The position numbers and the translations under genes were made by a program. A model generated the notes under the pieces. That model was given only the letters and a program-made list of their open reading frames with translations, searched no databases and was not told the DNA's origin. From a bacterium (GTDB taxonomy: Bacteria; Elusimicrobiota; Elusimicrobia; UBA1565; UBA9628): a stretch of 64,000 bases of DNA. Each line of letters opens with the position of its first letter. Positions within the stretch are counted from its first letter, which is position 1. Below are positions 1-64,000 of this stretch, in pieces. The stretch is taken from positions 13,472-77,471 of the forward strand of contig JAJZAK010000007.1 of NCBI GenBank assembly GCA_021799485.1. Reading direction: 5' to 3'.

Positions 1-426
1 GAAGGCGATCCGCCCGGGGGCCGAGATCGTCCGCGACATGGGAAGCATGGCGGCCGTTGCGGTGCGCAGGCCGATGAGTTGGCGCTGGCGGGCGTCGAGC
101 TGGAAGGAGGCCGCTTCGGGGACGGCGTTTTCCGGCGGGTCTGGCGGGTCCGTCTCGATTTTCCGGAGCGTCATATGGCAGATAGGGCATTCGCCGGGCC
201 GAGTCCGCACGATCTGGTGGTGCATGGGGCATTGATAGAAGGTCTTCTTGGCGGACTCTTGGGCCGGAGCGGCCCCGCCGCCGGCCGTCGCGGCCGCCTT
301 TTTCCCGCAGGCGGACGTCATGGCGCCGGCGGCAAGCGCAATCAAGACTGAAAAAATGGTGACACCATACCTATTAATCCCCAGATAAGATTGGACGAGA
401 TCAAGAAATGCGTATGGTGTCACCAT
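1..426 (-). CDS. RND-type efflux membrane-fusion (periplasmic adaptor) protein, heavy-metal CusB/CzcB-like class; N-terminal 142 codons, continues past window start
   Basis: Own translation of the minus strand from ATG 426-424 gives MVTPYAFLDLVQSYLGINRYGVTIFSVLIALAAGAMTSACGKK..KTFYQCPMHHQIVRTRPGECPICHMTLRKIE..QLDARQRQLIGLRT. It has a hydrophobic segment plus Cys (lipobox-like TSAC). It also has the YxCPMHxxI..PGxCPxCxM metal-binding motif known from CusB/CzcB-type adaptors. It lies 17 nt downstream of the TolC-like gene. It is not in the ORF track because it is open at the window edge. The exact start is uncertain (ATG 426, GTG 423 or an internal TTG). Confidence 0.7.
   Translation of the reverse strand, partial: MVTPYAFLDLVQSYLGINRYGVTIFSVLIALAAGAMTSACGKKAAATAGGGAAPAQESAKKTFYQCPMHHQIVRTRPGECPICHMTLRKIETDPPDPPENAVPEAASFQLDARQRQLIGLRTATAAMLPMSRTISAPGRIAF
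356..426. repeat. Perfect 15-bp inverted repeat (atggtgacaccatac / gtatggtgtcaccat) with a 41-nt AT-rich spacer; each arm is itself a 13-bp palindrome ATGGTG-N-CACCAT
   Basis: Read directly from the sequence. Positions 356-370 are the exact reverse complement of 412-426. The palindrome centres at 362 and 420 are 58 bp apart. The right arm contains the putative ATG of the adaptor gene. Confidence 0.9.
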
Positions 427-443
427 ATTTGCCGTATTTTGAG

Positions 444-1697
444 TCATGGTTTTTCTCCTTCTTTCAAATCGCCTCCGACCGCTTTTTCGAGCAATGCCCG
501 CTCTTCGCCTTCGCGGCGCAAGCGGTCGTCGTAGCCTAGCTCGACCTCGAGCAGCCTTTCGAAAGAATCCGAGAAGCGGGCGAAGCTTTCGCGCCCGGTC
601 TCGTAATTTTTGAGCGATATCTCGAAGGCCGAGCGGGCAAGAGGGAGAAGTTCGCGGCCGTAGGAAAGCGCGAGCCGCCGCTGGGTCTCGATATTGATCC
701 TGTGGGAACGCACATCCTTGAGAAGATCGTTGAGCGCGGCCTGATAGTCCGCCTGGGCTTCCTCCTGGTGCCGCCTGGCGGCATCGAGCTCGGCGTCCTG
801 TTTCCAGGCCCAGAGGGGAATGCTGAGATTCATCCCGGTGTAGAAAGGCGAGATTTTCCCCCCCGTCTCCTGGGCTTGATAATTAAACTCGAAATCCGGA
901 GCGTAGGCCAGCAGGCCCAAATGATGCCCGAGGTCGGCGTGATGGATCAGGTGGGCGCTCTGGAGGAAATTCGGGTTTTTCTCCCGGGCGAGGCTTTCCA
1001 ATTGTTCGACGGAAGGGGGCGCTTCGCTCGGATTGGGCGGCGGCAGGAGAAGATGCCTTGTCCCAGGCGGCCGCGACAGAAGGGCGTTCAAGGCGGCTTC
1101 TTCGACCGGAACGCCGCGCTCCTTTTCGTAGGCGTCGTTTTCGACCTCCTTGGCCTTAAGCTCCGACAAAAGGGGCTCGTCCGCCCTGGCCTTTCCCGAG
1201 GCCGCGAGCGCCTCGGCGGCCCGGGTGACGGCCATGAGAATCGAAGCCTCGCGCCGCAGGACTTGGGAGGATCTCTGGAGGTAGAGGAGTTGGTGATAAG
1301 CGAGCTTGACTTGAGTCAGGACATCGAGCTGGACGGCGAGATATTTTTGGTAGGCGATTCGGGCCTCGTGGTATTTCATGCCGGACTCGGCGGAGAGCTT
1401 GCCGGGAAACGGAATCTTCTGGCTCACGGAGTACATCGTCATTCCGGTATAACCCGCCGGGCTCGGGATGCGCTCATAACCGTAGCCCAGCGTCGGGTCC
1501 TGCCAGGTCCAGGCTGGCAGGACCCGGTCCTTTTGGACCTCCCAGGCTTTCTTGGCGGCGAGGACCGCGGGGTTGCGGGCCTTGGCTTCCTCAAGAAGCG
1601 CGGCGAGGCTTTGGGGCCCTGCGGACGCGGACGAAACGGCGACCTGGGGCCAAGCCGCGCCGCTAGCAGCCAGCAGAAGGGTTATTAAAATATTCAT
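444..1697 (-). CDS. Outer membrane efflux protein (TolC/CzcC/CusC family OMF)
   Basis: 417-aa ORF with a signal peptide (MNILITLLLAASGAAWPQVAV). It has long helical, Leu/Ala/Glu-rich two-repeat composition typical of OEP-family proteins. It sits immediately upstream of the adaptor gene, as in czcCBA/cusCBA operons. Confidence 0.8.
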   Translation of the reverse strand: MNILITLLLAASGAAWPQVAVSSASAGPQSLAALLEEAKARNPAVLAAKKAWEVQKDRVLPAWTWQDPTLGYGYERIPSPAGYTGMTMYSVSQKIPFPGKLSAESGMKYHEARIAYQKYLAVQLDVLTQVKLAYHQLLYLQRSSQVLRREASILMAVTRAAEALAASGKARADEPLLSELKAKEVENDAYEKERGVPVEEAALNALLSRPPGTRHLLLPPPNPSEAPPSVEQLESLAREKNPNFLQSAHLIHHADLGHHLGLLAYAPDFEFNYQAQETGGKISPFYTGMNLSIPLWAWKQDAELDAARRHQEEAQADYQAALNDLLKDVRSHRINIETQRRLALSYGRELLPLARSAFEISLKNYETGRESFARFSDSFERLLEVELGYDDRLRREGEERALLEKAVGGDLKEGEKP

Positions 1698-1801
1698 GGT
1701 TCTTCATTTGAGTGCCTCTTGCGATGCTAAAGAATAGAGTCTTGGTTCTTTAGGATCGCCGCGCGACAACGCGCTTCGCGCGACTCCAATTAAGGAGGGA
1801 C

Positions 1802-2143
1802 TTAGGCGAGGCTGGGCGGCGAGAGGCCCGACGCGGCCCCGCGAAAGTCTTGGCGGGGTTGCGTCGGGACAGGGCAAGGAAAGTCGGCGGGAAACCGGAA
1901 GGCGCCGACTGAGCGGATCCCTGGCACGGCGGCGAAGGCTTGGTTGGAGGGTGATCCGGTCCCATGAAGGGCGGCGACAGGCCGGGGGGCGGCGAGGCAG
2001 CAGCTTTTAACCGGGGCCGAGGAGATCGGGCAGCAGGACTTGCAGCAGGAAGGCTTGATCTGGGGCCGAAAAGAGTTCGCGCCCGCGAAAGAAAGCGACA
2101 ACGCGAGCGCGAAGGGGACGGCGACGGGGCTGGGATGCTTCAC
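1802..2143 (-). CDS. Small secreted cysteine-rich protein, hypothetical (possible periplasmic metal binder)
   Basis: GTG-initiated 113-aa ORF with a convincing signal peptide (MKHPSPVAVPFALALSLSFAGANS). This is followed by three CC pairs within 20 residues (SCCKSCCPISSAPVKSCC). Third-codon positions in the first ~35 codons are GC-rich, like real genes here. It is co-oriented with and upstream of the metal-efflux genes. The C-terminal half is low complexity, so the ORF could be spurious. Confidence 0.35.
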   Translation of the reverse strand: MKHPSPVAVPFALALSLSFAGANSFRPQIKPSCCKSCCPISSAPVKSCCLAAPRPVAALHGTGSPSNQAFAAVPGIRSVGAFRFPADFPCPVPTQPRQDFRGAASGLSPPSLA

Positions 2144-2226
2144 GGCGCCTTTTTATACCCCCTTCCCTTCAAAATTTCAAGAGCCGCGTCTTTGCGGACA
2201 ATGCGGCCGGGGAGCGCTTGTGGGTT

Positions 2227-3087
2227 TTACGTCGGCAGCAGCTTGAGGGCGGCGCGGGCGACGGCGGGAACGAAGGCGGGGCGCAGGAGACGCTTGTCGT
2301 AGGGGGCGAGACGCTTTTCATTCTCCGAGAGGCAAAGTTCGACGAAGGCCCGCGGCGAGAAGTCGCCGAAGGACTTGTGGGCGTTCATCGTGAAATTATC
2401 CTGGGTGCCGGCGTTCTTTCCCACCTTGAGGGCGGTCTTCAAGCGGCTCACGGCCTGGAGCCACATCGCAAGGCCTCTGCGAAAGACGTAGCCTGGACGG
2501 CCGGCATAAGGGAGCTTCGCCTGATTGTAGGCGACCCAGTTGACGTGAAAGATGATATGCCGCCCCTCCTCCTGCATGATGGGCTCGAAAAGCGTCACGA
2601 GCTCCGGCGGGAAAAAACCGGAATCCCGAGCGAGCGCGAAGAGGCCGAAGGCGAAGAAGGAGTCGAAGCACTCCCCGTAGCCGATGCGCATGAAGGCCCA
2701 GTTGGGGTCTCGGGGCGCCGCGGGATTAAACGACGGCACGGGGATGCCGTATTTTTGGGTAAGAAGCTTCAAGATTCGGGCGTGGCGGGACTCCTCATAA
2801 CCCTGGAGCTTGATGGCATCGGAGAGGATCGGATCCTTTTCGGCCTCTCCCATCGTCGTCACCGCGAGCGCCGTCTCGGCCTCGGTCTTCACAGCCTCCT
2901 CCCAGATGGGGAGCGCCTTCAGCCGCTGCCGGGCATCGGAGCCGAGGTCCGGCCAGGAGAGCGTTTCGGGCTCATAAGGGTCGTGGGTCTCGACAAAGAA
3001 ACGGCAGAGGATCTCCTTATGTTTCGTGGAGCCGATGAAGCTGTCGGGGGCGCCGCCGGGCGCCTGGGGGTGCGTTGACGTTTTCAT
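2227..3087 (-). CDS. Ferritin-like di-iron carboxylate protein (oxygenase/desaturase-like)
   Basis: Two ExxH motifs are embedded in EESRH and EEGRH, each preceded by a helix with a conserved Glu (WEEAVKTEAE; GYGECFDSFF). This is the E / ExxH / E / ExxH ligand pattern of di-iron four-helix-bundle enzymes. The start was moved to ATG 3087 (MKTSTHPQ) because the 14 upstream codons of the track ORF are AT-rich and contain a promoter-like element. Confidence 0.7.
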   Translation of the reverse strand: MKTSTHPQAPGGAPDSFIGSTKHKEILCRFFVETHDPYEPETLSWPDLGSDARQRLKALPIWEEAVKTEAETALAVTTMGEAEKDPILSDAIKLQGYEESRHARILKLLTQKYGIPVPSFNPAAPRDPNWAFMRIGYGECFDSFFAFGLFALARDSGFFPPELVTLFEPIMQEEGRHIIFHVNWVAYNQAKLPYAGRPGYVFRRGLAMWLQAVSRLKTALKVGKNAGTQDNFTMNAHKSFGDFSPRAFVELCLSENEKRLAPYDKRLLRPAFVPAVARAALKLLPT

Positions 3088-3097
3088 AGGACGCGAC

Positions 3098-3125
3098 AAT
3101 ATAGTAAATTCAATGATAATGTCAA
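3098..3125 (-). promoter_or_regulatory. Sigma70-like promoter for the di-iron gene: TTGACA-N16-TATATT, only 10 nt from the ATG (near-leaderless)
   Basis: The minus strand reads ggTTGACAttatcattgaatttacTATATTgtcgcgtcctATG. The -35 box is at 3125-3120, the -10 box at 3103-3098 and the ATG at 3087. No SD is present. The call is from consensus matching only. Confidence 0.45.
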
Positions 3126-4102
3126 CCATGAATATGAACGGCGATTTTCACGGGAAAGGGCTCTGGGCCGTGATCCTGGGGGGTTCCTCGGGTTTTGGCC
3201 TTGCGACCGCCAAGCGCCTGGCTCGTGCGGGGCTCCATATCATGGTGGCCCACAAGGATAAGGAAGGCGTGGTCGAGACCCAGATCAAGCCCCATTTCGA
3301 GGCCATCCGGCAGACGGGCGTCAAGTTCGTCGCCCACAACGTGAATCTCTTCGACGACGATGACCGGGCCGGAGTCATGGAGTCCATTGAGGAGCAGGCC
3401 GGCCGCGGCAAGGTCCATCTCTTCCTCCACTCGATCGCGGCGGGGGCCTGCAAGCTCCTCGCGGAGCCCAAGGGGCCCGATTTCCGCGCGGACGCGATCA
3501 AAGGGCTTCAGGAAGCGCTGACTTTCGGAGGCGCCGCCGTGACCATTACGCAGCTCCGCGACGCCGTCAACAAGGCTTTCCATGAGAAGCGTTGCGACGC
3601 GCTCTACACCGTCGCCGACAGCAAGATCCCTTACAAAGACGATTTGCTCGAGGAAGAAGACGTCAGCCGCACGGTTTGGATGATGGGTTATGACTATCTC
3701 CTCTGGGGCCGGGAGCTTCTGGCGCGGGAGCTGCTGTCTCCCGAAGCCCGGCTCGTGGCCCTCACCTCCGAGGGCAACGAGATCGCATGGCGGGGCTATG
3801 CGGCCGTCTCCGCCGCCAAGTGCGCGCTCGAGGCCTCCTGTCGGGCGATGGCCCTTGAAATGGGGCCCTATGGGGTGAGGTCCTACATTGTCCAGGCGGG
3901 CATCACCGACACTCCCGCCGGCAACGCGATTCCGCATTTCGACCTCATGATGGCCCAAGCGCGGATGCGCAACCCCTTTCATCGGCTCACGACCCCGGAG
4001 GACGTGGCCGAGGCGATCTACGCCCTCTGCCTGCCGCCGCTCTCCTGGTCCAGCGGCTCCATCATCCGCGTCGACGGCGGCGAGGCGATCTCCGGACTCT
4101 AA
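3113..4102 (+). CDS. Enoyl-ACP/CoA reductase, FabV/TER-like SDR (short form)
   Basis: The glycine motif ILGGSSGFGLATAKRLA resembles FabV GASSGYGLA. HLFLHSIAAG resembles FabV LVVYSLASP. TVWMMGYDYLLWGRELL..IAWRGYAAVSAAKCALE resembles FabV TVTVMGGQDWELWINAL..YWDGALGKAK, with the Tyr/Lys pair retained. The protein ends with SGSIIRVDGGEAI. The start is ambiguous among ATGs at 3113, 3119, 3128 and 3134. I chose 3113 because it sits ~7 nt after a TATAGT box. Confidence 0.65.
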   Translation: MIMSTMNMNGDFHGKGLWAVILGGSSGFGLATAKRLARAGLHIMVAHKDKEGVVETQIKPHFEAIRQTGVKFVAHNVNLFDDDDRAGVMESIEEQAGRGKVHLFLHSIAAGACKLLAEPKGPDFRADAIKGLQEALTFGGAAVTITQLRDAVNKAFHEKRCDALYTVADSKIPYKDDLLEEEDVSRTVWMMGYDYLLWGRELLARELLSPEARLVALTSEGNEIAWRGYAAVSAAKCALEASCRAMALEMGPYGVRSYIVQAGITDTPAGNAIPHFDLMMAQARMRNPFHRLTTPEDVAEAIYALCLPPLSWSSGSIIRVDGGEAISGL

Positions 4103-4109
4103 ACCATTC

Positions 4110-5111
4110 ATGCTATCCATCCTCGGGATGGGCTGGCAGCTCCCCAAAAACGAGATATCGAACGATTTCCTCCACAAGGAAGTCGGGCTTGAACGCGGCA
4201 ATGACTGGGTGGACTCCAGGCTCGGCATCTATACGCGCTACTCGGTGCTTTCGAGGGAATACATCATCAAGACGAAGAACGCGAACCCCGTCCACGCCAT
4301 GATCCACGCGCGCTCCAACGGAGAGACTCCCGTCATCTTGGGCGTCCGGGCCGCCCGGCAAGCCTTGGACGAGGCGGGTGTCAAGCCCGAGAAGATCGGC
4401 TGGGTGATCGCGAACAACGACACTCCCTTCGAGACGATCCCCAGCACCGCGAGCTTGATCGCCAAGGCTCTGGGCGTCGGCTCCGGGCCTCATTGCGACA
4501 TGAACGCCGCCTGCTCGAGCTTCGCCCGCCACATGAAGGCGGTCGCGGACATCAAGGAGGAAAAGCTGCCGGAATTCGTTCTCTGCGTCCAGACGAGTTG
4601 CTACACGGTCCGCACCGACTATTCCCCCTCCTCGATCGACGGCTATATCTGGGGCGACGGCGCCTCGGCCGAGATCTTGTCCGCTCGGCATGAAGGCCCC
4701 CTCGCCATCGAGCCCATGATCTACGAAAGCGACCCTTCGGGGGCGGAGCAAATCATGATCGACTCGACGGGGCATTTCGTCCAGGACGGGGCGGCGGTGC
4801 GCGAGTTCTCTATCCGAAAGACCTGCGAGATGTTCGAGGAAATGGCCCAGAAGAAGGGACTCTACGCCGAGGACGTCTACACCGTGGCGCACCAGGCGAA
4901 CTTCGTGATGCAGAACTCCATCATCGGCCATCTGGGCCTGCCCGCTGAAAGGCATTTGCGCAACGTTCAGAGGCAGGGCAATATCGCCGCCGCCGGGGCG
5001 CCGTCCGTCATCGCCCAGAACAAAGGCCGATTTCACAAGGGCGACAAAATTCTCTACGCCGTTCTGGGTTCGGGGCTCGCCTGGGGCGGCGGCTGCATGG
5101 AGGCTCTCTGA
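4110..5111 (+). CDS. 3-oxoacyl-ACP synthase III (FabH-like KAS III)
   Basis: The Cys-His-Asn triad is in the expected contexts: MNAACSSFARH, VAHQANFVM and RQGNIAAAGAP. Length is 333 aa. Confidence 0.85.
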   Translation: MLSILGMGWQLPKNEISNDFLHKEVGLERGNDWVDSRLGIYTRYSVLSREYIIKTKNANPVHAMIHARSNGETPVILGVRAARQALDEAGVKPEKIGWVIANNDTPFETIPSTASLIAKALGVGSGPHCDMNAACSSFARHMKAVADIKEEKLPEFVLCVQTSCYTVRTDYSPSSIDGYIWGDGASAEILSARHEGPLAIEPMIYESDPSGAEQIMIDSTGHFVQDGAAVREFSIRKTCEMFEEMAQKKGLYAEDVYTVAHQANFVMQNSIIGHLGLPAERHLRNVQRQGNIAAAGAPSVIAQNKGRFHKGDKILYAVLGSGLAWGGGCMEAL

Positions 5112-5839
5112 TGGCGAAAGACGTCGCTGTCGTGACAGGCGCCTCGGGCGGCATCGGGAAGGCGATCGCCCGGATGATCCACGAGAAATCCAACGGCGAA
5201 CTTCAGATCTGTCTGCATTGCCGCGGCAACAAGTCCTCCGCCGAAGAACTTCAAAGGGAAATCCCGGGCTCCTTTGTCGTCCAGGCGGATCTCGCGACGA
5301 CGGAGGGCCGCCGCATGCTTTTGGAGGCGGCGGCTGGAAAGGGCCATCCTTTCGTTCTGGTCAACAATGCCGGCGTGGACAAGCCGCATGAGCCCGCGCT
5401 CATGATCCAGGAATCATCCTTCGACGAGATCCTGGGCGCCAACCTGAAGAGCGCCGCGTTTTTAATGCGGGATTTCGGCAAGGAGATGGCCGGCGCGGGA
5501 GCGGGCGTCATCGTCAACATGAGCTCGGTTTTGGCCGGCAAGGCCCTGATCGGGTCGGCCCTCTACCGGGCGAGCAAGGCGGCGATCGAGGCCTTGACGA
5601 AGCAGTTCGCCTTCGAGCTCGGCCCCAAGGGGGTGCGCGTCAACGCCGTGGCGCCGGGCTTCATTGAGACGCCCATGACGCGGGGAATCCCGCCGGAGAT
5701 GCGCGATAAGATTCGCTCGGAGACGGCCCTCGGCGCCTTCGGCGCCCCGGAGGCCGTCGCCCAGGCCGTCTGTCATTTGATTGAGAACGACTATATCAAC
5801 GGCGCCGTGCTGCCCGTCAACGGAGGCATGTCCCTGTAA
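5111..5839 (+). CDS. 3-oxoacyl-ACP reductase (FabG-like SDR)
   Basis: It has VVTGASGGIGKAIA (TGxxxGIG), NNAG, the YRASKAA (YxxxK) motif and a C-terminal NGAVLPVNGG. Its start overlaps the KAS III stop (TGATG at 5109-5113). Confidence 0.85.
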   Translation: MAKDVAVVTGASGGIGKAIARMIHEKSNGELQICLHCRGNKSSAEELQREIPGSFVVQADLATTEGRRMLLEAAAGKGHPFVLVNNAGVDKPHEPALMIQESSFDEILGANLKSAAFLMRDFGKEMAGAGAGVIVNMSSVLAGKALIGSALYRASKAAIEALTKQFAFELGPKGVRVNAVAPGFIETPMTRGIPPEMRDKIRSETALGAFGAPEAVAQAVCHLIENDYINGAVLPVNGGMSL

Positions 5840-6321
5840 TGGCCCTGACAGCGTCCGAAATCCTCAAGCTCGTTCCCCAGCAGCGCCCCATGCGCTTCAT
5901 CGACGCGATCGAGGAGGTCGATGACGAGCACATCACGGCGACCTACACGTGGAAAGACGAGGACTGCGCGGGGCACTTCCCGGGAAATCCCGTGGTCCCC
6001 GGCGTCAAATTGATCGAGATGGCGGCCCAGGTGGGCAACGTCGCCTGGGGCATCTACCATCTTTCCCTTGATCGTCCCGTCGAAGTTCTCTCCGGGCTTT
6101 TGGGCGTTTTCGCCGGGGTCGAGGAAGGAAGCTTCAAGCGCGTGGTGCGCCCTGGAGAGAAGGTCAGGGCCACGGCCTATTTCAACGACGAAGGATATTT
6201 TCGCAACAACAAAATCATGGCGTTGGTCGAGATCGCCTTCGCCGGCGGCGCCAAGGACGGAGAGATCGTTTTTACTGGAAAAACTTCGGGAATGTGGGTC
6301 CCTAAAGAGGAAGTGGAATGA
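5839..6321 (+). CDS. 3-hydroxyacyl-ACP dehydratase (FabZ/FabA-like hotdog fold)
   Basis: It has LVPQQRPMRFIDAI and the catalytic-His motif GHFPGNPVVPGVKLIEMAAQ. Length is 160 aa. The junction with the preceding gene is a TAATG overlap. Confidence 0.8.
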   Translation: MALTASEILKLVPQQRPMRFIDAIEEVDDEHITATYTWKDEDCAGHFPGNPVVPGVKLIEMAAQVGNVAWGIYHLSLDRPVEVLSGLLGVFAGVEEGSFKRVVRPGEKVRATAYFNDEGYFRNNKIMALVEIAFAGGAKDGEIVFTGKTSGMWVPKEEVE

Positions 6322-7637
6322 ATCGAAAAAGAGTCGTCGTCACCGGCCTGGGCGTGGTCGCCCCCAACGGCGTTGGCCTCGCCGCATTCCGGGAAGCCCT
6401 GAAAGCGGGCAAATCCGGCATCACGCAGCATGAAGAGTTGAAGCGCCTCAATTTCGCGGCGCAGATCGGCGGGACGCCGCCCGTCGGAGAGGAGGAGGCT
6501 CTTGCCGTTATCCCGGAAAGCGAGATCCATAAGCTCTCCGAGGCCATGATCTACGCGGTCATGGCATCCCTTGAGTGCGCGAAGTCCGCGGGACTTCCGG
6601 TTGACGTGGCGGCCGGCCTCAAGGACGGCGCCGTCGACTGGAACGCCGGGGCGGTGATCGGCTGCGGGATCGGCGGCATGGACACGATCTTCGAGCAGAT
6701 GGTCGCGGTCATTCGGGAGGCTCCGACGGCGGACGCGGGGCGCGGAATGGTGGACATGGGGACGAACATCGTTCCGCAGGTGATGGGATCGAGCGTCAGC
6801 GTCGCGGTGGGCCGCTTTCTGGGCGTGGGCGGACAGACCTCGACCAACAGTTCCGCATGCAACACCGGGACCGAGGCGATTTTCGAGGGCTATAAGCACC
6901 TGCAGTTGGGCTACGCGGACGCGATGTATGTCGGCGGAGCCGAAGGAAGCCACTACGCCATCTGGGCTGGGTTTGACGCCATGCGCGACGTGCTCTGCTC
7001 GCGCTACAACGACGCCCCCGAGAAAGGCTCCCAACCCTTGGGGGCCGGCGCCTGCGGCTTCGTTCCCAGCTCGGGGGCCGGAGTGCTGCGGATTGAGACA
7101 CTGGAATCCGCCCAAAAGCGCGGCGCCAAGATTCTCTGCGAGCTGGTCGCCGCCTATTGCAACTCGGGCGGCCAGCGCAACGGCGGGACGATGACCTTCC
7201 CCAATCAGGAGGGCGTCGTGCGCTGCATCCAGCGGGTTCTCCAAGACTCGGGGATCGATCCGGCGCGCATCTCCCTCATCAACGGCCACCTGACTTCGAC
7301 CACCGCCGACCCTCGGGAAGTCGAGAGCTGGCTGAAGGCCCTGGGGCTTGAGCCCGCGCATTTCCCGCTCATCCAGGCGACGAAGTCCATGATCGGACAT
7401 TCGCTCGGCGCCGCAGGGGCGATCGAGTCCATCGCCGTCGTCGACCAGATCGTCAACGGCTACGTCCATCCTTCGATCAACTGCGACGAGGTCCATCCCA
7501 ACATCCAGAAGCTGGGCGTGGCGAATTCGATCCCGCACCGGCTCCTTGAGCGCCGGCTTGATTATGTGATCAAGGCCTCCTTCGGCTTCGGCGATGTGAA
7601 CGGTTGCCTCTTGTTTAAGCGATGGGATGGTAGGTAA
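6318..7637 (+). CDS. Beta-ketoacyl-ACP synthase (KAS I/II, FabF/FabB-like)
   Basis: It has RVVVTGLGVVAPNG, the active-site Cys in NSSACNTGTEAI, and two His residues in INGHLTSTTADP and KSMIGHSLGAAGAIE. It has an ATGA overlap with the dehydratase gene. Confidence 0.85.
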   Translation: MNRKRVVVTGLGVVAPNGVGLAAFREALKAGKSGITQHEELKRLNFAAQIGGTPPVGEEEALAVIPESEIHKLSEAMIYAVMASLECAKSAGLPVDVAAGLKDGAVDWNAGAVIGCGIGGMDTIFEQMVAVIREAPTADAGRGMVDMGTNIVPQVMGSSVSVAVGRFLGVGGQTSTNSSACNTGTEAIFEGYKHLQLGYADAMYVGGAEGSHYAIWAGFDAMRDVLCSRYNDAPEKGSQPLGAGACGFVPSSGAGVLRIETLESAQKRGAKILCELVAAYCNSGGQRNGGTMTFPNQEGVVRCIQRVLQDSGIDPARISLINGHLTSTTADPREVESWLKALGLEPAHFPLIQATKSMIGHSLGAAGAIESIAVVDQIVNGYVHPSINCDEVHPNIQKLGVANSIPHRLLERRLDYVIKASFGFGDVNGCLLFKRWDGR

Positions 7638-7727
7638 AATATAAACTCTCGGCCTTCAGTTTTCGAAAGGCGAATGAAGATTTGTGAAGATGAACGCTGA
7701 TAAGAATTCTTAAGGAGGTTTCCCAAG

Positions 7728-8630
7728 ATGGCATTTAAGCGTCGCGAGGCTCCAACGGTCGAGGCAGTCGACCTGAACACGATTTCCCCCAAGGATGCGG
7801 AAACTCGCATCATCCAAGGGGTCAAGAAGTACGCCACTAACGAGGCCAACTGGTCCAAAGCCGACGCGAACACGCCTTTTTTGGGCTCGATCATCGGCAT
7901 GGGGATCGAATCGAGCAACCTCGCGGATGTGACGATGTCGATCGAGCGCCAGTTCCTCACCCGCAAGACGAACCGCGTTCCGGTCAACGGCGGCTCCGAG
8001 TTCAGGCTTGAGGATGGGGAGCTGGGGAAGCTGCGCATCCTCGACGGGCAGGACGCCACCGCCGCGACGCCGGGACTCTCGGTCAAGATGCTCATGGATT
8101 TAGGCCACATGCCCAAGGATGCCGGCTACCTGGCGGGCGTCGTGTCCTACGCCTATATCGTCGCGGTCGGCGACGGCTACCGCATGAACGACGGCCTCAA
8201 GAAGGCCATGGAGAAAGTGGGGCGCCTCTCAGGGGGCGAACGCGATGAGGCCCTCGCCAATCTCCGGGCCCTCGTCGTCAAGGCGCGCGAATACGTGGCC
8301 TTGCTGGGAGACGTTAAGGCCCTGGCCGAGAACCGCAGGAAGACATACGATAACGACAGGCAGACGGTCGACAATCTGCGCCAAGAGCTGTCCATGATCG
8401 GCGAAAAGCTCAAGGGGGCGACGGCGTCCGGGGATTCCGGCCAAGTCGCGGCGTTGCGCTCCGAGGAAACGAGCGTCCGCTCCCGCCTCAAGATGGGCGA
8501 GCAGCGCTATAAAATCTCGGAGCAAGTGGTCGCCGAGTCGGCCAGCCGCAAGGACGTCGAGGAAGCCAAGGTGCGCGAGATCTCGGCTCTCCTCTCGCGG
8601 ACGATCGCAGACGCCCAGCGCGTCGCCTAG
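7728..8630 (+). CDS. Hypothetical protein: putative atypical acyl-carrier-like N-terminal domain plus a ~170-aa coiled-coil/amphipathic C-terminal domain
   Basis: It has the only strong SD in the cluster (AAGGAGG at 7712-7718, 9 nt before the ATG) and follows a 90-nt AT-rich gap. Residues 59-76 (GIESSNLADVTMSIERQF) align with E. coli AcpP GADSLDTVELVMALEEEF, placing Ser62 on the phosphopantetheine Ser36. A helix-I-like AETRIIQGVKKYA lies ~35 residues upstream. The C-terminal region is rich in heptad-like charged repeats. The carrier assignment is inference. Confidence 0.6.
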   Translation: MAFKRREAPTVEAVDLNTISPKDAETRIIQGVKKYATNEANWSKADANTPFLGSIIGMGIESSNLADVTMSIERQFLTRKTNRVPVNGGSEFRLEDGELGKLRILDGQDATAATPGLSVKMLMDLGHMPKDAGYLAGVVSYAYIVAVGDGYRMNDGLKKAMEKVGRLSGGERDEALANLRALVVKAREYVALLGDVKALAENRRKTYDNDRQTVDNLRQELSMIGEKLKGATASGDSGQVAALRSEETSVRSRLKMGEQRYKISEQVVAESASRKDVEEAKVREISALLSRTIADAQRVA

Positions 8631-8646
8631 GCCGCGTAGCCTGTAA

Positions 8647-10044
8647 GTGCTCAGCGACGTCGATGTCCGGTCGCTCCGGTTGCAGGAAAGTCTGAGCGCC
8701 TGGGCCCGCTGGCCGATCTACCTATTTCTCTTCGTCTCGTTGCGATTCTATCACCGTTACCGCTTTGATGGCATCGAGGAGTTTCGGCGGTCCCTCTGGC
8801 AGAAACTCGACAAGCACCATGGCCCTATTATCTGGGCCGCTAACCATCTGACTCTCATCGACTCCTTTCTGATCTTCTGGGCCCTGGTTCCTCCGGGCCG
8901 AATATCCCGCACCAAGATCATCCCTTGGTCCACTCCCGAATATCGCAACTATTATCATCTGGGAGGCCCTATCTATAAGCGATTCATCCGGTTCCTGATG
9001 TACGCGTGCCGCTGCATCCCCTTCCTGCGCGGGGGCGACGACGAGGTTTCGGTTCAATGGCGCGAGAACGTCTACCAGAAATGCCGCTGGATACTGCTTA
9101 ACGGGGGCTCGGTTTTCATCTTCCCGGAAGCCGGCCGCTCGAAAAACGGCTGGTTCGACCCTCACCGCCCCAAGGATCTGCTGGGAAGGCTCGCTCAGGA
9201 GGTGCCCGGCGTCAAGTTTTTGTGCGTCTATCTCAGGGGCGAGGGGCAGATCCTGCGTTCCATTTACCCGCGCCAGGGCGAGCGATTCCGCATGGTCGGC
9301 GATCTCATCGACGGGATCGTCCCCGGCGAGACGAGTCCGCGCATGACGAGCCAAAGGCTTTTCAACCGCCTGGCCGAGCTTCAAAACGATTGGTTTGCCG
9401 GAAGCGGGCTCGCGAAGAACTGCGCGGGCAACGACGTCATCGATCTTGCCTCCCCCCACGCCAGGGACATTTTCCCGCCGGACGGCGACCCGGAGACGAT
9501 CGAGGAGGTCTTCTCGCGGCGGTTGACGGCAAAGGAAACGGCCTACCTCTCTGAATTTTCGGGGGAGGAGCGCTACCGGACTTTCTGGAAATTCATCGCC
9601 GCCAAGGAGGCCGCCATGAAAGCGCTCGCGCAAAGCGGCGTCATGTGCAATTTCAAGGATCTCGAAGCCGACCTGTTCCGTCGGCGCATCGTCCATCTTC
9701 CCACCGCCTGCGAAATGGATATCGCCCTGACGGTGGACGACCCCGAGAAAGTCCATGCGATCTGCGTCCTGCGCGGGGGTTACGTGGGCGACGACCAGCA
9801 CCCCGGGGATGTGCTTTGGGAAGTCCAGCAAGTCCCCGACGGCATTTCCCCCTCCGAGTTCGCCCGAGAGCGCTGCCTGGCCTTCATCGCGGCTTCCTCC
9901 GACGATATCCGCACGCCGGACGTCCTCGCGATGACCGACGACGGCGGCATTCCCAAGGTCCTTCGCAATGGACGCGTCTGCGATTGGGGCGTCTCCCTCT
10001 CGCATTCAGGGCGTTTCGCCGCGTATAGCTTCATGGTGTCATGA
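8647..10044 (+). CDS. Fusion protein: PlsC/LPLAT-type acyltransferase (N-terminal) plus 4'-phosphopantetheinyl transferase (C-terminal)
   Basis: The N-terminal half has acyltransferase motif I NHLTLID (H67-x4-D72) and motif III FIFPEAGRS (158-165). The C-terminal half has PPTase motifs GNDVIDL (261-267), FWKFIAAKEAAMKAL (WxxKEAxxK) and GVSLSHSGRFAAYSF. It starts with GTG and ends in an ATGA overlap with the next gene. Confidence 0.75.
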   Translation: MLSDVDVRSLRLQESLSAWARWPIYLFLFVSLRFYHRYRFDGIEEFRRSLWQKLDKHHGPIIWAANHLTLIDSFLIFWALVPPGRISRTKIIPWSTPEYRNYYHLGGPIYKRFIRFLMYACRCIPFLRGGDDEVSVQWRENVYQKCRWILLNGGSVFIFPEAGRSKNGWFDPHRPKDLLGRLAQEVPGVKFLCVYLRGEGQILRSIYPRQGERFRMVGDLIDGIVPGETSPRMTSQRLFNRLAELQNDWFAGSGLAKNCAGNDVIDLASPHARDIFPPDGDPETIEEVFSRRLTAKETAYLSEFSGEERYRTFWKFIAAKEAAMKALAQSGVMCNFKDLEADLFRRRIVHLPTACEMDIALTVDDPEKVHAICVLRGGYVGDDQHPGDVLWEVQQVPDGISPSEFARERCLAFIAASSDDIRTPDVLAMTDDGGIPKVLRNGRVCDWGVSLSHSGRFAAYSFMVS

Positions 10045-11006
10045 GCAAGCCCATGGGCGTCTGCGTCCTTTTCGCCGGCCAGTCGGTTCAGGAAAGCGGC
10101 ATGTGCCGCGAGCTCTGGGCATATCCCGCCGCGCGCGATATTTTAAAACGCCTGGCGCCGTCTCTCGGGGAGGACCTCGAACGGATCACGACCGAGATGC
10201 CTGATCCGGAGCTGGCGCTCACCTTCAACGCCCAGCGGGCGATTCACGCCCATCACCTGGGGCACTGGTTCGCCTTGAGGGCCGCCCATCCCGAGATCGT
10301 CCTCGAGGGAGCGCTGGGACACTCGATGGGGATCGTCGCGGCTCTCGTCGCCGCCGGGGCGATGTCCGTGGAGGATTCGGGGATCTTCATCCGCGCGCGA
10401 GCCCAGGCTTTTTCCGACGTTTGCAAGGGCTTTTCGGAGCCGATGGGCCTTGCCGCGATCTCGGCTGAGTTCTTCGAGGATGTCTCCGCGAGGCTTTCGG
10501 AGTTTCCGGGAGTGTCCATGGCCCTTCATAACACGATCGGCCGCGGTGTCGCCGGCGGGACTTTGCGCGCGATCGAAGATTTCGCCAGGAGGGCCCAGGA
10601 AGATGGATGGGAGGCGAAAATCAAGCTCCTGAAGGTCGAGGGCCCCTACCACACATCGGCCTTCGCCCCGGCTCGCGCCCCTCTGCGCAAGGCCCTGGAC
10701 CGAATCGAAATTCGAAAGCCTCAAGTCCCCGTGTTCATGGGAACATCCGGGAAGCTTGAAGAGGACCCCGGGCGCATTCGCGAGCTTCTCGTTGCTCAGG
10801 CGGATTCTCCGGAGCTCTACTTCCAGGCCGTCTGGGAGGCCTATGATCACGGCATGAGACGCTTTCTGGAGGCCGCCTACAAGCCCCAGCCAGTGACCTG
10901 GATGGGGGAGCAGCTTCTTGATGAGGATGGAAAGCTGATGCCCGGGGTCGTGCCGATCGCCATCAAGACATCGGATCTCGGAGCGGCGCTCTCCGTCGGG
11001 GCGTAA
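10041..11006 (+). CDS. ACP S-malonyltransferase (FabD-like)
   Basis: It has VLFAGQSVQ (FAGQGSQ-like), the nucleophile elbow GHSMGIVAAL, a conserved Arg in FIRARAQAF, and KVEGPYHTSAF (the xVSxxFH-like His). Confidence 0.8.
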   Translation: MSKPMGVCVLFAGQSVQESGMCRELWAYPAARDILKRLAPSLGEDLERITTEMPDPELALTFNAQRAIHAHHLGHWFALRAAHPEIVLEGALGHSMGIVAALVAAGAMSVEDSGIFIRARAQAFSDVCKGFSEPMGLAAISAEFFEDVSARLSEFPGVSMALHNTIGRGVAGGTLRAIEDFARRAQEDGWEAKIKLLKVEGPYHTSAFAPARAPLRKALDRIEIRKPQVPVFMGTSGKLEEDPGRIRELLVAQADSPELYFQAVWEAYDHGMRRFLEAAYKPQPVTWMGEQLLDEDGKLMPGVVPIAIKTSDLGAALSVGA

Positions 11007-11007
11007 T

Positions 11008-11634
11008 TCAGGGCAAGACGGACGTTCTCTCGGCGCACTTGTTGCAGCGTCCGCACGGGCGGCCCCGCACGGGGGCTAAGCAGGAGAACGCGAGTCCCAG
11101 CCACGAGGGCATCGGGAATCGACGAAGAATCTCCCTCTTGGAAAGAGTTCGATAAGGCGCCAAGACCTTGAAGGGCATGCCGAATGCCGATGCGATGGCG
11201 TGCTCCATGGATCTCAAGAACGCCGGTCGGGCGTCCGGAAAGGGGTTTCCTTTTAGGATGCCGATGGCGGCCGCGGGGATGCTCCGCGCGGCGCAATAAA
11301 GTCCTGCTTGCGCCAAAAGAACAAGGTTGCGTCCCGGCAGGAAGACGCTGGAAGCCGCGCTGCGCCGTCCGGGGACCGCCTTGCCAGAGAGGCTCCAGTG
11401 CCTCTTTCCTAAAAATCCGGAAACGGCCGCCCGGGATACCTCAAGCGGGCGCAAGCGCGGATGGGCGGCGGCTTTCAACATCCGGCGCAAGCGGCGCAGT
11501 TCGGCCGCCTCCCAACGGAGCCCGCAGCGCACATAGAGCGGATGAACCGCAAAGCCCAGTCGAAGGAAATCCGCCGTCAAAACGGCGCTGTCGACGCCGC
11601 CGCTGGCTAGAACGCAAACCGTTCGGACTTTAAT
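11008..11634 (-). CDS. queC: QueC-like PP-loop ATPase (7-cyano-7-deazaguanine synthase family), probable non-canonical ATT start
   Basis: The track ORF (TTG at 11580) lacks the P-loop. The same frame continues upstream as IKVRTVCVLASGGVDSAVL, which carries the SGGxDS motif, with no ATG/GTG/TTG before it. Other family features are FLPGRNLVLL, NPFPDARPAF and the C-terminal Zn cluster C..CGRCNKCAER. The ATT at 11634-11632 overlaps the TAA of the upstream gene (cATTAAa). Confidence 0.6.
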   Translation of the reverse strand: MKVRTVCVLASGGVDSAVLTADFLRLGFAVHPLYVRCGLRWEAAELRRLRRMLKAAAHPRLRPLEVSRAAVSGFLGKRHWSLSGKAVPGRRSAASSVFLPGRNLVLLAQAGLYCAARSIPAAAIGILKGNPFPDARPAFLRSMEHAIASAFGMPFKVLAPYRTLSKREILRRFPMPSWLGLAFSCLAPVRGRPCGRCNKCAERTSVLP

Positions 11635-12553
11635 GTGTGTGCCGGGAAACGAGCTTCCTGAGGCGCTCGACCAAGGCCTTATGGGCCAAATTTTCCTCGG
11701 GAATTTCCTCGGCCCCCGCTTCCGCTTGGGAAGGACCCGGGGCCGCTGGCTTGGGGGAGCGCGGCGGCTCGGGAGCGGGCTTGGCCGCGGCCTCCTCCTG
11801 CTGTCTCGATGAATCTTTCGGGAATCGAGAGGCGGCTCCCATCTGCGGCAAATCCTCCTCGAGCTTGCGGATGATGCCCAGGGATTTCGCGAGTTGGAGC
11901 TCCTTTTCCGTAAGCTCCAGGCTCAGCTTGTTGACGAGGCGATTGCGAATCGCGAGATCGTTTTGGGCGTCGCCGAGGCGCTTATGGAGGCTCTCCTGCT
12001 CGGCCCGCAGTTTCTCAAAGGCGACGCGCAGGGCCGCCGTCTGTTGTCCTTCCCTGGCGGCAGAGGCCTCCAAGGCCTGCGCGCGATCCTTTTCCTGAGA
12101 CAGGCTCTTCTCGAGATCCGCTATGCGGCCTTTCTCGGACTTTAAATGGGCGTCCTTTTCGATGAGACGCGCGTCCGACTCCTCGACGCGGCTTTTGAGA
12201 TTCATGATCTCAAGCTCGAGGCGGCGCAGGAGCTCCTGCTCTTCTCGCCTGTTTTCCAGCTCCTTGACGATGCGGGAGACGTGCTGAAAAAGCTTGGTGC
12301 CCGTGGCATCGATGAAGGCATTGACGTCGGTGGAGGCGGAGGATGCCGGCTTGGCGGAATTTTGCTCGTGGTCCGTGGCTCCCGCGGCCTTCAGGATCTC
12401 CGGAATTTCCGATGCCCGCCGCCAGTTCTTTTCGGCGATCTCCCCCTCGGCCGGACAGACGAGGATCGAAAGAGCGAAATCGGGCAGCCGGACAAGATCC
12501 TCCGGGGAATAGCATCCGGGAACTTCTCCGCGCAGATAGGCCCAGTATTTCAT
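11630..12553 (-). CDS. GYF_2 (DUF4339)-like N-terminal domain plus long coiled-coil protein, hypothetical
   Basis: The N-terminus is MKYWAYLRGEVPGCYSPEDLVRLPDF..NWRRASEIPEI (W-Y..G...GP-like GYF_2 pattern). The central ~170 aa are heptad-rich (LELEIMNLKSRVEESDARLIEKDAHLK...). The tail is Pro/Ala-rich. The SD is AGGAG, 6 nt before the ATG. Confidence 0.6.
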   Translation of the reverse strand: MKYWAYLRGEVPGCYSPEDLVRLPDFALSILVCPAEGEIAEKNWRRASEIPEILKAAGATDHEQNSAKPASSASTDVNAFIDATGTKLFQHVSRIVKELENRREEQELLRRLELEIMNLKSRVEESDARLIEKDAHLKSEKGRIADLEKSLSQEKDRAQALEASAAREGQQTAALRVAFEKLRAEQESLHKRLGDAQNDLAIRNRLVNKLSLELTEKELQLAKSLGIIRKLEEDLPQMGAASRFPKDSSRQQEEAAAKPAPEPPRSPKPAAPGPSQAEAGAEEIPEENLAHKALVERLRKLVSRHTH

Positions 12554-12612
12554 GGTTGTCTCCTAGAAGATAATCAAGGATAGGAAGAGGCCGTTACAAA
12601 TTCAAGTCGCAA

Positions 12613-13965
12613 TTATTTGGCGCGCGGCGGCATGGCGAGGTTCTTGAGATAGACTTCAAGGGCCTTCGCATCGCAGCGCTTTGCGAGGCAGAAGCGGGCT
12701 CTCGCCTGGTTGTCCCAGAAAGCGGGATAATCCGAAAGGACGCGTTCATAATCCGCGCTGGCGAGCTTGCGCAGCCCCAGAATGCTCTCGGCGTAGCCGC
12801 GATAGAGATAGAGGGTTGAAAGCCATGCCTGATGCTCCCTTGGCCCCCAGCCGGGCTTGCGGGCCGCAACTTTCAGGGACTCTTCCTCGCTGATCGCCTG
12901 GCGCAGCCAGCCCAGAGAGAGTTCCGTCTGATCGCGGTCGGGGCAGGATTTCGGGGCGAAGGCGCAAAGAAGAGTCAGAAGCTTCGGCTGCGACGTCTTT
13001 TCGTCCCGGGAGAAAGGAGCGAAAAACTCGCGGGCTTCATGGAAGGAGCCCGTAGAATCCTTCGTTTCGTAGAGCATCACGGATTCAAGGAACTGGAAAT
13101 AGGGGCTCTGGGGGTAGGAACGGCGAAGGACCCGGAGCATCTCGAGGGCTTTGGGAAAATCATGCTTATCCTCGATATAAATCGAGGCCAGGATGATTTG
13201 GGCCTGCTTCGAAACATAGACGGCGTGCTGGGCCGCGGTGTTGAGCAGATCGAGTCCCTTGGCCTCGTCTCCCTTGACGTCCAGAAGATGCCGGCTCAGA
13301 AAGCCCAGGAGGCCCGAGTAGCGCGAGACGTCGTATTCGAACCAGCCGAGGCCCAGCTTCGCGTCATCGTAGTCGGGATCGATATCGAGGCATTGGTGCA
13401 AATGGGCCACCGCCTTCTTGCCGGCGAAATAAGCCTTGAGCCAATGCCGTTCAAGGAGCTCCCACTGGCCGCGGGCGCCGAGAGCCATGCCGACGATAAA
13501 ATGGCCGTCGGTCTGCTCGCGAGGATCGTTGGATTCAAGAAGCGGCTTGGAGTGGGCGATGGCTTGACGGACGTCCTCCTCGAAGCGTTTGCGCAGGTCG
13601 GCGCGCCTTTTAAAAAGCCCCGCTTCGTTGGAGGCTTCCCACCAGAGGGCGCCCGCCTCGAAAAGATAGCTGAACGCCTTGTCGGGCTCGTTGCGGACGA
13701 GCATCTCAAAGGTCGCCCGGGACTGCGCGTAATCAAGGTCGTAGAGATCCTTGAAGCCTTGTTCGGAGAGTCCCAGGGCGACGGCGTCCATGCCGTAGGG
13801 GTTGGCGTTCGCATCAGGGCAAAAGAAGGCCGCGGAAGGACACAGAAAGACGCAGAAGGCCGCAAAACGCAGAAGGCCGCGGAAGGCCGCGAGGGGCCGG
13901 GAACGGCAAGAGATGCCTTTCCCAGCGGGGCCCCGTCGTTTTCCCTTGTCACTTCCAAAGCGCAT
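12613..13965 (-). CDS. Secreted all-helical TPR-like repeat protein, hypothetical
   Basis: It has a hydrophobic signal-like segment (LLRFAAFCVFLCPSAAFFCPDANA) followed by repetitive helical, Tyr/Leu/Ala-rich sequence. The start was set at the internal ATG 13965 (MRFGSDKGK) to limit overlap with the LOG gene, and is uncertain. Confidence 0.55.
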   Translation of the reverse strand: MRFGSDKGKRRGPAGKGISCRSRPLAAFRGLLRFAAFCVFLCPSAAFFCPDANANPYGMDAVALGLSEQGFKDLYDLDYAQSRATFEMLVRNEPDKAFSYLFEAGALWWEASNEAGLFKRRADLRKRFEEDVRQAIAHSKPLLESNDPREQTDGHFIVGMALGARGQWELLERHWLKAYFAGKKAVAHLHQCLDIDPDYDDAKLGLGWFEYDVSRYSGLLGFLSRHLLDVKGDEAKGLDLLNTAAQHAVYVSKQAQIILASIYIEDKHDFPKALEMLRVLRRSYPQSPYFQFLESVMLYETKDSTGSFHEAREFFAPFSRDEKTSQPKLLTLLCAFAPKSCPDRDQTELSLGWLRQAISEEESLKVAARKPGWGPREHQAWLSTLYLYRGYAESILGLRKLASADYERVLSDYPAFWDNQARARFCLAKRCDAKALEVYLKNLAMPPRAK

Positions 13966-14836
13966 AGCGATGCTCCTTCCAAAAATCCTGGATGTATTCC
14001 CAGCCATCCTCGGCCCTCTCGACGACTTTGAAAAGCCGGCGATCCTCCGGAGTGATCATGTCCTGATCGAGCAGATAGTCGAAATTCACCGCCTTCGACC
14101 AGAATTCCGTTCCGAAGAGGACGATGGGGATGGGGCGCTTCTTTCCGGTCTGTACCAGAGTGAGCGTCTCGAACAGCTCATCGAAAGTGCCGTATCCTCC
14201 CGGAAAGGCGACGAGCGCCCTCGCGCGCATGAGGAAGTGCATTTTGCGCAGAGAGAAATAATGGAAGCGAAAGGTGATCTCCGGGGTGATATAGGGATTG
14301 GGGTCCGGCTCGTGGGGAAGGGTGATCGCGAAGCCCACGCTTTTGGCGCCGCTCTCGAAGGCCCCGCGGTTGGCGGCTTCCATGGCGCCCGGCCCCCCGC
14401 CTGTCGCGATGACGAACTCAAGCTGGCGGTTGGGCGGCTGGTTCCGGGCGGCCAAGGCCGCGAAACGCCGCGCCTCCTCGTAGTATTTCGAGAGATTGAG
14501 GGCGCGCCGAGCCCGGCGAAGGGCTTTGCGCCCCTCGGGCGTTTCCGGCCGGGAGCCGAAGTCCTCGAGGACGGCGTTTAATTCTTCACGGGCCTTGGCG
14601 CGGGAGCGCAGTCGAGCGGAGCCGAAGACGACGATCGTCGAACGGATGCGGTGCTCGCGCAGGATGAGTTCGGGCTTGAGGAGCTCGAGCTGGAGCCTCA
14701 CGGGGCGAAGATCTTTTTTCTTGAGGAACTCCAGGTCCTCGTGGGCCATGACGTAGCCGTGGGCTTCCTTGATCCGGTCGATGAGAGCCTGTCGCTGCTG
14801 CGGCGAGAGCTCGTTTTTTAATAGGGAGTTCTTCAT
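13949..14836 (-). CDS. LOG family protein (TIGR00730-type, nucleotide 5'-monophosphate nucleosidase-like)
   Basis: It has TIVVFGSARL, ATGGGPGAMEAANRGA and the PGGYGTFDELFE motif. The start was set at ATG 14836, which forms an ATGA overlap with the dctM stop. Confidence 0.8.
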   Translation of the reverse strand: MKNSLLKNELSPQQRQALIDRIKEAHGYVMAHEDLEFLKKKDLRPVRLQLELLKPELILREHRIRSTIVVFGSARLRSRAKAREELNAVLEDFGSRPETPEGRKALRRARRALNLSKYYEEARRFAALAARNQPPNRQLEFVIATGGGPGAMEAANRGAFESGAKSVGFAITLPHEPDPNPYITPEITFRFHYFSLRKMHFLMRARALVAFPGGYGTFDELFETLTLVQTGKKRPIPIVLFGTEFWSKAVNFDYLLDQDMITPEDRRLFKVVERAEDGWEYIQDFWKEHRYALWK

Positions 14837-16101
14837 AAGTGAAAGAGCCGAGGCAGCCACAGGCTCAGGGCCGGAGTGTAGCTCACGACGGCAAGGAGGG
14901 AGATGAGGATGAGCCAGAAGGGAAGGCTCGCGCGGTAGAGCGTCGGCAAGGACAGGTCGAAGCGCCGGCTTGAGAGAAACAGATTCAGGCCCATGGGAGG
15001 GGTCAAATATCCGATTTCAAGATTGAGAAGGAAAAGGACCCCCAGGTGGATGGGATCGATGCCATAGTGCATCGCCACCGGCACGATGATCGGCACCATG
15101 AGGACGATCGCGGAGAAAATTTCCACCATGTTGACGAGCAATAGAAAGGCGTTGAGAAGAGCCAAAAACAAAATCTTCCCCGAGACGTGCGCGTTGAGGA
15201 AGGAAAAGAGCTTCGCGGGAGCTTGGGCGTCGATGAAATAGCTCGTCAGTCCTATCGCGCAACCCAGGACAAGAAGGATCGCCCCGACGAGCATCTGGCT
15301 TTTGAGGGCGATCGACGGGAGCGCGGAGAGCTTGATGTCTTTGTAAATGAGGACCTCGGCGACGAGAGAGTAGAAGGCCATGACGGCGGCGGCCTCGGCG
15401 GCCGTGAACTTGCCCATGTAAATCCCTCCGATCGCCAGGATAGGCATGGGGATCTCCCAGATAGAGCGCCGGAAGGCCGAACGGAGCGCGCTCCAAGAGA
15501 AAGAAGTCGCCTTGACGTCGTGTCGCGCGGAGATCCAGACGGCGTAGGCCGAAAGCGCGGCGATGAGGAGAAGAGCGGGAAGAAGAGCCGCGGCGAAAAG
15601 CCTTTCAAGGGAGACCTGAGCCACGAGGGCGTAAAGGATGATGGGCAGCGATGGAGGGAGCAGGAGGCCCAGGCTGCCGCTTGTCGTGACGAGGCCGAGG
15701 GCGAAGTCCTTGGGATAGGCCTTTTGAAGGAGAAGGGGATAGACGATGCCTCCCAGGGCGATAATCGTGACGCCCGAGGCTCCGGTGAAAGCCGTGAAAA
15801 GGGAGCAGGAAGCAAGCGCCGCGATGGCGATCCCTCCGGGGATCCAGCCGAAGGCCGCCTCGGCAAGCTCCAGGGTCCGCTGGGGCGCCTTGCTTTCGGC
15901 TAGGAGATAGCCCGCGAACGTGAACAGCGGGATCGCCGTCAGGGATGGCATGTCGGTCAGCCTTGTAAGCTCGATCGTGACGGCGGAAAGCGGCACTTGC
16001 TCCAAGTGAAAAAGAAGGAGGGCAAGCCCGCCGAGTATCGCGTAGATCGGAATCCCGGCCGCCGCCGCGACGGCCGTGCCGGCGATGAGGGCCGAGGTCA
16101 C
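14833..16101 (-). CDS. dctM: TRAP transporter large permease subunit
   Basis: 422-aa polytopic membrane protein with typical DctM composition. It has a GTGA overlap with the small permease gene. Confidence 0.85.
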   Translation of the reverse strand: MTSALIAGTAVAAAAGIPIYAILGGLALLLFHLEQVPLSAVTIELTRLTDMPSLTAIPLFTFAGYLLAESKAPQRTLELAEAAFGWIPGGIAIAALASCSLFTAFTGASGVTIIALGGIVYPLLLQKAYPKDFALGLVTTSGSLGLLLPPSLPIILYALVAQVSLERLFAAALLPALLLIAALSAYAVWISARHDVKATSFSWSALRSAFRRSIWEIPMPILAIGGIYMGKFTAAEAAAVMAFYSLVAEVLIYKDIKLSALPSIALKSQMLVGAILLVLGCAIGLTSYFIDAQAPAKLFSFLNAHVSGKILFLALLNAFLLLVNMVEIFSAIVLMVPIIVPVAMHYGIDPIHLGVLFLLNLEIGYLTPPMGLNLFLSSRRFDLSLPTLYRASLPFWLILISLLAVVSYTPALSLWLPRLFHL

Positions 16102-16628
16102 GTCTTGGTGTCGCTGGAAGGCGCCATGCGGCTTTGCCGCCCGCCAAGTTCGAGGGACTCCTCGACGGCGCGCAGCAGCGTGTGGAGGCCAACAAGCGAG
16201 AATCCGACGGGGATCACGGCGGCGAAGGTCCAGCGGGGGATGCGCAGGTTCCCAAACCCCACGAGCATTCCTCCCGAGGCGCGCTCATCCTGGAGGAATT
16301 CCCAGGCGGCGTAGGCTAGGAAGCCGCACGCGACGCAGGCGGCGATGGAGGCCGCCGCATCAAGGGACTTGCGCAGCGTGCCTTCGGGGATATGAAGGGC
16401 CTCAAAGGCGAAGTGCTTGCCCTCGGCCGCGGAGACGGCCGCGCCCAAAAAGCCGATCCAGAGCACCATATGCCGCATCAGGATATCGGCGCCCACCATG
16501 CCCACCCCGAAAAGATCGCGTAGGAGAACTCCTCCGAAGGAGAGGAGGACGAGACTGAGAAGCAGGAAAAAAAGAACCGCCGTCTCGATGGACTTAAGAA
16601 TTCCTTGGGTCCGGGAAACGGCGTTCAT
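16098..16628 (-). CDS. dctQ: TRAP transporter small permease subunit
   Basis: 176-aa protein with four hydrophobic segments, positioned between DctP and DctM. Both junctions are 4-nt overlaps. Confidence 0.8.
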   Translation of the reverse strand: MNAVSRTQGILKSIETAVLFFLLLSLVLLSFGGVLLRDLFGVGMVGADILMRHMVLWIGFLGAAVSAAEGKHFAFEALHIPEGTLRKSLDAAASIAACVACGFLAYAAWEFLQDERASGGMLVGFGNLRIPRWTFAAVIPVGFSLVGLHTLLRAVEESLELGGRQSRMAPSSDTKT

Positions 16629-17671
16629 TCTCCTCGGGAGGGCTTGGAGGGTCTTTGAGGGCCGCGTCGCCGCAGGGATTGGAGGAGAGAATCCGCTTCT
16701 TTGACGATATCGGAACTGAACAGCCCCTGGGAAACGAGAGTCTTCTGAGCCTTTTTCCCGGCAGCCTCGAAATAGGCCAGGTCGGCGGCGCTTGGGGCCT
16801 TGCCCATCTTCAGGCCGCGCGACTCAAGCGTTTTAAGAGACTGCGCGGCCTCTTGGCCCGAGAGAACGTTGAGCCGGTCGAGGTGCTTGCGCGAGAGGGA
16901 GACAAGGAGCTTCTTCTGGGCGGGCGTTAGGGAGTCGAAGAAGCGTCTGGCGATGAGAACGGCCCCTGCCGAATAGGCCACGGGCACGGGATAAATGTAG
17001 TTGGTGCGGGTGAACCATTCAAGAGCGATGACTCCCAGGGGAGGGCCGTAAACGCCGTTGACGAGGCCGGTCTCGAGCGAACTCATCACGTCGATGATGG
17101 AAAGCGGGACGGGGCTCACGTCGATCGCCCGGTAGGCGGCCTGGGCAATGGGATCGTCGACCCAAACCCACATCTTGAACTTGGAATTCTTAAGGTTCTC
17201 GGGACTTTGGACGGCATCGCGAGTGAAAAAATAGACGAAGCCGGGATCGACCCAGCCGAGGAGCACCATTCCCCCCTTTTTGAGATCGTCCGCAAGGCGG
17301 CCGGCGAGTTTTTTGCGCAGAGCGCGGATTTCTCCTTCATTTCGAAAGAGCCAAGGGCTGTCGAAAAGCCGCACTTCCGGGGCGATCGAACCGATCCCGA
17401 CGCCCGTGAATCCGGCGGCTTGAATCTCCCCGATGCGCATCTTGCGCACGACGTCCTTCTCATCGCCAGCCACGCCCCCGGGATACATCTTGAAGCGCAA
17501 AGAGCCCCCGCTGCGTTCCTGGAGCTCCTTGTTGAGTTCGTCCATGACCTTCATCCAGGTGGAGGCCTGGGGGGCGAGGGTGGCGAACTTGATATAGCGC
17601 ACGGGGCCCTCGGCCCGGGCGAGCCCCGGCAAGGCCAGAAGCGCGGCCAGAAGCGCGTTAAAAATAGTCAT
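16625..17671 (-). CDS. dctP: TRAP transporter substrate-binding protein
   Basis: It has a signal peptide (MTIFNALLAALLALPGLARA) and DctP-like sequence (IKFATLAPQASTWMKVM..RMRIGEIQAAGFTGVG). Confidence 0.8.
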   Translation of the reverse strand: MTIFNALLAALLALPGLARAEGPVRYIKFATLAPQASTWMKVMDELNKELQERSGGSLRFKMYPGGVAGDEKDVVRKMRIGEIQAAGFTGVGIGSIAPEVRLFDSPWLFRNEGEIRALRKKLAGRLADDLKKGGMVLLGWVDPGFVYFFTRDAVQSPENLKNSKFKMWVWVDDPIAQAAYRAIDVSPVPLSIIDVMSSLETGLVNGVYGPPLGVIALEWFTRTNYIYPVPVAYSAGAVLIARRFFDSLTPAQKKLLVSLSRKHLDRLNVLSGQEAAQSLKTLESRGLKMGKAPSAADLAYFEAAGKKAQKTLVSQGLFSSDIVKEADSLLQSLRRRGPQRPSKPSRGE

Positions 17672-18524
17672 TGATTTTCTTGAGCATGGCCTGCGCTTTC
17701 TCCTTGGCGACTTGATCGGCGAGCCCCGCGTGCGGCAGGACTCCCGGCTTGGCTTCCAAGACCTGGGACAAAAGTCTTTTATAGAGGGCTCGGTCTTGGA
17801 CCGTGGTGGCGTAGTAGCGGGCCTCGAGCACCGGGGTCATGAGGAAAGCGTGGTGGGTCAACTCTTCGGCGCGCTCGAAATGGTCCTTGGCCTCGGCGGG
17901 ATTTCCTCCCAGCATCCGGGGCTTCGAGGCGTAATAGACTCCGAGAACGACGTCCGCTCCCGCGAAATAATAGGACTCATCAAGCTTCCGAACCCGCTTC
18001 ATGAGGAGCACGATCTTGGGGAGGTCCGCGAGGGCGTCCGGGGAGTCCCCCGAAAGGCGGATGCGTCCCGCTTGGCCGAAGCCGTACCAAAAAAGGTCGG
18101 GAACGTCGCCGCGCCGGGCTTTGCGTAGAACGGCTTGGAATTCTGGAAGGGTCTTGGCGCCAAGGAGATTCTTGAGCCGATGGTTGAGGGCGAGAGAGCG
18201 GGCTGCGTATTGGCTTGCGCGCTCATAGATTTCCTTCGCGCGCGCGGGCTGGACGTCGTCGAGAAAGAGGAAGGCGTATCCGGCGAAGGCCTGGGACGTC
18301 AGGCGCAGGAGTTTTTTGTTGTTCGGGGCGTTCGCGAGAAGGGCCTTGAGAGACTCGAGCTGGGCCGGGAAGGCGTCCTGCGCGAGGCGCGTGTCGGTCT
18401 CCTCGTCGAGGGCGGATCGGCCCTTTTCAAGGAAGCCCTCGCTGATATGGATCGCCAAGGGCTTGCAGCCCGGAGCCATAAGAAGAAATGCCAAGGGCCA
18501 AGTGCGTTGAAGCGCGCGGAGCAT
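17658..18524 (-). CDS. TRAP-T-associated TPR protein (TatT family)
   Basis: It has a lipoprotein-like N-terminus (LLMAPGCKP) and an all-helical TPR-like body (AFPAQLESLKALLANAPNNKKLLRLTSQAFAGYAFLF). It lies immediately upstream of, and overlapping, dctP. This resembles the TatT component of TPR-protein-associated TRAP transporters. Confidence 0.6.
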   Translation of the reverse strand: MLRALQRTWPLAFLLMAPGCKPLAIHISEGFLEKGRSALDEETDTRLAQDAFPAQLESLKALLANAPNNKKLLRLTSQAFAGYAFLFLDDVQPARAKEIYERASQYAARSLALNHRLKNLLGAKTLPEFQAVLRKARRGDVPDLFWYGFGQAGRIRLSGDSPDALADLPKIVLLMKRVRKLDESYYFAGADVVLGVYYASKPRMLGGNPAEAKDHFERAEELTHHAFLMTPVLEARYYATTVQDRALYKRLLSQVLEAKPGVLPHAGLADQVAKEKAQAMLKKINDYF

Positions 18525-18535
18525 CGCGATGAATT

Positions 18536-19432
18536 CTAATATATCCGTCGCGGCGGCTCAATCGGAGCCTGAAGGCTTCGAAGCCGCGAGAGGATCTCGG
18601 CGGTGGCGCGCGTGCGGTTGAGGGTGTAGAAGTGAATGCCCGGCGCTCCGCCGGCCAGAAGCTCTCGGCATTGGCGCGTCGCATAGTCGACGCCGAAGGC
18701 GGCCAGGGCCTCCGGGGAGTCCTTGAGCTCCTCGACTTGCTCCCGCATCGGCGCGGGCAGGCGCACGCCGCAAAGGGCCGAAAATCGCTTGAGCTGAGAG
18801 TAATTCGTGACCGGCATGATTCCCGGGACGACGGGCACATGGACGCCCGCCTTGCGGGCGCGCTCGACGAAGCCGAAGTAGGAGGCGTTGTCGAAAAAGA
18901 GCTGGGTCGTGACCCACTCGCCGCCGCATCGGACCTTCGCCGCCAGATGGCGCATGTCGTCATCGGGCGAGGCGGCCTCCGGATGGGTTTCGGGGTAGCC
19001 CGCGACGCCGATTCGGAAGCCTCCGCGTGTCCGGATAAAGCGGACGAGGTCGACGGCGTTGGGAAACTCGCGATCACCCGCGGAGCTTGCTCGGGCGCCT
19101 TCGGGGAGATCCCCGCGCAGGGCGAGGACATGCGAGACGCCGCGTTCCGCCAGGCGGTCGAGAAACTTGGAGATTTCCCGGCGCGTGTGGAGGAAGCCGG
19201 TCATATGGGAGACGGTCGGGATGCCGAAGTCCTTCTGGATGCGGGCGGCCGCGGCGGCGTTTTTGTCCTGAGCGCCGTCTCCGGCGCGATAGGTCAGGGT
19301 GATGTAGGAGGGCATGAGGGGGGCCAGCTCTCGCACGAGATCGAAAAGCGGGTCGAGCGCCTCCGGAGGGCGCGGCAGAAACAGTTCAAAGGAGAAGGCG
19401 GGCTTTTTGTCGAGAAGGGCGGCGATAATCAA
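18536..19432 (-). CDS. metF: Methylenetetrahydrofolate reductase
   Basis: TTG start; FSFELFLPRPPE, ITLTYRAGDG and YPETHPEA are MetF-like blocks. Length is 298 aa. Confidence 0.85.
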   Translation of the reverse strand: MIIAALLDKKPAFSFELFLPRPPEALDPLFDLVRELAPLMPSYITLTYRAGDGAQDKNAAAAARIQKDFGIPTVSHMTGFLHTRREISKFLDRLAERGVSHVLALRGDLPEGARASSAGDREFPNAVDLVRFIRTRGGFRIGVAGYPETHPEAASPDDDMRHLAAKVRCGGEWVTTQLFFDNASYFGFVERARKAGVHVPVVPGIMPVTNYSQLKRFSALCGVRLPAPMREQVEELKDSPEALAAFGVDYATRQCRELLAGGAPGIHFYTLNRTRATAEILSRLRSLQAPIEPPRRIY

Positions 19433-19444
19433 GAAATGCGCGGT

Positions 19445-20449
19445 CTAGTTGTAAAAATCCCGCACCCAGCGATGCTTGGCGATAGTCGCGAGCTCCTCCG
19501 GGCCGTAATAGTTGCCGTCGGCCGCGCGAGCGTTCTGGCGGACGTGGGACTCGCGGCGCATGCCGGGAATCACGGTCGAGACCTCCGAAAAGCTCAAAGG
19601 ATACTTAAGCGCCGCGACGGCGAGCGCCTGGGCTTTGGCTCCCAAAACGGCCTTCTCGAGGGCCTTGACCCTCTCGACGGTCTCGACGAGCCTTTCGCCA
19701 CCGAAATAGTGGCTGCGAAAATCCTGGGGCTCAAAGCGCGTGTCCGCTCGAAGATCGCCCGTGAGCCCCCCCTCGTCGAAGGGGCAGCGGACGACGATCC
19801 CGACGCCTTTGTCGCGGCAGAGACCAAAGAGGCGGTCTTGAGCCCTCTGGTCGAAGAGGTTGAAGAGCACCTGCACCTGGTCGACAAAGCCCGACTCGAT
19901 GAGCGCGAGAGCCGATTCCGGATCGTCATTGTTGAGCGAGGCGCCGATGAAGCCGATTTTTCCCTCACGTCGAAGGCGCGAAAGGGCCGCCGAGACCTCC
20001 CCCCAGAGGGGATCCTTGAGCCAATGGTCGCTCCAAACATGGAACTGCTCCAGCGGCAACCGCTCCAGGCGGAGGTTTCTCAAGGAGTTTTCGACGCAGG
20101 AGACGATCCAGTCAGGCGGGAAAGCGAGCTTGAGCGGCGTCGTGGGCCTTGCGGGCCATTCCATGTTCTTGGGAGGGATCTTCGTCGAGACGACGAGATC
20201 GGCGCGGGTTTCGCGCAGGAGGCGCCCGATGAGGCGTTCGGAGTGCCCATGGCCGTAGGCAAAGGCCGTATCGAAGTAGTTGATGCCGACGTCGATCGAG
20301 GCGAAAAGCGCGCGCATCGACTCCGCGTCGTCGGTCTGTCCCCACATGCTCTTGCCGATCCCCCACCCGCCGAATCCGATCTCGGAGACCTTGAGACCCG
20401 TATGGCCGAGGGGCCTGCGCCGCAAAGCCAAGGGCGCCGTGGCCTTCAT
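19445..20449 (-). CDS. Aldo/keto reductase
   Basis: It has LGHTGLKVSEIGFGGWGIG and FDTAFAYGHGHSERLIG. The start was set at the internal ATG 20449 (MKATAPLAL), which forms an ATGA overlap with the upstream ClpS-like gene. The Arg-rich N-terminal extension in the track ORF was rejected. Confidence 0.85.
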   Translation of the reverse strand: MKATAPLALRRRPLGHTGLKVSEIGFGGWGIGKSMWGQTDDAESMRALFASIDVGINYFDTAFAYGHGHSERLIGRLLRETRADLVVSTKIPPKNMEWPARPTTPLKLAFPPDWIVSCVENSLRNLRLERLPLEQFHVWSDHWLKDPLWGEVSAALSRLRREGKIGFIGASLNNDDPESALALIESGFVDQVQVLFNLFDQRAQDRLFGLCRDKGVGIVVRCPFDEGGLTGDLRADTRFEPQDFRSHYFGGERLVETVERVKALEKAVLGAKAQALAVAALKYPLSFSEVSTVIPGMRRESHVRQNARAADGNYYGPEELATIAKHRWVRDFYN

Positions 20450-20733
20450 CGCCGGACTTGGACGACCAATCGAATATCCTCGAGCACGGCGGCGACGGCC
20501 TCGCAGTGTTCGCGCGGCCCTTCGTAGACGACGGCGAAGCCTTGGGTGTGAACCTCCCAGGCGATGCGCTTGGAGCGTTCCGCGTCGCAACGGATGGCTT
20601 TGACGAGTTGGCGTTCCACATCGTCGAAGCTGTGGCAGTCACAGTTAAAAAGGATGGTCTTCCAGTCCGCGCCGCGCGCCGTCCGCTCGGTTGTTTTTTC
20701 GTCCTCGCGCGTCAATGTTTCGGCCACGGGCAC
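20446..20733 (-). CDS. clpS: ClpS-like adaptor domain protein
   Basis: WKTILFNCDCHSFDDVERQLVKAI..AWEVHTQGFAVVYEGPREHCE follows the ClpS pattern (vvL.NDd..t..fV...L......A......vH..G.a.v). The start was placed at GTG 20733 (or 20727) so that it does not overlap the GT4 gene. Confidence 0.6.
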   Translation of the reverse strand: MPVAETLTREDEKTTERTARGADWKTILFNCDCHSFDDVERQLVKAIRCDAERSKRIAWEVHTQGFAVVYEGPREHCEAVAAVLEDIRLVVQVRR

Positions 20734-20759
20734 AGGGTAACACCTCTGGGCGAGGGGCG

Positions 20760-21866
20760 TCAAGGTTTTTCGCCGAGACGGGCGAGGAGGCCGTCCCATT
20801 GGCGGCCGATCTCCTCCAGACTGAATCGGCGGGTGACGGCGAGGGCCTCGCGTCCCAGGGCGCGGCGCAAGGCCGGGTCGCCGGTCAAGCGATCGAGCGC
20901 CGCGGCGAGGGCCCCCGCGTTCCCGGCGGGGACGAGGAGGCCGTCGACGCCGTCGCGGACAATGTGCCGAGGGCCCGTGGGACAGTCGGCCGAGACGACG
21001 GCCAAACCGCAGGCCATCGCCTCCAAGAGGACGTTGGGAAAACCCTCATAATGCGAGGAAAGAGCGAAAACCTGGGCGGCGCGGAAGCGTTCCATGGGGA
21101 TGCGCGAAAGGCCCGGCAAAAAGACCCGATCCACCACCCCCAGACGATGGACGAGGTCTTCCAGCCGTCCGCGTTCCGGACCTTCTCCGATGATTTCAAG
21201 GCGCCATCCGGGACGCGCCGCCGATATTTTGGCGAATGCCTCAATGAGCAGGTCGAAGCCCTTCGAATCGATAAGCCGCCCCATGCTGATGATCGTTCTT
21301 TCGGCTTCATGAGCCGCTGGTGAAGCGGGGGGCGCGGGCGCCGGGTTGGGGATGACGTGGATCTTGGAGCCCATGAAAGGCTCGAACCGCTTTTTGATGG
21401 AGTCGGTTTGGACGACGATGGCGTCGGCGAAAGAATAGGTCAAACGCCGGGCGGCATTCCACGAGCGGCCTACCTTGTGAACGGCGGGGTCCGTGCGTTC
21501 CGAGATGACGACCGGGACGCGGAGTCCGCGGCTGGCGAGAAGGGTGAGGACGTTCACTTGGTCCATGAACGAAATGATGGTCTCGGGACGGCTTTGGGCT
21601 AGAGCCCGGCGCAAGAGGCGCATTCTAACGGCGTTGCGGACGACGCCGCCCGCCCAGTGGGCGGAGCGTCCCGACAGGGCCAAGGGCTGCAGGTCAATAG
21701 AAGGACGAAGTTCGAAAAAGGGAGGCTCCGATCCGTCGTCGAAGGTCAGCAAGGCGACGGAGCGGCCCTGATCGGCCCATCGGTTGGCTAATAGGGACAG
21801 CACTCGTTCGGCGCCTCCCATGCCCACGGAGGAGATGACGAGGGTCAGGCGTTGGGGCTCTGCCAT
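20760..21866 (-). CDS. Glycosyltransferase family 4 (GT-B)
   Basis: It has LVISSVGMGGAERV at the N-terminus and the EGFPNVLLEAMACGLAVV (E-x7-E) motif. Confidence 0.85.
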   Translation of the reverse strand: MAEPQRLTLVISSVGMGGAERVLSLLANRWADQGRSVALLTFDDGSEPPFFELRPSIDLQPLALSGRSAHWAGGVVRNAVRMRLLRRALAQSRPETIISFMDQVNVLTLLASRGLRVPVVISERTDPAVHKVGRSWNAARRLTYSFADAIVVQTDSIKKRFEPFMGSKIHVIPNPAPAPPASPAAHEAERTIISMGRLIDSKGFDLLIEAFAKISAARPGWRLEIIGEGPERGRLEDLVHRLGVVDRVFLPGLSRIPMERFRAAQVFALSSHYEGFPNVLLEAMACGLAVVSADCPTGPRHIVRDGVDGLLVPAGNAGALAAALDRLTGDPALRRALGREALAVTRRFSLEEIGRQWDGLLARLGEKP

Positions 21867-22726
21867 GACGCGGCCAACCGCGAGAAAACGAATTCGTTGC
21901 AGCCGTGCCCGCCCATCACTGTTTTGAGTTTTCGAAGGACCAAGCCGCGCGAGCGGCAGAATTCAATGACTTCCTCGGGTTTGGCCACCTCATAAGGATA
22001 TCCTCCGATCCAATCGACGGCATTCCGCCACACCGACATGCCGCGATTGCGCTGGTAATGGCGCAGGGATTGAAGCCCTCGTCCCAGCGCGATGTCGATG
22101 AGCAGGGGAGGCAGCCAAAGATAGACGAAGGCGGGGATAAGGACAGTCCAACGCGCGCCTCGCGGAAGCCGATTGTAAAGGCGCTTCACTTTCCGCCAGA
22201 CGCGGCTGCGAGTCCCCTGATCGTTATAGATGGATGCAAAGAGAAGGCCGCCGTTGGCGACTCGGGCGCCAATCAGGTCGAGAGCGTTCCACATGTCGCC
22301 CGTATGATGAAGCACGCCCCATGAATAGACGATGTCGAATGTCCCCAGCTTCGATAGGTATTCGCGATCAAGGACGGAACCTTGCTCGATCTTCCAGCGG
22401 CCGTCCTCCCGGTCGAAACGGGAACGCAAGGCCAGGGCGCAGGAGACGGAGTCCGGATCGCAATCGAAGGAAACAACTTCGGCGCCGAGCCGCTTCGCGG
22501 CCAGGCTGAAAAGACCGGAGCCGGAGCCGGCGTCCAGAAATCTTTTTCCGGAGAGCGTCTGAAGCTCCAACATGGATTGAAGAGACGACGCGGCTTGCGC
22601 GATCCGTTCTTCGTCGACGGTTTTTAAAAAACGAATCCAGTTTTCCCCGAAAAGAAAGCGCAGAGGCTCTCGGGCTTTCGCGGCAGGGCGCTCCTCGCGG
22701 CGCGCATCCCTAACGGCTTTGGCCAT
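21845..22726 (-). CDS. Class I SAM-dependent methyltransferase
   Basis: SAM-binding motif I is FLDAGSGSGLFSLAAKRLGAEVVSFDCD. Confidence 0.8.
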   Translation of the reverse strand: MAKAVRDARREERPAAKAREPLRFLFGENWIRFLKTVDEERIAQAASSLQSMLELQTLSGKRFLDAGSGSGLFSLAAKRLGAEVVSFDCDPDSVSCALALRSRFDREDGRWKIEQGSVLDREYLSKLGTFDIVYSWGVLHHTGDMWNALDLIGARVANGGLLFASIYNDQGTRSRVWRKVKRLYNRLPRGARWTVLIPAFVYLWLPPLLIDIALGRGLQSLRHYQRNRGMSVWRNAVDWIGGYPYEVAKPEEVIEFCRSRGLVLRKLKTVMGGHGCNEFVFSRLAASWQSPNA

Positions 22727-22774
22727 AACTTATAGGGCTCATTATAGTAAGATCAATGCGGCTCCATAAGGCTC

Positions 22775-23785
22775 GTGTCAGCGCCAAGCCTTTCCGTCGT
22801 CGTCCCCAGTTATAATCACGCGCCCTTTCTTGGGGAGGCGTTGGAGGCCGTCGCCCGCCAGTCGTTACCGCCCGATGAGATTATCGTCGTCGACGACGCG
22901 TCGACCGACGGGAGCTTGGAGGTTTTTGAACGATTCGCGCGCGGCTGCAAGTCCGCGAGGCTCATCCGCCACGAACGAAACCTTGGAGTATGCCCGACGG
23001 TCAATGCCGGCCTGGCTGCGGCGACCGGCGATTACGTCAGAATCCAGTCGGCCGACGACCTCATTTTGCCCGGTTTCTTCGAAAAATCCATGGCGATGCT
23101 GGCCACCTACCCGCGGGCGGCGTTTTCTTCGGCCTTGGGACTTGTCGTCGGCAGGGACGGCTCGGTCCTCGGCCCGAACCGCACGCCCGTCATCGCTTCT
23201 TGTCCGATCTATGTGCCTCCGGAAGAGGCAGCCCGCTCCTTGGAGCACCACGGCTTCTGGATCGTCTCGTATGCGGCTATTTTCAAGCGATCCTCGATGT
23301 TGCGGGAAGGAGGCAACGACCCGGAGTTGGGAGCCATGGCCGACAGCTACCTTGACGTGGCTCTTCTCATCAAGGAGGGCGGCTGTTTCATCCCGGAGCG
23401 CTTGGCGTGCTGGCGGAAGCTCGACGGGAGTTATGCGCTGGGCCAGTCGATCGCCGCCTTCATGGCGGCCAATGCCCGGCTCAATGAACGGTTGGCGGCT
23501 CTGCCTGGACTGCCGAAGACCTTCGTGCGCCGTTGGACGAGGGAACGCGTCAACGCGGTCCTCTATGAAGCCGACCGCCAAGGCGAGGTTTCCGCGGCCG
23601 ACGCCTCCCGCATGATCGGCCTGATGCCGGCTCGCGGAATCTCGGAGAAGCTCCTGCTCCTTTTGCTCAAGCGCCGCCCCGAGAGGAGACGGCTTTGGAT
23701 CAAGCTGTACATTTTTCTCCAACAATCGCTACGCGACAAGATGCGCATCGCGGCGGGCAAGTTCGCCAAGATTTTTTCAGACTGA
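22775..23785 (+). CDS. Glycosyltransferase family 2
   Basis: It has LSVVVPSYNHAPFLGEALEAV..IIVVDDASTDGS and the QSADD (DxD-like) block. It starts with GTG. Confidence 0.85.
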   Translation: MSAPSLSVVVPSYNHAPFLGEALEAVARQSLPPDEIIVVDDASTDGSLEVFERFARGCKSARLIRHERNLGVCPTVNAGLAAATGDYVRIQSADDLILPGFFEKSMAMLATYPRAAFSSALGLVVGRDGSVLGPNRTPVIASCPIYVPPEEAARSLEHHGFWIVSYAAIFKRSSMLREGGNDPELGAMADSYLDVALLIKEGGCFIPERLACWRKLDGSYALGQSIAAFMAANARLNERLAALPGLPKTFVRRWTRERVNAVLYEADRQGEVSAADASRMIGLMPARGISEKLLLLLLKRRPERRRLWIKLYIFLQQSLRDKMRIAAGKFAKIFSD

Positions 23786-25321
23786 ACTGGCTTGGCCCGC
23801 GAACCAGGCCTTCGCCGCGGCCATGCCCTGGACCATCTCATCGAGCTTGAGGGCGTGCGCCGTCGCGGCGAGAGCGAGGCCTCCGCTCGCGACGGCCAAG
23901 GCGAGGCGCTCCCACGGAGTCCCGGCCGGGCAGGATCGGTAGGCGGCCTCGGCCGCCAAGGCCATGGCGGCCGTCGGGGGCAGATAGGGAAGAGCGGCTT
24001 TTCCCACCAGGCGCAGGCTCAGCCAGGGATGGCTCTTCTTGAGGAGATGGATCTGAACCGCAAACGAGAGCGCCGTGGTCAGCGTCGTGGATAAGGCGAT
24101 GCCCGCGATCGGCGGATCCCAGAGCCGCATCAAAACCAAGTCGAGAAGCGCGTTGATCGCGACGCCGGCGACGCTGACCGTCAGGATCAGCCAAGTATCC
24201 TTTCGGATCATGATGAGCCTCGCAAGAAGATAAAGGGGCACGATCAGGGGGAGCGAGACGGCCGATGCCGACAGGGTCCTGGCGACGAGCCGGGTCGCCA
24301 TCGGATCGAAATGTCCCCGTTGGAAGAGGATGACGATGGCCGAGCCCGAATAACGAAGGAGGAAATACGTCGCGGGCAGGAGAAGAGCGAAGCTCAGGCG
24401 GCAGGATTTTTCAAAATCCTCCTTGAGGGCGTTTTCGTCCGCGTGCGCGACCCTGGTCGCCAGGACGGGATAGGCGACGGTGACGATGGGGATGCAGAGG
24501 ACCATATAGGGCACGGTGAAAAGCTTGAGGGCATATCCCAGCGCGGCCACCGACCCGGCCGGCAGCAGGGAGGCCATGAAGCGGTCGGTGACATTATTGA
24601 ATTCTCCCATCCCCGAGGTCGCCATGATGGCGGCCAAAAACGGCACGACGGCCCGCAGTTCCGGGTCGCGCCAGTGGAGCGCGCGACCTCGCAGGGGAAG
24701 AGCGAGGGCCTTTCGGGAGCGCAGGAGAAGCCAGGCGGCCTGAAGAATCGTGCCGGCGAGAAGCCCTGCCGCCAGACACACGGCTCCGCGGCGATGGAAC
24801 GCCGCGATCGCGGCAAGGGTCGCCAGGGTCACGATCGAACCGGAAAGAGACGGTCCCGCGAAGGTGCCGTCCGCGTTGAACATGCCGATGAGCACGTTGG
24901 CGAGGCCGCTCGCTGCGGCGGCCCAGGCCATGATCCGTTCGAACTGGGCCGCTCGAACCAGGACTGATGGCGGCAAGCCCGGAAAGAAAATCCTCATCAG
25001 AGGCGCGGCGCCGAGAGCCATGCCGGCGGAGAGCGCCGTGAGGCCGAGACACGAATCTCTCAGGACAAGACGCATCAGACCCGCCGCCCGCTCCGGGCGG
25101 TGGATCCTCCATTCGACGTAGACGGGGACCATGACCGCGGTCACCGCGAAGCCCAAGAGCGAGATGACGAGATTGGGCAGGGTCAGCGCGGCGTAATAAG
25201 CGTCCATTTCGGGGCCGGTGCCATAGAGCCATGCGACGACCGCTTCCTTACCAAACGATAGGGCGTAGCCCGCCGTCGTGGCGGCCATGAGCGCGACGGC
25301 GGAGCGGCGGAGGCTGATCAC
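23777..25321 (-). CDS. murJ: MurJ/MviN-family (MOP superfamily) flippase
   Basis: Polytopic protein with a MurJ-like N-terminal block (LYGTGPEMDAYYAALTLPNLV). The start was set at GTG 25321, which forms a GTGA overlap with the O-methyltransferase stop. The Arg-rich upstream extension was rejected. Whether it handles lipid II or another glycolipid is unknown. Confidence 0.7.
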   Translation of the reverse strand: MISLRRSAVALMAATTAGYALSFGKEAVVAWLYGTGPEMDAYYAALTLPNLVISLLGFAVTAVMVPVYVEWRIHRPERAAGLMRLVLRDSCLGLTALSAGMALGAAPLMRIFFPGLPPSVLVRAAQFERIMAWAAAASGLANVLIGMFNADGTFAGPSLSGSIVTLATLAAIAAFHRRGAVCLAAGLLAGTILQAAWLLLRSRKALALPLRGRALHWRDPELRAVVPFLAAIMATSGMGEFNNVTDRFMASLLPAGSVAALGYALKLFTVPYMVLCIPIVTVAYPVLATRVAHADENALKEDFEKSCRLSFALLLPATYFLLRYSGSAIVILFQRGHFDPMATRLVARTLSASAVSLPLIVPLYLLARLIMIRKDTWLILTVSVAGVAINALLDLVLMRLWDPPIAGIALSTTLTTALSFAVQIHLLKKSHPWLSLRLVGKAALPYLPPTAAMALAAEAAYRSCPAGTPWERLALAVASGGLALAATAHALKLDEMVQGMAAAKAWFAGQASSV

Positions 25322-26004
25322 CGGCGCCAGCCGACGGCCATTCCTTCCGGAGTCGGAATCATGGCCGAGGCCGCGAAATAACGGGGGTCGGACAGCATTT
25401 TGAGAAAACGCCGCATCGCCGTCACGCCGGCGGCATCCTCTCCGGCTGCCGCGGGCGAAAGGTGCAGCTTGCCGAAAAGGTAGGCGTTGTCTCCCACGAC
25501 GAGGCCGCCGGGGCGCACGTTCTTGACGGCCCACGCGAGATACTTCGCGTAGTTGGCTTTATCGGCGTCGATGAAGCAGAAATCGTAAGGGCCCAGTTTC
25601 GAGAGTCCGGGCAGAACTTGGAGGGCCGGTCCCTCGTGGATTACGACCTTTTTTAAAAGGCCGGCGCGCCGGAGGCTTGCCCGCGCGACCGCGGCATGGA
25701 CGGGAGAGATTTCCAATGTATCCAGGATCCCGTTCCTCGGAAGAGCCCGGGCGATCCACGCGGCGGAGTAGCCTCCCAGGGTCCCGATCTCGACCGCCCT
25801 GCGGATGCCCAAGGCTTTCACGAAGAATTCGAGGATTTTCCCCTCCTCGGGCCCGATGGCGATCGAAGGAAGACCCTGCCTCGCGCTTTCCGCGCGGATG
25901 GCCCGAAGCCGCGGACCCTCGCCTCCCATGATTCCGTCGACCATGCGGAAGAGGCCCGGCGGGCGTCCCAACGATTCCGCGATCGAACGGTGCCCGTGGT
26001 TCAT
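25318..26004 (-). CDS. O-methyltransferase (caffeoyl-CoA OMT-like, class I SAM-dependent)
   Basis: It has RAVEIGTLGGYSAAWIA, LEISPVHAAVAR, FCFIDADKANY and GGLVVGDN. Confidence 0.8.
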   Translation of the reverse strand: MNHGHRSIAESLGRPPGLFRMVDGIMGGEGPRLRAIRAESARQGLPSIAIGPEEGKILEFFVKALGIRRAVEIGTLGGYSAAWIARALPRNGILDTLEISPVHAAVARASLRRAGLLKKVVIHEGPALQVLPGLSKLGPYDFCFIDADKANYAKYLAWAVKNVRPGGLVVGDNAYLFGKLHLSPAAAGEDAAGVTAMRRFLKMLSDPRYFAASAMIPTPEGMAVGWRR

Positions 26005-26426
26005 GGATGGCCGGGAGGCGGCGGGAGGAGGACCTTGGCGACGAGGGCCGCGAGCTTGTCCGGTTCGATGGGCTTCGTCATGTAGCCGTTGGCGCCCCAG
26101 GCGATCGCCTTTTCCATGTCCTTGAGCCGGTCGAGAGCCGTGAGCATGTAGACCGGGATGGCGGCGGTCTTGGGGTCCTTCTTGATCAAGGAACAGGCGT
26201 CGAGGCCGTCGAGTCCCGGCATCTGGACGTCGAGCAGGATGAGCCCCGGCAGGAGGTCCTTCGCCTTTTTAACGGCCCCGGCTCCATCCTCGGCGTTGAC
26301 GATCTCAATTGGGAACTCCTCCAGGATCGCCCGGACGAGGGCGATGTTGACGTCCTCATCGTCCGCATGGAGGAGCAGCGGTTTTTGGCGCTTGGAGCCT
26401 TTCCATTTGAAGGGATTGAGGTTCAT
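26001..26426 (-). CDS. Single-domain response regulator (CheY-like receiver)
   Basis: It has LLLHADDEDV, the phospho-acceptor context LILLDVQMPGLDG, and YMLTA..K. Confidence 0.85.
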   Translation of the reverse strand: MNLNPFKWKGSKRQKPLLLHADDEDVNIALVRAILEEFPIEIVNAEDGAGAVKKAKDLLPGLILLDVQMPGLDGLDACSLIKKDPKTAAIPVYMLTALDRLKDMEKAIAWGANGYMTKPIEPDKLAALVAKVLLPPPPGHP

Positions 26427-28273
26427 CGGTATCCTTGGGCCTGAAGCTCGAAGAGATCGGCGTAGATTCCGCGGCGGGCAAGGAGTTCGTCATGGGAGCC
26501 GAGTTCCGCCAAGCGCCCGCCGCTGAGCACCGCGATGCGGTCCGCGGAGCGCACGGTGCTGAAGCGGTGGCTCACGAGGATCGCGATCTTGAGCCGGGTG
26601 ATCTCCCGGAAGCGTTTGAAAATCTCGTACTCCGCCTCCGCGTCAAGGGAGGCCGTGGGCTCGTCGAGGACGAGGATCTCGCCCCGGCTCATGAAGGAGC
26701 GCGCGATGGCGATCTTCTGCCATTGGCCGCCGGAGAGCTCGACGCCGGCGTCGAACCAGCGGCCCAGGACGCTGTCGTAGCCCTTGGGGAGGGACCGCGC
26801 GAAAGCGGCCGCCCCGGACTCCTTGGCGGCTTCCTCAATGCGTGAGGAGTCCGCCAAGTCTTCAATGGAACCGAAACCGATGTTCTCGCGCAGGGTCATG
26901 TGGTAGCGTACGAAGTCCTGGAAGATGGCGCCGATGCGGCGGTGGATCTCTTGGGGCGGAAAATACTTCAAGTTGACGCCGCGGTAGTAGATCTCCCCCC
27001 TCGTCGGCTCATAGAGGCGGGTGAGGAGCTTGATGAGGGTGGTCTTGCCGGATCCGTTTTGGCCCACGAGCGCGAGCTTTTCCGCGGGACGGATGGAGAG
27101 GGAGAAGTCCTGAAGCGCCCATTCCGAGCTTCCGGGGTAGCGAAACCAGACATTCTTGAACTCGATGCCCCGGTGGGGATCTTCCGCGGGGCGGGTGCTG
27201 GAGTCGAGAACCTCGACTCTCGACTCGAGATTCAAAAAGTCGAAGAGGTCGTTGAGAAAGAGGCCGTTCTCGTAGAAGCTTCCCAGGTTGTCGAGCATCC
27301 CGTTGAAGGCGCCCTGGCTTTGGCTAAAGAGCGTCGTGTAAAGCGTCATCCTGCCAAGCGAGATGCGCCCCAGCACGGTCTCGTAGATGGAATAGGCGTA
27401 GGCCGCGAAATAGGAGAGGGTCGATAGGATGCCCCAGCCCAAGGACTTCGCCGAGCGGCTTTTCGCGAGGTCGGAGTCCTCGCGGAAGGTCTTCCAGAAT
27501 AGGCCGTCGTGGCGCTTCAGCAGCGGCTCGCCCAGGCCGAAGAGCTTCACTTCCTTGACCGAGCTGTCCTGCGTGAGGAGCTGCTCCAAATAGGCCATGC
27601 TGCGGGTCTCGGGAGCGCGCCACGTCTCCAGGCGGAAGCTCAGGCTGCTGTAGCGGCACTGAATGAGGAAGGCCGGGATTCCGGCCGTGAAGAGAAGAAG
27701 GGCCACCCAGGGGCTGAAGGCGACGAGCACGACAAGAAAGGAAAGAAGGCTCAGGGCGTTTTGGACGAGGAGAAATCCGTGGGTGACGATCGCGTGGGCG
27801 CGAAATTCAGATTGGCGGCGGACGATTTGCATTTTGTCGTAGAAGGAAGGATCCTCGAACCAGCGCGCCTCGAGGGAGATCGCCTTTCCGATAACGCGGA
27901 CGGTGATGAGCCGGCCCAGCTTAAGCGAGATAAAGCGGTCCGTCAGGGAGCGCAACTGGCCCGTGAGAGAGCCCGTCATGATGAGCCCGAATTGGAAAAA
28001 GAGGTAGGGCGCCACCTGCCTGAGACCCTCCATCGGCGCCGCGTGCGAGCGCCACGCCCTGAGGACCCCGTCGACGATGAGCCGGGTCGCCCAGGCCTGC
28101 GAGACGGGCAGGGCCGAGCTTGCGAGCACGATCGCTCCCATTCCCATGGCGCTCCAGCGGTCCGCCTCCCAAAGAAGACGGAAGGCCTTGGGGACGTTTC
28201 TGAGGGCGTCGGAGAATTCGGAGAGTTTCTCGCGCCAGGTCTTGGCGGAACGGGTTTGTTCGGCGATGCTCAC
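26423..28273 (-). CDS. ABC transporter permease/ATP-binding fusion (MsbA-like exporter)
   Basis: The N-terminal half has six hydrophobic segments. It has Walker A GQNGSGKTT, signature LSGGQWQK and Walker B ILVLDEPTA. It starts with GTG. Confidence 0.9.
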   Translation of the reverse strand: MSIAEQTRSAKTWREKLSEFSDALRNVPKAFRLLWEADRWSAMGMGAIVLASSALPVSQAWATRLIVDGVLRAWRSHAAPMEGLRQVAPYLFFQFGLIMTGSLTGQLRSLTDRFISLKLGRLITVRVIGKAISLEARWFEDPSFYDKMQIVRRQSEFRAHAIVTHGFLLVQNALSLLSFLVVLVAFSPWVALLLFTAGIPAFLIQCRYSSLSFRLETWRAPETRSMAYLEQLLTQDSSVKEVKLFGLGEPLLKRHDGLFWKTFREDSDLAKSRSAKSLGWGILSTLSYFAAYAYSIYETVLGRISLGRMTLYTTLFSQSQGAFNGMLDNLGSFYENGLFLNDLFDFLNLESRVEVLDSSTRPAEDPHRGIEFKNVWFRYPGSSEWALQDFSLSIRPAEKLALVGQNGSGKTTLIKLLTRLYEPTRGEIYYRGVNLKYFPPQEIHRRIGAIFQDFVRYHMTLRENIGFGSIEDLADSSRIEEAAKESGAAAFARSLPKGYDSVLGRWFDAGVELSGGQWQKIAIARSFMSRGEILVLDEPTASLDAEAEYEIFKRFREITRLKIAILVSHRFSTVRSADRIAVLSGGRLAELGSHDELLARRGIYADLFELQAQGYR

Positions 28274-28343
28274 GATGGCGTCGACGGGGCCGAGCGGGAC
28301 ATTCTTTCAACATTAAGGATACTAAATCTCCTCCGCAGAGGCG

Positions 28344-28372
28344 TTGACGGAGGGATGTTCCGGACTTATACT
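28344..28372 (+). promoter_or_regulatory. Sigma70-like promoter TTGACG-N17-TATACT upstream of the EEP gene
   Basis: TTGACG is at 28344-28349, followed by a 17-nt spacer and TATACT at 28367-28372, 42 nt upstream of ATG 28415. The call is from consensus matching only. Confidence 0.5.
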
Positions 28373-28414
28373 TCTTTAAGGCGAGCGAAAAGATTGCCCT
28401 TATCCCGATCGGCC

Positions 28415-29146
28415 ATGCAGATGCGGTTTCTGACTTACAATATCCATAAATGCGTCGGCGGTCTTGATCGTCGCTGCGATCCCTGGAGGGTCGCGGACGC
28501 CATCGCCGGTTTTCATCCTGATATCATCCTGCTCCAAGAGGTGGCGGAGCCCTCTGTCGCAGGGCAATTCTCTCGGCAAGTCGGCATTCTGAGCGAGCGT
28601 CTCGGCTGTCGTTACAGCCATTTCGTTCCCCATACTCAGAAATGGAACGGCAGCCGCTACGGCAACGCGATCCTGAGCCGACATCCGATCGTCGACGCGG
28701 GGCTCATCGACTTGACGATTCCGCTCAAAAAGCGCCGAGCGGCGATTCATGCCCGCCTGCGAATCCGCTCGGCCCGCGGGCGTTCGCGCACCATCCATGT
28801 CTACAATCTCCACCTGGGGCTTTCCGGTTTTGAGCGGCGGCTTCAACTGCGGCGGTTTTTGAAAAGCTGGCCGCTTTCGAGGCTGGATCGTCGCGCTCCC
28901 GTCGTTGTCGGGGGCGACTTCAATGATCTTTGGGGAAGCCTGGGGCGCCGGGTTCTCGCAAAGGAGGGCTTCCGCAGCCCCGGAGGCCGGCTCTCGACGT
29001 TCCCCGCCTTTGCGCCGATGGGCGCCTTGGACGCGTTTTATTGGCGCGGCGATGTCGTCTTGTCCCGACTCGTGCGGGGGTGGGACCCATCGGTCCGCGA
29101 TGCCTCCGACCACCTGCCTCTGATCGCCGACATCCGCTTCGCCTAG
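28415..29146 (+). CDS. Endonuclease/exonuclease/phosphatase (EEP) family protein
   Basis: It has FLTYNIHKC, DIILLQEV, VVVGGDFND and DASDHLPLIADI. The start was set at ATG 28415; the upstream 300 codons of the track ORF are antisense to the ABC gene. Confidence 0.85.
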   Translation: MQMRFLTYNIHKCVGGLDRRCDPWRVADAIAGFHPDIILLQEVAEPSVAGQFSRQVGILSERLGCRYSHFVPHTQKWNGSRYGNAILSRHPIVDAGLIDLTIPLKKRRAAIHARLRIRSARGRSRTIHVYNLHLGLSGFERRLQLRRFLKSWPLSRLDRRAPVVVGGDFNDLWGSLGRRVLAKEGFRSPGGRLSTFPAFAPMGALDAFYWRGDVVLSRLVRGWDPSVRDASDHLPLIADIRFA

Positions 29147-29152
29147 GGCGCC

Positions 29153-30250
29153 CTAAGCCCTTGGAAGCGTGAAGTGAAAATGGGAGCCTTTGCCGGGATC
29201 GCTTTCAAACCACAGGCGTCCGCCATTGCGCTCGACCGCGCGCTTGGTGATGGAGAGTCCGAGCCCCGTCCCCGAGATTTTCTTGGAGGTCGCGTAGCGG
29301 GTGCGGTGGAAGGGCGTGAAAATGAGCGGCGTTTCATCCTTGGCGATTCCGACTCCCGTATCGGACACCGTGACTTCCACCGCGCCGTCCGACTCCTGGG
29401 CGGTGATTCGGACGCTTCCCCCCGTCTTGTTGTACTTGATGGCGTTCTCCGTCAGGTTATGTAGGATTTCGATGAGATGATCGGGATCGGCCCAAACCCT
29501 CATCTTGTCGAAGCCATCCGCCGAAAGGGATATCTTGGCGGCCGCCGCCTTGGAGGCGAAGTCGTCGAGCATCTGGCGAACGATGGTCCCCAGTTCGAGA
29601 GCCTGCGGATTGGCGCCGAGGCCCCCTGATTCAAGGGTCGCGACGGCGAGCATCTCTTCCACCAGCCTGGCGAGATGCTCCGTCTGGCGTTCGATCGCGG
29701 CGATGAAGCGCTCCCTTGTTGGCGGGTCTGACAAGCCGCCGCGGCGCAAGGATTCCAGCGACGCCTTGATCGCCGTCAAGGGAGTCCGAAGTTCGTGGGA
29801 GACGTTGGCGACGAATTCCCTCTGCAGGGCCTCCCGCTGGCGCAGGTTGGCGGCCTCATCGGCCGCCCGTTGGCGCTCGATGGCGTAACGGACGGCCCGA
29901 ATGATGAGGCCGGCATCGAGCTTGTCCTTGACGAGGTAATCCTGGGCGCCTTCCTGAACGGCGTCGACCCCAAGGGCTTCGTCGTGAAATCCCGTGAGGA
30001 CAAGGAAGGGGATCGACCCGAAGCCCAGGCGGGCGCGCCTCACCGTCTTGAGCCCCTCGGCATCCGGCAGGGTGAGGTCGAGAAGAACGACGTCGGGGCG
30101 TGTTTTCGTCGCGGCCGTCAGCGCCGAGGAGAGGCGGTCGACGCGCTCGATCTCGAACTGGACGTCGTGGGCGCGATCAAGGATCGCCGCGAGATACTCC
30201 GCGTCCTCCGGGTCATCCTCGACGAGAAGAATGCGAATCGGGGCGGTCAT
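29153..30250 (-). CDS. Hybrid response regulator-histidine kinase (REC-HisKA-HATPase)
   Basis: It has a receiver (ILLVEDDPEDAEY..VVLLDLTLPD), an H-box VSHELRTPLTAI, a G1 box SDTGVGI and a G2 box GTGLGLSI. Confidence 0.9.
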   Translation of the reverse strand: MTAPIRILLVEDDPEDAEYLAAILDRAHDVQFEIERVDRLSSALTAATKTRPDVVLLDLTLPDAEGLKTVRRARLGFGSIPFLVLTGFHDEALGVDAVQEGAQDYLVKDKLDAGLIIRAVRYAIERQRAADEAANLRQREALQREFVANVSHELRTPLTAIKASLESLRRGGLSDPPTRERFIAAIERQTEHLARLVEEMLAVATLESGGLGANPQALELGTIVRQMLDDFASKAAAAKISLSADGFDKMRVWADPDHLIEILHNLTENAIKYNKTGGSVRITAQESDGAVEVTVSDTGVGIAKDETPLIFTPFHRTRYATSKKISGTGLGLSITKRAVERNGGRLWFESDPGKGSHFHFTLPRA

Positions 30251-31416
30251 CAGGAAGGGAGGGCCAAGGTGAAGTAGAAGGTGGTCCCGCTCGCCGGCTT
30301 GGATTCGACCCAGATGCTGCCCCCGTGGCGCTCGACGATCTTCCTGCAGAGGGCCAGGCCTAATCCGGCCCCGGGGTATTCGTGGCGGGGATGAAGCCTC
30401 TTGAAAATCCGAAAAAGCCTGTCTTTTTGATCGGGGTCGATGCCGATGCCGTTGTCCTGCAAGCGAAACGTCGCTCTCGATCCGTCGGCCTGGCAGGCCA
30501 GGTGAACGCGCGGCGGACTCTCCGAGCGGAATTTGATGGCGTTCGACAGGAGATTCCTCAAGAGTTGGCGCATGAGCACCGGATCGGCCGCGACCTCGGG
30601 GAGCTCGTCTCGAGTCGCGTGTCCCGAGGCATCGGCGAGGATCGGGCGAAAATCGTCGACGATCTCATCGAAAATCTCCCCCATCGGGGAGATCCGCTGG
30701 TTCGTGGATAAGGAGTCCTGGCGAGCGAGGCGGGCGTAGCGGAAAAGGCCGTCGATCATGCTCTGCAGGCGCTCGGCTCCGTTCTTGATGCGGTCGAGAT
30801 AATGCCGGGATTGCGCGTCGAGGTTGCGGCCGGATCGGTCATCCAAAAGCTCCGCGAAGTTTGAAATCTTGCGCAGGGGCTCCTGAAGATCGTGGGAGGC
30901 CGCGTAGGCGAACTCCTCCAAATCCTTGTTGGAGCGCTCAAGTTCCCCCGCCATGGAGGCAAGCTGCCGCCTGAACCGCCTGTATTCCGTGACGTCCCGG
31001 GCAAGAACAAGCCGCGCCGATGGGCGGCCCTCGTGCGGGACGGCATGCTCGGCGATCCATAATTCGCGAATGGCCCCGTCCTTGCGCCGGTAAAGCCGCA
31101 TCGAGCCCGCGTCGGGGTCTGGATGGAGGAGTTGAAGAAACTCGCCATGGGGCTCCGCGGCGAGTTCGTCGATCGTCATGCGCAGGAGCTCCGCGCGCCT
31201 ATAGCCGAAAAGCTCGACGCACGCGTCATTGGCGTCAAGAAGGACGCGGCTCTCCGCGTCGTAGATCCATATGGGAACGGGATTCGTCATGAAAAGGAGG
31301 GCGCGCTCCTGTCGCGATCGGCGCCGCAAGGCTGCGCGGGCACGCCAACGTTCCGTCGCCAGCAAGGCAAGAAGGACATAGGGGACGGCGACGGCGCAAG
31401 CGAGGGAAGGGTTCAT
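30250..31416 (-). CDS. PAS-domain sensor histidine kinase
   Basis: It has a TM segment (ACAVAVPYVLLALLA), a PAS-like region (NPVPIWIYDAESRVLLDANDA), an H-box ASHDLQEPLRKI, then QDNGIGI and GAGLGLALC. The start was set at the internal ATG 31416. Confidence 0.85.
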   Translation of the reverse strand: MNPSLACAVAVPYVLLALLATERWRARAALRRRSRQERALLFMTNPVPIWIYDAESRVLLDANDACVELFGYRRAELLRMTIDELAAEPHGEFLQLLHPDPDAGSMRLYRRKDGAIRELWIAEHAVPHEGRPSARLVLARDVTEYRRFRRQLASMAGELERSNKDLEEFAYAASHDLQEPLRKISNFAELLDDRSGRNLDAQSRHYLDRIKNGAERLQSMIDGLFRYARLARQDSLSTNQRISPMGEIFDEIVDDFRPILADASGHATRDELPEVAADPVLMRQLLRNLLSNAIKFRSESPPRVHLACQADGSRATFRLQDNGIGIDPDQKDRLFRIFKRLHPRHEYPGAGLGLALCRKIVERHGGSIWVESKPASGTTFYFTLALPS

Positions 31417-31451
31417 CGGGTTCCGTCCGGGACGATTCCCAATTGTAGCTC

Positions 31452-31934
31452 TTAGAACGCTTCGGTTAGCGTTCGTCTTCGGCCCCTGACGCAGGGGACC
31501 CAACGGCGGGCCACGAGCCGCGTCTCGCCCGCGGCATGGCAGCGGCTCATGGCGTTGGAGACGGCATCATGAAGAACGCGCATGCAGCGCCCCTGTCCAG
31601 CGGCTTCCTCCGCCGCGCATTCCCCGCCGACCTCGACAACAAGCTCCATCCCCGCCGCGCGGTGGCTCGATATGTCGCGCAGAAGGAGACGGGCGCTGGA
31701 ATGGCGGCGGCTAAACAGGAGATCGGCGATCTCATGAACCAGAAGCTTGATGCTCCAGCATTCCTCAGGGGGAAGGCCCAGGGATCGGCAGAACCTGGAA
31801 ACGGAAATTTGCGCTTCCGCGATGTCAAGAACATGCCGGAGGCCCAAGACCACGGTTTCTCGCTTCCTTAGGGGAAATGCAGGCATGGGCATCGCGGGGC
31901 GACTCGAAAGGATCGATGGATTCATCGCGAACAT
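31452..31934 (-). CDS. Hypothetical 160-aa protein (possibly a degenerate GHKL/anti-sigma-kinase-like fold)
   Basis: An SD GGAGG lies 4 nt before ATG 31934. The pattern ..LLVHEIADLLFSR..MELVVEVGGE loosely resembles RsbW-type N- and G1-boxes but lacks the Asn. It is co-oriented with the downstream kinases. The 355-aa track ORF is an artefactual extension. Confidence 0.45.
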   Translation of the reverse strand: MFAMNPSILSSRPAMPMPAFPLRKRETVVLGLRHVLDIAEAQISVSRFCRSLGLPPEECWSIKLLVHEIADLLFSRRHSSARLLLRDISSHRAAGMELVVEVGGECAAEEAAGQGRCMRVLHDAVSNAMSRCHAAGETRLVARRWVPCVRGRRRTLTEAF

Positions 31935-32004
31935 TTGACCTCCGAGGGCGGGCCGGAAAAACTCGCGCGCCGTTTTCCGGACCCGCCCGGCCGTGCCGAC
32001 GACA

Positions 32005-32277
32005 TCAACGGCTCGTAAGGGCTTCCTTGCCGGAATCCCTGTACGAGCGCCGCTCCAATCCGGAGTGGCTCTCAGCGGGTTCCTTCCGGAAGCTGTTGAT
32101 GGCTTCCTTTCCCTGCTCCCTCTTCTCTCTGAGCCAGCGGGAGAAGTTGCGGCGGTTCTCCTCTCCTGACGCCGGCGCGTAGAGCATGCCCAGGGCGACG
32201 CCCACCACGGTTCCAACAAGGAACGCCGGCCAGACGCTGCTCCGGCCCTCCGTGCCTCGCACATCCTCGATTTCCAT
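32005..32277 (-). CDS. YtxH domain-containing small membrane-anchored protein
   Basis: A strong SD (GAGGAGG) precedes ATG 32277. It has a TM segment and the YtxH-like motif (FLVGTVVGVALGMLYAPASGEENRRNF). Confidence 0.65.
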   Translation of the reverse strand: MEIEDVRGTEGRSSVWPAFLVGTVVGVALGMLYAPASGEENRRNFSRWLREKREQGKEAINSFRKEPAESHSGLERRSYRDSGKEALTSR

Positions 32278-32368
32278 AAGCTTCCTCCTCGGATAAGAAT
32301 TCCTTCCAGGGCTTCCGCGGCGCCGGCTCCGTGCGGCCAACGCCGGACGCCGCGGAAGCGAAGGGGTT

Positions 32369-32794
32369 TTAGGCGGCCACGTGCGTTTTCTCCGCGTACT
32401 TGCCGAGCGCCGTCTGGGCTTTGTCGACCTGGTCGACGGCGAGAACGAGCTTGGCGTTCCCGGCCGCATGCGTCGTGCCGTAGAGGCTCTCGATATTGAT
32501 GTCCTCGTCGGCCAGGCATTTGGCCAGTCCGGAAATCTCCCCGGGATGGTTGGGGAGGTCCAGCAGGAATGCCGGCCTCTCGAAGACCTTGAAACCGGCG
32601 CTCTCAAGGGCTCGACGGACGGGCTTGGTGTCCTTCTCGGCGAGGAAGGTGACGACCGAGATATCGGAATATCTTTCGGCCATGAGCCCGGCCACGTTGA
32701 TTTGCTCCTCGCTCAAGACCTTCGTGAGGCGCGAGATCGAGGCGACGTCGTTGGGCATCGGCACGCAATACTGGGTCACTTTTTGTCGGATCAT
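32369..32794 (-). CDS. ACT domain-containing protein (tandem paralogue 2)
   Basis: An SD AAGGAG precedes ATG 32794. The protein has two beta-alpha-beta-beta-alpha-beta-like halves (VTQYCVPMPNDVASISRLTKVLSEEQINVAGL.. and FLLDLPNHPGEISGLAKCLADEDINIESLYG). It is clearly similar to the adjacent 32872-33288 product. Confidence 0.7.
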   Translation of the reverse strand: MIRQKVTQYCVPMPNDVASISRLTKVLSEEQINVAGLMAERYSDISVVTFLAEKDTKPVRRALESAGFKVFERPAFLLDLPNHPGEISGLAKCLADEDINIESLYGTTHAAGNAKLVLAVDQVDKAQTALGKYAEKTHVAA

Positions 32795-32871
32795 GGTCTT
32801 CTCCTTGTGTTTGGCTCCTTGTCTGGAATGTTGAAAACCTCGCGTTTCGCCTCTGGGCGATGGATCGCTCT

Positions 32872-33288
32872 CTAGCGGCTTTTGCCCCCCATGCGGTTGA
32901 AGGCCGCTCGGGCCTTCTCCGGGCGGTCCACGCATACGACGAGACGCGCCCCTTCCCCCTCGTCCGCGGTCCCGTAGAGACGGACGATCTGGACGTCCTC
33001 GTCGGCAAGCTTGTCGATGATCTTTCGGATCGCCTCGGGATCCATCGGGCATTCCACGATGAATGCCGCGTTCTCAAAGACCTGGTAGCCGGCGTTCTCA
33101 AGCGGTCGGCGCACCGCTCCCGCATCCTTGTCCGCCTGGAAATGGATGTAGGACATCTCCCCGTACGTTTGGGATGCGATTCCGCTGAGGTTGACGCCCA
33201 CCTCGGATAGGATTTGCGCCATTCTGAAAAGCGTTCCCGGCTGGTTGCGCACGGGGACGCTGAACTGCGTTATCTTCTGCTCCGCCAT
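32872..33288 (-). CDS. ACT domain-containing protein (tandem paralogue 1)
   Basis: A strong SD (AAGGAGG) lies 5 nt before ATG 33288. ITQFSVPVRNQPGTLFRMAQILSEVGVNLSGI.. and FIVECPMDPEAIRKIIDKLADEDVQIVRLYG parallel the neighbouring paralogue. Confidence 0.7.
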   Translation of the reverse strand: MAEQKITQFSVPVRNQPGTLFRMAQILSEVGVNLSGIASQTYGEMSYIHFQADKDAGAVRRPLENAGYQVFENAAFIVECPMDPEAIRKIIDKLADEDVQIVRLYGTADEGEGARLVVCVDRPEKARAAFNRMGGKSR

Positions 33289-33319
33289 CGATTCCTCCTT
33301 GTGTGCCGCGTCGATGTTA

Positions 33320-33715
33320 TTAGGATGAGGCATCGGAAGCCCTCCCGGGTTCCAAGGCCACCAAGAAATTTCTCGGCGCTGCCGAGAGGACCAGGCCTTC
33401 GGGGGTCCTCACGCGGGCCGACACTTGATGCGGTCCGGATTTGTATCCCGACCACTCATAGCAGTAGCCGCCGTCCTCTCCTCGGCAGGCCTGGACGGCG
33501 CCTTTGTCGATGCGAATCTCCACCCGGCAGGGGCGGGAGGCGATTTTGGCCCCCAGCGCGATGCGAAGCGTGTAGACGGAGCTGGTGATGCGTTCGTTTT
33601 CCCGCGGTCTTTCAAGCGCGACGGGGCCCGCGGGAAGGGAGGGCTGCGTCGCTGGGTGATCGGTTGGCATGAGGGTCATGGCTACATTGTAGGCGCGACG
33701 CCTGTTCAAGGCCAT
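33320..33715 (-). CDS. Hypothetical small protein
   Basis: 131-aa ORF with GC-rich third positions, filling the gap between the OmpR-type regulator and the ACT genes. I recognised no family motif. The start could be the internal ATG (MTLMPTD). Confidence 0.4.
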   Translation of the reverse strand: MALNRRRAYNVAMTLMPTDHPATQPSLPAGPVALERPRENERITSSVYTLRIALGAKIASRPCRVEIRIDKGAVQACRGEDGGYCYEWSGYKSGPHQVSARVRTPEGLVLSAAPRNFLVALEPGRASDASS

Positions 33716-33813
33716 TGTGGCGCCGTAAACTTATCGTCAAGAAAACGGCCGCGGAGAGCGCGCGCGTCTTCCTCAGCGCGCGGCTTGGATATGACGGAGG
33801 CGTGACGACGCGG

Positions 33814-34521
33814 TTACGAGCGCGCGGGGGATGAGAGGAACTTGTAGCCCGCGGTGGCGACCGTCATGATGCGTTCGCGCTCGGACTTAAGCTTGCGGCG
33901 CAGACGCGCGATGTGCTGGTCGACGGTCCTGGTATCGAGCTGGGACTGCTTGTCGTGGCCCCAGACGCTCTCAAGGATGTGATCGCGGGAGAGGACCTTG
34001 CCCTTGGCCTCGATCAAGAGCTTGAGAAGCGCGAACTCCTTCGGGGTGAGCTGCGCCGGTTCTCCGGAGACCGTGACGTCGTAGCGCGCCCAATCGACCT
34101 GCATCGAGCCGATCGACAGCGCGCCGTTGACGGCGCCGTCCGAGACGACCGAGGCGCGGCGAAGGATGCCCTGGATGCGGGCGAGGAGCTCCCCGACGGA
34201 GAATGGCTTGACCATGTAGTCGTCCGCGCCGAGCCGAAGCCCTAGAATGCGGTCCATCTCCTTGGCCTTGGCGGTGAGGATGAGCACGGGAGTCGAGTTC
34301 TCGCGGCGAATCTGGCGCAGCACTTCGAGCCCGTCCACGTGGGGGAGCATGATGTCGAGGACGACGAAATCGGGCTTCGCCTTATTGAAAAGAGCGAGCG
34401 CGGCCTTTCCGTCCGAGGCGCAGACGACTTCGTAGCCCTCGCGCTTGAGATTGTATTGAAGGGCGTGGCGGATATCTTGTTCGTCCTCGACAAGAAGGAT
34501 CTTTTCTTTGGTCGGTTTCAT
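33814..34521 (-). CDS. OmpR/PhoB-family DNA-binding response regulator
   Basis: The receiver is ILLVEDEQDI..VVLDIMLPHVDG..ILTAK..GADDYMVKPF. The winged-helix output is LTPKEFALLKLL..VLSRDHILESVWG..RTVDQHIARLRRKL. Confidence 0.9.
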   Translation of the reverse strand: MKPTKEKILLVEDEQDIRHALQYNLKREGYEVVCASDGKAALALFNKAKPDFVVLDIMLPHVDGLEVLRQIRRENSTPVLILTAKAKEMDRILGLRLGADDYMVKPFSVGELLARIQGILRRASVVSDGAVNGALSIGSMQVDWARYDVTVSGEPAQLTPKEFALLKLLIEAKGKVLSRDHILESVWGHDKQSQLDTRTVDQHIARLRRKLKSERERIMTVATAGYKFLSSPARS

Positions 34522-34667
34522 GGGAACGGGATGGAAGCGGCTGGCGGATGATGGGATGGGCGTCTCTGGCTAGAGCTGACATCGACAATCATATCTAAAT
34601 TCATAGCCAATTTACATCTGACGCCCGTTGATTTCACGTCGGAATAATCGCAACGTTCCAGCCCGTG

Positions 34668-34697
34668 AATGGCGTCTTAATGCCGGAAGACGCCATT
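34668..34697 (-). terminator. Perfect 11-bp stem / 8-nt loop hairpin spanning the stop codon of the ParB-like gene (possible terminator or mRNA stabiliser; no U-tract)
   Basis: aatggcgtctt (34668-34678), loop aatgccgg, aagacgccatt (34687-34697); the arms are exact reverse complements. No T-run follows on either strand, so the terminator function is uncertain. Confidence 0.3.
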
Positions 34698-35366
34698 GCC
34701 GCCAGCGGGAGCGTAGCCCGGGAGGCTTTCGGCGGCGGGAGCGTGGGCCAGGACGATTCCTTCTTCGACGGCCTTGTTGAATTCGTCCCGGATCATCCCG
34801 CGGGAGATCCGCGGCCTGAGATAATCGGCCCACTGGAATTCGGCGAAGGGGACGCTTGACTTGCGCCAGCCTCCCGCCTTGCGGACGGCGCGAGCCAGGG
34901 AGCGGTAGGGGTCGTCCGTCATCTCGGCCACGGTCCCGGGTAGCTCGGAGGGGCGGAGCGGGCCGCGGCCCTCGTCGTAGAGCCAGACCCATTGCCGTTC
35001 GCTCATGCGGCGCCAGAATTCGTCCTCGGAGAGTCCGCTCCAATCCGCCTTGATGACCGCGACCATGCGGGTTTCTCCGATTTCAAGGAGGGCCCGGGCG
35101 AAGTGGTGCCGGTCGAAGATATAGAAGGCGCCGCCCGGGCCGACGGCGACGGGAGCGGGATGGCCGTCGATGCAGCTTTGAAGTTCTGCGCGAGGCATCC
35201 GGCGCATCTTGTCGGCGCGAGATCGCACTTCGATCATGCCCAGGTTGAACTGCGTCGGCCGCAGCTTTAGAATCGGGGCTTCGATGCGGGTCCCGGCCTC
35301 GGCCTGGGCGAAAGCCCGAGGCGCGCCGAGAGTCGGCGCCAAAACGCACAAAAGCGTCGGGAGCAT
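34677..35366 (-). CDS. Secreted ParB-like nuclease domain protein (ParBc_2-like)
   Basis: The signal peptide is MLPTLLCVLAPTLGAPRAFAQA. It has ILKLRPTQFNLGMIEV and FYIFDRHHFARAL blocks like the putative ParB-like nuclease family. The start was set at the internal ATG 35366. Confidence 0.55.
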   Translation of the reverse strand: MLPTLLCVLAPTLGAPRAFAQAEAGTRIEAPILKLRPTQFNLGMIEVRSRADKMRRMPRAELQSCIDGHPAPVAVGPGGAFYIFDRHHFARALLEIGETRMVAVIKADWSGLSEDEFWRRMSERQWVWLYDEGRGPLRPSELPGTVAEMTDDPYRSLARAVRKAGGWRKSSVPFAEFQWADYLRPRISRGMIRDEFNKAVEEGIVLAHAPAAESLPGYAPAGGNGVFRH

Positions 35367-35457
35367 AGTCTGATAATGATAGAAAATTAAGGATTCTAAA
35401 GGCTCGTGAAAATAATCTAAACTTTGGGCGCAGGAAATCCTTAGAGGAGGTCGCGAG

Positions 35458-35844
35458 ATGCCAACAAAAAGGAATGCTTGCATGGCGGTGGCGCTGGCTT
35501 TTCTGACGGGTTGCGCCACTCTGGCCAACAACAATCAACAAGTCAACATCGACAGCAAGCCCGATCACGCCGACGTGACGATCGGGAAAATTACGGGCGT
35601 GACGCCCATGGCGGTGGGAGTTCCCGGGGGCTGGGGCATACCGCGCAGTATCGAGATCGGCAAGGAAGGCTGGCAGGGGCAAACCGTGGCTGTCGCTCGC
35701 GGTTTTCGAACCAGCGACCTGATCCTGGATATTTTGCCAGGACTCCTTCTGGGGCCCTTCCCTTTGCTGATCGATCTCATGACGGGCGATTTCTACTATG
35801 TCTCGAACACTTCTTATTACGTCCGGCTAAACCCGGTCAAGTAG
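35458..35844 (+). CDS. PEGA-like domain lipoprotein
   Basis: The SD GAGGAGG precedes the ATG. The lipobox is AFLTGC. The PEGA-like segment is VNIDSKPDHADVTIGKITGVTPMAV..IEIGKEGWQGQTVAV. Confidence 0.65.
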   Translation: MPTKRNACMAVALAFLTGCATLANNNQQVNIDSKPDHADVTIGKITGVTPMAVGVPGGWGIPRSIEIGKEGWQGQTVAVARGFRTSDLILDILPGLLLGPFPLLIDLMTGDFYYVSNTSYYVRLNPVK

Positions 35845-35873
35845 GCTCCGGGCAACGGCCTCGATTGATTTTT

Positions 35874-35963
35874 GGAGAGGTGGCCGAGCGGCTTAAGGCG
35901 GCGGTTTGCTAAACCGCTATATCCTGTAAAGGGGTATCGGGGGTTCGAATCCCCCCCTCTCCG
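35874..35963 (+). tRNA. tRNA-Ser (anticodon GCT)
   Basis: Hand-folded cloverleaf. The acceptor stem is GGAGAGG/CCTCTCC. The D-stem has 3 bp (GCC/GGC). The anticodon stem is GCGGT/ACCGC with loop TTGCTAA. There is a long variable arm with a 6-bp stem. The T-arm is GGGGG-TTCGAAT-CCCCC and the discriminator is G. CCA is not encoded. Confidence 0.9.
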
Positions 35964-35996
35964 TTGATCCTTCCTCCGGCCAACAAGAACGCGCGC

Positions 35997-36380
35997 TCAG
36001 CGCTCCGGCAGATAGGAAAGAACCCAGCGGGCGGGCGCCGAGCGCGGGTCGAAGCCGCGGCGGCGCAGGCTCGCGGCCGCCGCTTCCCTCGTGGGACAAT
36101 GCTCGTTCCACCAAGCCTTGATCGGCGGCAGGCCGGTCGAGGGCGGCAAGGAGAATCCCAAATACGTCATGACCCCGACGACGAAGATGATCTCCAGCGT
36201 CAGCTTGAAGGCTTTCGCGCTCATCTCCAAGAGCTTGAGAAGGAGCGCGAAAACGGCGGCCGCGGCGGCGATCTTGACGATGCTTGCAAGATGGGCCTGG
36301 GCGTACGGGGGCCGGTAGAGAACCAGATAGGCAAGGTAGGTGATGCCCCCCAAGACGATCAATCTCCAGAACCTTTTCAT
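35997..36380 (-). CDS. Hypothetical small integral membrane protein (3 predicted TM segments)
   Basis: 127-aa ORF starting 2 nt after the tonB stop. Hydrophobic segments are LIVLGGITYLAYLVL, IAAAAAVFALLLKLL and IIFVVGVMTYLGF. Confidence 0.5.
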   Translation of the reverse strand: MKRFWRLIVLGGITYLAYLVLYRPPYAQAHLASIVKIAAAAAVFALLLKLLEMSAKAFKLTLEIIFVVGVMTYLGFSLPPSTGLPPIKAWWNEHCPTREAAAASLRRRGFDPRSAPARWVLSYLPER

Positions 36381-36381
36381 G

Positions 36382-37071
36382 TTATTGGCTGCTCATTGTC
36401 GCGTGGATTTTAAGGAACGGCTCGCGGAATTCGGACGGCAACGGCGGGTAGGGCTCCCCATCGGCGACCGCCCCTTGGGCGGCCAAGTCAAAAGCGGAGT
36501 CTCCGGAACTCGTTTCGACTTTCAGGTCCGTCACGCGGCCGTCCCGCAGCAACGTGAAGACCACGGTCGCGGCTCCCGGCTGCGAGGGGCGGTCCTTGTT
36601 CCATGAATCCCAGAGCATGGAGCGAAGCCTCGTCAGATACCAGGGCGACGGGAAGTTGATTTCGGTGGAGAGAGCCGGCATGGCCGCGGCACCGGCGGTA
36701 TTGGTCGCCTCGGCGGAGGCGGCAGGAGTCGCGACGGCCTTCAACGAGGCGGACGCCGGACGCGGCGCGACGGCGCGGAGAGAGCCATCGAGCAGGCTCG
36801 GAGGCGGCAGCGGACGGCGGCGCGTGAGAGCGGCGGGGGCCGCGGCTTTCGTGGCGGCCGGAGAGATGACGCGGGCGGAGGGCGGCGCCTGATGGGAGGC
36901 CGACGGCGGCGTGTTCGTCAAGGGAGACGGCGGCCCGACGAAGTCGATCGTGTACGACGGCGAAAAAACGGGAGTTTTTCCTTTTAAAGGAAGGAGGACG
37001 CTCAGGAGAGCGAAATGGGCCAAGCCGGAATTGACGACGTAGGGCCTGAGGGGGTTGGCTTGCGGCGTCAT
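36382..37071 (-). CDS. tonB: Energy transducer TonB
   Basis: It has an N-terminal TM, a Pro/Ala-rich spacer and a C-terminal TonB_C-like domain (ATVVFTLLRDGRVTDLKVETSSGDSAFDLAAQGAV). It follows exbB-exbD. Confidence 0.8.
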   Translation of the reverse strand: MTPQANPLRPYVVNSGLAHFALLSVLLPLKGKTPVFSPSYTIDFVGPPSPLTNTPPSASHQAPPSARVISPAATKAAAPAALTRRRPLPPPSLLDGSLRAVAPRPASASLKAVATPAASAEATNTAGAAAMPALSTEINFPSPWYLTRLRSMLWDSWNKDRPSQPGAATVVFTLLRDGRVTDLKVETSSGDSAFDLAAQGAVADGEPYPPLPSEFREPFLKIHATMSSQ

Positions 37072-37083
37072 GGGATCATCCGT

Positions 37084-37497
37084 CTAGCCGCCCTTGACGC
37101 CCACACCGAGCTTTCCCACGCCCAGCCGCTTTCCAAGATCCAGGACCTGGACCACCTTCTCGACGGCGACGGCGCGGTCGGCCTGGACGAGCAGGCTTTT
37201 CTGGGCCGCTCGGCCCAGCCGCAAGACGAGCTCGGGTTCAAGACGGTCGGCGCGCACGGCGGCGCCGTCGAGGATGAAGTGGCCGTTCCGGTCGATTTGA
37301 ACGACGATGGTTCCGTGGTCCGAGACGGGAGCGGCCGAATGGGCCTTGGGAAGCTTGACCGCGAGCTCCGAGCGAACCAGGATCGGCGTGAGCAACATGA
37401 AGATGACGACCAGGATCAACGAAACGTCGATCAACGGGATGAGGTTGATCTCGCCGAAGCTCCGCAGGCCGCGACGACGCCGAGCGCCGGAAATCAA
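37084..37497 (-). CDS. exbD: Biopolymer transporter ExbD/TolR
   Basis: It has EINLIPLIDVSLILVVIFML. Length is 137 aa. The TTG start overlaps the exbB stop (TTGA). Confidence 0.85.
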   Translation of the reverse strand: MISGARRRRGLRSFGEINLIPLIDVSLILVVIFMLLTPILVRSELAVKLPKAHSAAPVSDHGTIVVQIDRNGHFILDGAAVRADRLEPELVLRLGRAAQKSLLVQADRAVAVEKVVQVLDLGKRLGVGKLGVGVKGG

Positions 37498-38108
37498 TGG
37501 GTCTCCTCGGCCAGCTTCTCGAGAATCTCATCCGAGATCCAATCCATTTCCTGGGCGAAGCCTTGGGCGCGGCGGGCGAGATGGTTGAAGGCGACGACCG
37601 CCGGGATCGCGACGAAGAGCCCCGCGGCCGTGTTGACGAGCGCCTCGGAGATGCCCGCGGCGACGACTCCCGGGCCGGCGCCTGAAGCGAAGGCCAGGTC
37701 CCGGAAGGCCCGGATGACTCCGATCACGGTTCCAAAAAGGCCGATGAAGGGAGCCGTCGCGGCGATCGTCTGGAGGGCATTGAGGCGCTCCTCAAGCGCC
37801 GCGGCGCCGCGTTCGGCTTCTCGGGCCGCCTGGCGCTTGCGCTCCTCGCGGTGCGCCGCGCCGGAAAGGCTCGCCAAAACGACGGACGCGGCAAGCCCCT
37901 TGTAGGCGTGGGCGGCCCTTATTGATTTTGCAAGATCCCCGTCCTTGTTGTTGCGCCGGATCTCCGCGAGAAAATGATCCAACCCACCCAGCGACCGCTT
38001 GTAATAGCGCAGACGCTCCCAAATGAGGGCGATCGAATAGACGGAGAGGGCGACGAGAAACCCGAGGGTCCAGCCTCCCGAGAAAAAGAGGCCTTTGACG
38101 CTCATCAT
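37494..38108 (-). CDS. exbB: MotA/TolQ/ExbB proton channel protein
   Basis: It has three TM segments and a conserved block (TAPFIGLFGTVIGVIRAF..GISEALVNTAAGLFVAIPAVVAFN). Confidence 0.85.
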   Translation of the reverse strand: MMSVKGLFFSGGWTLGFLVALSVYSIALIWERLRYYKRSLGGLDHFLAEIRRNNKDGDLAKSIRAAHAYKGLAASVVLASLSGAAHREERKRQAAREAERGAAALEERLNALQTIAATAPFIGLFGTVIGVIRAFRDLAFASGAGPGVVAAGISEALVNTAAGLFVAIPAVVAFNHLARRAQGFAQEMDWISDEILEKLAEETH

Positions 38109-38182
38109 AGAGACGAATCAATTATGTCAAAAATTCAGCCGACTTTTTCCTATTTTGAACCTTTTTGGTAGTCTATACCGCG

Positions 38183-39193
38183 ATGGCCAAGCAGGGCGAA
38201 GATTCCGATCGCGCCTCCGTGAAGGACCGGGACATGGCGGAGCGCTTCTTTGACGCCAAGAACCAGGTGCTCAAGGAATTTCACTCGGTGATCTTCGGCC
38301 AGGACGAGGCCGTCGAGCAGATACTCATCGCCCTCTTCGCGGGCGGGCATTGCCTGCTCGAGGGGGTGCCCGGCCTCGCTAAAACCCTCATGGTCTCGAC
38401 TCTTTCGCGCCTCCTCAAGCTTCATTTCTCCCGCATCCAGTTCACGCCGGATCTCATGCCGGCCGATATCACGGGTTCCGAGGTTCTTGAGGAGAATCCC
38501 GCGACTCGGGCGCGCTCCTTCCGCTTCATCCAGGGGCCGCTCTTCGCGAACATGATCCTGGCGGACGAAATCAACAGGACGCCCCCCAAAACGCAGTCGG
38601 CTCTCCTCCAAGCCATGCAGGAAGGGCAAGTGACGGTTTCAGGAAACACCTTTTCCCTTCCGCGCCCTTTCTTCGTCATGGCGACGCAAAACCCGATCGA
38701 ACAGGAGGGGACCTACCCGCTTCCCGAGGCCCAGTTGGACCGGTTTTTAATGAAAATTGACATCGGATATCCCACCCTCGCCGAGGAGCTTCGGATCGCC
38801 GCGGAAACGACGGTGCCTCGCGATGCGCAGCCGCCCGGGGTGATCGATGACAAGGACGTGATGGCGTTTAGGGATCTCGTGCTGCGGGTCCCGGCGACCG
38901 ATTCCACCGTGGACTACGCGGTCGGCCTCGCCAGGCGCAGCCGTCCCGCAGACCCCGCCGCTCCGGAGGAGGTCCGGAAGAGCGTCGCCTGGGGCGCGGG
39001 CCCCAGGGCGAGCCAAGCCATGATCTTGGCCGCCAAGTCCCGTGCTCTCTTGTCGGGGCGCGTCGCGGCCTCGATCGAGGATGTCCGTGCGGTCGCGGCC
39101 CCCGTCCTGCGCCACAGAATCATCCTTAATTTCGAGGGCCAGGCGGAAGGCCTGACTTCCGCCGCGGTCATCGAGACGCTGCTCAAGACGTAG
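38183..39193 (+). CDS. MoxR-family AAA+ ATPase
   Basis: It has VIFGQDEAVEQILIALFAGGHCLLEGVPGLAKT (Walker A) and ILADEINRTPPKTQSALLQAMQE (Walker B / sensor). The start was set at ATG 38183. Confidence 0.9.
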   Translation: MAKQGEDSDRASVKDRDMAERFFDAKNQVLKEFHSVIFGQDEAVEQILIALFAGGHCLLEGVPGLAKTLMVSTLSRLLKLHFSRIQFTPDLMPADITGSEVLEENPATRARSFRFIQGPLFANMILADEINRTPPKTQSALLQAMQEGQVTVSGNTFSLPRPFFVMATQNPIEQEGTYPLPEAQLDRFLMKIDIGYPTLAEELRIAAETTVPRDAQPPGVIDDKDVMAFRDLVLRVPATDSTVDYAVGLARRSRPADPAAPEEVRKSVAWGAGPRASQAMILAAKSRALLSGRVAASIEDVRAVAAPVLRHRIILNFEGQAEGLTSAAVIETLLKT

Positions 39194-39196
39194 AAG

Positions 39197-40069
39197 GTGA
39201 GGTACCTCGACGCGCTCGCCCTCGCCAAGCTCCGGCGCCTGAGCCTGCACATCAAGCGTCCCAAGGTGGAGGGGCTCTTGTCGGGCGCGCGCGCGAGCGC
39301 CCTCAAGGGCTCCTCCCAGGAGTTCGCCGAATACCGCGCGTACGCCCCGGGCGACGACCCTCGCCGGCTGGACTGGAAGGTTCTCGCGCGGACGGACCGC
39401 TACTACGTGCGCGAACGCCAGGCGGAATCCATGATGGCGTTTTACGCCTTGCTCGACGGCTCGGGATCGATGGGATACGCGTCGGAGGGCCGGGAGCGAA
39501 AATGGGACTACGCCTGCCGTCTCGGGCTCGCTTTCGCGTACCTCGCCATGGCGGCCAAGGACGCGGCCGGAATCGGCGTCTTCGGAACGCGCCCGGCGGC
39601 CTTCCATCCGCCCCGGCAGGGCTTGGAGCATCTCTCAAGGCTCGACGAGCTTCTAGCGCGTTTCGAGCCCGGAGGGACGTTCCCGACCGGGAGCTTCCCT
39701 TCCGAGGCGGCCTCGCGCGTCGCCGAGCGGTCCCACGTCCTCTTCATCTCCGATTTCCTCGGGAATCCGGAGGATTTTTTCAGGGCCGTGAGGGCCCTGA
39801 AGATGCGCCGGGGCGTTTGGGCGATTCAGATCCTGGACCCCGCCGAGCGCGACTTCGACTTCAGAGGCCCCCTGCTCCTCGAGTCCTTGGAGGACCGTTC
39901 GGCGCTTTCCGTCGAGCCCGCCGGGCTGCGGGAGGAGTACCGCTCCGAATTGGCCCGGCTTGTGCGTTACTACCAAGCCGCCTTCTCGGATTCCCAAATA
40001 CGCTTCGGTGTTTACTTCACCGACGAGCCTTGGGATCGCGCCCTTTCGAGATTCTTGGGCCTCGCCTGA
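39197..40069 (+). CDS. DUF58 domain-containing protein (vWA-fold, MoxR partner)
   Basis: It has GSSQEFAEYRAYAPGDDPRRLDWKVLARTDRYYVRE, the hallmark DUF58 block. It starts with GTG, 3 nt after the moxR stop. Confidence 0.85.
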   Translation: MRYLDALALAKLRRLSLHIKRPKVEGLLSGARASALKGSSQEFAEYRAYAPGDDPRRLDWKVLARTDRYYVRERQAESMMAFYALLDGSGSMGYASEGRERKWDYACRLGLAFAYLAMAAKDAAGIGVFGTRPAAFHPPRQGLEHLSRLDELLARFEPGGTFPTGSFPSEAASRVAERSHVLFISDFLGNPEDFFRAVRALKMRRGVWAIQILDPAERDFDFRGPLLLESLEDRSALSVEPAGLREEYRSELARLVRYYQAAFSDSQIRFGVYFTDEPWDRALSRFLGLA

Positions 40070-40070
40070 C

Positions 40071-42827
40071 ATGTGGGAGCGGCCGTGGGCGCTTTGGGCC
40101 TTGCCGCTGGCCATCGTGCCGGTCCTCATTCATTGGCTCTCGCGGAGGAGCTTGAGGCGCGTTCCTTTTGGCGACCTCTATCTGGTACGGCAAGCCTTGT
40201 CGCGGGCGAGGCGAGCCTCGCGATGGCGGGACGCGGCGCTGCTGGCGTCTCGAATCGCGGTCTTTCTCGCCCTTCTCTTAAGTTGCGCCGCCCCCGTCGC
40301 GAGGGCGCCTGGCGGCGCAAGGCGAGGGAGCAAGCCTTCCGAGTCCTTGAGTCTTCTCGTCTGGCTTGACTCCTCTTACTCCATGCGCTGCCAAGAGTCG
40401 GGAGAGTCGCGCTTTAAGCTCGCGAAAAGGGCCGGCCGCGAGGCTCTGGCAACCCTTCGTCCGGGAGACCGCGTCGCTTTCGCCTCCTTTTCCGATCGCG
40501 TCGACGCCCCTGCGTCGGGTTTTCGCTGGATGGGCCGCGAAGAGGCGGCGGCCGCGCTCGCCTCGGCCCGGCCGGGCTTTTCGGGAACCGATTTCGCCGC
40601 GCCCCTCGCAGCCGGGGATGTCTTCCTCTCCTCCGCCCCGGGCCGCCGCGTCGAGCTTTTCCTCACGGATGGAGCGGCGCATGGCTTCCGCGGCAAGCCC
40701 GTGCCGCTTGGATCGGGAATCTTGCGGCTGGGACTTCAATGGCCCGAAAAGCCGAATGCCTACCTCGCGCGCGCCGTCGCGCAAGTCTCGCCGGGAGCTC
40801 CCGGCATCAGGCTTCGCCTCGAAGCCCGAGGCCTCGATCGGCCCCGGAATGTCAAAATATGGCTGGGAGGGCGCCCGGTCGGACGCGCCAGGGTCGCGCC
40901 GGGGTCTTCCTGGACCGAGGTAACCTTGCCGGAGGAGCCGTCGGGACTGTATTCCGGTCGCGTCGTCCTGGCTCCCGACGATCTCGTGGTCGATGACGAG
41001 CGCTGGTTCTCCTTCAAAGTCTCACCCCGCCCCCGTGTTCTTTGCCTCTATCGCGACGCGAGCTTCCTCAGGGCCCCGGCAGGCGGTTATTTCCTCAAAA
41101 GGCTTTGCGGCGCCGCCGAGGGCCCGCTGATCGGCTACGATTGCGACTTTCTCGACATCGCGAGCATCGAGAAGGCCTCCCTCCCCGATTATCGGGCGGT
41201 CCTTTTGGCGGACTGGTCCGTCCTGCCGGCGCAGGACTCCGAACGATTGGCTAGATTCGCCTTAGCGGGCGGCGGCGTGTGGATATTTCCAAGCCATGAG
41301 AGCGGCTCGGAGCCGGACCTGGGCAGGCTGGGAGAGCTCGCGGGCGCCCAACTTGGCCCCCTCGTCGCGGCCGAAGCCCGTGGCGTCGCGGCGGCGCCCG
41401 GCTTTCTTTTTGGGGAGTCCGGCTCTTTCGAGCTATCCCGCGTCTTCTTCTCGGCCTATCGGCTGATGACGGTGAAGCCCGGCGCGCGGGTTCTCCTTCG
41501 CTCCGCCTCGGGATATCCGCTCGAGTGCGTGGGCAAGGCGGGCGCGGGCGCCGTCGCCGTCTCGGCTTTTGGCCTGGGTTCCCGATGGGGCAATCTGGCG
41601 CTCAAGCCCTTTTTCGCGCCTTGGATCGAGCGCAGCTTGAAACTCATGGCGCCCGGGCCTCCGCGCCTTCAAGCCTTGGGCGGACCGGTGGGACGCCCCC
41701 TGGAGATCTCCTGGGAACGACGCGTCGCGGCTCCCCTGGCGGCTTTGGTGACGGACCCCCAAGGAAGAGCGCTTAAGATTTGGGCGCGGGACCGCCGGGC
41801 GAACTTCGACGGGACTCATCGCCCCGGGCTCTACCGCGTCGAGGATGTTCCCGGAGGCCATGACAGGCTTTACGCCGTCAACCTCGATCCCGCAAGCGGC
41901 GAAAGCGATCTCAAGCCGGAGCCCTCCCCGCCCTGGAAGACGCTTTCCCCGGAAAGTTTCCAACGCGACTTCGACCAGGCCGTCCGCGGACGTCCCCTCT
42001 CGGGAGTGCTTTTGGCTCTTGCGGCCCTGGCTCTGGGGCTCGAGATGCTTTTATCGCTCCCGCGCCGGGCTCTTCCCGCGAAGCCGTTCCTGGCGCTCCT
42101 TCTCGCGGCTCTCACGGCTTTCCCGCATCCCGCCGTGGCCCAGGAGGACGGCCGTTTCACGCTGACCCAATGGCGCCTCGGGGATTCCTGGGATCCTTAC
42201 CCGGAGGTTCCAGGCCTCATCCTGCGCGACCTGGACTTGACGACGAGCGTTCTAACCTCCCCCGTTCGTCGCGTGATCACCTTGGAGGACTCGGGCTTTT
42301 TCTTCTCACCGCTCATCCTCCTCGCGGGCAAGGACGCGCCGCCTTCCCTCGGCAAGAAAGACTTGGCCAAGCTTCGGGATTTTCTCGATGCCGGGGGGAT
42401 GCTCTGGATCGAGGATGTTTCGGGGCTTCCCGAAAGCCCCTTCGACCGCTGGGTCCGCATGACGCTGGCGAGCCTCCGGCCGGGAGATTCCCTGGCTCCC
42501 ATCCCCCTCTCGAACGCCGTCTTCAAAAGCTTCTATCTTTTGCGGCGGCCCGCGGGCCGGGCGCTTGTCGAGCCGGAGATCTGGGGGCTCGCGCGCGGAC
42601 GACGTTGGTCCGTCGTCTATTCCCGCAATGATATCCTCGGCGCCTGGGCCGTCGATCCTCTGGGAAAGCCCCTCTACCTTTGCGCTCCCGGCGGCGAGCA
42701 GCAGCGGCTTGAAGCGAGGCGTCTGGCCATTAACATCATTCTCTACGCCCTGACTGGAAACTACAAATCCGACGCGGTCCATCAGCCCTATCTGATGCGC
42801 AAGATGCGCGAAGGGACGCTGCCGTGA
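40071..42827 (+). CDS. Large membrane protein: BatA-type N-terminal double-TM domain plus vWA-like domain plus C-terminal DUF4159-like domain
   Basis: The N-terminus WALPLAIVPVLIHWLSRRSLRRVPF resembles the aerotolerance-regulator N-terminal domain. It has a vWA-like start LLVWLDSSYSM. A TM segment lies near residue 690. The C-terminal region (FFFSPLILLAGKD..LRDFLDAGGMLWIED..VVYSRNDILGAW..INIILYALTGNYK) resembles DUF4159. The start was set at ATG 40071, 1 nt after the DUF58 stop. Confidence 0.7.
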   Translation: MWERPWALWALPLAIVPVLIHWLSRRSLRRVPFGDLYLVRQALSRARRASRWRDAALLASRIAVFLALLLSCAAPVARAPGGARRGSKPSESLSLLVWLDSSYSMRCQESGESRFKLAKRAGREALATLRPGDRVAFASFSDRVDAPASGFRWMGREEAAAALASARPGFSGTDFAAPLAAGDVFLSSAPGRRVELFLTDGAAHGFRGKPVPLGSGILRLGLQWPEKPNAYLARAVAQVSPGAPGIRLRLEARGLDRPRNVKIWLGGRPVGRARVAPGSSWTEVTLPEEPSGLYSGRVVLAPDDLVVDDERWFSFKVSPRPRVLCLYRDASFLRAPAGGYFLKRLCGAAEGPLIGYDCDFLDIASIEKASLPDYRAVLLADWSVLPAQDSERLARFALAGGGVWIFPSHESGSEPDLGRLGELAGAQLGPLVAAEARGVAAAPGFLFGESGSFELSRVFFSAYRLMTVKPGARVLLRSASGYPLECVGKAGAGAVAVSAFGLGSRWGNLALKPFFAPWIERSLKLMAPGPPRLQALGGPVGRPLEISWERRVAAPLAALVTDPQGRALKIWARDRRANFDGTHRPGLYRVEDVPGGHDRLYAVNLDPASGESDLKPEPSPPWKTLSPESFQRDFDQAVRGRPLSGVLLALAALALGLEMLLSLPRRALPAKPFLALLLAALTAFPHPAVAQEDGRFTLTQWRLGDSWDPYPEVPGLILRDLDLTTSVLTSPVRRVITLEDSGFFFSPLILLAGKDAPPSLGKKDLAKLRDFLDAGGMLWIEDVSGLPESPFDRWVRMTLASLRPGDSLAPIPLSNAVFKSFYLLRRPAGRALVEPEIWGLARGRRWSVVYSRNDILGAWAVDPLGKPLYLCAPGGEQQRLEARRLAINIILYALTGNYKSDAVHQPYLMRKMREGTLP

Positions 42828-45019
42828 CGCCCTGGTCCATCGCGTGGGAAGGAGGCCGCCTGGGCCTCGCCGCCGCGGCGGCGCTTCTGGCGGGGTTTTG
42901 GTGGCACGCCCGCCGAACGCCTCTCTCGGGGCCGTCGCTGGCCCTCAGGGGACTCGCGGTCCTGCTCGTCGCCGCGGCGCTTCTGCGGCCGGCCGTCCTC
43001 GTCAAGCGGGCGGCATGGGACAAGCCCGAAATCGCCGTTCTCATCGACAGAAGCCGCTCGATGGGCGGCGCCGCGGGAGCATCGTCCGGCGATCTGGCGG
43101 CGGTCTTGCGTTGGCTGGCCTCTCATCGCCGGGAGATGGAGGAGGCGGCGCGGGTGCGATTCTTCGCGCTTGCGGGCTCGGGCAGGCGGCTCGATGGCTT
43201 TGAGGCCGTAAAGGGCCTGCGAACCTCCGACGAGGATTTCCGACCCGCGGAGGCCTTCTCCGAGATCGCGGACGGCATGAAGGGCGCCTCGAGGGCGTGG
43301 CTCTTCTCCAATGGAAACGCCGCGAGTTCGGACCGTCTCAGCGCCGCCATCCGCTCTTTCGGGATCCCGATCGACGCCTTCGCGCCCGGAGTCGCCGTCT
43401 CCCGCGAGGAGATCCGCGTCGCCGACATCCGGCTCCCCGATTTCGCCTTTCTCCACCATGTCTTCGACGTCCGCCCCGAGATCGAGGCGCGGGGCCTTCA
43501 GGGCTCCCGCCTTCGCCTGCGCTTGTCGCGGCTCACTCCCGAAGGCCGCTGGCGATCCGAGGCGGAATCGGCGATCGAGGTCCCCTCCGCGGACGCGGTC
43601 CTTTCCGCCACGTTCACGCTCCATGCCTCCCTTCTGGGCCGGTCTCTCTACCGCCTGGAGGTTCTCCGCGGCGGGGGCGTCGCCGCCGCGCGCCGCTTCG
43701 GCATCGACGTCGTCCGGCACAAATACCGGATTATGTACCTTTGCGGACGTCCCGGCTACGGTTATTCCTTCCTGCGCCGTTTTCTCAACGCGGACCCGAA
43801 CCGGGAGCTCGTGAGCTTCGTGATCCTTCGCAATCCCCAAAACCCGGTCGTCGTCCCGGATCGCGATCTCTCTCTCATTCCCTTCCCCGCCCAGGACATC
43901 TTCGTGCGCGACCTGCCTCAATTCGATCTCTTCATCCTTGAGAACTTCTCGTTTTCGCGATTCCGCCTGCCCGCGGCCTACGCCGAGTCCCTGAGGTCCT
44001 TCGTCGCGGAAGGCGGCGCGCTCACGGTGATCGGCGGGGAAAACGCCGCGTCTCCCAATGGCTGGCGGGGAACGGCCATCGAGGAGCTTCTTCCGGTGAC
44101 GATCGCCGAAGGGGCCGCCGTCAGGACGTTTAAGGCCCTGCCCAACGGCCTTCGCCACCCTCTCACGGCGCTCTATGACGGGGACGATCTGTCTCGGGAG
44201 GGGTGGTCGAGCTTGCCCGATCTCGTGGGAGCGCCGCTCTTCGCGGGACTTAAGCCCGGCGCGCAGCTCGTCGCCTCGGCGCGGATCGCCGAGAGCGCCG
44301 GCGCCGAGCCCCGCCCGCTCATCGCCATCCGCGATTACGGGCGGGGGCGCGTGATGGCCGTCGCGACGGACTCTCTGTGGCGCTGGAAGCTGGGCCTGGC
44401 GCGAGATCGCCGCTTCTCCGATTTCTACGATCGGTTCTGGAACCGGGCGGTCGAATACTTGACCGGAAGCCTCGCCGTTTCCCGGGTGCGCCTTGAATCG
44501 GTGGGCGAATTTCCGCCGCGCCTGGAGCCCGTGCGCTTGACCCTTCGCGTTTTTAATTCGGCCTTTGCTCCCGCCGCCTCGGCCGAGGCCCGAGTCTTAT
44601 GGCGGCTTCCGGGAGGAAGCGCGAGGGAGCTGTTTCCCCGCGAGGAGGGGCCCGGCGTTTTTTCCATCGACTTGACGGGGATTCCCGAGGGCGTGAACGT
44701 CGTCGAGGCCACCGCGCGGGCGGACGGCCGTCCGGCGGGCTCGGACCGGCTCGAATGGCGCTGGGAACCAGGCCTCGCGGGGGCCGAGAGGGCGGTCAAT
44801 GAGGCTTGGCTCAGGGGGCTCGCCGCGCAGACCGGGGGGCGCTATAAGCCCTTGGCTCTCGCGGACGCCTCGGAGCTTCTCAAGGCTCTCCCGCCGCCCG
44901 TGCCGAGCGCGCGGGTCTCGGAAATTCTGAGGCCGGCTTCGGGGCCTCCCTGGCTTGCTTTAACGGGCTTTTTGCTGGCCGCGGAGTGGTATTGGCGGCG
45001 CAGGAAGGGTCAGGCGTGA
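42824..45019 (+). CDS. Membrane protein with vWA-like start and class-I glutamine-amidotransferase-like (DUF1355-type) domain, Bat-operon member
   Basis: It has two N-terminal TM segments, IAVLIDRSRSMGG, and YRIMYLCGRPGYGYSFLRRFLNADPNRELVSFVIL..FDLFILENFS..GGALTVIGGENA, with a C-terminal TM. It has a GTGA overlap with the previous gene. Confidence 0.6.
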   Translation: MTPWSIAWEGGRLGLAAAAALLAGFWWHARRTPLSGPSLALRGLAVLLVAAALLRPAVLVKRAAWDKPEIAVLIDRSRSMGGAAGASSGDLAAVLRWLASHRREMEEAARVRFFALAGSGRRLDGFEAVKGLRTSDEDFRPAEAFSEIADGMKGASRAWLFSNGNAASSDRLSAAIRSFGIPIDAFAPGVAVSREEIRVADIRLPDFAFLHHVFDVRPEIEARGLQGSRLRLRLSRLTPEGRWRSEAESAIEVPSADAVLSATFTLHASLLGRSLYRLEVLRGGGVAAARRFGIDVVRHKYRIMYLCGRPGYGYSFLRRFLNADPNRELVSFVILRNPQNPVVVPDRDLSLIPFPAQDIFVRDLPQFDLFILENFSFSRFRLPAAYAESLRSFVAEGGALTVIGGENAASPNGWRGTAIEELLPVTIAEGAAVRTFKALPNGLRHPLTALYDGDDLSREGWSSLPDLVGAPLFAGLKPGAQLVASARIAESAGAEPRPLIAIRDYGRGRVMAVATDSLWRWKLGLARDRRFSDFYDRFWNRAVEYLTGSLAVSRVRLESVGEFPPRLEPVRLTLRVFNSAFAPAASAEARVLWRLPGGSARELFPREEGPGVFSIDLTGIPEGVNVVEATARADGRPAGSDRLEWRWEPGLAGAERAVNEAWLRGLAAQTGGRYKPLALADASELLKALPPPVPSARVSEILRPASGPPWLALTGFLLAAEWYWRRRKGQA

Positions 45020-45156
45020 GGCTTTCCGGGACGATCAGAGTCCCTCGTCGAGGTCGGCATGGAGAGCCGCCGGGTTTTGGCGAATGTCCCAATAAGTCAA
45101 AAATTCAATGTATGACACCCGAGTCAAATCGCCGCCGCGTATACTAAAATTTCTCC

Positions 45157-47418
45157 GTGCGCCTCCCCTCCCGCCGCCTGCTCGCGGCCGCGCTCTTCCT
45201 GGGTTTCTGGTTCTACTATCAGGCGGGAGCGGGGCCGGGCCTCGTTGCCTACAGGGATTCAGGGGAGATGGTTGTCAGCGCTTGGACGCTCGGCGTCTCC
45301 CACCCCACGGGCTATCCCCTCTATATCCTGCTCGGAAGGCTCTTTGAAGCGGCCGTTCCGTTGGGAAATCCGGCTTATCGCCTAAGCCTGCTCTCCTCCT
45401 TGCCGATGGCCGCGGGCGTGGCTCTTTTTTTCTCCGCGGCGATGGAACTGCTCGGCGCGCTTCCCGCCTTCGGCGCCGCGGCGCTTCTGGGCCTGAGCAG
45501 CCAGGCGCTGACGCTCGCGCGCGTCCAGGAGATGTACGCCCTGGGTTTCCTGGGCGCCGCCGGACTCATGATCTTCGCCCTGCGGCTTCACCGCGCGCGC
45601 GGCGTCCCCGTCGAAAAGGAATGGCTCGGCTTCTGTTTCCTTTACGGTCTCTTCCTCGCCAATCGCCTTGATCTGCTCCTGCTCGCCCCGGGCCTCTTGG
45701 TCTGCGCTCTGGGATTGCGGCGGAAGTCGTGGTTGTCGCCGTGGTTCGGGCTTGCGTTCCTGGCCTTTCCGGCCGCGATGTTTTACACAGGCTCGAACTA
45801 TTGGGAACCGCTCCTCGTCGCGCTGACCGCATGGCTCGCATCGAGGTCGTCCGGCCGGATCGGCTGGCTTCTTAAGAGCGGGGCCTTCGCCTTGCTGGGG
45901 TTAAGCGTCTATCTGTATCTTCCCATCAGGTCCGCGGGGCATCCATGGCTCGACTGGAACCATCCCGCCCAATGGTCCCATTTCATCCAGGTCCTCCTGC
46001 GCTCCAAATACGGCGGCACTCTCGACTTGATATCGAGGAATTACAAGCCCGGGGAGCTCCTGGGCGCCAATCTCCTTCTCTACGGACGGCATCTGTGGCG
46101 CGACCTCACGCCGGCGGGGGCGGCCTTGAGCCTGGCCGGGCTTTGGAGGCAGTCGCGGCGCGATCCGGAGCTCGCCGCGGGGCTGGGCGCGGTCTTTTGG
46201 TGGGCCGGCCCCGTCTTTCTCCTGTTGAGCAACATGCCCCCCAACCCGCACGCGGCGGCCATCGTCGAACCCTATTATCTCATCCCCGACATGGCGCTGG
46301 CTTTTTGGGCGGCCGAAGGCCTGGCGTGGCTCGCGGCCCGCCCTCCAGGCCGTGGCCTCGCGGCGGCCCTGGCGGCCTTTTTTCTGTTGGGGCCCTTCGT
46401 CTCCGGGCGCACGGCCGAATATGACCACCGCGACGACTTTTTCGACGAGGATTACGCCCGCAACGTCCTGGCGTCCTTGCCGAAAGGGGGCGTCCTCGTT
46501 GCCAAAAAAGACGTCCAGCTCTATTCCCTATGGTACCGGACGATCGCTCTTCGGCGGCGGAGCGACGCGACCGTCGTCGCCCAGGGCTTATCCGGCGCGC
46601 CGTGGTATCAAGAACAGATGAGGCGCGAGAAGCCCCGGCTCGTCCTGCGCTCTCTTAAATCGCCCGAGGACTGGCGGCTCTTCGCCCTGGCCAACGCTCC
46701 CGCCTATGCCGCGATGGACGCGGAAATTCCGGCGGCCGCCGCGGCCCAAGGTTCGATGAGAGGACTGCTCATCGATCTAGGATCGCCCATCGGCTCCTGG
46801 GAGGCGCTCAAGCTTTGGAGGCTTTTCGTTTTCCGCGGCCGGTACGCCTACGAGGAACGGCCTGATTTCTTCAGTTCGGACCTCGTCAACGACGACGCGC
46901 AGGCGCTTTACCGCACGGCGACCGCCCTGACGGGAAGGCCGCCCCTGCCGACCTCCGTCGCGGCCTTGGCGCGGCGTCTTGCGATGGGTTGCTGGGCGCT
47001 TCATTGGCTCATGCCGGATCCCCCCGCCTTCCTGGGATATTTGGCGGCCTTGCAGGGCCGATACAAGGAGGCCCTGGGCTACGAGAAGCTCGCGGAGAGC
47101 CTCGCCGCCGCCATGCTGGGCCTGACGCGGGAGTACCATTCCCTCCCCGACGCCGTCTCGAGCGTGAGACGCAGTCTGGCCGAGGCGCGCCTGCAGAAGG
47201 GAATCATGCTGGCGAAGCTCGGCCGCCCCGAGGAGGCCAAAGCGGCCTACGAGGCCTCTCTTGAAGCCTATCCGCTCGGCAAGGCTCACTACAACCTGGC
47301 CGTCTATTATTGGGACAGGGATCGCGTCCGCGCCGCGCAGGAGCTCGATGAAGCGGTGAGGCTCGATCCCTCGGACGCCCAGTCGCGCCGCTATCTCGAA
47401 GCTCTCCGGCGCCGCTAA
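45157..47418 (+). CDS. DUF2723 (GT-C-like, TMEM260-type) polytopic membrane protein with C-terminal TPR repeats
   Basis: YRDSGEMVVSAWTLGVSHPTGYPLYILLGRLF is the characteristic DUF2723 N-terminal block. It has ~10 hydrophobic segments and a C-terminal TPR-like region (AKAAYEASLEAYPLGKAHYNLAVYYWD). It starts with GTG. Confidence 0.75.
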   Translation: MRLPSRRLLAAALFLGFWFYYQAGAGPGLVAYRDSGEMVVSAWTLGVSHPTGYPLYILLGRLFEAAVPLGNPAYRLSLLSSLPMAAGVALFFSAAMELLGALPAFGAAALLGLSSQALTLARVQEMYALGFLGAAGLMIFALRLHRARGVPVEKEWLGFCFLYGLFLANRLDLLLLAPGLLVCALGLRRKSWLSPWFGLAFLAFPAAMFYTGSNYWEPLLVALTAWLASRSSGRIGWLLKSGAFALLGLSVYLYLPIRSAGHPWLDWNHPAQWSHFIQVLLRSKYGGTLDLISRNYKPGELLGANLLLYGRHLWRDLTPAGAALSLAGLWRQSRRDPELAAGLGAVFWWAGPVFLLLSNMPPNPHAAAIVEPYYLIPDMALAFWAAEGLAWLAARPPGRGLAAALAAFFLLGPFVSGRTAEYDHRDDFFDEDYARNVLASLPKGGVLVAKKDVQLYSLWYRTIALRRRSDATVVAQGLSGAPWYQEQMRREKPRLVLRSLKSPEDWRLFALANAPAYAAMDAEIPAAAAAQGSMRGLLIDLGSPIGSWEALKLWRLFVFRGRYAYEERPDFFSSDLVNDDAQALYRTATALTGRPPLPTSVAALARRLAMGCWALHWLMPDPPAFLGYLAALQGRYKEALGYEKLAESLAAAMLGLTREYHSLPDAVSSVRRSLAEARLQKGIMLAKLGRPEEAKAAYEASLEAYPLGKAHYNLAVYYWDRDRVRAAQELDEAVRLDPSDAQSRRYLEALRRR

Positions 47419-47422
47419 TCGT

Positions 47423-48799
47423 TCAAAGGGGGCCCAGCCTCGGGTAGAGCGTGTAGCGGAACTGGATGAGGCCAAGGACGTCGTAGCCGCCGTTGAAGTG
47501 CAGGTAGCCGAGGTTGAAGTCGAGCTTGAGGAAGTATCCGGCCTTGAGGTCGATGAGCCAAGGATCGAGGAGGGCGCCGTTGAACTTGATAGCCTCGACC
47601 CCCAGTTGATGCTCGGGTTTCGGGGTGAAGAAGATGTTCGCGAAAGGCATCGTGTTGCTTTTAACCTCCGCGCCGCCGGGGATCCCTTCAAACGCGAGAT
47701 TCTGGGGGTTCAGGAATTCCGAGAACTGCGACACGGCATCCCCGAAATCGCCTTCCATGAGGCCGAGGCTGGAACGGACGGGGCCGATTTTCTTGCTGAC
47801 GACGCCGTAGTAGTCGGTGAGAAACTGGCTATTGGGGTTGGCGTTGACGCTGAAGCTGGTGCCGGCGGTCGATCCGGCCTGCGGCTGGGGCGTTTGCCGC
47901 AGGAGAGCCGTCGCCTGCACGCCGAAGGAGGTCGCGGGCGTGTAGCGCTCTTCCTTGGCGACCTGCATCTTCCCATCCGCCGTGAGCAGCCAGACTCCCA
48001 CTTGGTCGAGGTAGTTCGTGTGGGGGGTGACGTTGGAAAAAGAGTTTCTGCCGTAGAGCCGCCCGATCAGATACACCGCGTTGATGTCGAGGCTAAGGCC
48101 CGGGTCCGTGTAATAGCCGGTGCCACGCCAAGCGGTCGGGGTCAGGATGAGGCCCGAGACGTCCAGAGGCTTTCTGGGACCGCCCGCGAGGGTTCCCATC
48201 GAGGCGGCGGGCAGCGCCCCTTGCGGAGAGAGACGGTAGATCAATAGGACCTCGGAATTAGAAGAAACAAGCCCGAAGAAATCCTTGGGAACGCGCTCGT
48301 TTGGCATCTCGAAGAGCCTGGGCGTGACGGCGGCGAACTGCTTGGTGCCCATGAGGGCATCGACGTCGTAGAGAATGTCCGATTTCGTGTAGAGAATTCC
48401 TTTTTCCCCCCGCACGAGCTCCCGCCAGGCGGGATTGTCGACAACCCGGCCTTGGATGCTGAGAACCACCTTCCCGAGGACCCACGGGCCTTCTTCTAGG
48501 GGTATTTCCTTCGCGTTGCCGATGAGGGTCGCGATCGAGACGGGGGCCGAGGAAGCCTCCGGCGCCTTGACCGGGGCCGCGGCCGGCGGTAGCGGAGCCT
48601 GGGGGCGGGAGCCCGGCGCGCCTGGCGCCGTCGGACGGTGAAAGCCTCCCGACGGGAAGGACTGGGCGGAGGTCTTCAGCGCCATGAAAGACAACAAAAG
48701 GGCACAGAGGACTGCGGCGGGCCAGAGAGGACAAGGGATGCCGACAACCTTCCTTCGCCCTCCGCGGCCTTTCGTTGCGCGCGGGCCGGTCGGCGTCAT
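47423..48799 (-). CDS. Hypothetical outer-membrane protein (POTRA-like N-terminal module plus putative beta-barrel)
   Basis: It has a signal-like segment (AAVLCALLLSFMALKTSAQS) and a Pro/Ala linker. The POTRA-like stretch is VVLSIQGRVVDN..ILYTKSDILYDVDALMGTKQF. The rest has alternating aromatic/Gly-rich C-terminal strands (GYFLKLDFNLGYLHFNGGYDVLGLIQFRY). The start was set at ATG 48799, adjacent to the pgsA stop. The function is inferred only. Confidence 0.5.
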   Translation of the reverse strand: MTPTGPRATKGRGGRRKVVGIPCPLWPAAVLCALLLSFMALKTSAQSFPSGGFHRPTAPGAPGSRPQAPLPPAAAPVKAPEASSAPVSIATLIGNAKEIPLEEGPWVLGKVVLSIQGRVVDNPAWRELVRGEKGILYTKSDILYDVDALMGTKQFAAVTPRLFEMPNERVPKDFFGLVSSNSEVLLIYRLSPQGALPAASMGTLAGGPRKPLDVSGLILTPTAWRGTGYYTDPGLSLDINAVYLIGRLYGRNSFSNVTPHTNYLDQVGVWLLTADGKMQVAKEERYTPATSFGVQATALLRQTPQPQAGSTAGTSFSVNANPNSQFLTDYYGVVSKKIGPVRSSLGLMEGDFGDAVSQFSEFLNPQNLAFEGIPGGAEVKSNTMPFANIFFTPKPEHQLGVEAIKFNGALLDPWLIDLKAGYFLKLDFNLGYLHFNGGYDVLGLIQFRYTLYPRLGPL

Positions 48800-49368
48800 T
48801 CCCAGGATTTTTCCAGCCAGTGCCTCGATTCTCGAAAATAAAGATAGCCGGAATACCACGCGCTCGACGCCGCAACGAGAGTCAGCGCGTATGGCAGGGC
48901 CTGAAGCCAGGTCGGCGCCGAGCGCGCGCTCTCGGCGATGATGAGAATCAAGAGGATGGCGAGGACGCAGACGCTCTGAATCGCCATGGCCTGCTTTCCC
49001 CAAGTCTGGGCCGCGATGATGCGTCCTTGTTGGGCGCTCGCCAAGATCCGAAGGCCGGCGACCAAAAACTCGCGCATGAGGATCAATACGACGCCCCAGA
49101 GCGGTATATGCAGCGTTCGGTGCTTGGCGAGGGCGATGAGAGTCCCCAGGACAAGGAGCTTGTCCGCGATAGGGTCCGCCACTTTGCCGAAGGGGCTTTC
49201 GCGGCGGAGATGCCTCGCGAGGTAGCCGTCGGCGGCGTCCGTCAGAATGGCGAGGAGAAAGAAGGAAAGGGCTATTTCATGCCAACCGAGTCCGGGGTTT
49301 AACAGGGACCAGACGACGACGAGGGCCAGGACGATGCGGCCGACGGTGAGTTGGTTGGCGACGTTCAC
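48796..49368 (-). CDS. pgsA: CDP-diacylglycerol--glycerol-3-phosphate 3-phosphatidyltransferase
   Basis: The CDP-alcohol phosphatidyltransferase motif is DAADGYLARHLRRESPFGKVADPIADKL (D-x2-DG-x2-AR..G-x3-D-x3-D). It has NQLTVGRI at the N-terminus. It has a GTGA overlap with the upstream gene. Confidence 0.85.
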   Translation of the reverse strand: MNVANQLTVGRIVLALVVVWSLLNPGLGWHEIALSFFLLAILTDAADGYLARHLRRESPFGKVADPIADKLLVLGTLIALAKHRTLHIPLWGVVLILMREFLVAGLRILASAQQGRIIAAQTWGKQAMAIQSVCVLAILLILIIAESARSAPTWLQALPYALTLVAASSAWYSGYLYFRESRHWLEKSWE

Positions 49369-50168
49369 GGATGACGCGCCGCGGCCGTCGCCGCATAGAC
49401 GCGGTAAGTGCCGTCCGGGTCCGGAGAAGGGAGCGGCACCTGTTTGTCATTGACGCGCAATTGGATGGCGTTCGGGGAGCTCAGCTTGAACGCCAGCGAC
49501 TTCTTGAACTTCCATCGCTGCTCCTTGCCTTTGGGGACGCGTCCCTCGAAATGCGGGACTCCATCGGCGGCGATGCTGGCCCAGACGTCCTGGCCGAACT
49601 CGATGACGGCGTGGTTGAGATGGACGGGCTTCCCCGCGGAAGGATGGGGCGGCGGGGTCTTCCCGTCGGGCGGCGCCGGCTTTAAGACGGGAGCTTGGGC
49701 GGCGGCCGGCGCGGGAGGCGGGACTTGCCGCGGCGTCGAAGAGGCATGGTTCCTCGCGATCCAGAAGGCGATTCCTAGGGCCGCGAGAAAGGCGGCTCCC
49801 CCAAGGATGGCGGGCCAGAGCCATCCGGGCATGCCGCGTGACGGGTTCTGCGGCGCCTGGGGACGCTGGGAATCCCGAGAATCATCGGATTGCCGCAGGG
49901 CGTCCCAAAGCGATCCGAAGTCCGCGTCAATTTCGCGGCAGTAGCTTTCAAGGAAGCCCCGGAGATAGCATCGTGCCGGGAAGGCATCGCGGCGGTTGCT
50001 CTCCAGCGCCTTCAGATACTTAAGCGGGATGCGGGATCGTTTGCTGAGAACCTCGAGGGTTTCGCCGCGCTTCTCGCGAGCCTTGCGTAGCTCCTTGCCG
50101 ACATCGACGGCCGGAGCGGGAGCTTTTCTGTCGGACGAATCGGAATCGACGCGGGCTTCATCGTTCAT
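49365..50168 (-). CDS. rodZ: RodZ-like cytoskeleton protein (HTH plus TM plus DUF4115-like C-terminal domain)
   Basis: The HTH is VGKELRKAREKRGETLEVLSKRSRIPLKYLKALE. It has a single TM (WLWPAILGGAAFLAALGIAFWIA), a Pro-rich linker and a beta-rich C-terminal domain. Confidence 0.65.
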   Translation of the reverse strand: MNDEARVDSDSSDRKAPAPAVDVGKELRKAREKRGETLEVLSKRSRIPLKYLKALESNRRDAFPARCYLRGFLESYCREIDADFGSLWDALRQSDDSRDSQRPQAPQNPSRGMPGWLWPAILGGAAFLAALGIAFWIARNHASSTPRQVPPPAPAAAQAPVLKPAPPDGKTPPPHPSAGKPVHLNHAVIEFGQDVWASIAADGVPHFEGRVPKGKEQRWKFKKSLAFKLSSPNAIQLRVNDKQVPLPSPDPDGTYRVYAATAAARHP

Positions 50169-50208
50169 GAACTGCTCCTATTATAGCGAGTTCGATATTT
50201 CAAAGTTA

Positions 50209-50970
50209 TCACTGATTGACGACGCCGGGAAGGGACGGATTATCGAAGACCTCCGCGTCCGGCGGAGGTCGGAAGCGGAACATTGAATCCGGGACGGGCT
50301 CGTTGAAATGGATGGCGCTAAAGAGCGTACGGATGGAAAGGTCCCCGGCCGAGAGCAGAGCCTCTCGCGGGAAAAAATCGTCGCTTGAAAGCATGAGGGC
50401 GAGGCGGAACCGGGCCTTCGGGTCCCGGGGCTTGAGCCTGATATCAATGTCGCGCTCTCCGGAGGAGGCGATGGCGGCCGTGGCGCCGACAAGCTCGTAG
50501 CGCGACAGCAGGCTCGCGTAGTGGCCGAGGTCGAGAAGGTTCTGGGCGAGCGGTTCCGAGCGTTTCCAGGCGTCGAGGCGGGTCTTGATCACTTGGTTCG
50601 TGGAGATGCGCCAGACCCAGATGCGTCGGCCGTCCGAGACCGTCACTTGAGCCTCGGGCGTGCTTTGCTCGATGCGGAAGAGATCGGGGGTTTGGTAAAA
50701 AAATCTTCCGCCGGCCCGTTGGCTCGTTCCCGAGCCCTCCCACTCAAGCTCCTGGGAAAAGGAGGCCTGAACCGTCTTGAGGGCGCTGTCGAGGCGTTCG
50801 AAGCCCTTAAGGACGATTTCCGCCGTCACGGGAGCCGTCGCTGGCAGGACGAAGGCGCCCGGAAGCCCCGAGGACGTGCTTGAGAGATCGACAGCCTGGG
50901 GGGGCGGGCCGGAAGGCGGTTGCGCGCAAAGGGGCGCTGCGGCCAGCCATATCCAGAGGCCCGCGTTCAT
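50209..50970 (-). CDS. lolA: LolA-like outer-membrane lipoprotein carrier protein
   Basis: It has a signal peptide, ASFSQELEWEGSG..RAGGRFFYQTPDLFRIEQSTPEAQVTVSDGRRIWVW, and the classic ftsK-lolA adjacency with an ATGA overlap. Confidence 0.7.
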   Translation of the reverse strand: MNAGLWIWLAAAPLCAQPPSGPPPQAVDLSSTSSGLPGAFVLPATAPVTAEIVLKGFERLDSALKTVQASFSQELEWEGSGTSQRAGGRFFYQTPDLFRIEQSTPEAQVTVSDGRRIWVWRISTNQVIKTRLDAWKRSEPLAQNLLDLGHYASLLSRYELVGATAAIASSGERDIDIRLKPRDPKARFRLALMLSSDDFFPREALLSAGDLSIRTLFSAIHFNEPVPDSMFRFRPPPDAEVFDNPSLPGVVNQ

Positions 50971-53258
50971 GGCGCGGGGGTTCCGGAAGCGCTCGAGAAG
51001 TTTTTCTTGAGGCAGTCCTCGATCTGGTCAAAGCGGATTTCCCAACGGTTGGAGCCGTCCGGTTTGTGGATGAGACCCTTGACCTCGAGAAGGCTGAGGA
51101 GATTCGTCGCGCGGGCGGAGGAGCCGAACTGGGACTTAAGGAGGTCTTGGGAGACGCGCCTCCTCTCGATGATGAGCTTCAAGGCGCGGGCGAAGTCCTC
51201 GGGAGCCACCCCGTGAGGACCGAGGTCGGCGGAAAGAGCGGAGGGGGCCGCTTCCCATGGAGCATAGGAAGGTCCGCCCTGCGCGACGAGATGCGCGGTC
51301 ACGCGGCGGATTTCCTCCTCGCTCACGTAGGCTCCCTGGCAGCGTTCGGGCTTTTGCGCGCCGGCCGCGAGGAAGAGGAGGTCGCCCCTCCCCTGCAGGG
51401 ACTCCGCTCCCGAGGAGTCTAGGATGACCTTGGAGTCGATTCTGGAGATGACCTGCAGGGCGACGCGGCAAGGAAGGTTCGCCTTGATGACGCCCGTGAT
51501 GACGTCCACCGAGGGCCTCTGTGTGGATAAAACGAGATGGATGCCCACGGCCCGGGCCATCTGGGCCAAGCGTTGAATGGCGGTCTCGACGCTGTCGCGC
51601 GAGAGGAGCATGAGATCCGCAAGCTCGTCGATGACGACGATGACGAAATATTCCCTGGGCTCGCCGCGGCGGTCGGCCTCCTGATTGTAGGAGTCAATGT
51701 TACGCACCCCCCACTTCGCGAATTTTTCGTAGCGCGCGTCCATGAAGCGAACGAGGGCATCGAGGGCTTGGCGGGCGTGCTTGGCGCTCGTGATGACCGA
51801 GGCATTCTCCGGAGAGGCGGTCGGATCAAAGAGGTGCGGGATGCCGCTGTAGAAGGTCATCTCAAGGCGTTTGGGATCGATCATGACGAACTTGAGCTCG
51901 TCGGGCCGGGCCCGATAGAGGATCGAAAGGATCATGACGTGGAGGAAGACGGATTTGCCGCTGTTGGTCGCGCCGGCGACGAGAAGATGCGGCATCTTTT
52001 GAAGATCGGCGGTTCTTTGCTCCCCGTCGGCCGAAAGGCCGAGGATGAAAGAGGTCAGGGGATCCTTGGAGCCCAGCGCCCCGCGTTCAAGAAGCTCCCG
52101 CAGAACGACGAAGGCTGGACGAGGATTTGGAATCTCGACGCCGACCGCGCCCTTGCCGGGAATAGGCGCCAGAAGCCGAATCCCTTTCGCCTTGAGAGCG
52201 AGGGCGATGTCGGACTCCCTCGCGACGATCGAGCTCACTTTCACCCCCGCGGCGGGTTCGAGCTCATAGCGCGTGATGACGGGGCCCGGCGTCACGCCCA
52301 CGACGGCGGCCGAAATCCCGAAATCGTGCAGCGTCTTCTCGAGGCGACGGCTCGTCGTATCGAGCTCCTCGGACGGCGGCTTGCCGGAGCCGGCTTGGTT
52401 TTTGGGAAGGTCGAGCAAATCGGCGGAGGGCGGCGCGTATCCAGCGAAGGGCGAGGCGGGATCCGGAGGACGCCTCTTTGGGGCGGCCTGGGCCGCATCC
52501 GCGGGGGCATGGCGCGACGGCTTGCCGGAGTTTGGCTCGGACTCAGCGGACTCGGCGGCGGCCGGGACGAGCCTGGGCGACGGCTTGCTGGAGCTTGACG
52601 ACGCGCTGACAGGCGCGGATGTCATCGGAGCCGGCTTTTCCAGCGCTGCGGCGGCCTTGGCCTCTCGAAGTTTCTGGGCTACTGATTGACGATCTCGCCT
52701 CCAGTCGTTGAAATCGTCGCGAAGGAGTCGGCCGACGGCCTTGACCCCCTCGAGATAGTCAAGTCCGTAGAGAACGTTGAGCGCCACGAGCAGAAAGGGC
52801 GCCGCCACAAGAAAAGCGCCGAAAGCCCCGAAGACATTGACGAGCAGGCCCTGCAGGCGGTTTCCGACGGCGCCGCCCCAAGCAACGGGCGAGGCGCCGA
52901 AGAGGGCGGCGAGAAGCCCTAGAAGCGCGGCGGCAAACGCGAGAGCGGCCGCCAGGCTGACCCAAAGAAGGCTGCGGCGCGCCGCGTCTTTTCGGGCGGC
53001 CTTTCGAGCGAGGATACCCACCAAGGACAAGGGAAGAAACCACGCCGAGCGCCCGAGAGCGCCTTGGAGAACGAGGGCTATTTTAGCGCCGACGCGGCCC
53101 GCGCTTTGGGGTTGGGGCCAAGCCAAAAGCCATGCCAGATAAAGGCCTAGCGCGCCTCCCAGCAGCCCGCCTCCAAGCCCCTTGAGGCGCGCCCGCCTGC
53201 CGGAGGTCTGGCGGCGCTCCTTGGAGAGCTTGAGCTGGGCGCGCCCGGGTTTAGGCAC
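50967..53258 (-). CDS. ftsK: DNA translocase FtsK
   Basis: It has N-terminal TM segments and a Pro/Ala linker. Walker A is LLVAGATNSGKSV and Walker B is FVIVVIDELADLM. The C-terminal winged-helix gamma-like domain is RRRVSQDLLKSQFGSSARATNLLSLLEVKGLI. Confidence 0.9.
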   Translation of the reverse strand: MPKPGRAQLKLSKERRQTSGRRARLKGLGGGLLGGALGLYLAWLLAWPQPQSAGRVGAKIALVLQGALGRSAWFLPLSLVGILARKAARKDAARRSLLWVSLAAALAFAAALLGLLAALFGASPVAWGGAVGNRLQGLLVNVFGAFGAFLVAAPFLLVALNVLYGLDYLEGVKAVGRLLRDDFNDWRRDRQSVAQKLREAKAAAALEKPAPMTSAPVSASSSSSKPSPRLVPAAAESAESEPNSGKPSRHAPADAAQAAPKRRPPDPASPFAGYAPPSADLLDLPKNQAGSGKPPSEELDTTSRRLEKTLHDFGISAAVVGVTPGPVITRYELEPAAGVKVSSIVARESDIALALKAKGIRLLAPIPGKGAVGVEIPNPRPAFVVLRELLERGALGSKDPLTSFILGLSADGEQRTADLQKMPHLLVAGATNSGKSVFLHVMILSILYRARPDELKFVMIDPKRLEMTFYSGIPHLFDPTASPENASVITSAKHARQALDALVRFMDARYEKFAKWGVRNIDSYNQEADRRGEPREYFVIVVIDELADLMLLSRDSVETAIQRLAQMARAVGIHLVLSTQRPSVDVITGVIKANLPCRVALQVISRIDSKVILDSSGAESLQGRGDLLFLAAGAQKPERCQGAYVSEEEIRRVTAHLVAQGGPSYAPWEAAPSALSADLGPHGVAPEDFARALKLIIERRRVSQDLLKSQFGSSARATNLLSLLEVKGLIHKPDGSNRWEIRFDQIEDCLKKNFSSASGTPAP

Positions 53259-53260
53259 GA

Positions 53261-53770
53261 CTAGCGTTTAATGAGAAAGAGATCCTGTCCCGATTTGACG
53301 GGCTTTCCGTTCTCGACGAGCGCCCGGAGGACCGTGCAGTCAAAGTCGGCCTTGATCTCGTTGAAAACCTTCATGGCCTCGATCATGCAGATGACCTGGC
53401 CCGAGGCGACGCGCTCCCCGTCCTTGGCGTAAGGCGGTGCCGACGGCGTGCTCGCGCGATAAAAGATGCCCATCATGGGCGCCTTGATCGTTTCGGAGCC
53501 GGCGGGCGCAGCCTGGGCGGCGGCGCGTTGAGCGGCGGCCGCGGGAGCGCTCGCGGCCGCCGCTCCCGCGGCGGGTCCCACGAAAACCGGAACGGGGACG
53601 GGGGCCTGCTCGGAGGGTTTTCTGACAAGGCGCACGTGGAGGTCGTCATCATCGAGCTCCAAGCGTTCGAGGCCATGGGAGCGCATGAACTCATAGAACT
53701 CCTTGAGCCTCTCCAAGGCGCGTGTCCCCCTCGGTTGCTGGGAGGGTTTCGACGGCGCTTTGCGGGCCAT
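53261..53770 (-). CDS. accB: Acetyl-CoA carboxylase biotin carboxyl carrier protein
   Basis: It has an Ala/Pro-rich linker and the biotinyl domain APMMGIFYRA..GQVICMIEAMKVFNEIKAD, which contains the EAMK biotinylation motif. Confidence 0.9.
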   Translation of the reverse strand: MARKAPSKPSQQPRGTRALERLKEFYEFMRSHGLERLELDDDDLHVRLVRKPSEQAPVPVPVFVGPAAGAAAASAPAAAAQRAAAQAAPAGSETIKAPMMGIFYRASTPSAPPYAKDGERVASGQVICMIEAMKVFNEIKADFDCTVLRALVENGKPVKSGQDLFLIKR

Positions 53771-56004
53771 CAGCGCGAATTCCTCGGGCGCTGTCCGCCG
53801 CCAGGAAAGACCGGGTTGCGGCGGCCGCCGCGGTGGCCGCCACCGGGGCTCTTGCCGTCCTGCGGCGGTTCGCCTTCTCCTCCCCCGGCGAGCAACACTC
53901 GGCGCGACAGGCGGATGCGGCCCGAGTTATCGATCTCGATGACCTTCACTTGGACCGTATCGCCCTGCTTGAGGACATCCTCCACGCGCGCGACACGCTT
54001 CGTGTCGATCTGGGAAATGTGGAGCAGGCCCTCCTTGCCCGGTAGAATTTCGATGAACGCGCCGAACTCCTTGATGGAGACGACGCGGCCCTCATAGACC
54101 TTGCCGATCTCGGCTTCCTGGGTCAGGGCCTCCACTTCGGCCCGGGCCCTATCGCAGGAGTCGGCATCCACGCCCGAAATAAAGACCGTGCCGTCGTCCT
54201 CAACCTCGATTTCGACGCCGTACGTGTCGATCAGCCGACGGATGTTCTTGCCACCGGGCCCGATGAGCTGGCCGATGTAATCCGTGGGGATCGTCAGCCG
54301 ATAGAGCCTCGGCGCGTAGACCGAGAGCTGCTGGCGCGGCTGAGTGATCGCCTGGGCCATCTTGTCGAGAATGAAGAGCCGGCCGCGTTTGGCCTGCGCG
54401 AGGGCTTCCTTGAGAATATCGACGGAAAGCCCCGCGACTTTCATGTCAAGCTGAAAGCTCGTGATGCCCTTCGTCGTTCCGGCAACCTTGAAATCCATGT
54501 CGCCGTTGTGGTCCTCGATGCCCGCGATGTCGGTGAGGATGGCGTGGCGGCCGTCCTCGAGGATAAGTCCCATGGCGACGCCGGCGCAGGCCGCCTTCAT
54601 GGGAACCCCGGCGTCAAAAAGCGCCAAGGAACCGCCGCACACGCTTGCCATGGACGAGGATCCGTTTGACTCGAGGATATCGGATACGATGCGGATCGTA
54701 TAGCCGAAATCCTCCTCGGAAGGGAGGAGCGGCGCCAGCGCCCGGCGGGCGAGCGCTCCATGGCCGATCTCCCGGCGAGCGGGGCCCCGTTCAGGCTTGA
54801 CCTCGCCGACGGAGAAGCCGGGGAAGTTGTAGTGGAGAAGGAATCGCTCCTTGTATTCTCCCTCGAGCTCGTCCATGACCTGCATGTCCGCGGGGCTTCC
54901 CAGCGTCGCGGTGCAGAGGGCCTGAGTCTGTCCGCGCGTGAAGAGAGCCGAGCCGTGGATGCGGGGCAGGAAGGGAACTTGGATGGAGATCGGACGGATC
55001 TCTTCAAAGCCGCGGCCGTCGGGACGCTGCCGGTCCCTTAGGGCCATGGCGCGGCTTTCGTGGTAGAGGATGTCTTCGACGATGGGAGAGACGTGCGTTT
55101 CCCCCCCCGCAAGCGCGGGCGTCTGAGCCTCGGCGGCGATCGCCGCCTTGATGGACTCCTTTAAGGAAGAGAGCTTTTCATCCAAGCCGCGCTTGTCAAG
55201 CTTCAGGCGCAGGGCCGACTTGACGCCTTCGACGGCCCGGGACTTGATGAAATCTAGGATTTCCCGGGGGCGCTCCGGCGCCTTGACGGCGCGTTTGGCC
55301 ACGCTCCGCCCGGAGGCGGCCGAAGCCGCGACGAGGCGCGCTTGGAGCTCGCAGAGCTTGTCGATCGCCGCCTGGGCGACCTGCAAGGCCTCGATGACGA
55401 ATTCCTCCGTCACCTCTCTGGCCCCGCCCTCCACCATGAGAATCGAGCCCTTCTTGCCGGCGACAACGAGCTCCATGTCGGCGCGGTCTCGCTCTTCGAA
55501 GGTCGGGAAAAGGACGAGCTTGCCTTCCAACGCGGCGACGCGGGTCGCGGCGACGGGTCCTTCCCAGGGCACGTCCGAGAGCATCAAGGCCGACGAAGCG
55601 CTCGTGATCGCGAGCACGTCCGAGTCGTTCTCGATGTCGGAGGCGATGACGAGGCTATGGACCATCGTCTCGAAGTTCCAGCCCTCGGGGAACAAAGGCC
55701 TGATCGGGCGGTCGACGAGGCGCGAGGACAGGACTTCTTTCTCTCGGGGACGGTTCTCGCGCTTGAAAAATCCTCCCGGAATTCGGCCCGCGGCGTAGGT
55801 GCGCTCGCGGTATTCGGAAGTGAGCGGAATGAAGCTCACGTCCTTGGGAGTCTGCGAGGCCGTCGCGCTCGTGAGAACCACGGTGTCGCCGAGACGCACC
55901 GTCGCGGCGCCGCCCGCTTGCTTGGCGATGGTGCCAGTTTCCAGCGTCAGGGTTTTCCCCCCGACGGTTTCCTGGAGGGAGATCTTTTGGAGGGAGTTCG
56001 ACAT
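53770..56004 (-). CDS. pnp: Polyribonucleotide nucleotidyltransferase (PNPase) with Gly/Arg-rich C-terminal tail
   Basis: It has two RNase PH-like halves (FFKRENRPREKEVLSSRLVDRPIRPLFPEG; GPARREIGHGALARRAL), a KH domain (GQLIGPGGKNIRRL) and an S1 domain (GKVYEGRVVSIKEFGAFIEILPGKEGLLHISQI). These are followed by ~45 aa of GGGEGEPPQDGKSPGGGHRGGRRNPVFPGGGQRPRNSR. Confidence 0.95.
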   Translation of the reverse strand: MSNSLQKISLQETVGGKTLTLETGTIAKQAGGAATVRLGDTVVLTSATASQTPKDVSFIPLTSEYRERTYAAGRIPGGFFKRENRPREKEVLSSRLVDRPIRPLFPEGWNFETMVHSLVIASDIENDSDVLAITSASSALMLSDVPWEGPVAATRVAALEGKLVLFPTFEERDRADMELVVAGKKGSILMVEGGAREVTEEFVIEALQVAQAAIDKLCELQARLVAASAASGRSVAKRAVKAPERPREILDFIKSRAVEGVKSALRLKLDKRGLDEKLSSLKESIKAAIAAEAQTPALAGGETHVSPIVEDILYHESRAMALRDRQRPDGRGFEEIRPISIQVPFLPRIHGSALFTRGQTQALCTATLGSPADMQVMDELEGEYKERFLLHYNFPGFSVGEVKPERGPARREIGHGALARRALAPLLPSEEDFGYTIRIVSDILESNGSSSMASVCGGSLALFDAGVPMKAACAGVAMGLILEDGRHAILTDIAGIEDHNGDMDFKVAGTTKGITSFQLDMKVAGLSVDILKEALAQAKRGRLFILDKMAQAITQPRQQLSVYAPRLYRLTIPTDYIGQLIGPGGKNIRRLIDTYGVEIEVEDDGTVFISGVDADSCDRARAEVEALTQEAEIGKVYEGRVVSIKEFGAFIEILPGKEGLLHISQIDTKRVARVEDVLKQGDTVQVKVIEIDNSGRIRLSRRVLLAGGGEGEPPQDGKSPGGGHRGGRRNPVFPGGGQRPRNSR

Positions 56005-56005
56005 G

Positions 56006-56272
56006 CTACTTTCTCAGATCAAGCTGCTTGATGATCTGGGCGTATCCTCCGCGGTCGAAGCTCTTCAAGTATTCCAGAAGCCGGCGCCGGCGGCCGACCA
56101 GCTTGAGAAGCCCCCGCTGGGAGGAGAAGTCCTTCGTGTGACCCTTGAGATGAGAGGAGATGCTCTTGATCCTTTCACTCAAGATCGCGATTTGGGAGCG
56201 GGAGCTTCCCGTATCAGAGGGAGTCTTCCCGAATTTTCCGACAATGTCTGCTTTGGCTTGTTTTGTGATCAT
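56006..56272 (-). CDS. rpsO: 30S ribosomal protein S15
   Basis: MITKQAKADIVGKFGKTPSDTGSSRSQIAILSERIKSISSHLKGHTKDFSSQRGLLKLVGRRRRLLEYL is S15-like. It has the canonical rpsO-pnp order. The upstream Lys-rich extension in the track ORF is translated poly-A/T intergenic DNA and was rejected. Confidence 0.9.
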   Translation of the reverse strand: MITKQAKADIVGKFGKTPSDTGSSRSQIAILSERIKSISSHLKGHTKDFSSQRGLLKLVGRRRRLLEYLKSFDRGGYAQIIKQLDLRK

Positions 56273-56291
56273 AGCGTTTTCAACGAGGCTT

Positions 56292-56313
56292 CCCCGGCTG
56301 TGGCGGGCCGGGG
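56292..56313 (-). promoter_or_regulatory. GC-rich hairpin in the rpsO 5' leader (candidate S15 autoregulatory element)
   Basis: ccccggc (56292-56298), loop tgtggcgg, gccgggg (56307-56313); a perfect 7-bp stem 20-40 nt upstream of the rpsO ATG. The functional assignment is by analogy to known rpsO leaders only. Confidence 0.3.
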
Positions 56314-56340
56314 AGTAGATGGGTCCCGGTGTTTTTTTGA

Positions 56341-56380
56341 AAAAAAGAAAACGACTTCGTTTCTTTTTTTTTTTCTTTTT
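56341..56380 (-). terminator. AT-rich hairpin flanked by A- and T-runs (possible bidirectional intrinsic terminator after cinA)
   Basis: aaaaaa-gaaaacg-actt-cgtttc-tttttttttttt. The stem is short and weak (5 bp plus a bulge). A U-tract would follow on both strands. It is located ~80 nt downstream of the cinA stop. Confidence 0.35.
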
Positions 56381-56442
56381 TATAATTTTGTTTTCAGTCT
56401 CTTTATTATCTGGGACAGTATAGTAATGTTTCCGCGAAAGGG

Positions 56443-57738
56443 TCAAACTTCCGCGGATTGCCGGAGGGCCCTTAGGAGTTGGTGGAGCGCGAAGGCGCAG
56501 GCGCGGCGGCGCACGGTTTCACGGTCGCCCGAGAACCAGCGCTCGAAGACTTCGGTCCTGGAGTCATGGGGGCCAGAAAGGCCGAAGAAGACGGTTCCGA
56601 CGGGTTTTCCCGGGGTGCCGCCTCCCGGTCCCGCGATGCCCGTGATGGAAAGGCCCAGGGAGCTCCGGCAGCGCCGGCGCGCGAGACGCGCCATCTCGGC
56701 GGCGCATTCGGCGCTGACCGCGCCGCGGCCTCGGAGCGTTCCGGACTTGACGCCCAGGAGCCGGCGCTTGAGATCGTTGGAGTAGACGAGATAACCCCCC
56801 AGGAAATATCGGGAGCTCCCGGGTACCCGGGTGATCCTGGAGGCGAGCATCCCCGCCGTGCAGGACTCGGCCACCGCGAGCGTGAAGCCGCGGCGAAGAA
56901 GGCGGCGCCCCACGGCGTTCTCAAGGCTGTCTTCTCCCGCGCCGAAGATGTGCGGGCCGACGAGGGCCTTGGTCCGCCGTAAAAGGTGGGACTTGAGCGC
57001 GCGGTTTTTCGAGGGGTTTGGGCCTTCGATCAGGGCGTGAAATTCGACCTCGCCGTCCGAGGCGAGCATCGTGAAGTCGAGCCCGGGGCTTTTTTGGGAC
57101 ACGATCGGCTGGAGAAGCTCCTCCGCCTCCGACTCCGCGACGCCGCTCAAGTGGAGCGAGAAGCCCTCGACGTGGCGGCCGCGGGCGAGCCGGCGCTTGA
57201 GATCAGGCAGGACTTGGCGATCGAAGATGAGGGACATTTCCCGGGGCGGACCCGGCAAAAGATAGACGGTCTTTTCGCCTTTCCCGCGGCCCACGATGAC
57301 TCTCTGGCCCGGCGCCGAGCCGTGGGTGTTGGGGAGCGGCGTGGCCCCCTCGATGAGATAGGCTTGGCGTCGGTTCGAGGCCGGAATGGCGGCCCCGTGA
57401 CGGCGGAGCTTGCGCTCGATCTCACGGAAGAGTTCGGGGCGGAATTGGAGCCCGCGTTTGAGCGCCCTCGCGGCGCCCTCCCGCGTGACGTCGTCGAAGG
57501 TGGGGCCCAGCCCTCCGCAAACGACCGCCGCCTCGGATCGCGACAGGGCCTCTCCCAGGGCTCGGGAGATCTCGGCGTCGTCGTCCGGGACTTGGGAGGC
57601 CTTGCCGACGACGAGTCCGGCCGCGCGTAGTTTCTTGGCGATATACGGGCCGTCGCCGTCGGCTCGGCCGCTCAGAAGTTCCGTGCCCACGCAGAGAATT
57701 TCGACGCGCGCGGTCTCCGCTTTCCGATTTGAGTTCAT
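56443..57738 (-). CDS. cinA: Competence/damage-inducible protein CinA (MoCF-binding domain plus PncC-like nicotinamide-nucleotide amidase domain)
   Basis: The N-terminus has VEILCVGTELLSGR and GGLGPTFDDVT. The C-terminal domain has TLAVAESCTAGMLASRIT and SITGIAGPGGG. Confidence 0.9.
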   Translation of the reverse strand: MNSNRKAETARVEILCVGTELLSGRADGDGPYIAKKLRAAGLVVGKASQVPDDDAEISRALGEALSRSEAAVVCGGLGPTFDDVTREGAARALKRGLQFRPELFREIERKLRRHGAAIPASNRRQAYLIEGATPLPNTHGSAPGQRVIVGRGKGEKTVYLLPGPPREMSLIFDRQVLPDLKRRLARGRHVEGFSLHLSGVAESEAEELLQPIVSQKSPGLDFTMLASDGEVEFHALIEGPNPSKNRALKSHLLRRTKALVGPHIFGAGEDSLENAVGRRLLRRGFTLAVAESCTAGMLASRITRVPGSSRYFLGGYLVYSNDLKRRLLGVKSGTLRGRGAVSAECAAEMARLARRRCRSSLGLSITGIAGPGGGTPGKPVGTVFFGLSGPHDSRTEVFERWFSGDRETVRRRACAFALHQLLRALRQSAEV

Positions 57739-57775
57739 TTTCCCGTTTATGATACTTTATCCCGAGTCCAACTGA

Positions 57776-58414
57776 ATGCAGGGATTCCCGATCGTCATCT
57801 CCGCGCCCTCCGGGGCTGGCAAGTCCACCATATGCCGCAAGCTTCTGGAGCGACGGCGGGACCTCGCCTACTCGATCTCCTGCACGACCCGCCGCCCCCG
57901 CCCGGGCGAAAAAGACGGCCGCCAGTACCATTTCATGACCCGCGAGCAGTTTAAGCACGCCGTCCACAAGGGCGAGTTTCTTGAGTGGGCCGTGGTCCAC
58001 GATGAATACTATGGGACGCCGCGTCGCTTCATCCAGGAAATGATGGAAAAAGGCAAAAATCCTCTCCTGGCGATCGACGTCCAAGGGGCCATCGCCTTGC
58101 GGCGAAAGCTTCCCCAGGCGGTGCTCGTCTTTGTCGCGCCTCCCTCTCTGCGGGTGCTCCGGGAGCGGCTTGTCGCCCGGCGCGACGAGGAATCCTCCAT
58201 CGAGAAGCGCCTGGCTCGGGCGCGCGAGGAGATGGAGGAGGCCGGTCATTACGATTACTTGGTCGTCAACGACGATCTGGAGAAGGCCGTTATCTCCATC
58301 GACGCTGTCATTACGGCCGAGAGCCTTAGGATCAAACGCTGGACGCCGCCGAAGTTTTTTTTTGAAGCCGAAGAAGCCGTGCCGCAAGAACGCGTGACCT
58401 GGAGGAAGCGATGA
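57776..58414 (+). CDS. gmk: Guanylate kinase
   Basis: It has the P-loop ISAPSGAGKST, then SCTTRRPRPGEKDGRQYHF and EWAVVHDEYYGTP. Confidence 0.9.
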   Translation: MQGFPIVISAPSGAGKSTICRKLLERRRDLAYSISCTTRRPRPGEKDGRQYHFMTREQFKHAVHKGEFLEWAVVHDEYYGTPRRFIQEMMEKGKNPLLAIDVQGAIALRRKLPQAVLVFVAPPSLRVLRERLVARRDEESSIEKRLARAREEMEEAGHYDYLVVNDDLEKAVISIDAVITAESLRIKRWTPPKFFFEAEEAVPQERVTWRKR

Positions 58415-58881
58415 GCAAGAAAGCGAAGACGCCCGCCGAAGAATCCGTCGCGGAGGAAAAGACCGCGCCCCGGGAGGATGCCGCAGCGCCAATCCCGCCG
58501 CTTCTGCCGTCGGCGGCCGCGATGGTTCATGTGCCCCAGGAGGGCTGGGTCTCCCTGGCCCACGTGATGCGCCAAGGAATTGAAGCGCCTAAATCCGAAG
58601 GGGCGCGAGCCAAGCCGCAGGCTCCCGCCGCCACTCTCCAGGAACTGGTTTTGGATTACAAGGGAGCGCGTTACAAGGTCGTTCCCGTCGCCGCGGCTTG
58701 GGCGCGGGTCTTGCGGCGCCAAGAGGAGAACCGCCATCTTACTCCCAATGAAATTTTGCAGCGCGCGCTGCGGGATGTCCTGAGCGGGGCCGTCGATTGG
58801 GACAAGCTTAAGACGGGCGGCGAGCTCGCCGCGGCCGCCGCGCCGACTGAAGAAAGCCCCAAGGAAGGGAAGGCTCGTTGA
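58411..58881 (+). CDS. rpoZ: DNA-directed RNA polymerase omega subunit-like protein with ~65-aa N-terminal extension
   Basis: ARYKVVPVAAAWARVLRR...NEILQRALRDVLSG parallels E. coli RpoZ NRFDLVLVAARRARQM...VIALREIEEG. It has the canonical gmk-rpoZ order and an ATGA overlap with gmk. Confidence 0.55.
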   Translation: MSKKAKTPAEESVAEEKTAPREDAAAPIPPLLPSAAAMVHVPQEGWVSLAHVMRQGIEAPKSEGARAKPQAPAATLQELVLDYKGARYKVVPVAAAWARVLRRQEENRHLTPNEILQRALRDVLSGAVDWDKLKTGGELAAAAAPTEESPKEGKAR

Positions 58882-59645
58882 GAGCGGCGGCGGAGGCCGC
58901 CGCTCTCGCCCGCGAGCTGCGCCGTCACCTGCGCGATGCCTTCGAGGACGACATCGCTTCCGTGTCAACGAATTTCGCCAAAACTCCTGCCTTCGGGAGT
59001 TCCGGCGCCGCTCCAACGGCATTAACAGGTTCGAAGGAGGAGGCCTCTCAAAAGCTCGCTGAGGCCATCCGGGCCTGCCGGAGCTGCCCGCTAGGTCGTG
59101 CCCGCCGCAACGCCGTTCCTGGTGAAGGAAGCCTCGCCGCCGACGTCGTCTTCATCGGAGAAGGGCCGGGGCTCGACGAGGACCGTCTCGGACGCCCCTT
59201 CGTGGGCCGGGCTGGCCAACTTCTCGACCGCATCCTGGCATCCATCGGACTTTCACGGGATGCGGTCTATATCGCCAACATGGTCAAATGCCACCCGATG
59301 AAGGACTCTTCTTCTCCGGACTCCCGCGGCAACGACCGCCCGCCCTCTCCTGATGAAATGGAAGCGTGCCGCGGCTATATCGAGGCCCAAATCCGCCTCA
59401 TCGTCCCCCGATTTATCGTGACCTTGGGAGGGGTCGCGAGCAAGGCCTTGTTGCGGGAGGAGACCCCGATCTCCAAGCTGCGCGGGCGATGGCGGGAGTT
59501 TTTTCTGGAGGGACTGGCCGCTCCCATCCGTCTTCTTCCGACGTACCATCCCGCGGCGCTCCTGCGTCAGCCGGAGTTGAAGCGCGCCGTTTGGGAGGAC
59601 ATGAAAACTCTTCGCGACGCTCTGGGAGGGTCGGGCTGTCCGTGA
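58878..59645 (+). CDS. Uracil-DNA glycosylase, family 4
   Basis: It has CRSCPLGRARRNAVPGEGS..VVFIGEGPGLDEDRLGRPFVGRAGQLL..ANMVKCHP..TYHPAALLR. The TTG start overlaps the rpoZ-like stop (TTGA). Confidence 0.85.
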   Translation: MRAAAEAAALARELRRHLRDAFEDDIASVSTNFAKTPAFGSSGAAPTALTGSKEEASQKLAEAIRACRSCPLGRARRNAVPGEGSLAADVVFIGEGPGLDEDRLGRPFVGRAGQLLDRILASIGLSRDAVYIANMVKCHPMKDSSSPDSRGNDRPPSPDEMEACRGYIEAQIRLIVPRFIVTLGGVASKALLREETPISKLRGRWREFFLEGLAAPIRLLPTYHPAALLRQPELKRAVWEDMKTLRDALGGSGCP

Positions 59646-60253
59646 TCTCCGATTCTTCCCTCCCGCCGCGCGGCGAACGGCGGCGGGTTGCCGCGAAGGA
59701 CAACGGCCTTTTCTCCTACCTGAAATATTTTTGGAACGATAAGGCGATCGCGGCGATTACTCCCAGCAGCCGCTACTTGGTCGGCCGCATCATGCGCGCG
59801 GCCGAGGTCGAGGGAGCCCGCCGCGTTGTCGAATATGGCCCCGGAGTGGGGGTCGTCACTCACCAGATCCTGCGGCGCATGTCCAAGGATGGGCGACTGC
59901 TCACGGTCGAAATGAACCCGAAATTCTTCGCCGCGCTTTCCCATCGCATGCACGATCCGCGCGTGGCGCTTCGCCGCGGCGACGCGCGCCAAATCGACCG
60001 GATCGCGAAGGAGGAGGCATTTTCCTCCGTCGACGCGATCGTCTCTGGAATTCCCTTTGCCTTCCTTTCTCCTTCGAGCCGCGGGGAGCTGCTGGGGAAG
60101 ACGGCCGCGTTGCTCAGGCCCGGCGGCCGCTTCGTCGCCTATCAGATCACGCTTCATCTCGTCCCCCTCCTTAAGAAATATTTCCGGAGGACGAACATCG
60201 AATGGGAAGTGCGCAACATCCCTCCTCATTTTGTCATGACGGCGTACAAATGA
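59642..60253 (+). CDS. Class I SAM-dependent methyltransferase (COG3963 phospholipid N-methyltransferase-like)
   Basis: It has IAAITPSSRYLVGRIM and VVEYGPGVGVVTHQIL (motif I). The GTG start at 59642 overlaps the UDG stop (GTGA). The longer track ORF is an out-of-frame overlap with UDG and was rejected. Confidence 0.7.
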   Translation: MISDSSLPPRGERRRVAAKDNGLFSYLKYFWNDKAIAAITPSSRYLVGRIMRAAEVEGARRVVEYGPGVGVVTHQILRRMSKDGRLLTVEMNPKFFAALSHRMHDPRVALRRGDARQIDRIAKEEAFSSVDAIVSGIPFAFLSPSSRGELLGKTAALLRPGGRFVAYQITLHLVPLLKKYFRRTNIEWEVRNIPPHFVMTAYK

Positions 60254-60296
60254 GCGTTACGGAAGGCCATGGAAGGCAGGGGATCGCGGCGCATTC

Positions 60297-62282
60297 ATGA
60301 AAATCGCCGAGGTCGCCTTCGCCCTTCCGCTTCATCAGACGTACCACTATCTGCTGCCCACGGGATCGGACGCCGAGGCGGGATCCCGGGTTCGAGCGCC
60401 GTTCGGCTCTCGGCGCCTGGTGGGGACCGTTCTTAGGATTTTCGACGCGAACCCCGAACGTCCCTTGAAAACGATCGAGGCTGTCATCGACCCCAAGCCC
60501 GTCCTACCGGCGGATCTCTCCGGGTTGGCGCAGTGGCTTTCCTCCCATTATGGGGCGACGGTGGGAGAATGTTTGCGCGCCGTAGCCCCCTCCTTCGTCA
60601 AGACGAGGACCGAAGCCGGCGCCGCGCGGGAACTGGCCGCGATTTCGCCCCAAGATTCGCCTCGGTCCGCGTTCGAGCTTACCGCCGCCCAGTCGCAGGC
60701 CCTGGAGCGGCTCTCGGAGATGCTCGCGAGCGGACGCCATCACTCGGCGCTCCTCTACGGCGTCCCGGCCTCAGGCAAGACCGAAGTCTATCTCAGGCTG
60801 ATCCGGCAGGCGGTTTCGGAAGGCGGCCAGGCGCTCTTTCTTCTTCCGGAAATTTCCCTGACGCTTCCGTTTTACGACGATTTCATGCGGGCTCTCGGCG
60901 TGCCGGTTGGGTTGTGGCACTCCCGCTTGGGACTTCGCGACAAGCGCGCGGTCTGGTCGGCCCTCGCTTCGGGAGAGATGAAAGTCGTCGTCGGGGCCCG
61001 CTCCGCCGCGTTGCTGCCCTTCAAGAAATTGAGGCTCGCGGTTCTCGATGAGGAGCAGGACCCGTCTTACAAGGAAGAGGGCCGCGCGCCGTTCTACCAC
61101 GCCCGCGACGTGGCGGCCGAGCGCGCCCGGCGGTCGGGAGCCCTTCTCGTGCTGGGTTCCGCGACCCCGTCGTTGGAGGCCTGGTCGATGGCGGCCGAAA
61201 ACCAAGCCGAACTCGTCGCCCTCCCCGAGCGCGTATCGAGCCTTCCGCGGCCCAGCGTCCGGCTCATCGCTCCGCCCTCCCCCCAGGACGGCCGGGTTCT
61301 TTCTGAGGAGATCCTTGATCTCCTCAAGGAAGTGCTCCGGCGCCGCGAGCAGGCGATTCTCCTTCTCAACCGCAGGGGATTCAACACCCTTCTTCTTTGC
61401 CGCCGCTGCGGCTGGGTCGACCGTTGCCCTCATTGCGGCGTCGCCAAAATCCGCCACCGCAGCGAAGGAGGTTTTTCTCTCATCTGCCACCACTGCGGCC
61501 GCTCCTATGACGCGCCCTTCGCGTGCGGGCAATGCCGGTCTCCGTCTCTCGTCGCCACGGGCGCGGGCACCCAAAAAGTGGCCGAGGATTTGAAGGCGCG
61601 TCTTCCCGGCGCCCGGGTGCTTCGGCTCGACCGGGACACGCTTGACGGGAAGGGGCTTAAGGAGAGCCGCGTTTATGAGAAGTTCCTGCGCCTGGAAGCC
61701 GATATCTTGGTTGGAACTCAGCTTGTGGCGAAGAGCTTCCACTTTCCCCGCGTGACGCTCGTGGGCGTCGTGGACGCGGACGCCATGCTCCAGATGCCGG
61801 ATTTCCGGGCCTCCGAACGCGCGGCCCAATTGCTCTGCCAGGCGGCCGGGCGCTCGGGTCGGGCGGAGCTGCCCGGTCTCGTCGCCGTCCAAACGAGGCT
61901 GCCCGAGTCTCCGGCGCTCCGGGCGGCCTCGAGCGCCGACTACGCCGCTTTCGCGGAGCGGGAGCTTGAAGTGCGGCGGGAGCTCGGCTACCCCCCTGCG
62001 GGCGGCCTTGTTCGCGTCGTGCTGAGCGGTCCGGAGGAAGGGCCTCTCTGGGAAGGCGCGCGCAGAGCGGCGCAAAGGATCCGAGAGGAACTTCCCGAGC
62101 TTTCGGTCGTCGGCCCCGCTCCCGCGGTCGTCCGTCTCGAGTCGAAGCGGCCCAGGATCCATTTCCTCGTCAAGCTTCCGCGCGGCTTCGACATCGGGAG
62201 GCTGTTTGCTCTTTTGCGCGCCGTTAAAACCCCCTCTGGCCTTAGACGGCGAGTGGATGTCGACCCCTATGACCTCTTCTAG
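60297..62282 (+). CDS. priA: Primosomal protein N' (replication restart helicase PriA)
   Basis: The N-terminus is AEVAFALPLHQTYHYLLP. Walker A is GVPASGKTEVYL and the DEAH-like box is LDEEQD. The Cys-rich zinc region is CRRCGWVDRCPHCGV..CHHCG..CGQCRS. Confidence 0.9.
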   Translation: MKIAEVAFALPLHQTYHYLLPTGSDAEAGSRVRAPFGSRRLVGTVLRIFDANPERPLKTIEAVIDPKPVLPADLSGLAQWLSSHYGATVGECLRAVAPSFVKTRTEAGAARELAAISPQDSPRSAFELTAAQSQALERLSEMLASGRHHSALLYGVPASGKTEVYLRLIRQAVSEGGQALFLLPEISLTLPFYDDFMRALGVPVGLWHSRLGLRDKRAVWSALASGEMKVVVGARSAALLPFKKLRLAVLDEEQDPSYKEEGRAPFYHARDVAAERARRSGALLVLGSATPSLEAWSMAAENQAELVALPERVSSLPRPSVRLIAPPSPQDGRVLSEEILDLLKEVLRRREQAILLLNRRGFNTLLLCRRCGWVDRCPHCGVAKIRHRSEGGFSLICHHCGRSYDAPFACGQCRSPSLVATGAGTQKVAEDLKARLPGARVLRLDRDTLDGKGLKESRVYEKFLRLEADILVGTQLVAKSFHFPRVTLVGVVDADAMLQMPDFRASERAAQLLCQAAGRSGRAELPGLVAVQTRLPESPALRAASSADYAAFAERELEVRRELGYPPAGGLVRVVLSGPEEGPLWEGARRAAQRIREELPELSVVGPAPAVVRLESKRPRIHFLVKLPRGFDIGRLFALLRAVKTPSGLRRRVDVDPYDLF

Positions 62283-63450
62283 CCCTCAGGCGGCCTTTGA
62301 CGCCCAACTGAAGGTCTTCAAGCGCGGAACGACGACGTTTCTGAGTCCCGAGGAGCTCAAGGCGAAGCTCGCGCTTGGCCGGCCCCTGCACGTGAAGCTG
62401 GGCGTGGATCCGACTTCCCCCGAGCTTCATCTGGGCCACAGCGTCGTCCTCGCGAAGCTGCGCGCCCTCCAGGATCTGGGCCACCAGGCCGTGCTCATCA
62501 TTGGCGACTTCACGGCGCGCATCGGCGACCCCTCCGGGCGCGATTCGACGCGGCCGCCCCTCTCCGAGGAGCAGATCGCCAAGAACGCCGCGACCTACGC
62601 GGAGCAGGCGTTCAAGATCCTCGACAGGGGCAAGACGGATCTCCGTCGAAATTCGGAATGGCTGGACGGCTTCCTCGAAAAGGGGCTCCTCGACACCCTG
62701 AAAACCCTGACCGCTCAACAGATCCTCGCTCGCGAGGACTTCAAGGAAAGACTCCAAACCAACGCGCCCTTGACGCTTCTTGAAATGCTTTACCCCGTCT
62801 TCCAGGCCTACGACTCGATCGCGGTGAAAGCCGACGTGGAGTTGGGAGGCAACGACCAGCTCACCAACCTCCTCATGGGCCGGCGTCTGATGGAAACCGC
62901 CGGGATGAAGCCCCAACTCGTCGTGACCACCCCTCTTCTGGTCGGGACCGACGGGGCGCGGAAAATGTCGAAGTCCTACGGCAATTTCGTCGCCCTCAAC
63001 GACGTCCCGGACGAGATGTTCGGCAAGATCCTTCGCATCTCAGACGAACTCATGATGGTCTATTATGAGCTCCTGACCGACGCTCCCCTGGCCGAGATCC
63101 AAAAGCTTCATCCTCTCGATGCCAAGAAAAGTCTCGCGGAGACGATCGTCGCCCGCTACCATGGCCCCGCCGCGGCCCGCCTCGCGAAGGAGCGCTTCGA
63201 GCGGGTCTTCTCCAAGAGGCAGTCTCCCGAGGACGCGCCCAAAATAGGCGTCCCTCCGGGCCTCGCCTTGAGCGAGATCATCGTCCGCGCGGGCGCCGCG
63301 AAGTCGAAAAACGAGGCGCGGCGCCTCTTGTCCCAGGACGCCGTCCGCCTGGACGGCGAGAAGGTCGCCGCGGACTCCCCATTGGCTGAGAGGGGCTCTT
63401 TTCTCCTGCAAGTTGGGCGGCGCCGCTTCGTGCGCGTGGATGTCGAATAG
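62257..63450 (+). CDS. tyrS: Tyrosine--tRNA ligase
   Basis: It has the HIGH-type motif ELHLGH, the KMSKS motif (ARKMSKSYGN) and a C-terminal S4-like domain (SKNEARRLLSQDAVRLDGEKV). The start is ATG 62257 or 62269; both overlap the end of priA. Confidence 0.9.
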   Translation: MSTPMTSSSPQAAFDAQLKVFKRGTTTFLSPEELKAKLALGRPLHVKLGVDPTSPELHLGHSVVLAKLRALQDLGHQAVLIIGDFTARIGDPSGRDSTRPPLSEEQIAKNAATYAEQAFKILDRGKTDLRRNSEWLDGFLEKGLLDTLKTLTAQQILAREDFKERLQTNAPLTLLEMLYPVFQAYDSIAVKADVELGGNDQLTNLLMGRRLMETAGMKPQLVVTTPLLVGTDGARKMSKSYGNFVALNDVPDEMFGKILRISDELMMVYYELLTDAPLAEIQKLHPLDAKKSLAETIVARYHGPAAARLAKERFERVFSKRQSPEDAPKIGVPPGLALSEIIVRAGAAKSKNEARRLLSQDAVRLDGEKVAADSPLAERGSFLLQVGRRRFVRVDVE

Positions 63451-63476
63451 CGGCCTTTTGGTAAGATAATCGATCC

Positions 63477-64000
63477 ATGCCGGCGATGATAGGGGCTCTC
63501 ATGATCTTGGGGGCGATGTCTTGTCCCGCGCGGGCGCAACAGGGCGGGGCCGATTGGGACGCGAGGATTATCCATTCCTCGGGAAGCGTCACCGTCCTTC
63601 TGGCATCGGAGGGTGCCTTAAAGCCTTTCCTCGCGGAGGACGGCCTCCCGCTCTCCCCAGGCGACAGCGTAAAAACCGGGCACGACGGCAGCGCGCTTCT
63701 GACCTTGAGCGGGGTTCACTCGATCACGCTTCTGAGAGACTCGAAGATCAAAATATCCTCCGTCGCGAAGTCCGAAACTCTCCTCGATCTTGCCTTCGGC
63801 CGCATGTTGGCCTTTATTTCTCCCCTCGTGGAGGGCCAGAAGCTTTCGGTCGAGACGCCGCAGGCCGTCGCCGCCGTTCGAGGCACCGAGTTCGGCGTCG
63901 ACGCCGCGGCCTCCGGGTCCTCGGTCGGCGTTTTCGACGAGGGGCACGTCGATGTCTTCAACCCCGCGGGGAAGGTCATGATCGGCCCGAATCAGGAAAC
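63477..64000 (+). CDS. FecR domain-containing secreted protein (partial, continues past window end)
   Basis: Own translation gives MPAMIGALMILGAMSCPARAQQ (signal peptide) ..GDSVKTGHDGSALLTLSGVHSITLLRDSKIKI..LDLAFGRMLAF..LSVETPQAVAAVRGTEFGVD. This has the FecR-domain pattern ending in xVRGTxFxV. It is not in the ORF track because it is open at the window edge. Confidence 0.7.
   Translation, partial: MPAMIGALMILGAMSCPARAQQGGADWDARIIHSSGSVTVLLASEGALKPFLAEDGLPLSPGDSVKTGHDGSALLTLSGVHSITLLRDSKIKISSVAKSETLLDLAFGRMLAFISPLVEGQKLSVETPQAVAAVRGTEFGVDAAASGSSVGVFDEGHVDVFNPAGKVMIGPNQE

Follow-up and report, generated by a model that had tools for sequence, protein, structure and literature searches.

Type II fatty acid synthesis (FAS) in Escherichia coli and Bacillus subtilis is encoded by genes in the order fabH-fabD-fabG-acpP-fabF, with fabZ, fabI, acpS, and plsC located elsewhere. 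The acyl carrier protein (ACP) of such systems, the small acidic AcpP, is almost universally conserved, and canonical ACPs are strongly acidic. The acyl-ACP made by bacterial type II FAS is normally passed straight to acyltransferases. Several other systems offer points of comparison. The mycobacterial FAS-II operon has the order fabD-acpM-kasA-kasB-accD6; it only elongates and depends on FAS-I. Its carrier, AcpM, is 115 aa long, with a tail that is flexible and a DSL motif of the canonical kind, which Pfam recognizes. Mitochondrial ACP (NDUFAB1/SDAP), with about 88 aa and a canonical PP-binding domain, is also a structural subunit of complex I, where it is bound to helical partners. Aryl-polyene (APE) clusters combine a KS/CLF pair with genes for an adenylating enzyme, a thioesterase, and export, and are without an enoyl reductase, KAS III, or malonyl transferase (MAT). 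Lastly, the Pfa-type "secondary lipid" synthases are type I megasynthases built of many domains, with canonical ACPs in tandem among them, and some of these enzymes combine a FabA-like double dehydratase, an AGPAT-type acyltransferase, and a dedicated PPTase (Shulse & Allen 2011, PMC3098273).

Within the 64-kb window (the whole stretch of DNA that was analyzed), eight plus-strand genes at 3128-11006 probably constitute a bacterial type II FAS operon, divergent yet complete, that is typical of a single Elusimicrobiota clade and that uses a 300-residue protein, X300, as its carrier (Table 1). The initial annotation had placed nine genes in this region, and open reading frames were recovered at or near all nine of the claimed coordinates (9/9). 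Rereading of the frames and junctions bore out the gene identities, the gene order, and the stop/start overlaps: TGATG (5109-5113), TAATG (5837-5841), ATGA (6318-6321), and ATGA (10041-10044) all read exactly as claimed, which supports one self-contained unit that is predicted to be cotranscribed. Pfam and NCBIfam matches, along with motifs, likewise favor the claim that the unit encodes putative enzymes to prime a chain, load malonyl groups, run a full elongation cycle, activate the carrier, and transfer the acyl group. The gene order is indeed unlike plsX-fabH-fabD-fabG-acpP-fabF.

Table 1. Features of the FAS-like operon and its divergent neighbor (positions counted in the window; "vs" separates a score from its model cut-off)
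Feature	Position	Strand	Details
Putative ferritin-like di-iron protein	2227-3087	-	Two ExxH motifs; divergent from operon
Enoyl reductase-like SDR	3128-4102	+	PF13561 119 bits; PF12241 41 vs 22; best NCBIfam FabL 97 vs 328
KAS III (FabH-like), priming ketosynthase	4110-5111	+	PF08541, PF08545; NCBIfam KAS3 159 vs 249 bits
3-Ketoacyl reductase (KR), FabG-like SDR	5111-5839	+	TIGR01830 173 vs 298 bits; start overlaps KAS III stop (TGATG)
3-Hydroxyacyl dehydratase, FabZ/FabA-like single hotdog	5839-6321	+	PF07977; FabZ 62 vs 113 bits; start overlaps KR stop (TAATG)
KAS I/II, elongating ketosynthase	6318-7637	+	fabF model 270 vs 494 bits; ATGA overlap with dehydratase gene
X300 gene leader	7638-7727	+	39% G+C; AAGGAGG 8 nt before ATG
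Putative carrier X300, 300 aa	7728-8630	+	ACP-like N-domain ~15-135; beta-hairpin 76-101; helical bundle 141-299
PlsC-like acyltransferase + AcpS-type PPTase fusion	8647-10044	+	PF01553 + PF01648
Malonyl-CoA:carrier transacylase (MAT), FabD-like	10041-11006	+	PF00698; fabD 99 vs 261 bits; ATGA overlap with fusion gene

How does this locus compare with the systems above? Like canonical type II FAS, it encodes its enzymes as separate proteins, and their catalytic residues agree (C-H-N, C-H-H, Y-x3-K, His/Glu, Y-x6-K, and GHSxG), and its acyl chains would go to acyltransferases without a thioesterase. It differs in gene order, in having the enoyl reductase, PPTase, and PlsC-like enzyme all in one operon, in the fusion of AcpS to an acyltransferase, and in that every protein is under the NCBIfam equivalog cut-offs. 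The grouping of a MAT, a putative over-long ACP, and an elongating KAS recalls mycobacterial FAS-II, as does an adjacent carboxylase gene (in one distant version, L080), whereas the operon here also includes KAS III, KR, dehydratase, and enoyl reductase genes. With APE clusters it shares a putative private carrier, a ketosynthase, a KR, a hotdog dehydratase, an LPLAT-family acyltransferase, and the lack of canonical fab order. APE identity was nevertheless rejected: KS/CLF, adenylation, thioesterase, and export genes are absent from the operon and its flanks, while an enoyl reductase, KAS III, and MAT are present. The Pfa-type synthases are echoed by a FabA-like double-hotdog gene that is inserted in 11 versions of the operon, but the proteins here are discrete and there is one atypical putative carrier.

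The individual enzymes are divergent versions of familiar families. All of the FAS proteins fall far below the NCBIfam equivalog cut-offs, here those of the bacterial FabH, FabD, FabG, FabZ, FabF, and FabI/FabL-type enoyl reductase models, and by sequence they are homologues, not callable orthologues, of the housekeeping Fab enzymes. The Pfam domains of both ketosynthases do score above their cut-offs, and the dehydratase has ApeI/ApeP-like matches in the precomputed Pfam list. Catalytic motifs are invariant among the orthologues compared for every enzyme of the operon. To briefly list them, these are the triads C135/H261/N291 of KAS III (46 orthologues) and C181/H324/H361 of KAS I/II (53 orthologues), Y152 and K156 of the KR (Y-x3-K; 34 orthologues), H46 and E60 of the dehydratase (28 orthologues), GGSSGFG and Y224-x6-K231 of the enoyl reductase (31 orthologues), and GHS95MG and H204 of the FabD-like enzyme (35 orthologues). 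The residues for the priming and elongation steps are thus intact, and the reductive cycle appears complete as judged by the KR Y-x3-K, hotdog His/Glu, and enoyl reductase Y-x6-K motifs.

The enoyl reductase was initially called FabV/TER-like. FabV/TER enzymes are ~400 aa long, have an active-site spacing of Y-x8-K, and match PF12241 over their full length. The label is only partly apt because the motif in this protein is Y-x6-K, of the FabI/FabL type, and the length is 324 aa as called in MAG records (the longest open reading frame begins at a GTG at 3026). What stands of the label is the match to PF12241, which is above the cut-off though only partial; the best NCBIfam model is FabL. With length, lysine spacing, and the extent of the PF12241 match all differing, full FabV/TER identity was rejected.

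The gene neighborhood was compared across 70 Elusimicrobiota species-level genomes, and both gene set and order proved to be conserved. Of 52 testable loci, 45 have the five genes upstream of X300 in colinear order. Immediately 3' of X300 comes the fusion gene or a PPTase gene in 61 of 64 loci, and the MAT gene is found downstream in 47 of 55. Dozens of species share this gene set and order, and the colocation goes beyond chance. Median identities are 52 to 70% across the operon orthologues; in the comparison with the nearest relative, identity is higher for the FAS genes (89 to 96%) than for the flanking genes (82 to 85%). Five loci keep the trio of X300, PPTase fusion, and MAT without the other five genes nearby. 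The locus of a distant X300 homologue, P0257 (40% G+C), has the same gene order followed by an 1,833-aa fused acetyl-CoA carboxylase.

Where, then, is the ACP? The initial annotation reported no ordinary ACP gene of ~80 aa, and for the window this is correct: a phmmer search of its six-frame open reading frames with the E. coli and B. subtilis ACPs returned nothing. The reading that the cluster has no carrier is not supported. Fold matches, the alignment of Ser62, and the adjacent PPTase gene indicate that the 300-aa "unknown" is most likely the "missing" ACP, an oversized carrier without a database model to recognize it. X300 and its N-terminal domain have no Pfam match, even at an E value of 10, and no NCBIfam match; a search of PDB sequences with the X300 profile found no ACP. 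The family itself is small: it accounts for just 23 clusters (50% identity) in a set of 1.84 billion representatives.

The structural evidence comes from AlphaFold2 (AF2) models, which have a pLDDT of 85 (whole protein) and 77 (N-domain); confidence is lowest precisely around Ser62 (below 50 at residues 56 to 60). When the N-domain model was compared with the PDB by Foldseek, ACPs made up 17 of the 19 top matches, with target-normalized TM scores of 0.54 to 0.76, rmsd values of ~3 to 6 Å, and weak E values (0.1 to 8). Foldseek probabilities reached 0.99, and TM scores were 0.67 to 0.76 for 8ud1_1U, 7v2c_G, 9mlw_C, and 1x3o-type matches. The best matches are to mitochondrial ACP (8beh_T, 8ud1_1U, 8zo8_AC, and 7v2c_G); others include E. 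coli AcpP (9mlw_C), the Thermus thermophilus protein (1x3o), and AcpM (9mvz_G). As modeled, and on these weak E values, the N-domain appears to adopt the four-helix ACP fold. Ser62 opens a predicted helix (62-75) that would be the counterpart of ACP helix II, and the beta-hairpin, which is absent from L073, P0247, and P0257, is placed in the loop that connects helix II to the helix after it.

The motif G57-M-G-I-E-S62 is invariant in 56 orthologues and fits the (D/E)-S pattern that ACPs have at the start of helix II; its serine is still found in the distant P0257 (GMDIPS). Ser62 aligns with Ser36 of AcpP in both hhalign and hmmsearch, at an hhalign probability of ~1%. It also aligns with Ser44 of P0261, a 77-aa relative that matches the X300 profile with an E value of 2e-4 library-wide and that passes the Pfam PP-binding (PF00550) cut-off by a margin of just 0.4 bits (21.2 versus 20.8). 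Conservation is much higher in the N-domain than in the helical bundle, as would be expected for a hub that touches many enzymes; the bundle has weak fold matches to membrane-active or coiled-coil proteins.

X300 would be an unusual ACP in several respects. In contrast to canonical ACPs, it is 300 aa long, is near-neutral (the ACP-like domain has a net charge of -1), has GIES in place of (G/A)DS(L/I), and carries the extra beta-hairpin and helical bundle. AcpM is also extended, but the 160-residue bundle of X300 is structured, and the protein goes unrecognized by Pfam. NDUFAB1/SDAP is unfused to its helical partners, whereas X300 carries a bundle of its own. A strong Shine-Dalgarno sequence precedes the X300 gene in nearly all of 22 loci inspected, and many of these have a TAnAAT-like hexamer just past the KAS stop codon; the leader has no Rfam match. 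A strong ribosome-binding site and a -10-like element of its own are expected for an abundant protein.

The gene that follows X300 encodes a protein with a hydrophobic segment at its N terminus (residues 19 to 32). Its PlsC-like domain contains H67-x4-D72 and FPEAGRS (159-165), and its AcpS-type domain contains GND (261-263), AAKEA..K (318-327), and SLSHSG (450-455). Fifty-one orthologues, among them the distant L080 version, conserve these motifs. In L062, L066, and L068, the gene 3' of X300 matches the PPTase half only, so the PPTase still adjoins X300 where it is unfused from the acyltransferase.

How might these components work together? The AcpS-type domain of the fusion would add phosphopantetheine to Ser62 of X300, and the FabD-like enzyme would put malonate on the carrier. 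Judging from the enzyme families, KAS III would prime, and the KR, dehydratase, enoyl reductase, and KAS I/II would elongate the chain on the carrier. The membrane-anchored PlsC-like domain could move the finished acyl chain from the carrier to a glycerolipid-type acceptor, which would make a thioesterase needless. None was found in the window, in agreement with the initial annotation; established knowledge makes this ordinary for bacterial type II FAS rather than the peculiarity it was taken to be. More speculatively, the helical bundle of X300 probably lets the carrier oligomerize or dock to partners or to the membrane.

Is this operon the main membrane-lipid FAS of the cell or a second system? 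The former is slightly favored because of the strong conservation, the PlsC-like off-loading domain, the FabA-like insertions, and the adjacent acetyl-CoA carboxylase in a distant version. It is rather unlikely, by comparison, that the operon is a specialized pathway beside an ordinary FAS, delivering a particular acyl chain, possibly di-iron-modified, to a lipid acceptor. The scores of all eight enzymes, well under the housekeeping Fab equivalog cut-offs, would suit such a role, as would the ApeI/ApeP-like matches of the dehydratase, the loci holding only the trio, and the private carrier, PPTase, and MAT, which are typical of orthogonal systems. However, conservation of the cluster does not extend to the di-iron gene, and a complete parallel set (enoyl reductase, MAT, and PPTase too) kept at such identities in ~70 species between variable housekeeping flanks would be unusual. 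The carboxylase gene next to the L080 version and the insertion of a FabA-like unsaturation gene in 11 loci also argue against specialization. So does the result that no canonical fab/acpP gene was found in the window, its contig flanks, or 1.2 Mb of related loci, a sample biased to this neighborhood.

The part assigned to X300 has its own competitors. X300 could be a scaffold, a regulator, or a lipid-binding helical protein, with the enzymes using an AcpP encoded elsewhere and the fused PPTase serving as the AcpS of the cell. The failure of any sequence model to call it PP-binding, a domain that is not acidic, and a helical bundle that makes up more than half of the protein would be in keeping with this, but it is quite improbable given the consistent fold matches to ACPs, an invariant serine at the right structural position that persists even in P0257, the lasting adjacency to PPTase and MAT genes, and the hub-like conservation of the N-domain. 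What about doing without a carrier altogether? ACP-less fatty acid synthesis has been proposed for archaea, and a comparable system acting on CoA thioesters would account for the lack of a recognizable ~80-aa ACP in the window. This is very hard to credit because the PPTase domain, with its intact motifs, and the FabD-type malonyl transferase would be pointless without a phosphopantetheinylated carrier; the ketosynthases, too, belong to types (FabH and FabF) that depend on an ACP. With X300 retained as the likely carrier, one tentative extension, somewhat doubtful as it stands, is that it is the sole ACP of these Elusimicrobiota, a near-neutral, 300-residue protein having replaced the small acidic AcpP clade-wide. 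If so, all of the coevolved Fab enzymes must recognize X300, the lipid A and phospholipid acyltransferases probably must as well, and the helical bundle would organize the synthase into an assembly that is tethered or close to the membrane.

Of the nine-gene cluster first described, the eight plus-strand genes are the conserved unit; the divergent di-iron gene is adjacent to it but not a member. The product of this gene has no Pfam, NCBIfam, or PDB sequence match, and its homologues are labeled "ferritin-like domain-containing protein" by NCBI. Ferritin-like di-iron carboxylate oxygenases and desaturases are marked by two E...ExxH pairs set on a four-helix bundle; in the putative di-iron protein here, the ExxH motifs (E99-H102 and E174-H177) and the glutamates E64 and E140 are invariant in 119 homologues. 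The proposal that the enzyme tailors the acyl chain is not supported: among the loci compared, the window and the locus of the closest relative, L007, are the only two where the gene adjoins the operon, and three further MAGs with the cluster have it on a separate contig, immediately 5' of a PF03279 (LpxL-like) acyltransferase gene. The di-iron gene is, on the favored reading, an unrelated neighbor, placed beside the operon by rearrangement. An 11/12 match to a sigma-70-like promoter is found at 3125-3098 on the minus strand.

The eight-gene FAS operon is a real, conserved feature. Listing and translation of the open reading frames bore out all nine genes proposed in the initial annotation, i.e., the operon and its divergent neighbor, the di-iron gene, and the four overlapping stop/start junctions have exactly the sequence described for them. 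For the ER gene, the longest ORF starts at 3026, while public MAG annotations begin it at 3128. All family assignments score well under the curated equivalog cut-offs (270 versus 494 bits for fabF and 99 versus 261 for fabD), and the proteins are divergent homologues. Compared to type II FAS, the operon works alike and passes tests for catalytic features but fails curated orthology thresholds. The nearest known systems are the canonical fab cluster and, in mycobacteria, the operon fabD-acpM-kasA-kasB-accD6, whose AcpM is extended; the resemblance to APE clusters and to secondary-lipid systems of the Pfa type is looser. MAG contigs of GCA_027366265.1 and GCA_027401895.1, along with one JGI metagenome contig, match the window.

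Features of the FAS operon, its surroundings, and related loci (positions without a locus number are those of the window)
Feature	Position	Strand	Assignment or content	Basis
Di-iron gene	2227-3087	-		ORF listing/translation
Eight FAS genes	3128-11006	+		ORF listing/translation, Pfam, NCBIfam
Gene 1 (ER)		+	SDR enoyl-reductase-like	Pfam/NCBIfam
Gene 2		+	KAS III	Pfam/NCBIfam
Gene 3 (KR)		+	FabG-like ketoreductase	Pfam/NCBIfam
Gene 4 (DH)		+	FabZ/FabA-like hotdog dehydratase	Pfam/NCBIfam
Gene 5 (KAS II)		+	KAS I/II	Pfam/NCBIfam
Gene 6 (X300)	7728-8630	+	300 aa, without Pfam/NCBIfam family	
Gene 7 (fusion)	8647-10044	+	PF01553 (PlsC-type acyltransferase) + PF01648 (AcpS-type PPTase)	Pfam/NCBIfam
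Gene 8 (MAT)	10041-11006	+	FabD-like malonyl transferase	Pfam/NCBIfam
Gap between divergent start codons	3088-3127			
Candidate sigma-70 promoter	3125-3098	-	TTGACA-16-TATATT	
KAS II-X300 spacer	7638-7727			
QueC-like gene	11008-11629	-	PP-loop protein	Pfam
BCCP-like gene	53261-53770	-	169 aa, biotinyl/lipoyl domain	
Tandem KAS III genes	L009 2124-4137			
Double FabA-like gene	L025 6324-7442; also L023, L024, L036, L038, L048, L053, L069, L070		two PF07977 domains	
Distant eight-gene operon and the ORF following it	L080 2781-16867			
P0261 ORF	L079 2106-2339		77 aa	
Di-iron + PF03279 gene pairs	L077 6001-7751; L078 6001-7772; L082 4001-5785		PF03279: LpxL/HtrB-like	

How well is this arrangement kept in other genomes? 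The gene set and order proved to be conserved in related genomes. In a scan using one genome per species, X300, the 300-aa product of gene 6, was present in 70 loci, and gene order around it was counted by tblastn. ER, KAS III, KR, DH, KAS II, and X300 are colinear in 45 of the 52 loci with sufficient upstream sequence, the gene immediately after X300 is the fusion gene or one for a PPTase in 61/64, and a same-strand MAT gene is found downstream in 47/55. Median identities to the window are 52 to 70%; for L007, the closest relative, the values are 89 to 96% for the FAS genes and 82 to 85% for the flanking genes. The catalytic residues are invariant in the orthologues: C135/H261/N291 of KAS III, C181/H324/H361 of KAS II, Y152/K156 of KR, Y224-x6-K231 of ER, H46/E60 of DH, and S95/H204 of MAT. 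The fusion protein likewise keeps NHxxxxD (residues 66 to 72) and FPExxR in its acyltransferase half and GND, AAKEAxxK, and SLSHSG in its PPTase half. On this sequence evidence of conserved order and invariant residues and motifs, the eight genes form a real, selected unit that looks functional.

The related loci also show how the operon varies. In five MAGs (L015, L017, L019, L020, and L022), X300, the fusion gene, and MAT are kept together, and the 10 kb upstream contain no ER, KAS III, KR, DH, or KAS II gene; this lineage has a split operon. The KAS III gene is tandemly duplicated inside the operon of L009, where an inserted GNAT acetyltransferase gene also separates KR from DH. An M23 peptidase gene occupies the equivalent place in L030. 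Unrelated insertions are tolerated.

Which protein carries the growing chain? The initial annotation had noted the lack of a standard ACP. No canonical ACP ORF was found in any of the six frames of the window or in about 1.2 Mb of related loci, so that part of the claim stands; the 300-aa “unknown,” however, is the most likely carrier. X300 has 251 homologues, nearly all from Elusimicrobia/Elusimicrobiota MAGs; their length is fixed at about 300 aa and their identity is 56 to 66%. It is named “hypothetical protein” in public records. A profile search of 1.84 billion representatives returned only 23 clusters, making this a very narrow family. In an alignment of 30 homologues, the N-terminal 150 residues are very conserved, while the helical C terminus is more variable. 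The motif GMGIES62(S/A)NLADITMSIERQF shows no variation and is similar to ACP helix II, (D)SLDTVELVMALEEEF. AlphaFold2 gave a confident full-length model (pLDDT 85, pTM 0.81), with predicted helix 21-35, a long loop, helix 62-75 beginning at Ser62, a beta-hairpin at 76-101, short helices at 115-135, and five long helices at 141-299.

Foldseek with the full-length model returned only generic coiled-coil and alpha-toxin matches (E > 0.04). Because the helical bundle swamps the fold signal, the N-domain (approximately residues 15 to 135) was modeled alone (pLDDT 77), and ACPs then made up 17 of the top 19 PDB matches, with a target-normalized TM of about 0.7 and probabilities up to 0.99, at E values of only 0.1 to 8. 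The matched proteins include mitochondrial ACPs, E. coli AcpP, the ACPs of T. thermophilus, H. pylori, Plasmodium, and Brucella, AcpM, and a PKS ACP. Both hhalign and hmmsearch align Ser62 on Ser36 of AcpP. A distant relative, P0257 (288 aa; E 1e-15), keeps the serine (GMDIPS) and lacks the hairpin; it is encoded in L080, a 40% G+C metagenome contig with the same eight-gene order. P0261, which matches the X300 profile at E 2e-4, just passes Pfam PP-binding (21.2 bits versus a cut-off of 20.8). Its ORF belongs to no FAS cluster, adjoins a scaffold gap on a 3.6-kb contig, and is either a real small ACP or a fragment. What follows X300 in L062, L066, and L068 is a gene with a match to the PPTase half of the fusion alone. 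Expression signals add to this picture: of the 22 loci inspected (100 nt upstream), nearly all place a strong Shine-Dalgarno sequence of the AGGAGG type ahead of X300, in many the KAS II stop is immediately followed by a TAnAAT hexamer, and the spacer is AT-rich in the window (39% G+C). These features suggest that the X300 gene has a promoter of its own within the operon and is highly translated.

Could X300 be something other than a carrier? It passes the fold and serine-position tests and fails the PP-binding sequence test: Pfam and NCBIfam gave nothing with X300 or its N-domain at E values up to 10, and a HMMER profile of the N-domain found only a spurious AcoP match among PDB sequences. 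Model confidence is lowest around Ser62 itself, and the ACP-like domain is near-neutral (net charge of -1), while canonical ACPs are acidic. Against these points stand the fold matches, the register of Ser62, the relatives, the gene context, and the expression signals, and on balance X300 probably does serve as the carrier of the operon. ACP is among the most conserved and most connected of bacterial proteins and is generally regarded as near-invariant in size, acidity, and DSL motif. With an ACP-like protein of 300 residues and an AcpS-PlsC fusion, this conserved FAS operon would, if X300 is a carrier, extend the known design space of carrier proteins and explain the “FAS without ACP” found in automated annotation of Elusimicrobiota genomes. 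There is no Pfam or NCBIfam model for the family, and one would improve the annotation of Elusimicrobiota MAGs. The literature searched describes no 300-aa ACP with a helical bundle, no AcpS-PlsC fusion in a FAS operon or other PPTase-acyltransferase fusion, and no Elusimicrobiota/Elusimicrobia FAS/ACP cluster; a PDB sequence search with the fusion protein likewise gave no significant match.

With intact catalytic motifs in all of the enzymes, their domain architecture, and the operon structure, a plausible cycle can be drawn from knowledge of the families. The PPTase domain would activate Ser62 of X300, MAT would load malonate, KAS III would prime the chain, and KR, DH, ER, and KAS II would elongate it. 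The PlsC-like domain, perhaps anchored by a hydrophobic N-terminal segment (residues 19 to 32), would then transfer the acyl chain off the carrier and onto an acceptor of the glycerolipid type. Oligomerization, enzyme docking, and membrane proximity are guesses at the role of the 160-residue bundle. The missing thioesterase, initially regarded as a peculiarity, turned out to be no such thing, as bacterial type II FAS normally does without one. The eight genes offer a defined, testable set for reconstitution.

Is this operon, then, the housekeeping FAS of its host or a specialized pathway? Readings as an APE cluster or as a CoA-only, ACP-independent system were rejected on gene content. A specialized role would fit the scores, all of which fall under equivalog cut-offs, and the private carrier, PPTase, and MAT, as in orthogonal systems. 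On the other side, conservation of the operon is strong over about 70 species, with flanks that are unrelated and variable, and the only PPTase seen is fused to an off-loading domain of the phospholipid type. The rest of the window, the flanks of its contig, and the 1.2 Mb of related loci contained no canonical fab or acpP gene. Eleven loci carry a double FabA-like hotdog gene inside the cluster (149 bits; motif CHFxGDPVMPG), which is absent from the window; in nine it sits between KAS III and KR on the same strand as the operon, and in L010 and L073 it is on the other strand. This gene is suggestive of anaerobic unsaturated fatty-acid synthesis. L080 has, directly after the operon, one ORF of at least 1,833 aa that, from its biotin carboxylase, BCCP, and carboxyltransferase domains, is a predicted fused acetyl-CoA carboxylase. 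Taken together, the evidence leans slightly toward housekeeping FAS.

The di-iron gene tells a different story. Its product has two ExxH motifs and further glutamates, invariant in 119 homologues, and belongs to a family with at least 5,774 matches and the NCBI label ferritin-like; on these grounds a di-iron reading is reasonable. It has no Pfam match and no PDB sequence match. Only the window and L007 have the gene next to the FAS operon, and membership in the cluster was rejected on neighborhood grounds. Desaturation or hydroxylation of the pathway product by this protein, as first suggested, finds no support from conservation. Could it substitute for the FabA-like gene missing from the window? 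This idea was also rejected, since the L023 MAG carries both. In all three other operon-bearing MAGs examined (those of L009, L023, and L046), the di-iron gene is on a different contig from the operon, directly upstream of or overlapping a PF03279 lipid-A-type (LpxL-like) acyltransferase gene, followed by clpB; the two genes make up a conserved pair. Modification of lipid A acyl chains is a better lead than modification of the FAS product, and the family may represent an undescribed lipid A acyl-chain oxygenase. No LpxL-like homologue was found in the window, and the literature searched held nothing relevant on a ferritin-like/LpxL link. A Thermoanaerobaculia MAG (L081) has a gene of the di-iron family in a different context.

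The start codons of the di-iron and reductase genes are only 40 bp apart. An 11/12 match to a sigma-70 promoter lies on the minus strand of this gap, with a weaker match on the plus strand, and both candidates would yield nearly leaderless mRNAs. Rfam gave no match in 1-13000, i.e., no known riboswitch or leader. The remainder of the window is ordinary chromosome, encoding a TRAP transporter, MTHFR, glycosyltransferases, MurJ, two-component systems, a MoxR/BatA operon, FtsK, PNPase, PriA, and TyrRS. The BCCP-like gene lies between those for PNPase and FtsK, with no biotin carboxylase gene adjoining. An intact QueC-like gene, uncalled in public MAG annotations, matches positions 3 to 204 of the 210 in the Pfam QueC profile and has an SGGxDS motif. 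Starts of the ATG, GTG, or TTG kind are absent, which leaves as the sole plausible one an ATT that overlaps the TAA stop (ATTAA) of a 307-aa coiled-coil gene upstream. In 10 related loci, too, a QueC-like gene is found just downstream of MAT.

Follow-up and report, generated by a model that had tools for sequence, protein, structure and literature searches.

We asked which protein carries the growing acyl chain in a fatty acid synthase (FAS)-like gene cluster that encodes no normal acyl carrier protein (ACP). The cluster lies in a 64-kb stretch of DNA, which was analysed at its full length and is referred to here as the window. We propose, with a probability of about 0.65, that a protein of 300 amino acids encoded inside the cluster, here called X, is a divergent acyl carrier dedicated to a self-contained type II FAS-like pathway. 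This pathway occurs in a group of Elusimicrobia, which includes the order UBA1565, and in a few related lineages. The genes of the cluster in the window, together with the ribosome-binding site of X, are as follows.

3113..4102, + strand: enoyl reductase (SDR, FabL/TER-like), with its probable start codon at 3113 (ATG), which gives 329 aa and matches the homologues
4110..5111, + strand: KASIII (FabH-like) priming synthase (Pfam scan)
5111..5839, + strand: FabG-like ketoreductase (Pfam scan)
5839..6321, + strand: FabZ/ApeI-like dehydratase (Pfam and NCBIfam scans)
6318..7637, + strand: elongating beta-ketoacyl synthase (KAS) of the KAS I/II type (PF00109 and PF02801; Cys-His-His motifs readable in the translation)
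7712..7718, + strand: Shine-Dalgarno sequence AAGGAGG, 9 nt 5' of the X ATG
7728..8630, + strand: protein X, proposed dedicated acyl carrier (ATG-initiated ORF, 300 aa)
8647..10044, + strand: PlsC-type acyltransferase (~aa 48-250) fused to an AcpS-type phosphopantetheinyl transferase (PPTase; ~aa 259-465), referred to as AT-PPTase (PF01553 and PF01648)
10041..11006, + strand: FabD-like malonyl transacylase (PF00698 at 1e-20; TIGR00128 at 99 bits, below the cut-off)

Together, these genes cover all activities of a type II FAS and a PPTase. All of its enzymes score well below the NCBIfam cut-offs for canonical Fab proteins; the KAS, for instance, reaches 270 bits with the fabF model, for which the cut-off is 494 bits. 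Such scores are expected if the enzymes co-evolved with an unusual carrier. In the AT-PPTase family, the motifs HX4D, GND, KEAxxKA and SHSG are invariant or nearly so, and we found no precedent for a PlsC-PPTase fusion outside the X-carrying group. The sequence-only reading of this DNA had stated that the cluster lacks a normal ACP, and this was borne out by a wider search: using tblastn and an ACP HMM, we found no canonical ACP in the 64-kb window and none within 10 kb of X in 73 loci (1.13 Mb around X). Small ORFs near FabD in locus L004 are not ACPs, and the plain ACP HMM ranks X itself only 9th to 12th among 1361 ORFs. A normal acpP may be present elsewhere in the X-carrying genomes, and the cluster PPTase could be the housekeeping AcpS of the organism. 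Canonical acpP and acpS occur almost universally, so that a diderm aerobe such as CP096137.1 is likely to have both.

The ORF of X, its Shine-Dalgarno sequence and the ACP-like motif were read directly from the sequence at the positions first assigned to them. A gap of 90 nt, with 39% G+C compared to 63.5% for the window, separates the stop of the KAS gene (7637) from X, and the remaining junctions of the cluster overlap or are spaced by at most 16 nt. X had been described as the only cluster gene preceded by such an AT-rich gap, which is correct for the window but does not extend beyond this genome and its closest relative (L005, 85 nt); in 60-odd other genomes, the gap has a median length of 34 nt. 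The strong Shine-Dalgarno sequence, which had been read as a sign of high expression, gained support from the related loci. AGGAG precedes X in 43 of 72 of these, almost all others show, on inspection by eye, a core of the GGAG/GAGG type, and both the non-overlapping start of X and a purine-rich, Shine-Dalgarno-like stretch are kept almost everywhere, which fits an abundant, stoichiometric component. A scan for sigma-70 promoters in the gap before X did not find a site on the + strand.

We found 251 homologues of X, each of about 300 aa, in 69 species genomes, almost all of them Elusimicrobia. They are named 'hypothetical protein' throughout except for two JGI labels, and when 1.8 billion representative proteins were searched with a profile, 29 clusters were returned, all of the X family, with no bridging relatives. 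The genes keep the order KAS - X - PPTase - FabD in the 69 species genomes, and also in the most divergent members, with exceptions at L013, L015, L018 and L020. In these four loci, each with 10 kb of upstream sequence, only X, AT-PPTase and FabD remain together, and the same picture was seen in L017 (2.3 kb of upstream sequence). If X is a carrier, the genes that stay linked to it are those of the enzymes that would directly prime, load and off-load it. The PPTase gene lies directly 3' of X wherever this could be checked, mostly as the AT-PPTase fusion. A stand-alone PPTase follows X in L063, where it overlaps the X stop codon, and in L065, L060 and L069; L069 has an AT-PPTase fusion plus this second, stand-alone PPTase right behind X. 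P0140, a member with only 26% identity, has the same context with an adjoining fused acetyl-CoA carboxylase. X is the sole unassigned gene that is present in every locus.

The following segments of X are needed to describe its relation to ACPs.

7788..7955, + strand: residues 21-76, equivalent of ACP helix I, loop I and helix II (hhalign to AcpP residues 4-53; AlphaFold helices 21-35 and 63-75)
7896..7943, + strand: residues 57-72, GMGIESSNLADVTMSI, match to the attachment-site pattern (PROSITE PS00012, all 16 positions)
7911..7913, + strand: Ser62 codon TCG, proposed phosphopantetheinylated serine (invariant; aligned to the modified serine of AcpP)
7956..8030, + strand: residues 77-101, beta-hairpin that is inserted between the equivalents of helix II and helix III and varies by lineage (AlphaFold strands 76-85 and 92-101)
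8031..8111, + strand: residues 102-128, RILDGQDATAATPGLSVKMLMDLGHMP, equivalent of ACP loop II, helix III and helix IV (hhalign to AcpP residues 54-74; AlphaFold helix 115-124)
8148..8624, + strand: residues 141-299, basic region (pI 8.6-9.8) of five long helices (AlphaFold)

Residues 59-76 of X, GIESSNLADVTMSIERQF, contain Ser62, which the sequence-only reading had placed on the serine that is modified in AcpP. Ser62 is invariant in all aligned members, even in P0140. The PROSITE phosphopantetheine-site pattern, in a form that was checked only by its matches on five of seven ACPs, is matched in 25 of 30 sequences (X of the window itself, plus 24 of the 29 close homologues that were aligned). 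The expected rate of this pattern is 3e-4 per 300 aa, and it gave four matches outside the family in 1.73 million residues of six-frame ORFs. An invariant serine that matches the pattern and stands in register with the ACP serine in a profile-profile alignment agrees with the earlier placement, and Ser62 is the likely counterpart of the modified serine.

In order to align X with ACPs, we used hhalign with an ACP alignment of only seven sequences. Ser62 fell on the modified serine in every run, with P values of 0.038, 0.015, 0.005 and 0.0022 and low HH-suite probabilities of 1-13%. The P value of 0.0022 was obtained when the hairpin was treated as an insertion, which gave a colinear alignment from helix II to helix IV. 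The score of this helix II-IV alignment was 22.3, compared to a mean of 10.3 for shuffled sequences (sd 2.1, maximum 16.4), and none of the 120 shuffles reached it. The hairpin is absent in P0124, P0128, P0130 and P0140. Mean pairwise identity is 86% for residues 21-76, 65% for the hairpin and 88% for residues 102-128; conservation in X is thus highest in the ACP-equivalent segments.

The predicted structure is consistent with this alignment, since ACP helices I, II and IV, when placed by the hhalign alignment, fall on the AlphaFold helices 21-35, 63-75 and 115-124. An amphipathic segment resembling helix I had been noted upstream of the motif, and this segment, AETRIIQGVKKYA, does lie inside the predicted helix 21-35. 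Ser62 is in a low-confidence segment (residues 54-63, pLDDT <50) directly before the predicted helix 63-75. The full-length model is confident as a single unit (pTM 0.82), and residues 1-165 modelled alone reach a pLDDT of 59. The original picture of an ACP domain with a free coiled-coil tail acting as a tether is not supported, because X is modelled confidently as one unit, its N-terminal part alone is modelled poorly, and the helices are retained in lineages with soluble off-loading enzymes. We infer from the alignment and the model that residues ~21-128 form a very divergent ACP-like module, with helix I, a long loop, Ser62 before helix II and an equivalent of helix IV, and that this module is built into, and continued by, the basic region of five long helices; we likewise infer that Ser62 is modified, that X acts as a carrier and whatever function the helices may have. 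What the data show directly is the order of the genes, the conservation of the motifs, the statistics of the alignments and the secondary structure as predicted.

Searches for carrier similarity gave no match. The sequence-only reading had proposed to look for PF00550 similarity and, with Foldseek, for a four-helix ACP bundle in X, and both searches had a negative outcome: among 14 diverse members, no match to PF00550 or to any carrier family was found in Pfam even at E<=10, and Foldseek retrieved no ACP at a meaningful score with the full or the N-terminal model. An NCBIfam scan of X was empty, and the PDB sequences, with hundreds of ACPs among them, gave no match in phmmer and hmmsearch runs with the full protein, an N-terminal profile or a hairpin-less profile. 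With the full model, Foldseek against PDB and BFVD gave only generic long-helix matches. With the N-terminal model it gave only matches at E>5, among them the small matches 7tgh_AB and 8iuf_EC; of these matches, only 7tgh_AB is presumably an ACP (a mitochondrial one, judging by the use of 'AB' as a chain name in other entries), and it is a hint at most. X would be missed by standard domain searches because it is too divergent and much larger than a normal carrier. Its composition also differs from that of an ACP. The pI is 5.4-6.6 for residues 1-130, whose net charge lies between 0 and -3, and 6.3-9.2 for the whole protein, and the helix II equivalent retains only E61, D67 and E73 as acidic residues; at 300 aa and non-acidic, X is not small and strongly acidic as ACPs are (pI ~4, acidic helix II). 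The earlier proposal of a cryptic carrier in the position of the ACP is thus supported by four independent lines, namely the Ser62 pattern, the ACP alignment, the helices and the adjacency to a PPTase with no ordinary ACP close by; the expected PF00550 match, the Foldseek match and the free tail are not supported.

Several other folds were considered and rejected. In Pfam, one of the 14 members matched Vps5 (PF09325) at residues 168-272 with 20.6 bits (E 3.6e-4), below the cut-off of 27, and a Foldseek match to an I-BAR protein had an E of 0.2 and a TM of 0.21. Foldseek matches to PspA were generic helical ones (E>0.01, TM<0.3). The best Foldseek matches were to pore-forming toxins of the ClyA/AhlC type (helical bundle plus beta-tongue), yet with E 0.02-0.1, TM 0.12-0.27 and an rmsd >19 A; the hairpin of X is dispensable in several members.

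The failure to find a PP-binding or ACP fold match is what would be expected if X were an accessory or scaffold subunit that binds the PPTase/acyltransferase or organises the FAS enzymes, while an ordinary AcpP carries the chains, the PPTase is the housekeeping AcpS and the motif is a coincidence or a relic. The large size and non-acidic composition of X point the same way, as do its long helices, which are typical of scaffolding proteins, the likely presence of acpP and acpS on general grounds, and the overlap of the X stop with the start of the next gene, which suggests a stoichiometric complex. However, a scaffold leaves unexplained why an invariant serine sits inside a full attachment-site pattern, why the profile alignment to ACPs is in register and colinear, and why conservation is strongest in the segments equivalent to an ACP. 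A merely housekeeping PPTase is also hard to square with L069, which has the AT-PPTase fusion as well as a stand-alone PPTase right behind X. We consider the scaffold role improbable, at roughly one chance in five. Less probable still is a role of X in lipid or membrane binding, in the manner of helical proteins such as BAR, PspA, apolipoproteins or phasins, by which it would receive, store or shape the lipid product of the cluster. The weak Vps5/BAR match, the Foldseek matches to I-BAR, PspA and AhlC/MakA helical proteins and the basic, partly amphipathic C-terminal half of X would fit this role, but these matches are all sub-threshold and of the kind given by any long helical protein, conservation peaks in the N-terminal region and not in the helices, and the adjacent PPTase and the serine motif are left unexplained. 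Lipid binding is compatible with X being a carrier, as a second role of its C-terminal half.

Ser62 could in principle be the nucleophile of a thioesterase or acyl-transfer enzyme, possibly with His127 and Asp109, but we regard this as very unlikely. Close homologues all keep Ser62, Asp109 and His127, and the cluster has no thioesterase; on the other hand, His127 is replaced by Tyr in the most divergent member, the Asp109 column drops out of the conserved set when divergent members are added, hydrolase motifs such as GXSXG are absent, Pfam and Foldseek gave neither a family nor a fold of hydrolases, and the mostly helical architecture of X is unlike that of known acyl hydrolases. A stronger form of the carrier proposal is that these Elusimicrobia have no ordinary AcpP, so that the cluster is their housekeeping FAS and X is the sole acyl carrier; a carrier module inside a larger helical protein would then have replaced AcpP, which is among the most universally conserved proteins of bacteria. 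This would fit a cluster in which every FAS II step is encoded, the one lineage with an adjoining fused acetyl-CoA carboxylase and the low scores of all cluster enzymes with the canonical Fab models, and we consider it unlikely.

If X is a dedicated carrier, the pathway would run as follows. The PPTase encoded downstream, whose catalytic motifs are intact, would transfer phosphopantetheine from CoA onto Ser62, giving the putative 4'-phosphopantetheine arm, and the FabD-like enzyme would place malonyl units on X. KASIII, KAS, FabG, the dehydratase and the enoyl reductase would then assemble a saturated acyl chain on X, and the PlsC-type acyltransferase of the PPTase fusion would pass the chain to a lipid acceptor.

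Compared to E. coli AcpP, X shares a serine in a G-x-(D/E)-S motif beside an amphipathic helix, with a helix and a long loop before it, a conserved Phe 14 residues past the serine and a T-x-x-hydrophobic equivalent of helix IV. As for bacterial ACPs, the gene is found among fab genes, adjoins that of the elongating KAS and has its own strong ribosome-binding site. In contrast to AcpP, X has 300 aa and not ~78, is non-acidic, carries ESS in place of DSL, has a loop I that is 3 residues longer, has in most members a 25-residue hairpin after helix II followed by ~170 aa of long helices, and is missed by PF00550 and Foldseek. AcpM of M. tuberculosis is likewise the carrier of a specialised FAS II with extra sequence past helix IV. 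The extension of AcpM is flexible and only ~35 residues long, and AcpM is readily recognised as PF00550, whereas the extension of X has ~170 residues, is predicted to form long helices and is modelled confidently with the N-terminal part. A PPTase in cis or directly 3' of the carrier is also found in the alpha subunit of fungal type I FAS and in fas-acpS of Corynebacterineae; here the proposed carrier is a separate protein of a type II system with dissociated enzymes, and the PPTase forms a fusion with a PlsC-type acyltransferase.

All phosphopantetheine carriers that we know of are small ACP-type four-helix domains found by standard profiles. If X is a carrier, the definition of a carrier protein would be widened to one of four times the size that is non-acidic, has an inserted hairpin and is embedded in a helical bundle, and genome mining that relies on PF00550 can overlook whole FAS- or PKS-like pathways. 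A function would be gained for ~250 "hypothetical proteins", and a lipid pathway specific to one phylum would be defined, in which a PlsC-PPTase fusion of an unusual kind takes part and whose output is of the alkane type in some lineages. X would also offer a tractable system for the recognition of a non-acidic carrier by Fab enzymes. A literature search on Elusimicrobia fatty acid synthesis, unusual ACPs and the X family found nothing relevant.

Two loci show a variant of the cluster. In L063 and L065, the FAS core with X is followed by a thioester-reductase-type enzyme (NAD_binding_4, PF07993) and an Ald_deCOase (PF11266) protein. In lineages of this type, soluble off-loading enzymes replace the membrane acyltransferase and the helical part of X is kept. 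Here, the chain would be taken from X by the thioester reductase and the aldehyde-decarbonylase-like enzyme. A di-iron-like protein encoded in the window was considered as a relative of the aldehyde-decarbonylase-like protein of L063 and rejected, as the two are not related. [quoted passage not shown]

The 300-residue protein X is encoded within a cluster of Fab-like genes, in which the enzymes were assigned by Pfam/NCBIfam:

about 3113-4102, + strand: enoyl reductase (ER), SDR-type
4110-5111, + strand: KASIII
5111-5839, + strand: FabG
5839-6321, + strand: dehydratase (DH), FabZ/ApeI-like
6318-7637, + strand: elongating KAS
7712-7718, + strand: Shine-Dalgarno sequence AAGGAGG, 9 nt 5′ of the X ATG
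7728-8630, + strand: X ORF, 300 residues
8647-10044, + strand: PlsC-type acyltransferase fused to an AcpS-type phosphopantetheinyl transferase (AT-PPTase)
10041-11006, + strand: transacylase, FabD-like

The 90-nt gap between the end of the KAS gene (7637) and X has 39% G+C, compared to 63.5% for the window. All Fab-like enzymes of the cluster score below the NCBIfam cut-offs for canonical Fab proteins (270 bits vs 494 for fabF, 99 vs 261 for fabD and 59-62 vs 113-155 for fabZ), and no canonical ACP gene was found across the 64-kb window. The sequence-only reading had described this ORF, its Shine-Dalgarno sequence, the gap and a cluster lacking a normal ACP, and these were confirmed by the coordinates, the Pfam/NCBIfam assignments and the ACP search of the window. 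In nearly all genomes, a purine-rich, Shine-Dalgarno-like stretch lies 5′ of X, with AGGAG at 43 of the 72 loci. Between KAS and X, the median gap across loci is 34 nt, and the other cluster genes mostly overlap. In the enoyl reductase (3113-4102, + strand), SDR models match in two separate stretches, trans-2-enoyl-CoA reductase models match weakly, and comparison with FabL and FabI points to an apparent insertion.

X represents a genuine, conserved family with a narrow distribution. Searched against a 5.8-billion-protein collection, X has 251 homologues, the great majority being 297-304 residues long with 56-66% identity; among the named ones, only two bear a label other than "hypothetical protein", and almost all derive from Elusimicrobia MAGs. 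When 1.8 billion cluster representatives were searched exhaustively with a profile, only 29 clusters were returned, every one belonging to the X family, with no remote relatives. X is found in 69 GTDB species genomes, almost all Elusimicrobia, among them the complete 3.8-Mb genome CP096137.1, whose organism (order UBA1565) is a diderm aerobic heterotroph according to the genome announcement (PMC9476967). One homologue lies on a high-G+C contig labelled Planctomycetota (locus L069), which at about 15000-15550 carries a long run of simple repeats of the GL/SD/PR dipeptide type, seen in several reading frames.

Nearly all X loci share the gene order ER - KASIII - FabG - DH - KAS - X - AT/PPTase - FabD, and X is linked most closely to a PPTase gene. 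In the main group, this gene is the AT-PPTase fusion, whose start overlaps the X stop codon or lies a few nt beyond it; in loci L063, L065, L060 and L069, the place after X is taken by a stand-alone PPTase (about 190-200 residues), a homologue of the fusion's C-terminal half, with FabD next in line. L069 has both forms, with the stand-alone copy after X and the fusion on the opposite strand. In L013, L015, L018 and L020 (about 10001-13300 in each), only X, AT-PPTase and FabD still lie together, with no other FAS genes (KAS, KR, DH, ER) within 10 kb. The most divergent X, P0140 (26% identical; locus L154 on a 40% G+C contig), has the same gene context, and its cluster is followed at 13652-19153 by a 1833-residue fused acetyl-CoA carboxylase, which combines biotin carboxylase, BCCP and carboxyltransferase within one protein. 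In L063 and L065, an NAD_binding_4 reductase (PF07993, 1.8e-22) and an aldehyde-decarbonylase-like protein (PF11266, 5.7e-18) replace the acyltransferase. These conserved orders and variants show that the shared core is the full FAS set with X, PPTase and FabD, and that the off-loading enzymes are interchangeable. The PPTase motifs GND, KEAxxKA and SHSG are invariant in the fused and stand-alone versions, and the acyltransferase motifs HX4D and PEAGRS are nearly so. An unfiltered search with an ACP HMM, covering 1.13 Mb around X at 73 loci as well as L154, turned up no canonical ACP.

The 8647-10044 fusion has 465 residues and a membrane-anchored acyltransferase half; among its 178 homologues, every named one is from Elusimicrobia. 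The layout at L063 10885-14269, which is the same in L065 (X, stand-alone PPTase, FabD, a thioester-reductase-type NAD_binding_4 protein and the PF11266 protein), suggests from its gene content a possible alkane or aldehyde output outside cyanobacteria.

The proposed phosphopantetheine site of X is Ser62. The motif GMGIES(S/A)NLADITMSIERQF is essentially invariant in 30 close homologues; with the most divergent members included, only ten invariant columns are left, of which Ser62 is one. The stretch GMGIESSNLADVTMSI of the window X agrees at 16 of 16 positions with what we take to be the PROSITE phosphopantetheine attachment-site pattern, used in a provisional form; this form picks the correct serine in 5 of 7 known ACPs, whose sequences are provisional too. 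With the amino-acid composition of the X loci, a match is expected by chance at 1.1e-6 per position, which amounts to 3e-4 for a protein of 300 residues, and across six-frame ORFs totalling 1.73 million residues the pattern occurs in 60 X orthologues and at only 4 other sites vs 1.8 expected. Since X was picked independently by its context, as the sole always-present unassigned gene, the match is a fair single-candidate test and not a proteome-wide trawl.

Sequence-to-profile methods fail to link X to ACPs. Profile similarity to PF00550, a check proposed with the sequence-only reading, was not found for any X-family member even at E<=10; sequence and profile searches with X retrieved no PDB ACPs, and a plain ACP HMM ranked X 9th to 12th among 1361 ORFs. 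Profile-profile comparison is more informative, and here the X family was compared with a small alignment of the seven diverse ACPs. The best local hhalign alignment always places Ser62 on the ACP modified serine (P = 0.038 over X residues 56-77 and 0.015 over 28-78, helix I included), in agreement with the equivalence proposed in the sequence-only reading. Residues 77-101, which form a predicted beta-hairpin, are absent in four natural members (P0124, P0128, P0130 and P0140). With a hairpin-less master, the alignment covers helix II to helix IV (P 0.005) and pairs I-L-D-G-Q-D-A...T-P-G-L-x-V-K-M-L of X with I-P-D-E-E-A...T-V-x-x-A-I-D-Y-I of ACPs. Removal of the hairpin columns gave P 0.0022, a score of 22.3 and a probability of 13%; since the HH-suite probabilities are low, X-ACP homology is suggested, not proven. 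As negative controls, column-shuffled ACP profiles scored 10.3 ± 2.1 (maximum 16.4; 0 of 120 reached 22.3), and the reversed profile scored 11.3.

The full-length AlphaFold model of X is confident overall (pLDDT 86.6, pTM 0.82) and has these elements:

residues 21-35, 40-44 and 63-75: helices of the N-terminal part
residues 54-63: Ser62-bearing loop, low confidence
residues 76-85/92-101: hairpin
residues 115-124: helix
residues 132-135: short helix
residues 141-166, 169-194, 196-234, 237-271 and 276-299: five long helices

The predicted helices 21-35, 63-75 and 115-124 correspond to ACP helices I, II and IV by hhalign position; secondary structure was not included in the hhalign scoring. Mean pairwise identity is 86% for residues 21-76, 88% for 102-128, 65% for the hairpin and 53-58% for the C-terminal helices, and thus the two segments equivalent to the ACP are better conserved than the rest of X. 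Residues 1-165 modelled alone gave a poor model (pLDDT 59), which suggests that the N-terminal part may be packed on the long helices and tells against the earlier picture of a free ACP domain with a tail. Foldseek, also proposed as a check of that picture, lent it no support: the full model matched generic helical proteins only (AhlC, MakA, I-BAR and PspA; E>0.01, TM<0.3), and the N-terminal model gave five matches, all with E>5. One of these five, 7tgh_AB, is probably the complex I ACP, judging by the chain-naming convention. The first 130 residues of X are no more than mildly acidic (pI 5.4-6.6), and the part from residue 140 onwards is basic (pI 8.6-9.8).

Taken together, these results are best explained by X being the cluster's dedicated acyl carrier, a reading to which we assign a probability of about 0.65. 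Four independent lines support it: the genomic context, the match to the site pattern at a serine that does not vary, the colinearity of the profile alignment with ACPs and the predicted helices that coincide with ACP helices. It is weakened by the uniformly negative standard family and fold searches, the atypical size and charge, and the provisional nature of the ACP set and PROSITE pattern. The adjacent PPTase would prime X on Ser62, FabD would load the primed X, the KAS, KR, DH and ER enzymes would work on the X-bound chain, and the fused acyltransferase would unload it; in L063 and L065, the reductase and the decarbonylase-like enzyme would do so instead.

The same negative searches leave some room for X as a non-carrier partner or scaffold, a clearly less probable role, to be set against the site pattern on Ser62. 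That X is a lipid- or membrane-binding helical protein, as its long helices and generic helical matches might allow, is improbable as a replacement for the carrier role and compatible with it as a second role of the C-terminal half; lineages that lack the membrane acyltransferase still retain the helical region, and this speaks against its being a simple tether to the acyltransferase. A serine enzyme would also have an invariant serine, and we regard this role as very improbable. The literature search found no paper on the X family, on a fusion of PlsC with a PPTase or on an ACP built in this way. If X is indeed the acyl carrier, it is a carrier protein invisible to current models. It is doubtful that the X-carrying organisms lack AcpP altogether; if they truly do, X would replace a near-universal protein.

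Adjoining the FAS cluster in divergent orientation, the gene at 2227-3129 (- strand) encodes a protein of 300 residues. Its two EXXH motifs, EESRH and QEEGRH, suggest a putative di-iron oxygenase or desaturase; Pfam and NCBIfam give no match, and only L005, the closest relative, shares the protein. Kinship with the decarbonylase-like protein of L063 was rejected, as the two have no similarity. Just 3′ of the cluster, a 464-residue TPR protein (12613-14007, - strand) adjoins a 307-residue protein (11630-12553, - strand) that looks coiled-coil from its translation and has no family match. The region at 14833-18524 (- strand) is ordinary housekeeping context, with a TRAP transporter operon (DctM, DctP and a TAtT T-component) followed by MTHFR and an aldo-keto reductase.
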